A DNA stretch of 32,000 nt. It comes from Candidatus Nanoclepta minutus (GTDB lineage: Archaea; Nanobdellota; Nanobdellia; Nanobdellales; Nanobdellaceae). Each line of letters starts with the position of its first letter. Within the stretch, counting starts at the first letter, position 1. Shown piece by piece: positions 1 through 32,000 of the stretch. The notes beneath the pieces were generated by a model that searched no databases, was not told where the DNA came from, and worked only from the letters and a program-made list of their open reading frames with translations. The stretch covers positions 67,161 to 99,160 of the forward strand of contig MWMI01000002.1 in the NCBI GenBank assembly GCA_003568775.1. Direction: 5' to 3'. A program made the position numbers and the translations under genes.

Positions 1-268
1 GATAAACGCTTCTTTTTAAACTTTCCCATAATTTAGGATAACGAATAAGAACTTGATCTAAAGTCAAAGCCTCTTCAAAATCTTCTATTGAAGGAGGTAA
101 AACTACAATTCTAAGTCCTTTTATTATTGGTGTATATGGAATATCATTTCCATCAAAAGGAGAATCTACAACAACAGCATCTGCCAAATCTACTTCATTT
201 CTATATTGAGGAAAGTATTCAACAACAAATTCTTTTGCTTCCCTCCATGCTTTTGCAATATTATCCAT
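1..268 (-). CDS. hypothetical protein, N-terminal part only (ORF runs off the window start)
   Basis: Hand translation of the minus strand from the ATG (complement of 266..268) gives MDNIAKAWREAKEFVVEYFPQYRNEVDLADAVVVDSPFDGNDIPYTPIIKGLRIVVLPPSIEDFEEALTLDQVLIRYPKLWESLKRSVY, open to position 1. It is absent from the ORF track because it is truncated. No family recognised. Confidence 0.35.
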   Translation of the reverse strand, partial: MDNIAKAWREAKEFVVEYFPQYRNEVDLADAVVVDSPFDGNDIPYTPIIKGLRIVVLPPSIEDFEEALTLDQVLIRYPKLWESLKRSVY

Positions 269-377
269 ATTTCTTTATACCGATATGAAAAACATTTAAG
301 TCTTACTGTTAGTTTAAAAATTATCAAATACTAATAAAAAATTAGAGAATAATTGAAAATATAAAAAAATATTAACT

Positions 378-779
378 CTATAACCTTCTTCCCCTCTTTC
401 CACCCTTTCTCCTACATCCGTCGTGTGGAATTGGTGTTACATCTTCTATAACACCTACCTTCAATCCCGATGTAATCAATGTCTTTATGGCAAACTGTGC
501 AGCTACTGTAGGAACCCATGGACCGTTATGTCCACCAGGTGCTCTTAGCCTTATATGAACTGCCGTAATACCCTTTTCCAATGCTTTTTGTGCGGCAAGC
601 TTTGCAGCTAGCATCGCTGCAGTTGGTGTTCCTTCCAACCTATCAGCATGCACAACCATTCCTCCACTTCCAACAGCAATCGTCTCTGAACCAGTTATAT
701 CTGTGATATGAATGATAGTATCGTTTTTAGACGAGTAAATATGTGCAATTCCCCATCTCTCCTTTTTCTTTTCAGACAT
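378..779 (-). CDS. rps11: 30S ribosomal protein S11 (uS11)
   Basis: 133 aa. [25 protein letters not shown]...[14 protein letters not shown]...[23 protein letters not shown] is the typical archaeal/eukaryotic uS11 pattern. Confidence 0.95.
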
Positions 780-851
780 AAGATTATTTTTATAGAGAAC
801 CTTAAAAAGTTTTCAAAAGGAAAGCCTGAATCATATCAAAAGTTAAAAGTA

Positions 852-860
852 TTTTAAATA
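852..860 (+). promoter_or_regulatory. TATA box (TTTTAAATA) with purine-rich BRE-like AAAAG upstream, serving the tRNA(CAU) gene
   Basis: TTTTAAATA spans -28..-20 relative to G1 of the tRNA at 880. T(-1)/G(+1) resembles an archaeal initiator dinucleotide. Confidence 0.45.
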
Positions 861-879
861 GCTAATAGTCAAATAATAT

Positions 880-989
880 GCCGCCGTAGCTCAGGGGTTA
901 GAGCGCCTGGCTCATAACGGAAGTTATGAGCGATGATCGGTGATTAGTGGGAAACCAGGAGGTCGGGGGTTCAAATCCCCCCGGCGGCA
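880..989 (+). tRNA. tRNA with CAU anticodon (elongator Met or Ile2) containing a 37-nt intron at the canonical 37/38 site
   Basis: Hand-folded cloverleaf: GCCGCCG/CGGCGGC acceptor, GCTC/GAGC D stem, CCTGG/CCAGG anticodon stem, loop CT-CAT-A|intron|A, variable AGGTC, T arm GGGGG-TTCAAAT-CCCCC, discriminator A. G1-C72 argues against an archaeal initiator (A1-U72). Confidence 0.9.
917..953 (+). other. tRNA intron (37 nt) with a BHB-like splice motif
   Basis: CUCA (911..914) can pair with UGGG (948..951) as a 4-bp helix. It is flanked by 3-nt bulges UAA (915..917) and AAA (952..954) that contain the inferred splice sites. Confidence 0.7.
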
Positions 990-1025
990 TAAATTTTAAT
1001 TAAACTTTAAAGCTATATTTTTCTT

Positions 1026-1406
1026 ATGAGGATCTTAGAAAGGATAGATTTGCTAAAAGTTGGAGTATTTTTGATAGGTATCAGTGCCCTTATAATAAGC
1101 ATAATTCTATTACACATGTATATAACACAGCAGCAGAAATATGATATAAAGGATTTCTATGTAAATTGTCTAAAGGAACCTAAAGGCTTCTCAATAACAA
1201 TAGACGCTTACTCTACAGACTTGAAGAATGTAAGGGTTATTAACGATAACATTACTCTATGTGAGTTTATTGAAATACCTAAGAGATCCCAAGAAGTTTG
1301 TAAAGTATCGGGAGAAGGGACGTATATTATATCTGCGTTAATAGATAACAAAGAAATTAAAAAGGTAGTATATTGCAGAAACTATTCCTATATTCCTTTG
1401 GATTAA
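1026..1406 (+). CDS. hypothetical small membrane-anchored protein
   Basis: 126 aa. N-terminal hydrophobic helix VGVFLIGISALIISIILLHMYI and four Cys in the remainder. No family recognised. Confidence 0.4.
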   Translation: MRILERIDLLKVGVFLIGISALIISIILLHMYITQQQKYDIKDFYVNCLKEPKGFSITIDAYSTDLKNVRVINDNITLCEFIEIPKRSQEVCKVSGEGTYIISALIDNKEIKKVVYCRNYSYIPLD

Positions 1407-1409
1407 CAG

Positions 1410-2075
1410 CTATTCCAAAACTGCCTTTTTTATGATATATTCCCCCTCATAACTTCCAAGAATCCTTTTTTCAGCTTCTATTATCCTAATTCTCTTCCTA
1501 AACAGTGGCATATATAAGACAAAGGTTTCATATTCCCCACCTTCTCCAACCAAATTAGCCCTAGCTCTTTTTAAATATTCTAAAAACTCTTCATCAATTT
1601 TTCTACCTAAAAACTTTTCTTCAAACGGATATATAGCTATTCTAGTTACTATTACCTCAAAACCTAATTCTAAAATCTCTTTGATTATTTCCTCTTCATC
1701 TTTTTGCCATAAAGGAGCGATAATCTGCAAACCCAATTCTTCAAAAATCCTCTTAAACCTATCAAACTGATAGCTAGATTTTATAGCACCTGTAAAAACC
1801 CCTTTAATACCATATTCCTCTCTTGCTTTACTCAGAAGATCCTTTAATACTCTCATCTGCCTCTCTTCATCATCCTCAGAATAATCATAAACTAAAGGTA
1901 TTCCTAAAGCTTCTGATTGCAGCTTTACTAACTCTGAGTTAGGATAATGGAACAACATGCTCTCAGAAGACTTTGGAATAATGGTAATCAAACATTTTAC
2001 ATCATAAAGTTTTGATGCATAATATAAGGCTAGATTGGAATCCTTTCCACCAGAATACAATACACCTACTTTCAT
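1410..2075 (-). CDS. PP-loop ATP pyrophosphatase of the MJ0570/DUF71 family (diphthine-ammonia ligase Dph6-like)
   Basis: 221 aa. N-terminal VLYSGGKDS PP-loop and C-terminal GEGGEYETFVL motif, both typical of this family. Confidence 0.75.
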   Translation of the reverse strand: MKVGVLYSGGKDSNLALYYASKLYDVKCLITIIPKSSESMLFHYPNSELVKLQSEALGIPLVYDYSEDDEERQMRVLKDLLSKAREEYGIKGVFTGAIKSSYQFDRFKRIFEELGLQIIAPLWQKDEEEIIKEILELGFEVIVTRIAIYPFEEKFLGRKIDEEFLEYLKRARANLVGEGGEYETFVLYMPLFRKRIRIIEAEKRILGSYEGEYIIKKAVLE

Positions 2076-2102
2076 AATAGAGATTGTTTAATATATTCTT
2101 AA

Positions 2103-2178
2103 AGCCGCGGCGGGGATTCGAACCCCGGATATAAGAGGGTCTGCAGCCCTCCCCCTTAGGCCGCTCGGGCACCGCGGC
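2103..2178 (-). tRNA. tRNA-Cys (GCA), 76 nt without CCA, with an unusual 7-nt AU-rich variable loop
   Basis: Reverse complement folds as GCCGCGG-TG-CCCGAGCGGCCTAAGGGG-GAGGG-CTGCAGA-CCCTC-TTATATC-CGGGG-TTCGAAT-CCCCG-CCGCGGC-T. Anticodon GCA and discriminator U73 are the classical tRNA-Cys identity elements. Confidence 0.8.
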
Positions 2179-2210
2179 ATATATTAAATTTTTTTACATA
2201 AAAATATATA

Positions 2211-2804
2211 ATGGTTGAAAGGGATCACTTTTACACTTTCTGTATAATAAATAAGGATCTCGTAAAGAAATCAGAAGTTTCAAACTTCCTATTGTTCATG
2301 GAATTCTTAGAAAAAACTCTATCGGAATTCCCAAGGATTCAAGAAGAAGACTTTGAGTTAATAAAGTATTTACTATCAAACTTATATCTAATATTTGCAA
2401 ATCAAAAGTTTGGGGAAGATTTCTTGAAATATGTTGTATATTTAGAAGAAAAGGCAAAAAAATTGGAGGAGGAAGGCAAAAAAATTGTAAAAGACTTTAT
2501 AGATTTTTCTTCAATAGAAGATCAAACAATAAAAGAATTAAATAATTTGAGGATAAATGCAAGAATATTGGAGAACCTTTTTTGGAATGCTGCAAGAGAG
2601 ATTAATAGGAAAGAAGGGATAATCCTAGTTATCCCACAATTCCTGAACGTTTTATCTAAATTCGTTTTCTGGTACATCGCAGTAAATTTCAAAGATAAAA
2701 TAAAATATATAAGGAGGGACTTTAAAGAAGTTAAGTTTAATGAAGAACTATACAAAAAGTACTTAGAAACTTATAAGAAAGTTACTCTAGATGATTATCT
2801 ATGA
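2211..2804 (+). CDS. hypothetical protein (Lys/Glu-rich, helical)
   Basis: 197-aa ORF whose stop overlaps the next gene's start (ATGA at 2801..2804), suggesting co-translation with the methylthiotransferase. No family recognised. Confidence 0.45.
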   Translation: MVERDHFYTFCIINKDLVKKSEVSNFLLFMEFLEKTLSEFPRIQEEDFELIKYLLSNLYLIFANQKFGEDFLKYVVYLEEKAKKLEEEGKKIVKDFIDFSSIEDQTIKELNNLRINARILENLFWNAAREINRKEGIILVIPQFLNVLSKFVFWYIAVNFKDKIKYIRRDFKEVKFNEELYKKYLETYKKVTLDDYL

Positions 2805-4105
2805 AATTTCATATAATAACCATAGGTTGCATATTGAATAGATCTGAATCTCAAAGAATGAGATATTTACTTGAAAGAGAAGGACATGAATATACTGATA
2901 ACCCTGAAGAGGCAGATATATTGATTATAAATACCTGTACTGTTAAAACACCATCCGAAAACAAAACTTATAGATTATTGAGGGATTATAAAGACAAAAA
3001 AATAATATTAACTGGCTGTTTGATTCAACATCAACCAGAAAAGTTTGAAAGTTATCCTTTAGTCGGAATTTATGAGATAGATAAAATCGTAGATGCAGTT
3101 AAAAACCTATTAAGTGGAAAAATTGTAAAATACTTGGAAATAAAGAGAATCAACAAATTGAGCATTCCATCCATCGATAAATATCCGATTAAGATTATTC
3201 CAATTCAAGAGGGTTGTTTATGGAACTGTGCCTATTGTGCAACAAAACTGGCAAGAAGTTTATTACAAAGCTTCCCACCAAGAGATATATATTTAGAGAT
3301 TCGAGATGCTGTAAAGAAAAACTTAAGGATGATATATTTTACTGGAACAGATCTAGCTGCTTATGGAATAGATTTAGGGATAAACTTGGCAGATTTATTA
3401 TATAGAGTAAGAGAGATAGCTGGAGATTTTTATATAAGGGTTGGTATGGCAAATCCCGGAATAATAAATAAGTTCATAGAAAAGCTATTAGATTCCTATG
3501 ATCATCCAAGGATACTCAAGTTCTTCCATATCCCAGTACAATCTGGATCTAATAGAGTTTTGAAAAGCATGGGGAGGGGATATACTATCGAAGAGTTCTA
3601 CGAATTAGTTAAAAAAATTAGAAAGAGATATTATGAAGCTAGCCTAGCAACCGATATAATAGTTGGATATCCTACCGAAACTGAAGAAGATTTTAAGAAA
3701 ACATTAGAAATGATAGAAGAAATTAAGTTTGATGTAATAAATTTGTCTAAGTTTTGGCCAAGACAAAAAACTCCTGCATTTTATATAAAACCTTTAAAAG
3801 GTGAAATAGTTAAGGATAGGTCCAGAACTGTTAAAAGATTATTCGATACAACTGCAAGGGATAGGAATAAGATCTGGATAGGTTGGGAGGGATACTGTAT
3901 TGTAGAGGATAGAGGAAGAGGTAATAGTTGGGTATGCAGGAACTATGCCTATAAACAAATAATAGTAAAGAACAATGAAAACCTGTTAGGAAAAATATTG
4001 AAAGTTAGGGTAGAAAATGTTACTGCTGTAGATTTAAGAGCAAAGATTATTGATAAAGTTGAGGATCCTTATCCTGGAATTTTGGAAGAAAAGAAACTAT
4101 ATTAA
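2801..4105 (+). CDS. radical-SAM methylthiotransferase, archaeal MiaB/MtaB (CDKAL1-like) type
   Basis: 434 aa. N-terminal UPF0004-type Cys (GC, NTCTV, TGC), radical-SAM CxxxCxxC (EGCLWNCAYC), and a C-terminal TRAM-like region. Confidence 0.85.
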   Translation: MKFHIITIGCILNRSESQRMRYLLEREGHEYTDNPEEADILIINTCTVKTPSENKTYRLLRDYKDKKIILTGCLIQHQPEKFESYPLVGIYEIDKIVDAVKNLLSGKIVKYLEIKRINKLSIPSIDKYPIKIIPIQEGCLWNCAYCATKLARSLLQSFPPRDIYLEIRDAVKKNLRMIYFTGTDLAAYGIDLGINLADLLYRVREIAGDFYIRVGMANPGIINKFIEKLLDSYDHPRILKFFHIPVQSGSNRVLKSMGRGYTIEEFYELVKKIRKRYYEASLATDIIVGYPTETEEDFKKTLEMIEEIKFDVINLSKFWPRQKTPAFYIKPLKGEIVKDRSRTVKRLFDTTARDRNKIWIGWEGYCIVEDRGRGNSWVCRNYAYKQIIVKNNENLLGKILKVRVENVTAVDLRAKIIDKVEDPYPGILEEKKLY

Positions 4106-4746
4106 ATCTCAAACACTAATGGTTTCTTATGAATGAAGAAAGAAACGTTATAAACTTCTGTATTACCAAATTTATAATACCAGTTTTTTGCAAAGTGTGA
4201 ATGTCCATGAAATGCTAAAATTATTTTATTTGAGTACTTCCTAACTAATTCTTCCATTTCCCTTGAATAAAGACCGAATACATAGCCCGGATCCCCCTTT
4301 ATCGTTTCTAAACAAAAAGAATAGTGGGATATAAAAACAACCTTCCCATCTATGTTGCTAAGTATATCGTTTAGTTTTCTAAGCATTAAATCCTTTTTGG
4401 GATAAATTATAGATTTCCTCCAATCTGGAAATCCAGAAGTACCAACGAAATAAATATTACCTATTTTTAAGTATTCGTTATCCAACCATCCCATAAAACC
4501 GTATTCCTTTTTGTATTTCTCCCAATTATTTGGATGTTCGTTATTCCCAAAAACAGAAATTATCTTTATTTCACCAAATTTCTCTCTTAAGATGTAATAA
4601 AGCTTTTTTAGATAAATATGATTATCTCTATCTACAGTATCACCAGCGAATATAAATACCTCTATATCCCCTAAACCTTTAATGGACTCCTGAAAAGCCT
4701 TCAAGTACAATGGAAGATGGAGATCCGATGTAACGGCTATACGCAT
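4102..4746 (-). CDS. calcineurin-like metallophosphoesterase
   Basis: 214 aa. SDLHLP, GDTVDRDN, GNNEH and HGHSH motifs appear in the canonical order. Confidence 0.8.
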   Translation of the reverse strand: MRIAVTSDLHLPLYLKAFQESIKGLGDIEVFIFAGDTVDRDNHIYLKKLYYILREKFGEIKIISVFGNNEHPNNWEKYKKEYGFMGWLDNEYLKIGNIYFVGTSGFPDWRKSIIYPKKDLMLRKLNDILSNIDGKVVFISHYSFCLETIKGDPGYVFGLYSREMEELVRKYSNKIILAFHGHSHFAKNWYYKFGNTEVYNVSFFIHKKPLVFEI

Positions 4747-4797
4747 ATAAGACTACCTAACTGCAAATTTTTTATATGTATATATAATATATAATAT

Positions 4798-5106
4798 ATG
4801 GCCGAGATAGAAGTAGAGATAATAAGACCTGTAAATCCTGCTGGTAGAAGCTTTATAACGAACGTCTATGGAGCCGTAGCAGCTAGAGACAGGGAGATTA
4901 TAGACAAGTATAAGAGGGAGTTCACAAAAATCGTACAAAGATTAGGATTTAAGATAGAGGAAACAATAGGTACAGGAAAGCTAATTACGGGAAAGATAGT
5001 ATTGGTAGTTGATGAAAATAAGAAACCATTAAAGGCTTATTCATTAGAAATAAGTGTTTGGAACATAGAAAAAACTTTAAAGGAGAAAATAGAGGTAGCT
5101 CTGTAA
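4798..5106 (+). CDS. hypothetical protein
   Basis: 102-aa ORF with balanced composition, directly downstream of an AT/TA-rich divergent promoter region (4747..4797). No family recognised. Confidence 0.45.
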   Translation: MAEIEVEIIRPVNPAGRSFITNVYGAVAARDREIIDKYKREFTKIVQRLGFKIEETIGTGKLITGKIVLVVDENKKPLKAYSLEISVWNIEKTLKEKIEVAL

Positions 5107-5141
5107 CCTTTTTAAATTCCTAAAATTCCTTATTATTTTTT

Positions 5142-5459
5142 ATGAAGAGTATTAAGGATATTAAGGATAAGATTTTAAAACATGATAAAAAGGTTAATGA
5201 ACAAGAAATAGAGATTTTAAATAATATAAAAGGAGAAATAGAAAGATTTAAAGAGAAATTAAATGAAATAATGGATTACATAAAATATTTAGAAGACTTT
5301 AATATATATGAAATATATAAAAAGCCTAGATTAAAGGAAGAAGAAATTGAAATATTATATAACTTATATATGAAATATAGAGAACTATCCGAATCTTTTT
5401 CTAATCTTTATGAGAAGATTTTAAGGTATTATAAGACAGTAAAAAGAGAAATTATCTAA
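5142..5459 (+). CDS. hypothetical coiled-coil protein
   Basis: 105 aa, K/E/I-rich with heptad-like periodicity. No family recognised. Confidence 0.4.
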   Translation: MKSIKDIKDKILKHDKKVNEQEIEILNNIKGEIERFKEKLNEIMDYIKYLEDFNIYEIYKKPRLKEEEIEILYNLYMKYRELSESFSNLYEKILRYYKTVKREII

Positions 5460-6516
5460 TATAGATCCTATAACAATCGTCAATTTTTTCAATCTTCACA
5501 CTCAAACTATTCAAAAACTTTTTTACTACCCAAATATTTGTATCTAGATGACCTGTAATCTCTGGTGTTATAAAGCTACCTTTTACTAAAGATAAAATAG
5601 GGATCAAGTTATCCGCTAAATTCTTATCTACAGATGCTCTCCTTTTTAATATCTCTAGAAAATTCTCTGCAGCGATTTTTCCTACAATTTCTGCTCTTAA
5701 CCCTCTTCTTCCCAATAAATCTACCCCAAAGGGATATTTCTTATTAGCAACAATTGTAATAACAGCCCCTGTTGAGAGAGTATTTACATACTCTATCTTC
5801 TTCTTTATTTTAATATCCGTTAATTTACTAAAAACTGCTAAAGCTCCTTTAATCATCCTTTCACATACATTCCTACTCTTTAAATCCATCGAAGCAACTG
5901 AATATATATTAACTTCATCTATCTCCTCAAAGGATATGTCTAAGCTTCCAATAGAGCCTACATCTCTTATGAAATCCCCTATATCCTTATATTGAGAGAC
6001 TGAGAACTTTGGTATAACGTTTACCTCAACCTCTCCACCACCCTTAGGATAGAATCCCCTTCTAACTACCTTTATAGATATATCGGCAAGGATCCTATAA
6101 TAGGGTAGAAGGACATATTGAAAATAATCGAGGGAAGGTGAATGTTCTACATCCGTACCTCCCCTAATCAACAACCTAACCTTTGAATCTGCGAATAGAG
6201 AAGGAAGTAAAACTGCCTGTAACAATAAGGTTATAGATCCTGCAGTACCTATATCCTCTTTATATTTACCTCCATATATCCCATTGGGCCTAAATTCTAC
6301 CTCCATACTTCCAACCTTTATTTCGTTGATATATGCCCTAGTAATTTTACTTAGCATGATTATTGCATGCAAATGCTGCATCTTTAATCCTGGAGGTTTT
6401 CTATTTTTTCTTATGTTTATTATCCTTATTGGCTCTCTAAAAATTGAGGATAGGGCTATTGAAGTCCTAAGTATCTGCCCTCCTCCTTCCCCATAGCTCC
6501 CATCAATAACTATCAT
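5452..6516 (-). CDS. rtcA: RNA 3'-terminal phosphate cyclase
   Basis: 354 aa. N-terminal IDGSYGEGGGQILRTSIALSS is the RtcA signature, and the length is typical. Confidence 0.9.
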   Translation of the reverse strand: MIVIDGSYGEGGGQILRTSIALSSIFREPIRIINIRKNRKPPGLKMQHLHAIIMLSKITRAYINEIKVGSMEVEFRPNGIYGGKYKEDIGTAGSITLLLQAVLLPSLFADSKVRLLIRGGTDVEHSPSLDYFQYVLLPYYRILADISIKVVRRGFYPKGGGEVEVNVIPKFSVSQYKDIGDFIRDVGSIGSLDISFEEIDEVNIYSVASMDLKSRNVCERMIKGALAVFSKLTDIKIKKKIEYVNTLSTGAVITIVANKKYPFGVDLLGRRGLRAEIVGKIAAENFLEILKRRASVDKNLADNLIPILSLVKGSFITPEITGHLDTNIWVVKKFLNSLSVKIEKIDDCYRIYIR

Positions 6517-6546
6517 TAATAAACTATGTAAGTAAGATTATATTAA

Positions 6547-7179
6547 ATGATAGCTATAGATTTCGATGGAACATTAGTTGATAGTTATACAATCATACCG
6601 ATAATCTATAAAAAGTTCCAAGAAGACTATAAACTTCCAGAAGGATTCGTAGATGCAATGCTATGCTTTGAGGATATATGGGATTTCTTTGGAATATTCG
6701 AAAGGAAAAGATGGATAAAATACGTATTTAAAGATGGGGAAAGTCTCTGGGAAGATTATTGGAAAATTAGGGAAGAGAATCAAGTTATGCTCCCGGGGAC
6801 TATAGAATTCTTAAAAAGTGTTAAGAAAGAGTATAACCTATACCTAGTTTCTTCTGTTGATGATACGGAGGACATCAAGATTAGGAGGATAAAATCTTCA
6901 GGCCTTCAGGTATACTTCAAAGATATTATCATATATGGAACTGAAGATTTTCCAACCATATTAGACGCTATAAAGTATTTAATGGAAGAGGAGAAAAAAC
7001 TGATATATATAGATGATAAAAACACTAATATATCGAAGTTGTTAGATTTAAAGAACATTAAGCTGATTAAAAGGATATTCTACCCTCCCTTTCCTTTTAA
7101 GCTAGCCTGGAGATACCCAAATGTTGAAGTAGAATACATAACCAATCTACTGGAAATATTGCCCTACCTTAACGTATAG
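6547..7179 (+). CDS. HAD-superfamily hydrolase
   Basis: 210 aa. Motif I IAIDFDGTLVDS (DxDGT), a later S-type motif II (LVSS), and a DD-containing motif (IYIDDK). Confidence 0.7.
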   Translation: MIAIDFDGTLVDSYTIIPIIYKKFQEDYKLPEGFVDAMLCFEDIWDFFGIFERKRWIKYVFKDGESLWEDYWKIREENQVMLPGTIEFLKSVKKEYNLYLVSSVDDTEDIKIRRIKSSGLQVYFKDIIIYGTEDFPTILDAIKYLMEEEKKLIYIDDKNTNISKLLDLKNIKLIKRIFYPPFPFKLAWRYPNVEVEYITNLLEILPYLNV

Positions 7180-7874
7180 TATATTCTCTTATTATTTTTT
7201 CCTCTATTCTCTAGCTTCAATACCTTTATCCCTCCTATTTCCCTCGTATTAGATACATGAGGTCCTCCATCAGCTTGTAAATCTATTCCCTCTATCTCAA
7301 CAATCCTCCACTCCCTAACATTTGGAGGTGATTTTTCCATCAACTTTACAATACCTGGTATCTTCATCGCTTCTTCTCTACTAAGAAAATAAACCTTAAC
7401 AGGAACTCCCCTTTCAATTATTTTGTTTGTTTCTATAACTGCCTCTTCCAAGATGTTCCTCCAGTTATCGGACGATAAGCTATAATCGTCTCTCGCATAT
7501 TCTGGAGTTATTTCTCCACCAGTTATCAAGATATTGTATCTGTTATATAAAACTGCAGACAGAATATGGGCAGCAGTATGAAGCTTCATTAATCTATATC
7601 TTCTATCCCAATCTATCATACCTTTAACTACATCGCCTTCCCTAAACTTAGGCTCTCTATCAAGAACATGCAATGCCTCCTCACCATCCTTTATAACTTC
7701 CTTAACAAAGTATTCTTCATCATTAAAGATCAACTTACCTGTATCACAATCTACTCCACCTGTCCTCGGATGAAATATAGTCTGATCTAAAACAACTCTA
7801 TTTCCCTCTACCCTAACAACCCTAGCCTCAAACTCTTTAATATAGCTATCATACCAATACAAATACTTTGTCAT
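7164..7874 (-). CDS. alaX: AlaX-M type alanyl-tRNA editing protein (tRNA_SAD domain)
   Basis: 236 aa. FHPRTGGVDCDTG N-domain pattern, HTAAH (HxxxH) zinc motif, and DGGPHV where CxxxH is expected. Confidence 0.85.
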   Translation of the reverse strand: MTKYLYWYDSYIKEFEARVVRVEGNRVVLDQTIFHPRTGGVDCDTGKLIFNDEEYFVKEVIKDGEEALHVLDREPKFREGDVVKGMIDWDRRYRLMKLHTAAHILSAVLYNRYNILITGGEITPEYARDDYSLSSDNWRNILEEAVIETNKIIERGVPVKVYFLSREEAMKIPGIVKLMEKSPPNVREWRIVEIEGIDLQADGGPHVSNTREIGGIKVLKLENRGKNNKRIYYTLR

Positions 7875-8521
7875 TATTTAAAGAAATCTTTAATGTTTTT
7901 CTGTCTTTTGTCCCTTATTTTCCTAACGGTAAACCAGGTCTTCCTAACATAATCTTTCAGAATATCATAATGATCTTTTAAAGACTCTATAGTTCTTTCA
8001 TCAGAAGGATAGCCTGAACCAAAATCTACCCCAACTTCCTCCTTTATTTTCTCTATTTCCCTATCTCTAATAACCTTAGCAACTATAGAAGCTGCAGATA
8101 CTATAGGATATTTCTTATCTGCTTTTATTTCAACTATTAACTCTGGCTTATAACTTAATCTATCGTAAATCATCTTCTTAAGCTTCTCGCTATTCCTAAT
8201 AAAAGAATCTATAACTGCTCTATCTGGCCTTAATTCCTCTATTATCTTACATGAATACTTTATCTCTAAGTAATTTAGTTTCCCCTTCTCTACATAGTAA
8301 TCTATGATTGCAGGTGGAATAATGTGATAAGTTGTTCTTACTTCCATCTTCATCAACTCTTCAAATATCTCTTCCCTCCTTTCTCTAGATAACTCCTTAG
8401 AGTCCCTAACTCCTAACTCCCTTAGAATATCCATCTCTCCCTCTTCTATCATGGCCCCTGCTATAACTAATGGCCCTATTACAGGACCCCTGCCAGCCTC
8501 ATCAATCCCTAAAATCCTCAT
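7874..8521 (-). CDS. rnhB: ribonuclease HII
   Basis: 215 aa. MRILGIDEAGRGPVIGPLVIAG and SAASIVAKVIRD are classic RNase HII motifs. Confidence 0.93.
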   Translation of the reverse strand: MRILGIDEAGRGPVIGPLVIAGAMIEEGEMDILRELGVRDSKELSRERREEIFEELMKMEVRTTYHIIPPAIIDYYVEKGKLNYLEIKYSCKIIEELRPDRAVIDSFIRNSEKLKKMIYDRLSYKPELIVEIKADKKYPIVSAASIVAKVIRDREIEKIKEEVGVDFGSGYPSDERTIESLKDHYDILKDYVRKTWFTVRKIRDKRQKNIKDFFK

Positions 8522-9519
8522 TTCCAGGTTCTAGGATATATATCTTTCTCCATTAAAACCCTATCCACATCTATAGCTATCCCCTTGTTACTTTCCATAA
8601 TCTCTTTAGAGGACATCCTAGCTACACCTACCGCCACAAGCTCGTTCTTCAATGTATAGACCCCAACTATATCACCAGGTAATATATTAGAATAGAGCTT
8701 TGAAATACCAGGTACATATACGTCTGCTCCGTGTGTTATTGCACCAACTGCCGTATCTAAGACCCAGACCTTCTTTAAGTGTTCCGCAGATATCTCATAA
8801 GGTAAAAAAACTTTCCTTATATACTCTTCTTTTCCTTCATTTTTCCAAAACCAAATAGAATCTACAACTTCCTGTAAATATACTATCGGATACTTCTCCG
8901 AATCCTCCTTTAATTCTCCAACTCTAATCCTCCTTAGTTGCTGCATGTGGGCACCGGTACCTAGCCTAACCCCTATATCATAAATCAGCTTCCTAATGTA
9001 TACACCTGCCTCAGTAGCTATCTGAAGTAACCAATCCCTACCATCGACCTCTAATACCTTAATACAGTATACTGTTTTTCTCCTAGGGACTTTCTTTACA
9101 GCAGATTTAAGGGGAGGTTTTTGAACTATTTCACCTTCAAACTCCTTTAGAACTTTCAAAACCTTTTCTTCCTCTAAATCACCATGCAGACGCATCCAAG
9201 CAACATATTCCTTTCCAGCCAACAAAAATAACCTCAGAGCCTTCGTAGCCTTCCCAACACCGATCGGAAGTACTCCAGTAACCTTCGGATCTAATGTACC
9301 CCCATGTCCTACCTTCATACCCAATATTTCCTTTAACCAAGCTACTACTTGATGGGAAGTAGGACCTGAAGGTTTGTCTAAGTTTATAATAGAATGGGAG
9401 ATATGGTATTCTATAGGTCTTCTATCAGGATAAAAACCATACCTTTCATCAGTCTCAGCCTCCTTTTTTACTAATATTTCGTATTCCTCCTTTTCATATG
9501 GAAACTTACAATATTCCAC
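8518..9519 (-). CDS. cbf5: tRNA/rRNA pseudouridine synthase Cbf5 (H/ACA RNP catalytic subunit)
   Basis: 333 aa. GHGGTLDPKVTGVLP catalytic motif (TruB family) and a C-terminal PUA-like region (LVAVGVARMSSKEI). Confidence 0.93.
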   Translation of the reverse strand: MEYCKFPYEKEEYEILVKKEAETDERYGFYPDRRPIEYHISHSIINLDKPSGPTSHQVVAWLKEILGMKVGHGGTLDPKVTGVLPIGVGKATKALRLFLLAGKEYVAWMRLHGDLEEEKVLKVLKEFEGEIVQKPPLKSAVKKVPRRKTVYCIKVLEVDGRDWLLQIATEAGVYIRKLIYDIGVRLGTGAHMQQLRRIRVGELKEDSEKYPIVYLQEVVDSIWFWKNEGKEEYIRKVFLPYEISAEHLKKVWVLDTAVGAITHGADVYVPGISKLYSNILPGDIVGVYTLKNELVAVGVARMSSKEIMESNKGIAIDVDRVLMEKDIYPRTWK

Positions 9520-9520
9520 A

Positions 9521-10075
9521 CTATTCCTTCTTCTCTTCTGTAGGTTTACTTTCGGAGATTCCCTTTATAGACTTCCTTAGGGGGTGATCTTCGTTTGAAA
9601 TTGGTGAATAGGAGCAATAACTTATCTTATCTTCTTCATCCCTCTTCACTAGATATCCTGGAGAAGTTATTACGTTTTCTCCTACCATTATGTGACCATG
9701 GACTATCAGCTGCCTAGCCTGCTTTATTGTCCTAGCAAGCCCCTTCTTGTATACGATGGTCTGAAGCCTCCTATCTAATACATCCCTTACAGTAATACGT
9801 AATACATCGCTAAGGCTAGAACCCTCTTTAATGAAACCATACTTTATCAACTTTCTCATAAAAGCTTCCTCATCCTTCGATACATTGAAACCTGCTGCTT
9901 TCCTTGCATTTAAGTATCTTACATGATGTCTTATCTTTCTAGCAATTGTAAATGCCTTCCACAATTCTCTCTTATTCTTTAGACCATATTCCTTCAATAG
10001 TTCTCTTTCCTCATCGATCCTATACTTTATCCAAGGATGGGATGGACCTTCCCAAGTTTTTCTAATCCTCCACAT
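9521..10075 (-). CDS. rps4: 30S ribosomal protein S4 (uS4, S9e type)
   Basis: 184 aa. KTWEGPSHPW start and an S4 RNA-binding domain (RRLQTIVYKKGLARTIKQARQLIVHGHI). Confidence 0.93.
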   Translation of the reverse strand: MWRIRKTWEGPSHPWIKYRIDEERELLKEYGLKNKRELWKAFTIARKIRHHVRYLNARKAAGFNVSKDEEAFMRKLIKYGFIKEGSSLSDVLRITVRDVLDRRLQTIVYKKGLARTIKQARQLIVHGHIMVGENVITSPGYLVKRDEEDKISYCSYSPISNEDHPLRKSIKGISESKPTEEKKE

Positions 10076-10076
10076 C

Positions 10077-10553
10077 TTACTTCTTTCTTTGTACTCCTAC
10101 AACTCTGCCTTTTCTATGATGAGACCTCGTTCTTTGTCCCCTGACTGGTAGGCCATATGAATGCTGCCTTCCCTTCCATGTTCCAAGCTCCATCTCTCTC
10201 TTAATATCAAATTGTACCCTTATCTTCCAATCCGGTCCAACTAGATGTTTATCCTTACCATCTTCCAAATCTCTCTGTCTATTAAACATCCATTTCGGGA
10301 TACCATACTTCTCTGGATTCTTTATACAATCTTCAAGTTTCTCTAACTCTTCATCAGATAAAGAACCTAATAGCCTCCACTTATTTATACCTAAAGCCTC
10401 GCATATAGCATGAGAGAACCTCCAATTTACTCCTGCTAACCTTGTAAGCTCAACATATATTGGTTTATGTCCATCTAGTTCTGTTTCTACTATTCTTATA
10501 ACATCCTTTATCTGAGCTCCTTCCGGTGTGAATGGTTTAAGAGCACCTGGCAT
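10077..10553 (-). CDS. rps13: 30S ribosomal protein S13 (uS13)
   Basis: 158 aa. RIVETELDGHKPIYVELTRLAGVN... and a basic C-terminus GLPVRGQRTRSHHRKGRVVG. Confidence 0.93.
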   Translation of the reverse strand: MPGALKPFTPEGAQIKDVIRIVETELDGHKPIYVELTRLAGVNWRFSHAICEALGINKWRLLGSLSDEELEKLEDCIKNPEKYGIPKWMFNRQRDLEDGKDKHLVGPDWKIRVQFDIKREMELGTWKGRQHSYGLPVRGQRTRSHHRKGRVVGVQRKK

Positions 10554-10603
10554 TAATGAAGTTTTATATTCTAATTTAAAAATCTTATATAAGTGAGATA
10601 TAT

Positions 10604-12229
10604 ATGAAGATCGGTTTTGTCATAAAGGAGGCTACTTCGGACTATTTTTATTTTGTAATAAACCCAAAGGAAAGGGATAAAATAACGGTAGGTAGTTTGG
10701 TCAAAATAATCATAAACGATGTTCCATACTATGCCATTGTAGAAGATATAAAGTCTGAAGCAATTGAAGAAGATAGATTGATCAACTTCGAAGCAATTGA
10801 AATAGTCTATGATAAAATAGGAAAGAAATTATTTATATTGAGGGGAAAAGGTATCTTCATTGGATGTTTAAGGGATAACAAAGTTTTACCAGAAAAACCT
10901 AAGACCCCTCCGCTACCAGGGGACGATGTATTACTAGCTGAATATGAAGAAATCAAAAAAATATATAGCTTCGAGACAGATTATACAATACCTTTCGGTA
11001 AAATTTTTGTAAGCGACAAGGAATATACTGTTGATCTATCAATAAAAAATCTGATAATAAGGCATACAGGCATATTTGGAATAACGGGATCTGGTAAATC
11101 AACTGCAGTTGCTAACTTAGTTTATGAGCTGTCTAAGAAAAATATACCAACCTTAATATTCGATATCCATAGAGATTACATACTTTCATTCCAAAATCCG
11201 ATAATAATAACTTTCTCTGAAAGGGATAGGGAATATATAGAAAGCTTATTAAAAGAAAGGGGGAAGAATGGAAGAGTATACACTGCAAAGCTAGACATTA
11301 AAATATTAAACGATTATATGGAAATATTGGGAATAAATAGAGAATCTATGCCACATGTCGCTAATTTACTATCTGAATTATTATCTAAAGCAAGAATAAA
11401 TACTATATTCGACCTCCTAAAGTTTTTAGATGAAAGAAAGAATGTTGAAAATTTAATAAAAAACTACGGTGATAAAGAAATAGATAGGTTAGCTAATTCC
11501 CTTAAGTCAAGGATAAAGAAGATATATGATTGGAGGTTATTCCCTAGGGATGCTAGAGATTTTGGAGAGGACTTGAGAAGCCTATTAGATAACCTAATTA
11601 GAAAAATAACGGATATGGAAGGTATCTTAGAAGGTGAAATAGTTAGGAACGGAGATGAAATATCCATAAGGAGGGAGAATACAGAATATAGAAATATCAT
11701 AATAATAGACCTCTATCCTCTATCAATAGAGGAACAGAGGATACTAATAGATATACTACTAGAACGCCTATACAATAAATACAAAGAGCTCAAGTTTGAG
11801 GGAAAGGCAGATATACTAACTATCGTAATTGAGGAAGCACATAGGTTTGTCTCAAGGGAAGCAAAGGATACCAGTGCGAAGGTATCCTTAATAGCCAGGG
11901 AGGGTAGGAAGTTTGGATTAGGAATAATACTAGTATCCCAGATACCCTCTAGCATACTGGATAGTGTTATATCTCAGCTAAATACATTTATTCTCTTAAA
12001 GATGATAAACCCGAGGGACCTTGAATTCATTAAAAAGACCTGTCCATATCTATCTAAAGAATACTTCGAAGCTCTAACTAAGCTTGAAACTGGAAAAGCT
12101 TTGGTAGTAGGTTTAGCACCTAAGAATCCTGCAATAGTAAAGATAATTAAAAACGTAGATGTTGGTGGAACGGAAGAAGATATCGAGAGGTCCATAGAGA
12201 AAAGAGTAAAATTATTAAGAGAAAATTAA
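10604..12229 (+). CDS. herA: HerA-type hexameric DNA translocase/helicase (FtsK-HerA superfamily)
   Basis: 541 aa. N-terminal HAS-barrel-like segment (IGFVIKEATSDYFYFVI...VGSLVKI), Walker A GITGSGKST, Walker B-region IVIEEAHRF, and REGRKFGLGIILVSQIPS. Confidence 0.8.
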   Translation: MKIGFVIKEATSDYFYFVINPKERDKITVGSLVKIIINDVPYYAIVEDIKSEAIEEDRLINFEAIEIVYDKIGKKLFILRGKGIFIGCLRDNKVLPEKPKTPPLPGDDVLLAEYEEIKKIYSFETDYTIPFGKIFVSDKEYTVDLSIKNLIIRHTGIFGITGSGKSTAVANLVYELSKKNIPTLIFDIHRDYILSFQNPIIITFSERDREYIESLLKERGKNGRVYTAKLDIKILNDYMEILGINRESMPHVANLLSELLSKARINTIFDLLKFLDERKNVENLIKNYGDKEIDRLANSLKSRIKKIYDWRLFPRDARDFGEDLRSLLDNLIRKITDMEGILEGEIVRNGDEISIRRENTEYRNIIIIDLYPLSIEEQRILIDILLERLYNKYKELKFEGKADILTIVIEEAHRFVSREAKDTSAKVSLIAREGRKFGLGIILVSQIPSSILDSVISQLNTFILLKMINPRDLEFIKKTCPYLSKEYFEALTKLETGKALVVGLAPKNPAIVKIIKNVDVGGTEEDIERSIEKRVKLLREN

Positions 12230-12242
12230 TTTTATGATAGAT

Positions 12243-12326
12243 GCCGCGGTGCCCGAGTGGACCAAGGGGTCTGGCTGGAGACCAGATCCCCGAAAGGGGA
12301 CCGGGGTTCGAATCCCCGCCGCGGCG
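12243..12326 (+). tRNA. tRNA-Ser (GGA), class II with a long variable arm
   Basis: GCCGCGG-TG-CCCGAGTGGACCAAGGGG-TCTGG-CTGGAGA-CCAGA-TCCCCGAAAGGGGAC-CGGGG-TTCGAAT-CCCCG-CCGCGGC-G. Discriminator is G73. Confidence 0.92.
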
Positions 12327-12363
12327 ATCCCTCAGTTAAGGTTATTTACCTTAAAATCAAAAT

Positions 12364-12717
12364 TTGAATATGAAAAGACTATATGCTATTTTTAAAAGGA
12401 TTGAAAAGAAAGAGATTTTCGATGATATGAAGGCTCTATATAACTTAGCAGATGAGTTATCAATTAATTTCAATTTAGAAAATGTAAAAAAGAAAGTTAT
12501 AAGCGATATTGAAAACAATTTTTTCCAGCTATTATTGGAATCCAAAGAACTCTCCGTATACCTAACCTACTGGAGATCTATAGATATGTTAAGTTTAGAG
12601 GTAATATCAAAGAATATAGACCCTTTCTCTATATATGAACATCTTAAGAACACGTTCATACCAAAGTATTATTCTGTCTCAATCCAGCAAACCCAAAAAC
12701 AGGACCTATATGAGTAG
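12364..12717 (+). CDS. hypothetical protein
   Basis: 117-aa ORF. Its last 62 nt overlap the 3' end of the convergent DegV gene. No family recognised, so its reality is uncertain. Confidence 0.35.
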   Translation: MNMKRLYAIFKRIEKKEIFDDMKALYNLADELSINFNLENVKKKVISDIENNFFQLLLESKELSVYLTYWRSIDMLSLEVISKNIDPFSIYEHLKNTFIPKYYSVSIQQTQKQDLYE

Positions 12718-13420
12718 ATATAATTGGATTCATTAATATTTCCTTACCTGATACCTTTCTCGTATTGCTAGCATACAGTTTTAATTTATATTTCTTTTCT
12801 AGATCATAAAAATCCTTAATTAAATCTGAAGAAAGTTTAAACAATTCTAGCCTTCCATCTCTTATATTTAATATTGGTTTCTTATTAACTAACCTTAGGA
12901 AAGAATACTTCAATAGGTTTATCCTTCCGGAATTGAGCAAATAGTTTATGTTCTCTACAAATGCATAAGTATCTATCCTTTCTCTCATACTATTTATTCT
13001 CTCAACTACCTCATCTATTTTATACTTCTCCAATAACTTTTTAGCAATCAAAACTAAAATCCCGCTCCCCACCGATGCGTTTCTTGTATCAATAACGTAT
13101 ATTTTCTTTTTAATGAACTTAGAAGCATTCAAAGCTACATTATATGTACCCGATAACTCCGAACTTACTGTGAAAACTAAAATTTCTTCTTCACAAGATT
13201 TATAAACTTCCAGAAAATCTTCTAAAGTAGGTTGAGAAGTTTTAAGCTTTCCAGACAACCATTCTTCCCTAAACTTCTTATAAAATTCATACTTAGAGTT
13301 ATAAAAGATCGGTATCTTATCTCCATCCTTTATTACATATAAAGGTACAACTTTTATACCGTATTTTTCTATTATCCTCCTAGGTAGATCTACAGTAACA
13401 TCAATTACAATATCAACCAT
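12656..13420 (-). CDS. DegV/FakB-family (fatty-acid/lipid-binding) protein
   Basis: 254 aa. TSQP, SSELSGTYN, NLLNSGRI, KPIL...DGRL and C-terminal THIGPVFGFAG match the order and wording of DegV-family motifs. Confidence 0.85.
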   Translation of the reverse strand: MVDIVIDVTVDLPRRIIEKYGIKVVPLYVIKDGDKIPIFYNSKYEFYKKFREEWLSGKLKTSQPTLEDFLEVYKSCEEEILVFTVSSELSGTYNVALNASKFIKKKIYVIDTRNASVGSGILVLIAKKLLEKYKIDEVVERINSMRERIDTYAFVENINYLLNSGRINLLKYSFLRLVNKKPILNIRDGRLELFKLSSDLIKDFYDLEKKYKLKLYASNTRKVSGKEILMNPIISTHIGPVFGFAGLRQNNTLV

Positions 13421-14270
13421 TTATTTCATCGATTTCTATGTTTTCTATCTCAACAAAAGGGATTAGAAGATTTATGGTATTTTCTACAGATCTCGTATGG
13501 AGGTGTATTTTTACATGATCTCCAAACTCGTTAATAATCAAAGAATCCTCATCCTTTAAACAATTCCTTATTTTATCTATAGAATACTTAGGCTTTGCCA
13601 AAATATTCAAGCAGAATATCTTACCTTTAACTCTTTCAAACTTTTCTTCCTTTAGATACTTCTTTAAGTTTATCTTTATATCCCCCCCGATAGATTCTAT
13701 CCATCCCTTTAACATCAAAACTACCCCCAAACCTCCAGAATCAATAGTCTTCTTCAAGTTAACATTTTCCCTCTTATTCTCCAGTTCCTTCAGGGATTTT
13801 CTAATGCATTTATCTAACCAATCCTTTAAGTTTTTGGACTTAACTATCTCCCTCTCCATTACTCTTATTACAGTTAGCATAGTTCCCTCTCTAGGTTCTT
13901 TAACGGAAGAGTATGCGTATTCCCTAGCCCTTTTAATGGCCCTGAATAAATCCTTTAACTTAACCTTTTTCTTATCTTTTAGCTCTATATATAGACCATA
14001 GAAGAACATGGATATAATGTTACCCGAATTTCCCTTAGATACCTTCATCGATATGTCCTTAATTATCTCTAAGATCTTTCCTATGTGGTTTATCTCTACG
14101 TTCTCTATACCTTTCCTTATATTCTCAAAGAGTATCCTAAGATTCGTACCAGTATCCTTGTCTCTAACTGGAAAGTAGTTTAGTTCGTTTAATATACTTT
14201 CGTGAAAGGATATTTGATCGGCAGCTCTGAGCATCATATCTTTAAATATACTGCCATCTATTTCCTCCAT
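13413..14270 (-). CDS. Dak2/DhaL-domain protein resembling the N-terminal kinase domain of FakA (YloV family), truncated form
   Basis: 285 aa. IDGSIFKDMMLRAADQI...LNYFPVRDKDTGTNL and KGNSGNIISMFFYGL parallel the FakA/DhaL motifs (LNVYPVPDGDTGTNM; GNSGVI). Its stop overlaps the DegV start by 8 nt. Confidence 0.8.
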   Translation of the reverse strand: MEEIDGSIFKDMMLRAADQISFHESILNELNYFPVRDKDTGTNLRILFENIRKGIENVEINHIGKILEIIKDISMKVSKGNSGNIISMFFYGLYIELKDKKKVKLKDLFRAIKRAREYAYSSVKEPREGTMLTVIRVMEREIVKSKNLKDWLDKCIRKSLKELENKRENVNLKKTIDSGGLGVVLMLKGWIESIGGDIKINLKKYLKEEKFERVKGKIFCLNILAKPKYSIDKIRNCLKDEDSLIINEFGDHVKIHLHTRSVENTINLLIPFVEIENIEIDEING

Positions 14271-14350
14271 CCTTATTATTTTTTTATCATCTATTTTAAG
14301 TTTATCTATCCTTTAAGATTGAATTTAAATATAGGATCCGACTAAGATTT

Positions 14351-14830
14351 ATGAACGTAGAATCATTAATAAACATGTTCTCCTATCTCGGATTATTCAT
14401 GATCGGACTATTAAGCACCATAGGTCTCTTCATATCCCCGCCATTATACTTAAGTCTACCCTTAATACTCTATAAAACGAAATTTAATCCAATACTATCG
14501 ACTTTACTAGTTGCTCTAGGAATGAGCGTCGGGGATACTATAGGTTATTTCATAGGATTCTCGAGTGAAAAATTATTAGAAAATAAAATATATGAAAAGG
14601 AGAGGTACAAAAAGTTCTCGGAATTCATAAACAAATATGGGCCTATAACCATACCTTTACTTTCAGCATTACCTTTTCCATTCTTTGATGCACTAGCAAT
14701 AGCCTGTGGATTTGCAAAAATAGATATAAAATCCTACTTTATCTATCTGTTCTTCGGTAGGCTAATAAAAGTAAGTCTAATAGTCATAGCAGGTCAATAT
14801 ATACTAATAAGGCTACCATTTGAAATTTAA
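14351..14830 (+). CDS. small polytopic membrane protein, possibly DedA/SNARE-associated (VTT-domain) family
   Basis: 159 aa with about 4-5 hydrophobic helices. The GMSVGDTIGYFIGF segment resembles the DedA glycine-rich re-entrant motif. The family call is tentative. Confidence 0.45.
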   Translation: MNVESLINMFSYLGLFMIGLLSTIGLFISPPLYLSLPLILYKTKFNPILSTLLVALGMSVGDTIGYFIGFSSEKLLENKIYEKERYKKFSEFINKYGPITIPLLSALPFPFFDALAIACGFAKIDIKSYFIYLFFGRLIKVSLIVIAGQYILIRLPFEI

Positions 14831-14852
14831 CAGTTTATAACTTAAAGATAAA

Positions 14853-15581
14853 ATGCAGATTTCTATCGTATTCGTAGAACCTGAATCCGAAGATAACATC
14901 GGAGCACTAGCAAGAGTTATGGCAAACTTTGGCTTTAGGGATCTCATATTAATAAATCCGAAGGTAAATCCCTATTCAGAAAAAGTAAAAATAGTAGCAA
15001 GAGAGGAAGGTTGGAAGATAATAAGGAACCTGAGGATATACGATGATTTAGATAGGGTAATATCGATGTTCGATGTTACTTATGGAACTACAGGAGTATC
15101 ATCTAAAGTGGGGAATGAAGTTCTAAGGAACCCGTTAACTCCTAGAGAACTAGCAAGCAGAATCTGGAATTTCAGTGGGAAGATAGGCATATTCTTCGGA
15201 AGGGAATCTACAGGATTCTCCAACCAAGAATTAGATAAGTTCGATGCTCAAATAACTATACCTGCCTCTGAGGATTATCCGATAATGAACGTTACCCATG
15301 CCGCTTCTATAATCCTTTATGAGATCTTCATAGCGAGAGAGAATCCGATAAGGAGGACTTTCAAACTAATAAACAATCATGAAAGATACGTATTAAAGAG
15401 AAAATTGAAGGAATTCGTTTATTCATTGCCAACTCATGAATATAGAAAGCCTGTAATTTATAGAGCATTGAGGAACCTTATCGGAAAGGCCTTTATAACA
15501 AAAAGGGAATTTTCTATATTAATGGGCGTCCTTAACCTAGCAAAAAATGATAGAAGAAAGTTATCCAATATTAAAAAATAG
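14853..15581 (+). CDS. trmJ: SpoU/TrmH-class RNA 2'-O-methyltransferase, TrmJ-like
   Basis: 242 aa. IVFVEPESEDNIGALARVMANFGF, FGRESTGFSN and MNVTHAASIILYE are the three SPOUT motifs in the TrmJ arrangement. Confidence 0.8.
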   Translation: MQISIVFVEPESEDNIGALARVMANFGFRDLILINPKVNPYSEKVKIVAREEGWKIIRNLRIYDDLDRVISMFDVTYGTTGVSSKVGNEVLRNPLTPRELASRIWNFSGKIGIFFGRESTGFSNQELDKFDAQITIPASEDYPIMNVTHAASIILYEIFIARENPIRRTFKLINNHERYVLKRKLKEFVYSLPTHEYRKPVIYRALRNLIGKAFITKREFSILMGVLNLAKNDRRKLSNIKK

Positions 15582-17376
15582 AAGTTTTCAAATAGAAACA
15601 GTAGAAAGAATATTAGACAGTTTAGATAAGAAATTTATTATCTTAGACTCCCCAACAGGATCTGGAAAAACAATTATGTCATTAGTGATAGCAGATTTCT
15701 TATGGAAGAAAGAAGATCTAATAACACACATAGCTGTAAGGACAAACGAACAAATAAAGAGATACTTACAGGACTCTCTAGAGAAGGTCAAAACTTTGGT
15801 AAAGGTTTTCCCGAATAAGAGAAAGACTTGCCCAATATTCTATAAATCGAACCTATCGGGGGAAGAGATATATTGCTCCGACTGTATGTTCAGGAAAGCA
15901 ACTTATCCAAAAGAAAGGTTGTTCAAAAGGTTAAGAAAAGTTAACTATAATTTTGAAAAACTAGCAAAAATAGAGAATAAAAAAATGGAAAAAAGAAACG
16001 ATAAAGTAAGGTGTATATACCATTCGTTTAAAAAAATAGAATCTAAAATATATGTATCTACCTACCCCTACGTATTTAACTATTATCTATTCGATCTCCT
16101 GTCCTTAGAGGGAGAGCCCGATATATTAATAATGGATGAATCCCATAATCTATTGACTACGTTAACTAACCCTCTATCGTTATCCTTTAGGGTATATTTA
16201 GAGAAAGGTTTTGGGAAAAGGAAAGAAGAGAACCTGCTATACAAGTTTCTAAAAGAAGAAATAGCTGCAATAGGGGATCTACTAAATATCCCTAACGAAG
16301 ATATAGGTATAGTCCTATCAGAAATATCAAACTTTTCGGATGAACTAATAAACTTTATAGAGAACCTATTGGTAAAGCAGTTTAGAACTCGAGAGATAAA
16401 TATTATAATAGAAAGGATAAAGAAGGAGATTGGAAAGAAAGAGGTAATAATAGAGAGAGAAGAATTACTAGATATATTCGATAGGTATTCTAAGACTTTT
16501 GATGAACTTATATTTTACTGGGATTCTTATAAAAAAACTATATCTAAGATGACATACAAGTTTCCAAAGAAGAGATGGCATTTAAACAAGATATTAAAGC
16601 TATACTTAAGCTTAAAGGATCCCGATCTTGTATGGATAGCAAACGGATTTAAAATAGAAGGATTTATAACAAAATTTAACGTTATAATAAAGTCCCTTAT
16701 GGACTATAAGAACATAATACTTATGTCGGGCAGCAACTTTACAAAAAAGGATTTTGTTACATTATATAAAGTACCTTCAGAGGATGTCGAATACATAAAG
16801 GTTGATGTAAAATTTGGTAAAAAGGAATTTAATATAATACCAAACTTTTCTTCAAAATATGAAAAGAGAAAGAGTAAGAAGAATATACAAAACTTAATAG
16901 ATAACATTAAATTCATTTTAAATAATTTAGATGGATATCAACTCTATATGTTTCCATCTGCAGGTTTCATGAACCTAATTTTTGATCAATTATCAGAAGA
17001 AATAAAAGAAAGAATATTCTTGGATGATGGAACAAAACCCTTCAACTCTATATTAAAAACTAACAAAAAGGCTATATTCACCTATGCCAGATCAAGGTTT
17101 ATAGAAGGGGTAGAACTGGTTAAGGATGGATCCTCTTTATTGAAGACTGTTGTAATAGTAGGAAAACCCTATCCACCACCCCCAACAGCATCTATACTCA
17201 CCAATAGAATATTGAAAGATAATAAATTAGATTACTGGACTTTTGCAGAAATTATGAAGGATATTCAAATAAAACAAGTAATAGGAAGGGCTATAAGATC
17301 ACAAAACGATGAAGTAAAGATATTTTTTATAGATGATAGGTATAAAAAATCTGAAGTAATAAAATACTTTAAGTAG
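15547..17376 (+). CDS. xpd: XPD/Rad3-family Fe-S helicase (DinG-like)
   Basis: 609 aa. Motif I DSPTGSGKT, a four-Cys cluster C-x14-C-x2-C-x42-C between motifs I and II, motif II MDESHN, and motif VI VIGRAIRSQNDEVKIFFIDDRY. Confidence 0.8.
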   Translation: MIEESYPILKNRSFQIETVERILDSLDKKFIILDSPTGSGKTIMSLVIADFLWKKEDLITHIAVRTNEQIKRYLQDSLEKVKTLVKVFPNKRKTCPIFYKSNLSGEEIYCSDCMFRKATYPKERLFKRLRKVNYNFEKLAKIENKKMEKRNDKVRCIYHSFKKIESKIYVSTYPYVFNYYLFDLLSLEGEPDILIMDESHNLLTTLTNPLSLSFRVYLEKGFGKRKEENLLYKFLKEEIAAIGDLLNIPNEDIGIVLSEISNFSDELINFIENLLVKQFRTREINIIIERIKKEIGKKEVIIEREELLDIFDRYSKTFDELIFYWDSYKKTISKMTYKFPKKRWHLNKILKLYLSLKDPDLVWIANGFKIEGFITKFNVIIKSLMDYKNIILMSGSNFTKKDFVTLYKVPSEDVEYIKVDVKFGKKEFNIIPNFSSKYEKRKSKKNIQNLIDNIKFILNNLDGYQLYMFPSAGFMNLIFDQLSEEIKERIFLDDGTKPFNSILKTNKKAIFTYARSRFIEGVELVKDGSSLLKTVVIVGKPYPPPPTASILTNRILKDNKLDYWTFAEIMKDIQIKQVIGRAIRSQNDEVKIFFIDDRYKKSEVIKYFK

Positions 17377-19648
17377 ACCTATCCAACCTTACTACAGTTC
17401 CACTCATCTTTTCCTTAAATAGCTCATCATGCGTACATAAAATTATCTGATAACCTTCTAAGGAATCTAAGAGTTCTGCCAATGAAAACCTAACGTTTTC
17501 GTCTAAAGATTCCGTAGGTTCATCTAGCATGAGAACCTTAAAGTTGGGATTTATGATCGATGCTAGGGATAACCTCAAGGCTAAGTCTAATATTTTGGTC
17601 TGACCTCCACTTAGACCAGCCTCCCCAACATTCTTGTATATTATTTTGCCATCAACGTTCTTAGCTACAACTATATCGAATATCCTTTCCCTATTTCTTC
17701 CATACTTTAAGTCTATCCTTACATCTATTATATCTTCATACCTATACAATCTCCTAAAATGCCTCCTAAACTCTTCGGATAGCCTTACTGTCTTACTCTG
17801 CCTAAGTTTTTCTATAAATCTAGTTAAACCGATTTGTAGACTATTTAATAAACTTATATTCTTCCTAATCTTTCTTATCTTTTCATTTAATGAGTTATAC
17901 TTATCTAACTTTTCTAAATAAATCTTGTATAGTTCAGGTTTAAAGTTCTCATATTTCTTTAGCTCTTCGTCTAATTTCTTAATCTCATTCTCTAAATCAT
18001 ACAGAGATCTAAATCCTAACTCTTCCATAATCTTATTGTATCTATCTAAATTCTTCTTCATTATATCTATTGAAGATATTTTCTTCATTATTTCTTTCAT
18101 TTCTGTAGATAAATTATTTAACTCCTCTGAAATCTTAGAAATTGCATTATCTATATCCTTTAGTTTTAAATAACTTATAGAGCCATTTATTATTTCATAT
18201 TCATCCATCAACTTAAGTTTTCCTCTTATAACTTCAATTTCACTATTTATTTTATTTAGTTCATCTTCTAACTTATCTATAGGTATATTATATTCCAATA
18301 GTTTTTCATTGATATACTTGTATCTAATATATTTCTGCTCCATTTCCTTTATCTCCTGTCTCTTCTTCAACAGATCCGATTCTATATTTTTTATATCTTC
18401 ATTAAGTTTGTTCATTTCTCTCCTATATTCATCAAGTAGAGCATTAACTTCTTCTTGATTAAGGGGTTTTCTACAAACTGGACAATTCTTCTCCTTAGAA
18501 CCCTCCAAGATTTCTATTATTTTCATTATATTCTTAACTTTATTCTTCTCTTCTGCTAATCTATTATTTATTTCCTCTATATCATTCTTAATATTATTAT
18601 ATTTCTCTTCTACACCAACTAAACCAATAAATTCTTTTATTAAATTACTTTTTTCCGTTAAATTATTTAATTTAACCAACAAATCTGCTCTATCTAAATC
18701 TTTTATTTTCTCTTCTATATCCTTTAGCATTTTCTCAAGCTCTTCAATACTTTTCTTAATAAAATCTTCCGAATATTTGTTATATTTAAGGTTATTCTTC
18801 TCAGATTTCAGTGTAAGTAACTTCTGATTTAAGATATTATACTTCTCCTCCATTTCCTTATACCTATCTGATAGGAACCTCTCTTGAGAGATCAACTTAC
18901 TATCTATAGAGGAATAAAGTATCTTCGCATCCCTATACTTCTCATACAATTCCTCCCTCCTCTTTTTGATTGATGTATATTCCTTATAAACCTTATCTAA
19001 ATCCTCTACCTTCATTCCCCCAAATATATTGCTGAACTCTTCTATATCTCTAGATAAACTATATTTTTCTCTCTCTAGATATTCTAATTCTTTATTTAAA
19101 TCCCTTATCAATCCCTGTACAATATCTAAATAGTTCGAATATGTCTTTATATCAAACAACTCTTCCAATATATTTGTAAGACCTGATTTTCCAGACAAGC
19201 TAATGAACCTCCCCAAATCACCCTGTCTTATATACAGAACATTGAGTATCTTATTTATATTATCTATCCTAAGTAGTTCCTTTATCTTCTTGTTCACCTG
19301 ATCACTACCGGACGATATAACTTTACCCCCCTCCTCTATAACTGCCTTGCTATCCCCAGAAGATGAGATAGTCCTTAGGATAGAATACCTCCTCCCATCT
19401 TTGTCCTCTATTTCTAATATTAACTTTGCAGATGGAGATAGATGTCTAATCAAAGAGCTTGATTCGTTAACTCCAACCCAGGATAAACTATCCCTTTCAA
19501 ATCCAAACAATGAAACAATTATAGCATGGAATATAGAAGACTTCCCAGTACCATTTTCCCCTATTATTAAGTTTTTCTTATAGTCAAAAAATAACTCTCT
19601 CTTCTTATGTCCCTTGAAGTTCTCCAAATATAATCTTACTATCCTCAT
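17369..19648 (-). CDS. rad50: Rad50 DNA double-strand-break repair ATPase
   Basis: 759 aa. Walker A GENGTGKSS, a long coiled coil with a central CPVC zinc hook, signature LSGGQ, and Walker B VLMLDEPT. Confidence 0.92.
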   Translation of the reverse strand: MRIVRLYLENFKGHKKRELFFDYKKNLIIGENGTGKSSIFHAIIVSLFGFERDSLSWVGVNESSSLIRHLSPSAKLILEIEDKDGRRYSILRTISSSGDSKAVIEEGGKVISSGSDQVNKKIKELLRIDNINKILNVLYIRQGDLGRFISLSGKSGLTNILEELFDIKTYSNYLDIVQGLIRDLNKELEYLEREKYSLSRDIEEFSNIFGGMKVEDLDKVYKEYTSIKKRREELYEKYRDAKILYSSIDSKLISQERFLSDRYKEMEEKYNILNQKLLTLKSEKNNLKYNKYSEDFIKKSIEELEKMLKDIEEKIKDLDRADLLVKLNNLTEKSNLIKEFIGLVGVEEKYNNIKNDIEEINNRLAEEKNKVKNIMKIIEILEGSKEKNCPVCRKPLNQEEVNALLDEYRREMNKLNEDIKNIESDLLKKRQEIKEMEQKYIRYKYINEKLLEYNIPIDKLEDELNKINSEIEVIRGKLKLMDEYEIINGSISYLKLKDIDNAISKISEELNNLSTEMKEIMKKISSIDIMKKNLDRYNKIMEELGFRSLYDLENEIKKLDEELKKYENFKPELYKIYLEKLDKYNSLNEKIRKIRKNISLLNSLQIGLTRFIEKLRQSKTVRLSEEFRRHFRRLYRYEDIIDVRIDLKYGRNRERIFDIVVAKNVDGKIIYKNVGEAGLSGGQTKILDLALRLSLASIINPNFKVLMLDEPTESLDENVRFSLAELLDSLEGYQIILCTHDELFKEKMSGTVVRLDRST

Positions 19649-20790
19649 ACTAGTTCTTTAAACATCAAATCCCTTATCCTCTCAATATTCCTGCCTTCCT
19701 CATCAGAATACTCTTCATAGAAATACTTTAACTTCTGTAAAATCTCCATAATAGACTTCTTATCTTCATCTGATACTAAAAGCTGTGATAGTACATCCTC
19801 AAAGATCAAATTATCCTCCTTTATCACTATCTCTTCTTCAATATCCGAGGGATAATATTCGTCAATTATCAGGTATCCACTGGAAATTAAACTATCGATG
19901 GATCTCCTAATAGAATCGTAAAGGTCTCTCCTATACCTTACCCTAACCTTTATTAGGCTTTCCTTCGATTTTTTATAAACTTCCTCATATAGTTCGTTTA
20001 TATCCCCCTCCTTCTCTATATGCTTCTCTATTATTGAGACCTTCCTAGCCCCTGTAGGTATGAACTTATAGTTAGAATCCTCAAAGTAAAAGAAACCTTT
20101 CTCAAACTTTTCTTCGATCGGAGATATTTCTGTCCTTTCCGTTGATCCTGGCAAAGAAAAGATCTTTTCATCTATCTTTGTAATAAAACTATTGTGGAAA
20201 TGTCCAAATGCATAAAAATCTACATCAGGGAATTTATCCTGTCCTATTATCCTAGGCTCCTTAGAATATTTCTCCAATAATCCTTCTGGAACGACGTTAG
20301 ATACACCATGGAATAATAGGATAGAATATCCCGTCTTGTCAACCTTCATTTCCTTCAAGATCTTTTCATATATAAATTTAAGCTCATCCCCCGATAAGTT
20401 TGATGGTTCAGATATACCATAAATATAGAAATCCTTAATAACTATGGGCTCCCTCTCATTTGCTTCTATAATGAGACCTAACTTCTTCAATATCTCAACT
20501 GTATTCTGCTTTTGTCCCTTATTATCATGATTTCCCTTAATGAATATGAAAGGTATACCCTTCTCCTTCAACTTAAAGAGGATATCTAAGATATCCAATA
20601 TATATCTAGAAGAAATCCTGAAATAGTCATCAAGGAAATCACCAGAATGAATTATAAAATCTACATTTTCCTTAATCGCAAAATCTACAACCTTCTTAAA
20701 TGCCTCCAAAAAATCCCTCTTTCTTATTTCCCTATAAGTTACTGGAACTTCACACCCCAGATGAGTATCAGATACATGTATAAACTTCAT
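19645..20790 (-). CDS. mre11: Mre11 nuclease
   Basis: 381 aa. Phosphoesterase motifs HVSDTHLG, HSGDFLDD, GNHD, LFHG and GHFH. It overlaps rad50 by 4 nt. Confidence 0.92.
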   Translation of the reverse strand: MKFIHVSDTHLGCEVPVTYREIRKRDFLEAFKKVVDFAIKENVDFIIHSGDFLDDYFRISSRYILDILDILFKLKEKGIPFIFIKGNHDNKGQKQNTVEILKKLGLIIEANEREPIVIKDFYIYGISEPSNLSGDELKFIYEKILKEMKVDKTGYSILLFHGVSNVVPEGLLEKYSKEPRIIGQDKFPDVDFYAFGHFHNSFITKIDEKIFSLPGSTERTEISPIEEKFEKGFFYFEDSNYKFIPTGARKVSIIEKHIEKEGDINELYEEVYKKSKESLIKVRVRYRRDLYDSIRRSIDSLISSGYLIIDEYYPSDIEEEIVIKEDNLIFEDVLSQLLVSDEDKKSIMEILQKLKYFYEEYSDEEGRNIERIRDLMFKELV

Positions 20791-20810
20791 ACTAATTTTT
20801 ACCTAAAAAA

Positions 20811-21257
20811 CTATAAATTACTTACTTCCTTGAGGTATCTCTCAAAAAAATCCCTAACTTTCTCCTTATCCTTCCCATATCCATCTATACTTATCTTCAA
20901 ATGGAAGACATCGTCTCCGTATAAAGGAAAGACTTTGTCTTTTTCCAATAAATAACTCTTATCTAGTCTTACGTATATATTGTAGTCTTCATCAAAATTC
21001 ATTTCATCCAAGAACCTATCAATATCCAAACCCCTCTTTATGAGATTTCTAAAGAAAGTATGAATATGTTCCTTCTTCTTTATCTTTACGGATATGTAGA
21101 TTAGATTTGAACTTACTATACCCTCTCCTCTATTTTCTATTATATCTACCTTCTCTTTATCTATACCTTCTAATAAATCAAGGACTTTTTCCTTAATTTT
21201 ATTATAATCCTCTCCTTCATGTACTATCACGCTGAGTTTTACTTCAGATACTCTCAT
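20811..21257 (-). CDS. hypothetical protein, possibly DUF54/COG1325-type RNA-binding protein (tentative)
   Basis: 148 aa. N-terminal KLSVIVHEGEDYNKIKEKVLDLL resembles my recollection of the DUF54 start pattern (h.h.vHatEDeeKV..al). Lies 20 nt upstream of mre11 on the same strand. Confidence 0.35.
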   Translation of the reverse strand: MRVSEVKLSVIVHEGEDYNKIKEKVLDLLEGIDKEKVDIIENRGEGIVSSNLIYISVKIKKKEHIHTFFRNLIKRGLDIDRFLDEMNFDEDYNIYVRLDKSYLLEKDKVFPLYGDDVFHLKISIDGYGKDKEKVRDFFERYLKEVSNL

Positions 21258-21360
21258 AATATCAGAATTACTTACATCTTTTTTAAGAAAAACATCCCTG
21301 ACTTTATCAGATAAACTTATAGAAAAATGTTATTTAATTTTATAAAAGATAATATTATTT

Positions 21361-21792
21361 ATGAAGGGACAAGGCTTACCTTTTAGTACCATTGTCCTAG
21401 CAATAATATCCGTACTGATTCTAGTCTTAATAGTATTTTTTGTAACTGGAGGTTTTAGCAGGATATTTCCAGCAACAACACAATATATAGTAACCGATAT
21501 ACAAACTGCAAGGACAAAATGTCAGCAACTTCTAGCAGATGCTCAGCTAAGACTTAGTGCCTCTACAAATCCTAATAGCGATTTTAAACAAACAGAGTAT
21601 TGTAAAGTTCAATTTAACATAAGTAGCATAAGTAAAGAGGCTTTAAAATGCTTCTCCCCAGAGATCGGGGTATATGCAAACTTCCGTATTACCACACTAT
21701 TCGGAGAAGTTTACCGTTGTTACACAATACCATCATCAAAAACAACTGAAGGCTGTACATGTGAGAAGGAAGTGGAGGATCACCTACCTTAA
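21361..21792 (+). CDS. Cys-rich protein with a class III (prepilin-like) signal peptide
   Basis: 143 aa. MKG|QGLPFSTIVLAIISVLILVLIVFFV has a short basic N-terminus, a small residue, then a hydrophobic stretch of about 20 aa. Six Cys in the mature part. Confidence 0.55.
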   Translation: MKGQGLPFSTIVLAIISVLILVLIVFFVTGGFSRIFPATTQYIVTDIQTARTKCQQLLADAQLRLSASTNPNSDFKQTEYCKVQFNISSISKEALKCFSPEIGVYANFRITTLFGEVYRCYTIPSSKTTEGCTCEKEVEDHLP

Positions 21793-21870
21793 GCGGATCA
21801 AATACCCAACCAGGCAGATCATCTCCCGCAAACCCGGCTACATAACCGTCCGCCATCGACAAGTTCCTAA
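21793..21870. other. GC-rich island (42/78 G+C by hand count), strongly C-skewed on the plus strand; candidate structured RNA on the minus strand or a read-through tail
   Basis: Composition contrasts sharply with the roughly 30% background. The segment is in frame with the upstream ORF through a TAA, and a TTTATAA box lies on the minus strand about 24 nt upstream of the G-rich start. Confidence 0.25.
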
Positions 21871-21900
21871 GGTTATAAAGGCTCTATCAAAATATTTTTT

Positions 21901-22593
21901 ATGATTCCTCTTTCTCAAAAAAAGAGAGAGATAGCAGACATCTTAGGCCTATCTTTAAAAGAACTGGATGATTTAGTAAAACAAAAAATAAATGAATATT
22001 ATGGATATATAGATGATAACACAGCTCTAATGATAATCTTGAAGGAGAACAACTTAGATCCTTCAATTTTGTTAAAAGTTAAAATTTCTGATTTAAGTTA
22101 TAGGATGAAAGTAAAAAGGATATTTGTAAAAATTGGAAAAGTCCTAATAAAAAAAGAAAATCTGCTTATTCTTGAAGTATACGATAGTACCGGAAAAGTA
22201 AAACTAATATTTAAAGGTAACTATAGGAAAATAGAGGACTTGCTAAAGGAAGGAAATGTTGTAGAGATAAGAAATGCAATAGTACTAAAAAACTTGACCT
22301 TAGCACTATTTATAAACAACGACATACTAGTAAGGGAAGTTAAGGATGAAAAAGTTTTAGAAGAATTTGAAAAGTTAGATTATGAAGGTTTAAGATATGT
22401 AACGGAATTCATCTGCAAAGTACTGGATAGAAAAGAGGATTCATATGAAGTTCTAACTGAAAGCTTTAATAGGATATATATTAAGACTAATGAGAGATTG
22501 GAAATAGGAAAAAATTACATAATAAAATGCTACCTAACCAAACCCTTAACCCTCATTAACTATAAGTTACTTGAATCCTATGATCTTAGCTAA
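21901..22593 (+). CDS. OB-fold ssDNA-binding protein, RPA/SSB-like (tentative)
   Basis: 230 aa. The N-terminal helical segment ending ...DDNTALMIILKENNLD resembles the conserved N-terminus of archaeal RPA-type proteins (...EEGAAxLVAKELGV), followed by a beta-rich region. Confidence 0.45.
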   Translation: MIPLSQKKREIADILGLSLKELDDLVKQKINEYYGYIDDNTALMIILKENNLDPSILLKVKISDLSYRMKVKRIFVKIGKVLIKKENLLILEVYDSTGKVKLIFKGNYRKIEDLLKEGNVVEIRNAIVLKNLTLALFINNDILVREVKDEKVLEEFEKLDYEGLRYVTEFICKVLDRKEDSYEVLTESFNRIYIKTNERLEIGKNYIIKCYLTKPLTLINYKLLESYDLS

Positions 22594-24405
22594 TTCTTCA
22601 GGTGAGTAATAATATAACCTCAAATACTCTGCAATCCTCCTATAATTCCTTATCCTATTGTTGTATAAATACTCCAAAACCTTTATCTTAAAGTCTAGGT
22701 TTGCCTTAAGCTCTTCAAAAGTCATATTATGGAACTCTGCAATTTTCTTTAGTTTATAACTATCATACAAAACGAATCCATCCGTTTTAGGATCCCAACT
22801 AGAAACCATGGTCTTTAACACTTTAGCTCTCTTATGATCATACCTTATAATTTCGTATATCTTATCTATCCTTCTAACGTATTTTCCCTTATATCTTGCC
22901 CTCCTAAGGAAAACCACCGCATCTAGGATCTCAATTAAGAATGGAGGTAAACTTATAGGTGGAGAAATTAACCTATCTACCAAACCTTCAAAGCTTTCAG
23001 CATGAATGGTACCCATACCAGCATGACCTGTAGCCATTGCCTGGAAGAGTATGAAGGCTTCCTGTCCTCTAACTTCTCCAACTATTATATAATCTGGTCT
23101 TTGCCTTAAAGATGCTTTTAATAGATCGTATAATGTTACCTCACCATACCTCTGCGGACCGAAACCTGGCCTAGCTACTTCCTGCAGCCAGTTAGGATGA
23201 GGTAACATAAGCTCTGGAGTATCCTCAATTGAAACTATCTTTTTCTCTGGCTTTATAAAAAGAGAAATAGCGTTCAATAGTGATGTCTTACCAGATGCTG
23301 TACCACCCGCTACCAATACCGATTTCTCTTCCTCAATTAAGGTCCATAGGTAAGCTAATATCCTAAAATCTGCAGTACCATAATTCAATAGATCTATAGG
23401 GGTAAAAGGATCCTGTGTGAACTTTCTTACTGTAAAAGAAGATCCTTTCCTCGATATCTCTTTTCCATAGGTTATCTGGACTCTTGAACCATCTGGCAAT
23501 GCTGCATCTAGTAATGGAGAAGCTATAGATATATATCTTCCAGTCCTTATTGCTAATTTTATAACAAAATTATCCAATTCTTCCTCGTCTTCGAAAGTAA
23601 TATTAGTCTTTATCTCCCCAATCAACGGGTTCCTATGGAATATAAATATAGGTATATTAACACCGTTGCAGGAGATATCCTCTATATAAATATCCCTCAT
23701 CAGTACATCTATCTTACCATAACCGATAGTATCCCTCAAGATATAGTATAAGATATATGGCTCTGCTTCCTTCCTTACATTTATCCTTCTAAGCTTCCAT
23801 ATTTCTCTAGATTTCTTTATTATATAATTCCTCACAAATTCCTTATCTCTAACTTCTAGGTACGGAATATCTATTTTTCTCTCTATTTCCTTTAAAGTTA
23901 AAGATACTATTTCCCTTTCCTTTTCTTCAAGCCTGGGCTCGATTACACTATATATGAATTCTCTATTTTCAGGATCCCAGTCTATTCTGGCTTTTGCCAT
24001 CTCATATATTCTTCCATCTATTTCCTCTTTTGTAACAACATATTCCATCTCTACATCTTTTCCACCCTTTCCGTATAGATAGAGGAAGAACTTCAGTTTT
24101 TCCTCATCCGATATACCTCTCTCCTTTATAGAACTCAAAGGAAATGCACCTTTTACCCTTTTTTTCTTCTTTTTTTTCTTAGGAATTACAGTACTAATTG
24201 TAAGATTCTGAATAGTTGGAAAGACAGGTACTATAGCTTGAGGGGGATAGTATAACTGTTTATTGCTTAAGTTTTCGACTGGTTTTACTTCTATAGCTTC
24301 CTTTTTCTCCTTACCACGGAGTTTATTTAACTTTTTTCTAATAATGAACTTTCTTTTTTCCTTTTCTGCCAATCTCCTAATAATAAGGTCTATAAAATCT
24401 TCCAT
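22567..24405 (-). CDS. type IV pilus/archaellum-family secretion ATPase (FlaI/PilB/VirB11 superfamily) with a basic N-terminal extension of about 115 aa
   Basis: 612 aa. Walker A VAGGTASGKTS, Asp box, Walker B PDYIIVGEVRG, His box ATGHAGMGTIHA. The N-terminal extension contains KKKKKKKR. Confidence 0.9.
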   Translation of the reverse strand: MEDFIDLIIRRLAEKEKRKFIIRKKLNKLRGKEKKEAIEVKPVENLSNKQLYYPPQAIVPVFPTIQNLTISTVIPKKKKKKKRVKGAFPLSSIKERGISDEEKLKFFLYLYGKGGKDVEMEYVVTKEEIDGRIYEMAKARIDWDPENREFIYSVIEPRLEEKEREIVSLTLKEIERKIDIPYLEVRDKEFVRNYIIKKSREIWKLRRINVRKEAEPYILYYILRDTIGYGKIDVLMRDIYIEDISCNGVNIPIFIFHRNPLIGEIKTNITFEDEEELDNFVIKLAIRTGRYISIASPLLDAALPDGSRVQITYGKEISRKGSSFTVRKFTQDPFTPIDLLNYGTADFRILAYLWTLIEEEKSVLVAGGTASGKTSLLNAISLFIKPEKKIVSIEDTPELMLPHPNWLQEVARPGFGPQRYGEVTLYDLLKASLRQRPDYIIVGEVRGQEAFILFQAMATGHAGMGTIHAESFEGLVDRLISPPISLPPFLIEILDAVVFLRRARYKGKYVRRIDKIYEIIRYDHKRAKVLKTMVSSWDPKTDGFVLYDSYKLKKIAEFHNMTFEELKANLDFKIKVLEYLYNNRIRNYRRIAEYLRLYYYSPEELAKIIGFK

Positions 24406-24450
24406 ATAATAAATTTTAGTTTATTTCTACAATTAAAAACTTTTGAGAGA

Positions 24451-24834
24451 CTATGGATAGAAAGTTAGATTGCTCGGGTAACTATATAAAAAGAAACTAC
24501 CTGTAGAAGTTAAATATGTATACTTTGAGAAAGGTCCCTCTGATAAGTTCAGAAAGTTTACCTTACTTCCAAAGGTAACATAGACTATATCCCCTTTAAC
24601 ATCTATATAACCAATTCCAACTATCCTCGGTTCAGAAACTACGTAGCAATACATCCTACCCAAGTATAGATTACCTAAGGCTATGCAGAAAACTACGTTG
24701 TTCCTAATATAGTTCCCTAGCAGAGTGTCCGAATAAAGATAAAGAGGAAAATTAGAAAATAGATTAGTTAAAAAGTAATATACAAAAAATAAGATCAAAG
24801 TTATTAATACTATCTCTAACGCTCTAGATGGCAT
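24451..24834 (-). CDS. small prepilin-like protein (class III signal peptide)
   Basis: 127 aa. MPSRA|LEIVLITLILFFVYYFL, with NxS/T sequons. Its start directly abuts the stop of the upstream gene (TAGATG). Confidence 0.5.
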   Translation of the reverse strand: MPSRALEIVLITLILFFVYYFLTNLFSNFPLYLYSDTLLGNYIRNNVVFCIALGNLYLGRMYCYVVSEPRIVGIGYIDVKGDIVYVTFGSKVNFLNLSEGPFSKYTYLTSTGSFFLYSYPSNLTFYP

Positions 24835-25662
24835 CTATGATGATATACTAATATCTACATATATCTCCCTTACAAGGTTATTACTACATACAGTAGAATT
24901 ATATGAGTTATCATAATATCTCCTATATGAAATAACTACTGGTATTTTTGTGGTTATCTGTGTAGCTGAAACACCATATGGAGATAACCTTATCCAAAAA
25001 CACTGACCGTTTTCCATGTTCACTATGGGTCTACAAGTTATCTCATATGATACCTCTCCACCAAGCTGAAGGGCATTTATGATACAGGGAGGAGATGTTC
25101 TATAATAGCCTGTCGGGTATCTAGGTAAGAACCTTAAATGAGTTCCGTTATAGATTATATCGAACACGTAATCCGATGTTATAACGTTATTTAAATTTCC
25201 TAAAGGAAGATCTACACTCTTATTAGATATTTCATCGATTATTCTAAAGCTTCCTGTACTTATAGTAATGTTTATATGGCTTCTATCACTACATAACTTT
25301 CCTGAATATGAAATGGTAAAGGTATCATTTGGACAGTATGTATACTCATCATAGTTCACAGGAACTTTTACTATTGAAGAATAATATTGTATCGGTATTT
25401 TTATTCTAAGTTGAATTAAATCTGGATCTATCTCAAAATAAGAGTTCTGTATATCTAACTGAAATGTTGATACTCCAAAATCTAAGGCTGTTTTTGAGAT
25501 CCTATCTGCAAAATCCGATAACTTTGATTCTACAGAAGATAATGTATTCCTAACATAGGACTTCTGTACCAGGGGAACAACATAGTTATACACGGTCAAG
25601 GCAACTCCCAAAACTACTGCACCTAAGAGAACGTACCCAACAATTTGCTCTTGAGATCTCAT
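24835..25662 (-). CDS. large prepilin-like / pilus-associated extracellular protein
   Basis: 275 aa. MRS|QEQIVGYVLLGAVVLGVALTVY N-terminus, six Cys, five NxS/T sequons. Confidence 0.5.
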   Translation of the reverse strand: MRSQEQIVGYVLLGAVVLGVALTVYNYVVPLVQKSYVRNTLSSVESKLSDFADRISKTALDFGVSTFQLDIQNSYFEIDPDLIQLRIKIPIQYYSSIVKVPVNYDEYTYCPNDTFTISYSGKLCSDRSHINITISTGSFRIIDEISNKSVDLPLGNLNNVITSDYVFDIIYNGTHLRFLPRYPTGYYRTSPPCIINALQLGGEVSYEITCRPIVNMENGQCFWIRLSPYGVSATQITTKIPVVISYRRYYDNSYNSTVCSNNLVREIYVDISISS

Positions 25663-25695
25663 ATAATTACATAAAATTAAAAAATTAATAAGTTT

Positions 25696-25701
25696 AAAAA
25701 A
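25696..25701 (-). terminator. oligo-T tract (T6 on the minus strand) directly after the pilin A stop codon
   Basis: Plus-strand AAAAAA abuts the TAG stop (complement of 25702..25704). Archaeal termination typically occurs at oligo-T. Confidence 0.35.
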
Positions 25702-26181
25702 CTACGTAAACGTAACCTCTTTTGCCACAGCACCCATAGTAACTCTCAATACGTAATAGTTTAGTGTAATATTACCCACATTAGAGCAGGTAAAATTAAC
25801 TATTGTAGAAGATCCTACATTCAAAGTTCCTGATAAAGTAGTGTTTGTTGTACAAATGCTCTGCTTCCATACACCTACTTCAGGTGCAGTCCTATTATAA
25901 ACCGATACTGAAGCGTTTACCTGTGTTTTACTAAAATCTATATTAACAGAACCTGTATTCCTTATACTAACAGTAAAAATAAGATCAGAACCTGAAGGAG
26001 TGGTTCCAACAGGTGCTACGGAGAAATCGAACGCTGTTGATTGAAGTATTTGCTGTCCAGTTTGAGCAGTTAGCTGTGTTAACATACCACTCATCCATGT
26101 ATACATCAATGCAGCTATACCTACTGTCATGATGATTAAAAGTATTGTTGCAATAATCGGTGAAACTGATCTTTTCATCAT
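25702..26181 (-). CDS. archaeal type IV pilin (Pilin_N-type N-terminus), paralog A
   Basis: 159 aa. MMKRS|VSPIIATILLIIMTVGIAAL matches the archaeal pilin N-terminal pattern R(A/G/S)VSPVIxxILxxAITV. Two conserved Cys and several NxS/T sequons. Confidence 0.8.
   Translation of the reverse strand: MMKRSVSPIIATILLIIMTVGIAALMYTWMSGMLTQLTAQTGQQILQSTAFDFSVAPVGTTPSGSDLIFTVSIRNTGSVNIDFSKTQVNASVSVYNRTAPEVGVWKQSICTTNTTLSGTLNVGSSTIVNFTCSNVGNITLNYYVLRVTMGAVAKEVTFT
26011..26181 (-). repeat. direct repeat copy 1 (171 nt, 5' end of pilin A)
   Basis: Codons 1-57 encode the same amino acids as 26478..26648. By eye there are about 6-7 nucleotide differences, and all are synonymous. Confidence 0.9.
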
Positions 26182-26648
26182 TATCTAAAGATAACTTCTT
26201 TTGAAGTTGAGCCTATGGTAACTCTTAAAACATAATAATATCTGGATACATCTATATTAACACCACAGGTAAAAATAAACGATTTTGATTCTCCAACTGA
26301 TAGAGTACCGGTATTTATAGTTGAACAAGAAGACTGATTTACAACACCTGCTGCTGGATTCAACCTATCATAAACGGTTACTGCAGCTATAGCATTTGTT
26401 TTACTAAAATCTATATTAACAGCTCCTGTATTCCTTATACTTACAGAGAAAGTATTAGTACCATTGGGAGATGCAATAGGCGCAACAGAGAAATCGAATG
26501 CTGTTGATTGAAGTATTTGCTGTCCAGTTTGAGCAGTTAGCTGTGTTAGCATACCACTCATCCATGTATACATCAATGCAGCTATACCTACTGTCATGAT
26601 GATTAAGAGTATTGTTGCAATAATCGGTGAAACTGATCTTTTCATCAT
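26181..26648 (-). CDS. archaeal type IV pilin (Pilin_N-type N-terminus), paralog B
   Basis: 155 aa. The first 57 aa are identical to paralog A. Its stop TAA shares one nucleotide with the ATG of paralog A (TAATG). Confidence 0.8.
   Translation of the reverse strand: MMKRSVSPIIATILLIIMTVGIAALMYTWMSGMLTQLTAQTGQQILQSTAFDFSVAPIASPNGTNTFSVSIRNTGAVNIDFSKTNAIAAVTVYDRLNPAAGVVNQSSCSTINTGTLSVGESKSFIFTCGVNIDVSRYYYVLRVTIGSTSKEVIFR
26478..26648 (-). repeat. direct repeat copy 2 (171 nt, 5' end of pilin B)
   Basis: See copy 1. The copies are 467 nt apart, start to start. Confidence 0.9.
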
Positions 26649-26669
26649 TATAGATTATAATCTCATTAT

Positions 26670-26678
26670 TATTTAAAA
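26670..26678 (-). promoter_or_regulatory. TATA box TTTTAAATA upstream of pilin B (predicts a leaderless or near-leaderless mRNA)
   Basis: The minus strand reads AATTTTAAATAATAATGAGATTATAATCTATA-ATG. The box spans -30..-22 relative to the A of the ATG and has the same 9-mer as the tRNA(CAU) promoter. Confidence 0.45.
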
Positions 26679-27164
26679 TTATTGTATCCTCTTTATACCC
26701 TGTATTGGTGGCGGAGGTATAGGTCTCCTAATCGTTCTCTCTTCCTTCTTCTCTTTTTCTTCCTTTAACTTTTCTATTTCAGATCTTAAATTATCCAAAG
26801 CTTCCAATATTCTTTTATTCAAATTTTCCATTTCTTCAACTTTCTTCTCAATATTTCCTGATTTAAGAGATGGTTTACCTTCAATATAAAATAGTGCAGC
26901 TTCTTTAAATATGTTTAACAATTCTTTTAAATCTTTACTCAACCCATTTATTACAACTATAAGTTCTGATATCTTAGCATGTAATTCTAAGTTGCTTTTG
27001 ATTAAACTATTTATAATATCTTTATAGATCTTATCCGAACCCTCTGAATTTTCTTCCGATTCAACTGGCTCTTTCTTTAATTCGTTTATCGATTCCTTAA
27101 CATCATAAATCTCTTTTACTATTTTCTCCAATACTTTGGATAGATCATCCCTATTCTGACCCAT
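26679..27164 (-). CDS. hypothetical coiled-coil protein with a Pro-rich basic C-terminus (first gene of the pilin cluster)
   Basis: 161 aa, E/K/L-rich with heptad patterns, ending RTIRRPIPPPPIQGIKRIQ. No TM segment and no family recognised. Confidence 0.45.
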   Translation of the reverse strand: MGQNRDDLSKVLEKIVKEIYDVKESINELKKEPVESEENSEGSDKIYKDIINSLIKSNLELHAKISELIVVINGLSKDLKELLNIFKEAALFYIEGKPSLKSGNIEKKVEEMENLNKRILEALDNLRSEIEKLKEEKEKKEERTIRRPIPPPPIQGIKRIQ

Positions 27165-27187
27165 AAAAATTCTTTATGTATTCAGGG

Positions 27188-27196
27188 TTTTATAAA
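27188..27196 (-). promoter_or_regulatory. TATA-like box (TTTATAAAA on the minus strand) upstream of the coiled-coil gene
   Basis: Centred about 28 nt upstream of the ATG at 27164. Confidence 0.35.
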
Positions 27197-27204
27197 TAAT
27201 TATT

Positions 27205-27214
27205 AAAAAAGAAA
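27205..27214 (-). terminator. oligo-T terminator candidate (TTTCTTTTTT on the minus strand) after the thermosome gene
   Basis: Begins 5 nt after the thermosome stop codon (complement of 27219..27221). Confidence 0.4.
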
Positions 27215-27218
27215 TCGT

Positions 27219-28859
27219 CTATTCTATTTCAGTTTCTTCCCCAGTTTCTTCTTTTCCACCCTTTCCTTCCTCTCTCTTTATAGCTGCTATTACATCGTCT
27301 ATCTTCAATATCATTATTGCTGCCTCTGTAGCAGACTTTATTGCCTGTATAGTAATATCTGCTGGCTCTATAACTCCTATTTCCCACATATCAGCAACCT
27401 TTCCCTCAACAGCATCAATTCCGTACCATACCTTTCCGTCCTCATGTGCAGCTCTTAGCTCTGACATAGCTTCTATAGTATCCATACCTGCATTCTCTGC
27501 TAAAGCCGATGGTACAGCCTCTAATGCATCTGCAAATGCTAGCATAGCCATCTGTATCTTTGATGGATGCTTCTTGGCTTCCTTTCTAATCTTCTCTGCT
27601 AATTCTATTTCTATAGCTCCTCCCCCTGCTATTACTTTCCTTCTTCTTATAACATTGGCAACATCCTTTATAGCATCGTTTATTGATCTTTCAGCTTCCT
27701 CAGCTACATGTTCCGATCCTGCCCTAATTAATATGGTTACTGCCTTTGGATTCTTACATCCCATTACAAATATCATGTTTTCATCAGCAACCTTTCTCTC
27801 TTCTACAATCTCTGCATAACCTAGATCACTTTGGGTTAGTTCCTCTATGGAAGATACAATCTTTGCACCAGTAGCTCTAGAGAGCTTATCCATATCAGAC
27901 TTCTTTACCCTTCTTACAGCGAGTATTCCATATTTTGCTAGGTAATATGCTGCTACATCATCTATTCCCTTTTGTACAAATACTACATTAGCTCCTACTT
28001 CTTTTATTTTTTCTACCATCTTCTTCAATATCTCTTGCTCCTTCTTTAAAAATGCTTCTAACTGATCTGGTGAAGTTATATTTATTCTAGCATCTGTTTC
28101 TGTTTTTTTAACTTCAATTGCTTCCCCTATTAGTGCTATCTTTGCATTTCTTACTATTTTTGGCATACCAGAATGCACTCTCTCCTTATCTATTACTATA
28201 CCATCTATCAACTCTGTTTCCTCCATTCCCCCTCCTATCTTCTTCTCAACTTTTATAGCATCTAAATCTACAATTATCTTGCCGGCCTCGGTATAAGTTA
28301 CCTTCTTAACCGCATCTACAACTATCTTAGCAATCTTATCACCATATATTCCAGCAACCTTAGAGGCCAATGCTGCCTTAGCAACTTTAGTTAGAGTTTC
28401 TTCATCCTCTAAGTTTATTTCTTTAGATAATCCAATTACATGCCTTTCAGCTAATTCTGCAGCCCTCCTATATCCCTCTATTATTACAGTTGCATGGATA
28501 TTTCTATCTAATAGCTCTCCAGCTTTCTTCAATAGCTCTCCAGTAAGTACTACAGACCTCTTAGTTCCATCCCCAACTTCTTTATCCAAAGTCTTTGCTA
28601 CTTCTATTATTAACTTTGCTGCTGGATGTTCTACATGCATCTCATCTAGTATTGTTGCTCCATCGTTAGTTACTGTAATGTCTCCTAACTCATCTACTAG
28701 CATCTTATCCATTCCTCTGGGTCCTAGAGAAGTTTTTAGGATCTCTCCCACTATCACCGCTGCTGTTATATTCGACCTTACAGCCTCTCTTCCAACCGCT
28801 CTCGCATATTTTTCAGGTAATAATACGATAGGATAAACTGTTCTTCCTTCCTCAGCCAT
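27219..28859 (-). CDS. ths: thermosome subunit (group II chaperonin)
   Basis: 546 aa. SLGPRGMDKMLVD, VTNDGATIL, GDGTKRSVVL, VAGGGAIEIE and an acidic/Gly tail are diagnostic of the CCT/thermosome family. Confidence 0.97.
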   Translation of the reverse strand: MAEEGRTVYPIVLLPEKYARAVGREAVRSNITAAVIVGEILKTSLGPRGMDKMLVDELGDITVTNDGATILDEMHVEHPAAKLIIEVAKTLDKEVGDGTKRSVVLTGELLKKAGELLDRNIHATVIIEGYRRAAELAERHVIGLSKEINLEDEETLTKVAKAALASKVAGIYGDKIAKIVVDAVKKVTYTEAGKIIVDLDAIKVEKKIGGGMEETELIDGIVIDKERVHSGMPKIVRNAKIALIGEAIEVKKTETDARINITSPDQLEAFLKKEQEILKKMVEKIKEVGANVVFVQKGIDDVAAYYLAKYGILAVRRVKKSDMDKLSRATGAKIVSSIEELTQSDLGYAEIVEERKVADENMIFVMGCKNPKAVTILIRAGSEHVAEEAERSINDAIKDVANVIRRRKVIAGGGAIEIELAEKIRKEAKKHPSKIQMAMLAFADALEAVPSALAENAGMDTIEAMSELRAAHEDGKVWYGIDAVEGKVADMWEIGVIEPADITIQAIKSATEAAIMILKIDDVIAAIKREEGKGGKEETGEETEIE

Positions 28860-28882
28860 GTTATATATATAATACAGAAGAT

Positions 28883-29380
28883 TTAAAAGTTAATTCCAGG
28901 ATAATTTGATTTAATTATTTCTAAAATATTTTTAACAATTTTTTCTATATCCTCTCTATTATTATTATAAAAAGTATAGTATACCTTCCCCATACTTTCC
29001 AGTTCATCTTCTATAACCTCCAAATTCATCGCCCAAATGTTTTCGAATATCTTATGGTAAGGATATCCTCTCTCCTCCAACCTTTTATACAGAATGTTTG
29101 GATCTGTCCTTATTACTATATAGAGATCTGCAGGGATTAGATGTGAAAAGTTTCCATCTATTACATAAATTTTTCCTACTTCAAAAATATTAGATATCTC
29201 TCTAATTAAAGCTTCTTCATCGACAATGTAAGTATTGTTTGCTTCATCATAAGATATTATAAGGTCTCTTTCCTTAGCAAAATCTAAAAGGTTTATATAA
29301 ACAGCATTCAACCCATTAGCTAGCTCCTTCGCTATTGTGGTCTTACCTACACCAGCTACCCCAGTAATACATATTATCAT
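28883..29380 (-). CDS. Fap7/AK6-like adenylate kinase-type NTPase
   Basis: 165 aa. MIICITGVAGVGKTTIAKELA P-loop at the extreme N-terminus. Size and layout match archaeal COG1936-type kinases. Confidence 0.75.
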   Translation of the reverse strand: MIICITGVAGVGKTTIAKELANGLNAVYINLLDFAKERDLIISYDEANNTYIVDEEALIREISNIFEVGKIYVIDGNFSHLIPADLYIVIRTDPNILYKRLEERGYPYHKIFENIWAMNLEVIEDELESMGKVYYTFYNNNREDIEKIVKNILEIIKSNYPGINF

Positions 29381-30111
29381 GCCCTACTCAGCTCAAATAT
29401 TGATTTATCTGATTTTAGAGGGTTAGTAACTTCTGAACATTTAAATGGGATTGTCAATAGAACGGAAAATAAACCTTCAAAGAATCCTTCCGAGAAATAA
29501 TTCTTTATTTTATCCTTATCTTCTATAACTTCCTCTATATCCTTTATTACTTCTGTTTCTACAATATTAGAAGCCGTTATCTTCATATTAACTTCCTTCA
29601 TATTTATTTCAACATTTTCTATATTTCCAAAGCCCATCTTCTCATATAATTTTACGATCCTCTCCAAAACATCTTCCCTTACTATCTTCTCTGTACCCGA
29701 GTACGTCTTATATACGGTACCTATCAAAATTCCAAACCTCTTCCCTATGTTTCTAATAACGTTATAGTCCTTTAGCTCTAAATATAGTATCTGAAGGATT
29801 TCTATTGGGATTATAACAAACTTCATATCACCCAAAACATAGTTCTTCTTTTCATCATCAAACCTCAACATTTTATTCAAAACTGATTCCGCATTGTATA
29901 TGATCTCTAGTAAGTTTATATCTTCGCTTAAATACCATACCTTCGCCTTTCCAACTATTCTATACCCTAAATATCCCCTCTCCCTCAGTATTTCTAGATG
30001 CTTAGATAGAGTTATCCTATTTATCTTAATCAAACGAGAAAGTTCGGATATAGTAAGACCATAAGGATTCTGTTGAAGAGCTTCGATTATCCTCTTTTCT
30101 ATAACATTCAT
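29377..30111 (-). CDS. winged-helix transcriptional regulator with a C-terminal putative ligand-binding (V4R-like) domain
   Basis: 244 aa. The N-terminal IIEALQQNPYGLTISELSRLIKINRITLSKHLEILRERGYLGYRIVGKAKVWYL is a wHTH. The C-terminal domain assignment is tentative. ATGA overlap with the downstream kinase gene. Confidence 0.65.
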   Translation of the reverse strand: MNVIEKRIIEALQQNPYGLTISELSRLIKINRITLSKHLEILRERGYLGYRIVGKAKVWYLSEDINLLEIIYNAESVLNKMLRFDDEKKNYVLGDMKFVIIPIEILQILYLELKDYNVIRNIGKRFGILIGTVYKTYSGTEKIVREDVLERIVKLYEKMGFGNIENVEINMKEVNMKITASNIVETEVIKDIEEVIEDKDKIKNYFSEGFFEGLFSVLLTIPFKCSEVTNPLKSDKSIFELSRA

Positions 30112-30155
30112 AAAAAATATTTTCTCGTGTAAGATTTATATATTATTTATCTTTA

Positions 30156-30758
30156 TTGTTTATCATGAAACGCTTCTGGCTTCTAATAATAATATTGGCA
30201 ATAATCATTGTATCCCCATCAATCTTTGTTTATAATAACTTCAAGGAAACCGGGCCCCTAAATAGATATTGTAACGATATTGGATGCGTATATACCAAAT
30301 ACAAAATAGGAGACTTAAAGGACATCCCGATAAACTCTAATGGAAATTTAAGTTATCTAAGAGACTTTAATATAACTTTTATATTTATAGATCCTGTATT
30401 GCTAAATTCTCAATTAAGCGGAAACTTCTCAGTTTCTTATTTAAATTTAGTCATAGCCCTGAATAACTTTGCTATATATTCAAATAAAAGTTTAAGAACC
30501 ATTGGTGTTTGTACGAAAATTGGTGAGGAATGCAATTATTATACAAACAACTCTCTAGATGAGTACTTCTGGTTATTCTATAAAAATGAGACATATTTAA
30601 TAAACGGTACAAAGGTTTTGAGGATATATATAGTAAATTCTACGGAAAATGAGATAGAAATAGATAGGAACTTTATATTCTTAAAGGGTGATGAAAAGGG
30701 AATTACGAGGGTTTTAGATAAGTTCTTATTATATTGGTATGGAATTATCGATAGTTAG
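30156..30758 (+). CDS. hypothetical secreted/membrane-anchored glycoprotein candidate
   Basis: 200 aa. N-terminal signal/anchor KRFWLLIIILAIIIVSPSIF, eight NxS/T sequons, four Cys. Confidence 0.45.
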   Translation: MFIMKRFWLLIIILAIIIVSPSIFVYNNFKETGPLNRYCNDIGCVYTKYKIGDLKDIPINSNGNLSYLRDFNITFIFIDPVLLNSQLSGNFSVSYLNLVIALNNFAIYSNKSLRTIGVCTKIGEECNYYTNNSLDEYFWLFYKNETYLINGTKVLRIYIVNSTENEIEIDRNFIFLKGDEKGITRVLDKFLLYWYGIIDS

Positions 30759-31209
30759 GGCAATATTAAACTATCAGTTTGGGGATAAGGTTGGAGACAG
30801 GATAGTTGAGAAGTATAAAGATAGTATAAAAGTTGAAGTTAGCAAGAATACTGGGAGAATAAGGAGGGTTTATATAGATGACAAACTCTTTGGCACTATA
30901 GAACCAACAACAGGTTTTATAATACCATCCTTTTTTGGAGGAGAAATAATTAAGGGATTCTTAGAGTATCCAAAATATAGAGTTGTAGTTTCTGATGATT
31001 CATTACCTTTCATAAAAGAAGGAAAATCTGTATTCTGTAAATTCGTTGTTGAAATCGATGATAGTATATTACCAGAGGACATAGTATTCGTAGTGGATGG
31101 TAAGGATAATCTAATTGCGGTTGGGATAGCAAGGTTGTCTGCATCAGAAATAAAGAGCTTTAATAGGGGAGTTGCAGTAAAAATAAAGCATGTTGGAGGT
31201 AATATATAA
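30739..31209 (+). CDS. PUA-domain RNA-binding protein (pre-PUA + PUA)
   Basis: 156 aa. The C-terminal DGKDNLIAVGIARLSASEIKSFNRGVAVKIKHV is a typical PUA core. Confidence 0.75.
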   Translation: MELSIVRAILNYQFGDKVGDRIVEKYKDSIKVEVSKNTGRIRRVYIDDKLFGTIEPTTGFIIPSFFGGEIIKGFLEYPKYRVVVSDDSLPFIKEGKSVFCKFVVEIDDSILPEDIVFVVDGKDNLIAVGIARLSASEIKSFNRGVAVKIKHVGGNI

Positions 31210-31744
31210 AAAGATAATTCCTAAGGATTACTTAGATATAATAAACAGTAAAGAACTTTATAGAAGATTATTCAAACTATCCATATTCTTATTCAACCTA
31301 TCAATATATTCCATTCCACTTTTATTGTTCCATTTAGGCTTAATAAAGATACCAATAGAAGTCTTATCTTCCTATACAGACATAATAGGAAGGCTATTGA
31401 TCATGGAAAAGGAAATACTGTCTAACAATATAGTAGTTAAAAGTTTTGTATTCCAAATAGATCAGGAATGTATGGGAATAAAGTCAATATTGGGCTTTTT
31501 TGCTATAATGATGTCTACCCCAACTAAAGAAATAAAAAGGAGATTTCTATACTTTCTAATATTTTCTCCAATAGTGTTCTCTCTAAACATTCTAAGGATC
31601 CTATCTACAGTTTATGGCTTCTATTTTTATAACTTAGATCCAGGCTTCTTCCACAACTTCCTATGGGAAGTTCTAAACGTTATTGCTATAGGTAGTTTAT
31701 GGGCGGTCTTTTATATCAAAAATAAAGATAATACCTTATTTTAA
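31190..31744 (+). CDS. small exosortase/archaeosortase-family membrane protein (putative)
   Basis: 184 aa, polytopic. Ordered Cys...Arg...His candidates in family-like contexts: IDQECMGIKSIL, FSLNILRILSTVY, FFHNFLWEVLN. Confidence 0.55.
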   Translation: MLEVIYKKIIPKDYLDIINSKELYRRLFKLSIFLFNLSIYSIPLLLFHLGLIKIPIEVLSSYTDIIGRLLIMEKEILSNNIVVKSFVFQIDQECMGIKSILGFFAIMMSTPTKEIKRRFLYFLIFSPIVFSLNILRILSTVYGFYFYNLDPGFFHNFLWEVLNVIAIGSLWAVFYIKNKDNTLF

Positions 31745-31993
31745 CTTAATTAAATCTTCTAATATTCTTCTAAATTCTTCATATTCTTCTCTACTGAGCT
31801 TCTCTATAAAGAAAACTTTACCATCCCTTACAAACAACCTAACATAGTCTCCTTCTGAAATTCCCATAGGAATTGCCTCTAGATCGTAATACTTCCTCTC
31901 CCCGCCAGCCTCAACGAGTATTCTATCCTTCTTTATTTCCCTTATAACTCCATAGATTAAACCCTCATTCAAATGCAGGAAACCCTCATACAT
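31736..31993 (-). CDS. hypothetical small protein (pattern loosely reminiscent of DUF3006)
   Basis: 85 aa. VIREIKKDRILVEAGGERKYYDLEAIPMGISEGDYVRL. The family call is weak. Confidence 0.4.
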   Translation of the reverse strand: MYEGFLHLNEGLIYGVIREIKKDRILVEAGGERKYYDLEAIPMGISEGDYVRLFVRDGKVFFIEKLSREEYEEFRRILEDLIKLK

Positions 31994-32000
31994 AAATTGA

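Follow-up and report, generated by a model that had tools for sequence, protein, structure and literature searches.

Two overlapping genes in the analyzed stretch of archaeal DNA (32 kb in total, referred to as the window) are best explained as a minimal fatty-acid kinase without the domain FakA_C that serves lipid salvage, a reading to which we assign a probability of roughly 70%. The pair, composed of the short kinase fakA_NL and its DegV-family partner mini-fakB, is a variant of the known Fak system and new in archaea as far as literature was found, with no account encountered of a DegV/Fak system in archaea, including DPANN and Nanoarchaeota. The genes and their parts are arranged as follows:

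12656..13420, minus strand: mini-fakB, predicted DegV-family fatty-acid-binding subunit of 254 aa (Pfam DegV, TIGR00762, AF2/Foldseek)
13413..13420, minus strand: 8-nt overlap ATGGTTGA of the fakA_NL stop and the fakB start (read from the sequence)
13413..14270, minus strand: fakA_NL, short fatty-acid kinase catalytic subunit of 285 aa (FakA_N (Dak2) and FakA middle domain, without FakA_C)
13698..14168, minus strand: Dak2 or ATP-(Mg2+)2 domain of fakA_NL (residues 35-191)
13422..13592, minus strand: FakA middle (L/M) domain of fakA_NL (residues 227-283; PF21645)

The catalytic subunit contains a Dak2 domain (Pfam, 1.2e-22), whose residues were mapped on FakA_N structures of the PDB and by an alignment of 21 short and full-length relatives. 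Thereby, D37 and D39 correspond to the Mg-binding Asp pair D38 and D40 of S. aureus, and the further motifs G80-N-S-G83, E128-G-T130 and D177-S-G-G180 are found, with all Dak2 motif columns being invariant in the archaeal alignments A1 and A3. A preliminary description of this DNA, which had recognized the FakA/DhaL N-domain motifs and both Mg-binding aspartates, is thus confirmed in the translation as well as in the alignment, where every catalytic and metal residue is kept. The same description regarded the protein as a Dak2 domain only, lacking both the middle and the C-terminal FakB-docking regions, and this has to be corrected for the first of them. FakA-like_M matches residues 227-283 with 25.4 bits vs. 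a cut-off of 24.9, and C220 (just upstream of this match), H256 and H258, which are equivalent to S. aureus C240, H282 and H284, are invariant among the archaeal homologues. In S. aureus, these three residues form a Zn site required for dimer stability and activity (PMC9136124, PMC11617999). The loss of FakA_C is real: FakA-like_C is absent from the 285-aa protein, which stops at the final strand of its middle domain and covers only positions 1-292 of the YloV model (530 positions) in the profile alignment. The curated whole-protein cut-offs are accordingly missed (YloV TIGR03599, 165.8 vs. 396.1; FakA_VfrB NF038248, 107.4 and below the cut-off of 975). Mutagenesis of S. aureus FakA has assigned roles to residues of FakA_N and FakA_L (PMC9136124, PMC11617999), and all residues found important there are kept in fakA_NL and invariant in 12-13 archaeal homologues with identities down to 22-32%. 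The AF2 model of the protein (pLDDT 92, pTM 0.90) has its best Foldseek matches in S. suis FakA (7w7h, 1.4e-16) and S. aureus FakA_N (7rzk, rmsd 1.8 A).

The 254-aa partner is assigned to DegV by Pfam (PF02645, 4.8e-42, 144.6 bits vs. a cut-off of 27) and passes TIGR00762 (159.6 vs. 99.7), while the FakB1 equivalog cut-off is missed (95.6 vs. 350). Its AF2 model (pLDDT 95.7) adopts the two-domain EDD-type fold, with a TMq of ~0.8 to 45 FakB/DegV chains in Foldseek; FakB1 and TM1468 are matched with TMq 0.8 and E ~1e-21, and the best structural matches are fatty-acid-loaded FakB/DegV structures. The same scores decide on another explanation of this ORF, namely as the detached FakA_C of a fragmented yloV with FakB being encoded elsewhere. 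The window does contain a split AlaRS, Nanoarchaeota are known for split genes, the fakA_NL/fakB boundary lies at a domain junction and Pfam returns a weak FakA-like_C match, but the latter reaches only 31.8 bits against 144.6 for DegV, with the TIGR00762 cut-off passed. Moreover, the FakA_C structure 6w6b is matched only with 2e-4 and TM 0.46 compared to ~1e-21 and TMq 0.8 for FakB/DegV, phmmer gave no FakA_C domains at E<=10, and the protein has the catalytic Arg173 of FakB as well as its Thr/Ser residues at the carboxylate site. An identity of the 254-aa protein as FakA_C is therefore effectively refuted by the Pfam scores, Foldseek and phmmer, and a split gene is hardly conceivable here.

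As regards the DegV subunit itself, T61, S90, R166 and H237 are equivalent to FakB1 T62, S95, R173 and H270. The equivalents of T62, S95 and R173 are invariant in free bacterial FakBs, fused DegV domains and archaeal mini-FakBs alike, whereas the position of His270, which is His in the window's mini-FakB, is occupied by Asn or Val in most archaeal homologues. The gating region is conserved alongside the carboxylate-binding residues. The preliminary description had spoken of a full DegV protein; its family and the quoted motifs hold, its full length does not, as the alignment reveals a protein ~30 aa shorter than bacterial FakBs due to two deletions in the C-terminal subdomain. Together with the variable His270 equivalent in the archaeal homologues, this loss means that pocket and ligand could differ from those of known FakBs.

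The Dak2 and EDD folds of the two subunits are common to dihydroxyacetone kinase, and the fakA_NL model matches DhaL with 1.7e-6 in Foldseek. It could hence be argued that the pair is a non-lipid Dak-type kinase acting on a polar substrate bound to an EDD-fold partner, a regulatory or relic pair, or the decaying remnant of a horizontal acquisition, especially as the system looks acquired from bacteria and the window shows no downstream enzyme. However, the scores for DhaL (TIGR02365, 31.1 vs. 138.3) and Dak (29.2 vs. 575) are low, the partner is DegV and not DhaK, chains of the latter being matched by Foldseek at E>0.01 only, and the FakA-specific middle domain is present with its Cys/His/His triad. 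In addition, the functional residues are invariant across homologues sharing 22-93% identity, which, in combination with a conserved overlap in a strongly reduced genome, argues for purifying selection. This group of explanations is considered improbable, and a Dha kinase in particular is ruled out by the NCBIfam scores and the DegV partner. The fatty-acid kinase is further favored by the predicted features of both subunits: the compact two-component lipid kinase proposed in the preliminary description is supported by the conserved catalytic residues and by confident AF2 models that match FakA and FakB structures.

The overlap of the two genes comprises 8 nt (ATGGTTGA at 13413-13420), exactly as previously noted, and as judged from the sequence it is a case of translational coupling. 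It is identical in the relative L001, and the short pair and the overlap are conserved across relatives with 54-93% identity. The boundary between the genes coincides, in a junction alignment, with the position of an 11-14 residue linker in bacterial Dak2-M-DegV fusions. Such single-chain Dak2-FakA_M-DegV proteins, in which FakA_C is absent, occur in Bacteroidota, Thermoleophilia, Cloacimonadota, Acidobacteria, Neisseria and others, and in CPR bacteria PlsY, Dak2, M and DegV are fused in a single polypeptide. A literature search on FakA-FakB fusions gave nothing relevant.

Known FakBs dock into FakA_C by Arg205 (PMC9136124, PMC10848957), which has been described as completely conserved among FakBs (PMC8892158). 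In the window's mini-FakB this position is Ser (KLSSD), and Arg is found in only one of nine archaeal mini-FakBs. The residue is kept in 11/13 free bacterial FakBs, and neither Arg nor Lys occurs there in the DegV domains of bacterial Dak2-M-DegV fusions (0/72). Across the groups compared, the alignments thus indicate that the presence of Arg205 tracks that of FakA_C. With both of them gone, the subunits would have to meet directly at the active-site face, and since the archaeal lineage and the fused family dropped FakA_C and Arg205 together, a second docking mode must exist. An engineered S. aureus FakA_NL is an active kinase (PMC9136124), even though its Km for FakB1 is 10-fold higher (0.99 vs. 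0.09 uM; PMC9136124). Considering this construct and the bacterial fusions without FakA_C, the docking of a truncated kinase to DegV, which had been suggested to be new, is unexplored rather than unprecedented.

The assignment to lipid salvage is supported by gene neighborhoods in related archaea. The short pair is clustered with plsY in at least five operon types (L005/L092, L091, L171, L173 and L178), and in L173 and L178 the order plsY-plsY-fakA_NL-degV is collinear with the CPR fusion. The PlsY homologues of archaea have diverged, with 53.6 bits vs. the TIGR00023 cut-off of 137. Candidatus Nanoclepta minutus, a cultivated nanoarchaeote, has a stand-alone plsY (Nanoclepta-like contig). In a neighbor-joining tree, the short kinases of archaea fall into a single clade in which the window's lineage is nested, and this clade is in turn nested among bacterial sequences, wherefore the Fak pair looks horizontally acquired from bacteria. 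By phmmer scores, the archaeal DegV is decisively of neither the fused nor the free type, the free set being biased by its collection. The archaeal context of the window stated beforehand was verified by thermosome, Cbf5, Rad50/Mre11/HerA, a split AlaRS fragment and diphthamide synthase. Among named relatives, a Nanopusillaceae MAG is the closest, and two archaeal species representatives are among the matches of the genome scan. One of the nearest named MAGs carries the submitter's label Aenigmatarchaeota. The placement as Nanopusillaceae-like is based on these MAGs, on synteny and on the split AlaRS. The locus of the window's Nanopusillaceae-like lineage does not contain plsY, and neither plsY, plsX, plsC nor other lipid genes were detected in the 32-kb window or on the pair-bearing contigs of relatives of this lineage. 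For the window, local HMMs were applied to all ORFs of at least 70 aa and Pfam to ORFs of at least 100 aa, with 8518-10553 (Cbf5, S4 and S13, placed by synteny) and one 102-aa ORF (20647-20955) lying outside the Pfam scan.

The occurrence of the short pair in plsY operons of sister lineages points to fatty-acid salvage, and it argues for ordinary fatty acids rather than for the new ligand expected earlier. A role in lipid salvage, also anticipated, fits a group reported to be without lipid synthesis (PMC4935971) and is strongly backed by the repeated clustering with plsY. The ligand of mini-FakB is probably a fatty acid, while the use of the resulting acyl-phosphate by a PlsY in the window's own genome is conceivable at somewhat less than even odds. 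The crenarchaeal hosts of Nanopusillaceae have ether lipids, for which reason the supply of fatty acids is not obvious. This leads to a reading with the same kinase chemistry and another ligand, i.e., an acid derived from host archaeal lipids or another hydrophobic carboxylate such as an isoprenoid acid, used for remodeling of material derived from ether lipids. It draws on host membranes made of isoprenoid ethers and symbionts obtaining their lipids from the host (PMC4935971), on an archaeal DegV whose C-terminal subdomain carries two deletions, on the variation of the His270 equivalent across the archaeal clade and on the absence of plsY from the locus in the window's lineage. Nevertheless, sister lineages combine the short pair in an operon with PlsY, an acyl-phosphate:glycerol-phosphate acyltransferase, and the window's lineage is nested in this plsY-linked clade. 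Likewise, both the gating region and the residues binding the carboxylate are conserved, the His is kept in the window and fatty-acid-loaded FakBs are the best structural matches, which leaves the other ligand as a minor alternative to fatty-acid salvage.

For the fatty-acid kinase, the following mechanism is proposed. Mini-FakB would take up a free fatty acid, whose carboxylate would be held by T61, S90 and H237, with R166 acting as latch and catalytic residue above it. ATP-(Mg2+)2 would be bound in the Dak2 domain of FakA_NL via D37 and D39, and the putatively Zn-bearing middle domain (C220, H256, H258) would support dimerization and activity. FakA_NL and mini-FakB may meet directly at the active-site face in the manner of a DhaL/DhaK pair, upon which the gamma-phosphate would be passed to the carboxylate by FakA_NL, generating acyl-phosphate. 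Equimolar co-production via the stop/start overlap might replace the covalent tether of the bacterial Dak2-M-DegV fusions. In sister archaeal lineages, the operon-encoded PlsY would receive the acyl-phosphate and acylate glycerol phosphate to lysophosphatidic acid; in the Nanopusillaceae-like lineage, the gene for a consumer may lie elsewhere or be missing.

Upstream of fakA_NL, a divergently transcribed membrane protein follows:

14271..14350, no strand: divergent intergenic region of 80 nt (sequence)
14351..14830, plus strand: DedA/VTT-domain polytopic membrane protein of 159 aa (Pfam VTT_dom; membership in the system uncertain)

The preliminary description had given the gap of 80 nt exactly and named a small polytopic DedA-like protein, which agrees with a VTT_dom match (PF09335, 59.7 bits vs. 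33.9, 5e-16, profile positions 14-122/123) and 4-5 hydrophobic segments, the E. coli-type DedA equivalog being missed (21.4 vs. 236). Within the gap, the dedA ATG is preceded at a distance of 19 nt by TTTAAATA, and the ATG of fakA_NL at ~24 nt by TTAAAATA (minus strand); in an AT-rich genome, both may only tentatively be regarded as candidate archaeal TATA boxes of near-leaderless transcripts. The divergent dedA is shared by L001-L004 and L011 and absent from plsY-linked loci, and in one relative DedA heads a GT2/GT4 glycosyltransferase operon. This operon and the conservation in one family-level lineage only make the tie to the kinase weak, and some role of DedA with the Fak pair is rather unlikely. 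As a general Fak partner, DedA finds no support outside the Nanopusillaceae-like lineage.

The pair concerns how genome-reduced DPANN archaea and CPR bacteria acquire and modify their membrane lipids. According to the prevailing view, DPANN symbionts including Nanoarchaeota obtain ready-made ether lipids from the host. In DPANN and CPR genomes, homologues of PlsY and PlsC have been noted without PlsX or ACP for the acyl-phosphate (PMC6431249, PMC7242380). A fatty-acid kinase without FakA_C adjoining or fused to PlsY would supply this missing step, which is testable with three small, thermostable proteins. Furthermore, the current model of Fak enzymology relies on docking between FakA_C and Arg205, and here a natural lineage, as well as a much larger bacterial family of fusions, has dropped both partners together. 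If ester lipids were really made, this would bear on mixed membranes in cultivable nanoarchaeal symbionts and on the lipid divide. It is doubtful, taken as a whole, that DPANN symbionts also run a minimal bacterial-type FakA_NL/mini-FakB/PlsY pathway from scavenged fatty acids to ester-linked acyl-glycerophosphate lipids and mixed membranes, by a direct, FakA_C-independent Dak2-DegV docking that is shared with the fused kinases of bacteria and CPR and perhaps ancestral to them, and with the divergent DedA of the window's lineage moving the product or host lipids across the membrane.

Compared to known systems, the pair shares with FakA/FakB of Firmicutes (S. aureus, S. suis; PDB 7RM7, 7W7H, 5UTO) the two-Asp Dak2 ATP/2Mg domain, the middle domain with a Cys-His-His Zn site, a DegV partner with the Thr62/Ser95/His270 network and catalytic Arg173, and the pairing with PlsY, here in sister archaeal operons. 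It differs by its archaeal host, by two genes overlapping by 8 nt, by the lack of FakA_C with its FakB-binding Glu548 groove, and by a DegV protein that is ~30 aa shorter and devoid of Arg205, the wedge for FakA_C docking and membrane binding (PMC8892158). DhaL/DhaK (PDB 3PNL) likewise features a Dak2 subunit phosphorylating a substrate held by an EDD fold without an extra docking domain, but the window's partner is DegV instead of DhaK, a FakA middle domain is present and the DhaL models are not matched at their cut-offs. The DedA/VTT family (PF09335) comprises the TMEM41B/VMP1 scramblases and the bacterial DedA proteins recycling polyprenyl-phosphate; the window's protein is likewise small and polytopic with an almost complete VTT domain, and at 159 aa it is short and linked to Fak only in the window's lineage. 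The engineered S. aureus FakA_NL has the same domain content as the window's kinase (N plus L/middle), yet this construct pairs with a wild-type, Arg205-bearing FakB, whereas the window's form is natural and its partner has changed as well (PMC9136124). The Dak2-FakA_M-DegV and PlsY-Dak2-M-DegV fusions share the absence of FakA_C, the non-Arg205 residue and the three or four modules, but while they join a full-length 280-aa DegV domain by a linker of 11-14 residues, the window's form consists of two polypeptides with a trimmed DegV.

The short kinase (fakA_NL) and its DegV-family partner (mini-FakB) carry only the database labels "DAK2 domain-containing" and "DegV family". Together with the neighboring VTT-domain gene (dedA), they form a locus of three ORFs whose coordinates agree exactly with the preliminary description:

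12656..13420, minus strand: mini-FakB (DegV), 254 aa; Pfam DegV 4.8e-42
13413..14270, minus strand: fakA_NL, 285 aa; Pfam Dak2 1.2e-22 and FakA-like_M 25.4 bits, the latter barely above the cut-off
14351..14830, plus strand: DedA/VTT protein, 159 aa; Pfam VTT/DedA 5e-16

All peptide motifs quoted earlier were found in the translations, and both the 8-nt overlap of fakA_NL and degV (ATGGTTGA, with ...AAT GGT TGA over ATG GTT GAT) and the 80-nt gap to the divergent dedA were confirmed. The reading of the 285-aa protein as Dak2 alone was wrong, as Pfam FakA-like_M and the alignment identify FakA_N plus FakA_L. FakA of S. aureus and S. suis comprises three domains: N, the Dak2 domain, in which D38 and D40 bind ATP and two Mg2+; L (middle), which forms the dimer interface and contains a Zn site made up of C240, H282, and H284, all three essential; and C, whose groove near E548 in S. 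aureus, or E538/E554 in S. suis, receives FakB (PMC9136124, PMC11617999, PMC10848957). In NCBIfam, the alignment of the 285-aa protein to the YloV/FakA model spans positions 1-292 out of 530, and, like all short relatives, the protein ends just past the final middle-domain strand. D37/D39, GNSG, EGT(M)LT, DSGG, C220, and H256-x-H258 are kept in the alignment. Its AF2 model (pLDDT 92, pTM 0.90) best matched full-length S. suis FakA and crystal structures of S. aureus FakA_N (rmsd 1.8 A), while DhaL was matched much more weakly.

The possibility that the 254-aa ORF represents a detached FakA_C was rejected, with DegV scoring 144.6 bits against 31.8 for FakA-like_C (Pfam). The AF2 model of this protein (pLDDT 95.7) matches 45 fatty-acid-binding FakB/DegV chains with E ~1e-21 and TMq ~0.8, compared to 2e-4 and TM 0.46 for FakA_C (6W6B). 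Thus, the protein is a true DegV, a trimmed FakB, in which T62, S95, R173, and H270 of S. aureus FakB1 are kept as T61, S90, R166, and H237. Unlike bacterial FakBs, it lacks around 30 residues of the C-terminal subdomain and features Ser at the position of Arg205. Besides docking into FakA_C, this arginine (Arg202 in S. suis FakB2) makes contact with the membrane (PMC9136124, PMC10848957), and it was called completely conserved in FakBs (PMC8892158).

Among the bacterial relatives of around 590 aa found with the archaeal alignment, 8 of 8 scanned consist of Dak2, FakA_M, and a complete DegV domain and lack FakA-like_C; they are not canonical FakAs, whose representatives P0080 and P0091 feature Dak2, M, and FakA-like_C. 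Such fusions were observed in the homologous loci L014, L015, L023, L033, L048, L060, L069, and L080 and in about 70 more genome loci within L013-L090, with hosts among Bacteroidota, Thermoleophilia, Cloacimonadota, Acidobacteria, Aminicenantes, Neisseria, Burkholderiales, and Woeseiaceae. No NCBIfam model is passed by the short or fused kinases or covers the Dak2-M-DegV architecture, for which no paper was found either. At the Arg205 position, Arg occurs in 11 of 13 free bacterial FakBs and in 1 of 9 archaeal mini-FakBs; neither Arg nor Lys occurs in the fused DegV domains (0/72), all 72 of which are hydrophobic there (Phe, Leu, Tyr, Ile, Met, Pro, Val). As T62, S95, and R173 are invariant across all three groups, the loss of FakA_C and that of the docking arginine coincide, with the catalytic core untouched. 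Moreover, the archaeal gene boundary coincides exactly with the 11-14 residue linker of the fusions. Accordingly, the archaeal pair corresponds to the single-chain enzymes in unfused form, and either fission or fusion may have produced the difference. An independent, bacterial-looking pair was observed at L008:3290-5029, with a FakA that is short (254 aa) and a DegV that is long (318 aa) and carries His where Arg205 would be, clustered with acyl carrier protein, ketoacyl synthase, PlsC-type and LpxL-type acyltransferases, and B12/radical-SAM enzymes.

In CPR bacteria (Saccharibacteria, Paceibacterota), proteins of 850-920 aa additionally include PlsY, the acyl-phosphate-dependent glycerol-phosphate acyltransferase. 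The PlsY-Dak2-FakA_M-DegV order was confirmed by Pfam and NCBIfam for L051:2541-5132 (Saccharibacteria) and was also found in L064, L068, L078, and L070 (Paceibacterota) and, among the metagenome matches listed, in L093, L107, L113, L117, L123, L163, and L170. Judged by its domains, this fusion would take a fatty acid all the way to lysophosphatidic acid within a single polypeptide, which would solve a puzzle raised in the literature, namely CPR genomes with PlsY and without PlsX (PMC7242380).

Across the loci compared, the short kinase and the short DegV were always found together. The order fakA_NL-plsY-degV occurs in L005, L092, L091 (whose kinase is 44% identical to that of the window), and L171, and plsY-plsY-fakA_NL-degV in L173 and L178. 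Archaeal markers accompany L005 (histone, TFIIB, eIF5A), L171 (S-layer C-terminal domain, PTH2), and L178 (archaeal-type AdoMet synthase, RuBisCO large subunit). The tandem plsY duplicates (L173:4414-5603, L178:4777-6004) lie directly upstream of the pair in two distant archaeal lineages, and hot-spring-type archaeal PlsYs show xSG(V/L)G in place of the usual GG(K/R)G motif. L171 further encodes a PAP2-family (phosphatidate phosphatase-type) membrane protein (9266-10165, minus strand), about 4 kb from fakA_NL-plsY-degV and adjoining ribosomal protein S11. PlsY uses acyl-phosphate to acylate glycerol phosphate (PMC9136124), and according to a 2026 study G1P as well as G3P can serve as substrate for bacterial PlsY (PMC13400652). 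The gene linkage points to fatty-acid salvage into phospholipid. In a neighbor-joining tree built on the N+L region, a bootstrap of 89% supports a group of 13 short kinases, most of whose loci have an archaeal context. As the window lineage (100%) is nested beside the plsY-linked L091 (88%), the plsY-linked state is probably ancestral, with plsY lost from the locus of the window lineage. The cultivated nanoarchaeote Candidatus Nanoclepta minutus has a plsY homologue, a stand-alone gene on a related contig, so a locus without plsY need not mean a genome without plsY. Nanopusillus reportedly has no lipid biosynthesis of its own and relies on its host (PMC4935971).

In the window, L001-L004, and L011, dedA is the conserved divergent neighbor of fakA_NL-degV even where the far flank differs; no plsY-linked locus contains it. 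In L003 and L004, dedA is the first gene of an operon of GT2/GT4 glycosyltransferases, a setting that suits a polyprenyl-phosphate or glycolipid function no less than one related to Fak. Within the 80-nt spacer, each of the two start codons is preceded at a suitable distance by a TATA-like box, a weak signal in a genome of 32% G+C. A functional link between dedA and the kinase is therefore considered doubtful.

The window has a G+C of ~32%, and its remaining genes represent archaeal housekeeping functions (thermosome, Cbf5, S4/S11/S13, HerA-Mre11-Rad50, an XPD-like helicase, diphthamide synthase, and a split AlaRS fragment). Among named relatives, a Nanopusillaceae MAG has the closest version of the pair (54% identity), and copies of 92-93% identity occur on a JGI contig. 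In convergent orientation to degV, a 117-aa ORF with a TTG start (12364-12717, plus strand) shares about 60 nt with the 3' end of that gene and is conserved at the protein level in L001 (62.5% identity, E 2e-46) and in L003, L004, and L011 (45%). Pfam and PDB gave no match, making it a genuine small gene of unassigned function. An Rfam tRNA of 110 nt (880-989, plus strand; 63.7 bits), missed by ARAGORN, is presumably an intron-containing archaeal tRNA. The 236-aa protein at 7164-7874 (minus strand) contains only the C-terminal AlaRS part (tRNA-synt_2c end and tRNA_SAD); it is the split AlaRS typical of Nanoarchaeota and is syntenic in L001 and L003. A 184-aa protein (31190-31744, plus strand) matching the exosortase/archaeosortase family (PF09721, 32.5 bits) is predicted to be a lipid-anchoring transpeptidase-type membrane protein. 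Five successive ORFs of 127-275 aa (24451-27164, minus strand), none with a Pfam match, adjoin a T2SSE/FlaI-type secretion ATPase (22567-24405, minus strand) and may form with it a pilus or archaellum-like surface module.

In the proposed mechanism, mini-FakB would take up a free fatty acid, whose carboxylate FakA_NL, probably dimeric via the Zn-stabilized middle domain, would phosphorylate with ATP. PlsY, where present, would consume the acyl-phosphate, which may be the fate of the product in the window genome as well. With FakA_C and Arg205 both missing, subunit recognition must be direct, and it would involve the active-site face of Dak2 and DegV, the way DhaL and DhaK meet. The overlapping stop and start codons may provide equimolar synthesis, standing in for the covalent tether of the fusions. 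The model builds on the observed architecture, conserved residues, fold, co-variation, and gene linkage, from which the ligand, the docking mode, and the fate of the product in this genome are inferred. PlsY and PlsC in DPANN were already noted (PMC6431249), and the missing acyl-phosphate source was raised explicitly for CPR (PMC7242380); in full-text searches of the literature, no paper connected DegV or Fak with DPANN or Nanoarchaeota. The pair would supply this missing step and would bear on ester lipids in archaeal symbionts. It would further reveal a FakA_C-independent mode of Fak catalysis. An engineered S. aureus FakA_NL fragment, identical in architecture to the 285-aa protein, is an active kinase, the sole defect of which is a 10-fold higher Km for FakB1 (PMC9136124).

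Follow-up and report, generated by a model that had tools for sequence, protein, structure and literature searches.

The minus-strand pilus array of Candidatus Nanoclepta minutus is probably the pilin-and-motor half of an archaeal type IV pilus system

Candidatus Nanoclepta minutus belongs to the Nanoarchaeota, a group of obligate ectosymbionts, and in its genome a stretch of 32,000 nucleotides (GCA_003568775.1 MWMI01000002.1:67161-99160; hereafter the window) carries a minus-strand gene array that an earlier note had read as a type IV pilus-like locus with no platform protein or prepilin peptidase nearby. The locus raises the question of what kind of filament machine these genes encode, and of where the remaining parts of that machine reside. 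The central claim was borne out, in that the window holds a FlaI/PilB-family ATPase together with genuine pilins, and the positions, strands and lengths given for seven open reading frames of note all proved correct. We put at about 0.8 the probability that the array supplies the pilins and the motor of a type IV pilus system whose platform is encoded in trans; the machine itself is an ordinary archaeal type IV pilus and no new kind.

The motor gene (22567..24405, minus strand) encodes a 612-aa type IV filament assembly ATPase of the T2SSE/VirB11 family, whose orthologues Nps_01175 (N. acidilobi) and Nst1_088 are assigned to arCOG01817. The protein matches Pfam T2SSE (PF00437) with an E-value of 7.5e-35 (120.7 bits, cut-off 24.9), and its catalytic motifs are complete, as had been proposed, comprising Walker A GGTASGKT (367), Asp box IVSIEDTPE (390), Walker B YIIVGEVRG (439) and His box GHAGMGTIH (460). 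The Lys-rich basic N-terminal extension of ~115-140 aa is likewise present, with 31 K/R in residues 1-120, and alignments to solved homologues start at residue 145 (afGspE) or 181 (FlaI). The best NCBIfam match is FlaI (NF058587) at 397.2 bits, below the equivalog cut-off of 550, and among PDB entries afGspE (2oap, 387 bits) scores above S. acidocaldarius FlaI (285 bits). The sequence is 100% identical to that of a protein recorded for Candidatus Nanoclepta minutus. The ATPase is kept across N. equitans-like vent genomes through to Nanoclepta; a contig scan with it as query found Nanopusillus sp. and Nst1, and the matches listed included neither Nanoclepta nor its paralogous loci. On the published tree of these ATPases (Makarova, Koonin and Albers, 2016), gi 490715254, to which Nst1_088 was mapped by GI offset (a mapping validated by its correct prediction of Nst1_260 as an ATPase), carries the label Clade_2 and is placed next to the archaellum clade, with a support of 0.74.

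The tandem proteins of 155 aa (pilin B, 26181..26648) and 159 aa (pilin A, 25702..26181), both encoded on the minus strand, are true archaeal type IV pilins. Both exceed the cut-off of TIGR02537 (25.2 bits against 20), and pilin A, which carries 5 N-glycosylation sequons, has the same family matches as its paralogue. The two proteins are 70% identical, with residues 1-57 the same in both; the 5' 178 nt of their genes are 96% identical, and the start codon of pilin A overlaps the stop codon of pilin B by 1 nt. Residues 6-31 of pilin B, the major-pilin candidate, align from residue 1 of mature Iho670, the subunit of the Ignicoccus hospitalis adhesion fibres (5KYH, 3J1R), and the 26 mature N-terminal residues are near-identical (VSPVIATLLLILIAVAAAVLLYTWVSG in the pilin versus VSPIIATILLIIMTVGIAALMYTWMSG in Iho670), which fixes the likely cleavage site, predicted in pilin B as MMKRS↓VSPIIAT. 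This likeness ends at the N-terminal helix, since Iho670 is a 303-aa protein with a far larger head. The AlphaFold model of pilin B (pLDDT 73) predicts a helix at residues 8-48 followed by a 7-strand beta sandwich, and its best solved relative is the flagellar-like pilus of P. calidifontis (8fk7; E 1.2e-8 over residues 3-93), which has a subunit of similar size (144 aa) and shares with pilin B a helix running into a polar segment, one disulfide and N-glycosylation. The P. calidifontis locus differs in having a KaiC-like ATPase, of which the Nanoclepta locus has none, and the ATPase clades are different. Profile comparison with hhalign relates the window pilins to DPANN pilins that match the archaellin domain PF01917 with a probability of 99%. 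A Pfam search at E up to 1 returned no PF01917 match in the window pilins themselves, a distinction of degree only, because their DPANN homologues do match that family.

These affinities bear on whether the locus could be the "non-traditional arl cluster" behind the lophotrichous filaments on detached cells, with pilins A and B as archaellins, the coiled-coil protein as an ArlX/ArlCDE analogue and the 275- and 127-aa proteins as ArlG/ArlF analogues. Archaella have been reported on Nanoclepta, the ATPase is FlaI-like (397 bits) with an Nst1 orthologue placed just outside the archaellum clade, the pilins have an archaellin-like N-terminal helix, PF01917-matching homologues and a "flagellar-like" best solved relative, and the gene order (coiled-coil, filament genes, two anchored proteins, ATPase) broadly recalls arlB-arlX-arlG-arlF-(arlH)-arlI. 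However, the ATPase stays under the FlaI equivalog cut-off and is nearer to afGspE, the window pilins have no PF01917 match of their own, and the cluster contains no ArlH/KaiC, ArlJ, ArlF or ArlG. The absence of archaellum accessory genes noted earlier was thus upheld: ArlF and ArlG profiles gave only matches with E-values of 0.005-0.16, on pilin N-termini, and no KaiC-family Pfam match was obtained in the syntenic locus L002. Sister genomes, moreover, hold a separate archaellum-clade ATPase beside FlaH and FlaD/E, with archaellins and FlaJ elsewhere; in N. acidilobi, FlaH adjoins an ATPase other than Nps_01175, and N. equitans has the orthologous ATPase and no archaellum. An archaellum is therefore a very improbable identity for this locus.

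Downstream of the pilins lies a gene (24835..25662, minus strand) for a 275-aa protein with the N-terminus MRS↓Q, which is rich in Cys and in N-glycosylation sequons, as the earlier note had remarked (6 and 5, respectively). Its AlphaFold model, built on a 9-sequence alignment (pLDDT 86.8, pTM 0.79), predicts a helix at residues 2-60 followed by an all-beta domain, a lollipop shape like that of a pilin that gives the protein a minor-pilin-like appearance; a Foldseek search returned no solved structure with a similar fold. The family is small (17 matches among 1.84 billion representatives), and its six Cys and many other positions are invariant at 44-68% identity. Comparison by hhalign with the 201-208-aa gene in the same position in DPANN loci gave a probability of 98% and an E-value of 2.7e-14, and the family profile also matches proteins of 263-660 aa that are encoded next to related ATPases at loci of Asgard, Thermoplasmata and MGIII archaea. 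These latter proteins fit DUF7289 (PF23960; L068 42.3, L025 27.8 and P0145 36.2 bits; cut-off 27), to which the 275-aa protein has no direct match in a Pfam search. Sequence comparison thus suggests a distant relationship to DUF7289, the likeness being transitive and restricted to the N-terminal ~60-110 residues.

The 275-aa gene directly abuts, through a TAGATG junction confirmed in the sequence, the gene for a 127-aa N-terminally anchored membrane protein (24451..24834, minus strand), with a single hydrophobic segment at residues 1-29. Its family is confined to Nanopusillaceae, where it always lies directly upstream of the ATPase gene; a homologue search returned only the protein itself, and profile comparison detected no homology to the 139-aa gene in the same position in DPANN loci. 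A further prepilin-like protein, of 143 aa (21361..21792, plus strand), contains the six Cys previously counted and one sequon, and begins with MKG↓QGLPFSTIVLAII. It has no family match in Pfam or NCBIfam, and no gene of the DPANN locus gave a significant match when compared, as a profile, with the 127- and 143-aa families. Its gene belongs to a separate transcription unit and stands outside the minus-strand array, because it lies on the opposite strand and is co-directional with an RPA-like gene; its position is constant in every Nanopusillaceae locus, across which the whole region is syntenic. A link of the 143-aa protein to the pilus system is tentative. The genes flanking the locus are RPA-like, Mre11, Rad50 and HerA genes.

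The earlier note had credited five of these proteins with class III signals. In the Nanoclepta genome all five N-termini do show [KR][SAG] followed by a single hydrophobic stretch, and none of the five fits the strict FlaFind pattern. The count of five is nevertheless too generous, and we regard two of the signals as firm and two as likely. The [KR][GSAT]↓Q motif and long hydrophobic stretch are found in 5/5 orthologues of the 143-aa protein. The signal of the 127-aa protein is doubtful, because its orthologues in L003, L009 and L010 have no basic residue (MPVNAIEIV...).

The first gene of the array (26679..27164, minus strand) encodes a 161-aa cytoplasmic, alpha-helical/coiled-coil protein with a Pro-rich tail, no TM segment and no Cys, for which Pfam matches are weak and of coiled-coil type. 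Orthologues occupy the same position in L002, L003, L005, L009, L010, L090 and L007 (profile E-values of 1e-40 to 1e-62), and the coiled-coil and pilin genes share 4 nt in L007 and are separated by 2 nt in L005. The coiled-coil gene was seen only at loci with an adjacent thermosome gene and is absent from L006; the N. acidilobi orthologue, Nps_01160, is detected in the proteome. The coiled-coil protein probably belongs to the pilus system. The adjacent thermosome gene had also prompted us to consider it as a prefoldin, a candidate set aside since no prefoldin family match was found.

The gene set had been called unusual, a description that does not hold, as Nanopusillaceae and Woesearchaeota-type DPANN genomes share the same order. 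L002, L003, L009 and L010 keep the order thermosome, coiled-coil, [pilins], 275-aa, 127-aa and ATPase, and L005 and L090 retain it with 190-193-aa homologues of the 275-aa gene and with genes of 67-115 aa replacing the 127-aa one. In two DPANN loci, L006 (Woesearchaeota CP070803) and L007 (an ENA 625-kb contig), the order is pilin, 201 aa, pilin, 139 aa, ATPase, T2SSF and T2SSF, after which come four more genes; at least three of these encode N-terminal hydrophobic anchors. In L007, thermosome and coiled-coil genes precede this series. The pilin(s), the 201-208-aa minor pilin, the small anchored protein and the ATPase follow one another as they do in Nanoclepta, whereas the two T2SSF and the four further genes are missing from the Nanoclepta neighbourhood. 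The Nanoclepta array thus corresponds to the upstream half of a DPANN-wide locus that continues past the ATPase directly into two tadC genes.

Comparison across these loci also bears on two further readings. One retains the same machine and assigns it to cell-cell DNA exchange, as an Ups-like pilus, instead of host adhesion. UpsA (NF046073) is the best named NCBIfam match of the pilins (best E 2e-15), and DNA-repair genes flank the locus, but the UpsA scores of 52.7 and 57.0 bits fall far short of the cut-off of 130 and no UpsX-like gene is found. The DNA-repair neighbours are, in addition, not kept in L005, L006 and L007, so that their proximity appears to be a matter of lineage synteny, the genome being compact, and a DNA-exchange function is highly unlikely. 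The other reading is that of a decaying remnant that has lost its platform and no longer builds a filament. Pilins A and B are missing from the corresponding locus in Nst1, Nanopusillus and L003, L002 has a 64-aa fragment resembling the N-terminus of the 275-aa protein, and the ATPase and the 280-aa and 126-aa orthologues went undetected in the N. acidilobi proteome. Shotgun proteomes, however, routinely miss low-abundance membrane proteins. Decay is also at odds with the intactness of every ORF, with the complete catalytic motifs, with the invariant Cys and other positions of the 275-aa family and with the retention of the ATPase from N. equitans-like vent genomes to Nanoclepta, and we find it scarcely credible.

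Returning to the platform that an in-trans pilus system would need, we found no T2SSF/TadC-like ORF in the 32 kb, the best HMM match having an E-value of 0.36 with filters off, in agreement with the earlier note. A T2SSF ORF lies within 10 kb in 73/80 related archaeal loci, and two do so in 66/80, versus 0/8 distinct nanoarchaeal loci, a directly observed, lineage-specific loss of ATPase-tadC adjacency. Nanoarchaeal genomes scatter operons, which is why the platform genes are not near the array; FlaI and FlaJ, for instance, are unlinked in both N. acidilobi and Nst1. Nanopusillaceae have been described as holding two type IV pilus systems, an archaellum and four FlaJ/TadC homologues (Jarett, 2018). 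The complete gene table of N. acidilobi lists five ATPases, and Nps_01175 alone of the type IV pilus (non-archaellum) ATPases lacks a platform gene beside it; the archaellum ATPase has none either, its FlaJ (Nps_02340) being unlinked. The same genome contains an unpartnered TadC pair, Nps_01915/01920, with single-TM proteins on its flanks. Because the orthologous ATPase is unpartnered and an orphan tadC pair is available in N. acidilobi, the platform is most likely encoded in trans, and the complementarity of the two, together with the DPANN layout, suggests that this ATPase pairs with the orphan TadC proteins.

It had been proposed that the platform is either elsewhere or replaced, and it is the former option that these data favour. 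The latter would make the locus a self-contained compact system, in which the ATPase dispenses with a TadC platform or relies on one not yet recognised, for which the 127-aa or 275-aa protein would be a candidate. The absence of T2SSF within 10 kb of any of the eight nanoarchaeal loci, the lineage-specific 127-aa protein always directly upstream of the ATPase, and the pairing of other archaeal ATPases with non-TadC proteins of 4-5 TM (Makarova, 2016) agree with such an arrangement. Yet the 127- and 275-aa proteins, with a single TM each, resemble no platform, the ATPase of the orthologous DPANN locus is directly followed by two canonical tadC genes, and the closest complete genome, that of N. 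acidilobi, offers an unpartnered pair, all of which leaves a compact system improbable.

The window also lacks a prepilin peptidase, again as reported, the only polytopic proteins in it being a VTT/DedA protein and an exosortase-like one (Exosortase_EpsH). The latter was considered as a stand-in peptidase and rejected, with nothing in support. The N. acidilobi gene table contains no arCOG02298, arCOG02300, arCOG07367 or A24 entry, and no A24 peptidase was found in two nanoarchaea (Makarova, 2016). Two further, linked readings, which we regard as unlikely, are worth stating. First, Nanopusillaceae might process their class III signal proteins, the present pilins among them, with a peptidase that is not recognisable as A24, because no A24 peptidase is annotated in N. 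acidilobi, Nst1 or N. equitans and yet filaments are visible on Nanoclepta cells. Second, the DPANN-wide system might be the closest living sister of the archaellum, in view of its archaellin-like pilins and of an ATPase that branches just outside the FlaI clade.

Among the known systems closest to the type IV pilus read here are the euryarchaeal/DPANN clade 2 pili (Makarova, Koonin and Albers, 2016), including Haloferax volcanii PilB3/PilC3 and PilA, which likewise have an arCOG01817 ATPase. Both have small PilA-type major pilins in tandem, a FlaFind-type minor pilin of variable length (DUF7289-like here, arCOG02911 in Makarova, 2016) and, at related loci, usually two tadC genes (66/80 here). 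In clade 2 pili, the pilins may be in trans to the ATPase/TadC module, while Nanoclepta splits the ATPase from the platform. The conserved coiled-coil protein, the lineage-specific 127-aa protein and the Lys-rich ATPase extension are found in Nanoclepta beyond what clade 2 pili have.

We propose that pilins A and B, and probably also the 275-aa and 143-aa proteins, enter the membrane by means of their N-terminal hydrophobic helix, and that a class III signal peptidase would then cut the short basic leader at KRS↓VSP in the pilins and at [KR][GSAT]↓Q in the others. The hexameric ATPase would dock on a TadC-type platform and extract the helices from the membrane to build a helical fibre, whose Ig-like heads would be stabilised by the disulfide and N-glycans. 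The DUF7289-like 275-aa protein may serve as a minor pilin, either as an assembly primer or as a tip/adhesin subunit. The platform would act in trans, most likely as a tadC pair that lost its place beside the ATPase through a split of the ancestral DPANN locus in the nanoarchaeal lineage. The inferred parts of this scheme are the identity of the platform, the tasks of the coiled-coil and 127-aa proteins, and cleavage in proteins other than the pilins. Attachment to the host Zestosphaera is a plausible function.

Nanoarchaeal surface filaments are prime candidates for the structures with which these cells find and hold their hosts. The present analysis gives a catalogued nanoarchaeal ATPase a concrete pilin set, consisting of two major pilins and a DUF7289-like minor pilin, and this set, with its predicted cleavage site, provides specific targets for filament proteomics and cryo-EM. 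It also carries a caution, in that tools based on co-localisation will call nanoarchaeal type IV filament systems incomplete, the ATPase half being encoded away from the platform half. The one real gap to which the locus points is the class III signal peptidase missing in Nanopusillaceae. Were the DPANN-wide system indeed the closest sister of the archaellum, it would constitute a second "flagellar-like" type IV pilus, relevant to the origin of the archaellum.

The window has a G+C content of about 32% and carries genes that are typical archaeal housekeeping genes. All open reading frames listed in the earlier note were found at their coordinates, and inspection of the sequence confirmed the TAGATG junction, the catalytic motifs and Lys-rich N-terminal extension of the ATPase, and the Cys and sequon counts. 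The reading of the locus as a type IV pilus locus held for the kind of system but not for its supposed unusualness, since the gene set proved typical of the lineage. In a hot-spring metagenome, two Nanopusillaceae MAGs, Nanopusillus sp. and Nanobsidianus stetteri Nst1, the array side follows the order thermosome, coiled-coil protein, zero to two pilins, 275–280 aa protein, 126–128 aa protein and ATPase; beyond the ATPase lie convergent RPA-like and 126–143 aa genes, followed by genes for an RNA-binding protein, Mre11 and Rad50. Elsewhere in the window, Rfam identifies a complete 110 nt tRNA at 880–989 (+) (63.7 bits) for which ARAGORN makes no call, and which probably contains an intron. Intron-containing tRNAs are common in nanoarchaea.

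The 612 aa ATPase (22567–24405, minus strand) matches Pfam T2SSE with an E-value of 7.5e-35. Its top NCBIfam model is archaellum FlaI, at 397 bits against an equivalog cut-off of 550, and among solved structures it scores higher with Archaeoglobus afGspE (2OAP, 387 bits) than with Sulfolobus FlaI (285 bits). The stretch N-terminal to the aligned part is an add-on, because these structural alignments start only at residue 145 or 181. This extension differs between relatives, with a Lys-rich form in the Nanopusillaceae and an Ala/Pro-rich one in a vent nanoarchaeote, a variability in line with a 2026 preprint that describes subsystem-specific N-domains. The Ala/Pro-rich rather than Lys-rich form was seen in a hydrothermal vent metagenome contig (L089), which encodes a solitary N. 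equitans-like ATPase orthologue with no pilins or tadC nearby, flanked by RadA and CDC48 genes that both contain inteins.

Relationships to the archaellum were examined through Nst1_088, the N. stetteri orthologue of the window ATPase, which was equated with gi 490715254 via GI offsets that also rightly predicted Nst1_260 to be an ATPase. In the published tree, gi 490715254 is labelled clade 2 and clusters with the N. equitans ATPase and one from Methanocaldococcus fervens, the three together being sister to the FlaI clade as a whole at a support of 0.74 (Makarova et al., 2016). Archaellin-like pilins combined with an ATPase sister to the FlaI clade make the system 'flagellar-like'. Identity with the archaellum itself is disfavoured by the absence of ArlH, ArlJ, ArlF and ArlG, by an ATPase score under the FlaI equivalog cut-off, by the distinct archaellum gene set of sister genomes, and by an orthologue in N. 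equitans, an organism without an archaellum.

Pilins A (25702–26181) and B (26181–26648), both on the minus strand, pass TIGR02537 with 25.2 bits (cut-off 20) and match UpsA weakly. Their residues 6–31 align with residues 1–26 of the mature Iho670 fibre protein, which supports a predicted cleavage at KRS|VSP. The AlphaFold model of the pilin (pLDDT 73) comprises a helix at residues 8–48 and a seven-strand sandwich, for which Foldseek returned only generic Ig-like folds, FlaF included. The first 57 residues of the two pilins are identical, and the 5' 178 nt of their genes (26007–26184 and 26474–26651) are 96% identical versus only ~72% for the 3' parts. The 5' identity points to recent duplication or gene conversion, and its juxtaposition with diverged 3' parts suggests either gene conversion or selection holding the N-terminal helix constant.

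The 275 aa protein (BXU00_01720; 24835–25662, minus strand) belongs to a tiny family: a search of 1.84 billion representatives gave 17 hits, of which nine were strong. Six Cys are invariant in the family. Modelled with AlphaFold from a nine-sequence alignment (pLDDT 86.8, pTM 0.79), it shows the 'lollipop' shape of a pilin, in which an N-terminal helix of 59 residues carries an all-beta head; a Foldseek search with this model found no similar solved structure. Comparison with hhalign linked the family to the 201–208 aa gene found at the equivalent place in DPANN loci (98% probability, E-value 2.7e-14). The family profile also reaches 263–660 aa proteins that adjoin related ATPases in genomes of Asgard archaea, Thermoplasmata and MGIII; these proteins match Pfam DUF7289 and, weakly, Pilin_N. 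Clade-2 systems are characterized by a 'variable-length signature minor pilin' (Makarova et al., 2016), and the 275 aa protein and its DUF7289-matching relatives are consistent with that component; the protein is a putative equivalent of arCOG02911.

A 64 aa open reading frame between the pilin and 275 aa genes of locus L002 (8307–8501, +) resembles residues 20–45 of the 275 aa protein and is probably the leftover of a duplicated minor-pilin gene. In a Thermoplasmatales locus (L038, 6753–8507, +), the ATPase-adjacent 584 aa DUF7289-type pilin-like protein carries Hint/intein-like and PKD domains, a strange combination for a pilin. On a contig from a MAG labelled 'Proteobacteria bacterium' (JAJPHT010000022.1), an archaeal-type ATPase with 44% identity is accompanied by a DUF7289-like pilin and by tadC genes; the contig is probably mis-binned.

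Five proteins of the locus had been credited with class III signals. The assignment is likely for the 143 aa protein (21361–21792, plus strand), whose family retains a well-conserved [KR][GSAT]|Q motif ahead of a long hydrophobic stretch. It is doubtful for the 127 aa protein (BXU00_01715; 24451–24834, minus strand), because its orthologues in loci L003, L009 and L010 have no basic residue; this protein is restricted to the Nanopusillaceae and has a single, N-terminal hydrophobic segment. A Gln at +1 is common to the 275 aa family, the 143 aa family and the anchored proteins of DPANN loci. The 143 aa gene lies, together with the RPA-like gene, on the strand opposite to the array, and its fixed position may be mere regional synteny. 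The coiled-coil protein (161 aa; 26679–27164, minus strand) is conserved in the first position of the array. In loci L007 and L005 its coding sequence overlaps or directly adjoins that of the pilin. The gene was seen only in loci with an adjacent thermosome gene, and in N. acidilobi it encodes the sole locus product detected in the proteome. The thermosome gene (27219–28859, minus strand) lies directly upstream of the array, an adjacency also found in L002, L003, L005, L007, L009, L010 and L090. These loci range from a Woesearchaeota-type genome to Nanoarchaeota, an unexpectedly deep conservation of gene order.

As the earlier note had reported, the window encodes no platform protein: with HMMER filters off, no T2SSF-like open reading frame was found (best E-value 0.36), and polytopic proteins are limited to a VTT/DedA protein and an exosortase/archaeosortase-like protein. 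The latter (31190–31744, +; 184 aa; PF09721 32.5 bits, cut-off 25.7) is found at the same place, some nine genes away from the ATPase, in every Nanopusillaceae locus as well as in N. acidilobi (Nps_01130, arCOG04471). In Woesearchaeota-type genomes, which share the upstream half, the ATPase gene directly precedes two T2SSF genes (of about 290 and 387 aa) and, 3' of these, four more genes, at least three encoding N-terminal hydrophobic anchors. A local HMM search of related loci from GTDB species representatives detected at least one T2SSF open reading frame within 10 kb in 73 of 80 loci (exactly two in 66 of the 73); in four of the seven loci lacking one, the contig stops ~1 kb past the ATPase. 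In contrast, none of the eight distinct nanoarchaeal loci has one within 10 kb, indicating that loss of ATPase-platform adjacency is specific to the nanoarchaeal lineage.

The complete N. acidilobi gene table lists five type IV filament ATPases (Wurch et al., 2016, Supplementary Data 1), and yet contains no prepilin peptidase arCOG (02298, 02300, 07367) and no A24 annotation. The host Acidilobus has an A24 peptidase. The absence has also been noted in two nanoarchaea (Makarova et al., 2016). Nanoclepta bears filaments despite this absence in its relatives, and a divergent or different prepilin peptidase is possible. Candidates in N. acidilobi include several 'uncharacterized membrane proteins' with 5 TM segments, such as Nps_01785.

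The same table places the archaellum ATPase next to FlaH and FlaD/E, two further ATPases next to TadC genes, and a fourth (arCOG01818) with an arCOG01814 platform, leaving the orthologue of the window ATPase (Nps_01175) without an adjacent platform (Wurch et al., 2016). It also holds an unpartnered TadC pair, Nps_01915 (5 TM) and Nps_01920 (4 TM), flanked by single-TM proteins and with no ATPase nearby; FlaJ is similarly far from FlaI (Wurch et al., 2016). Yellowstone Nanoarchaeota present a matching picture (Jarett et al., 2018). Splitting of a DPANN-type locus would leave an ATPase half and a two-tadC half, each orphaned, as seen in N. acidilobi, and on this evidence we infer that the window-type ATPase is paired with the orphan TadC pair. 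The Nanoclepta locus is a type IV pilus system, most likely split, that is typical of its lineage and of a type already known.
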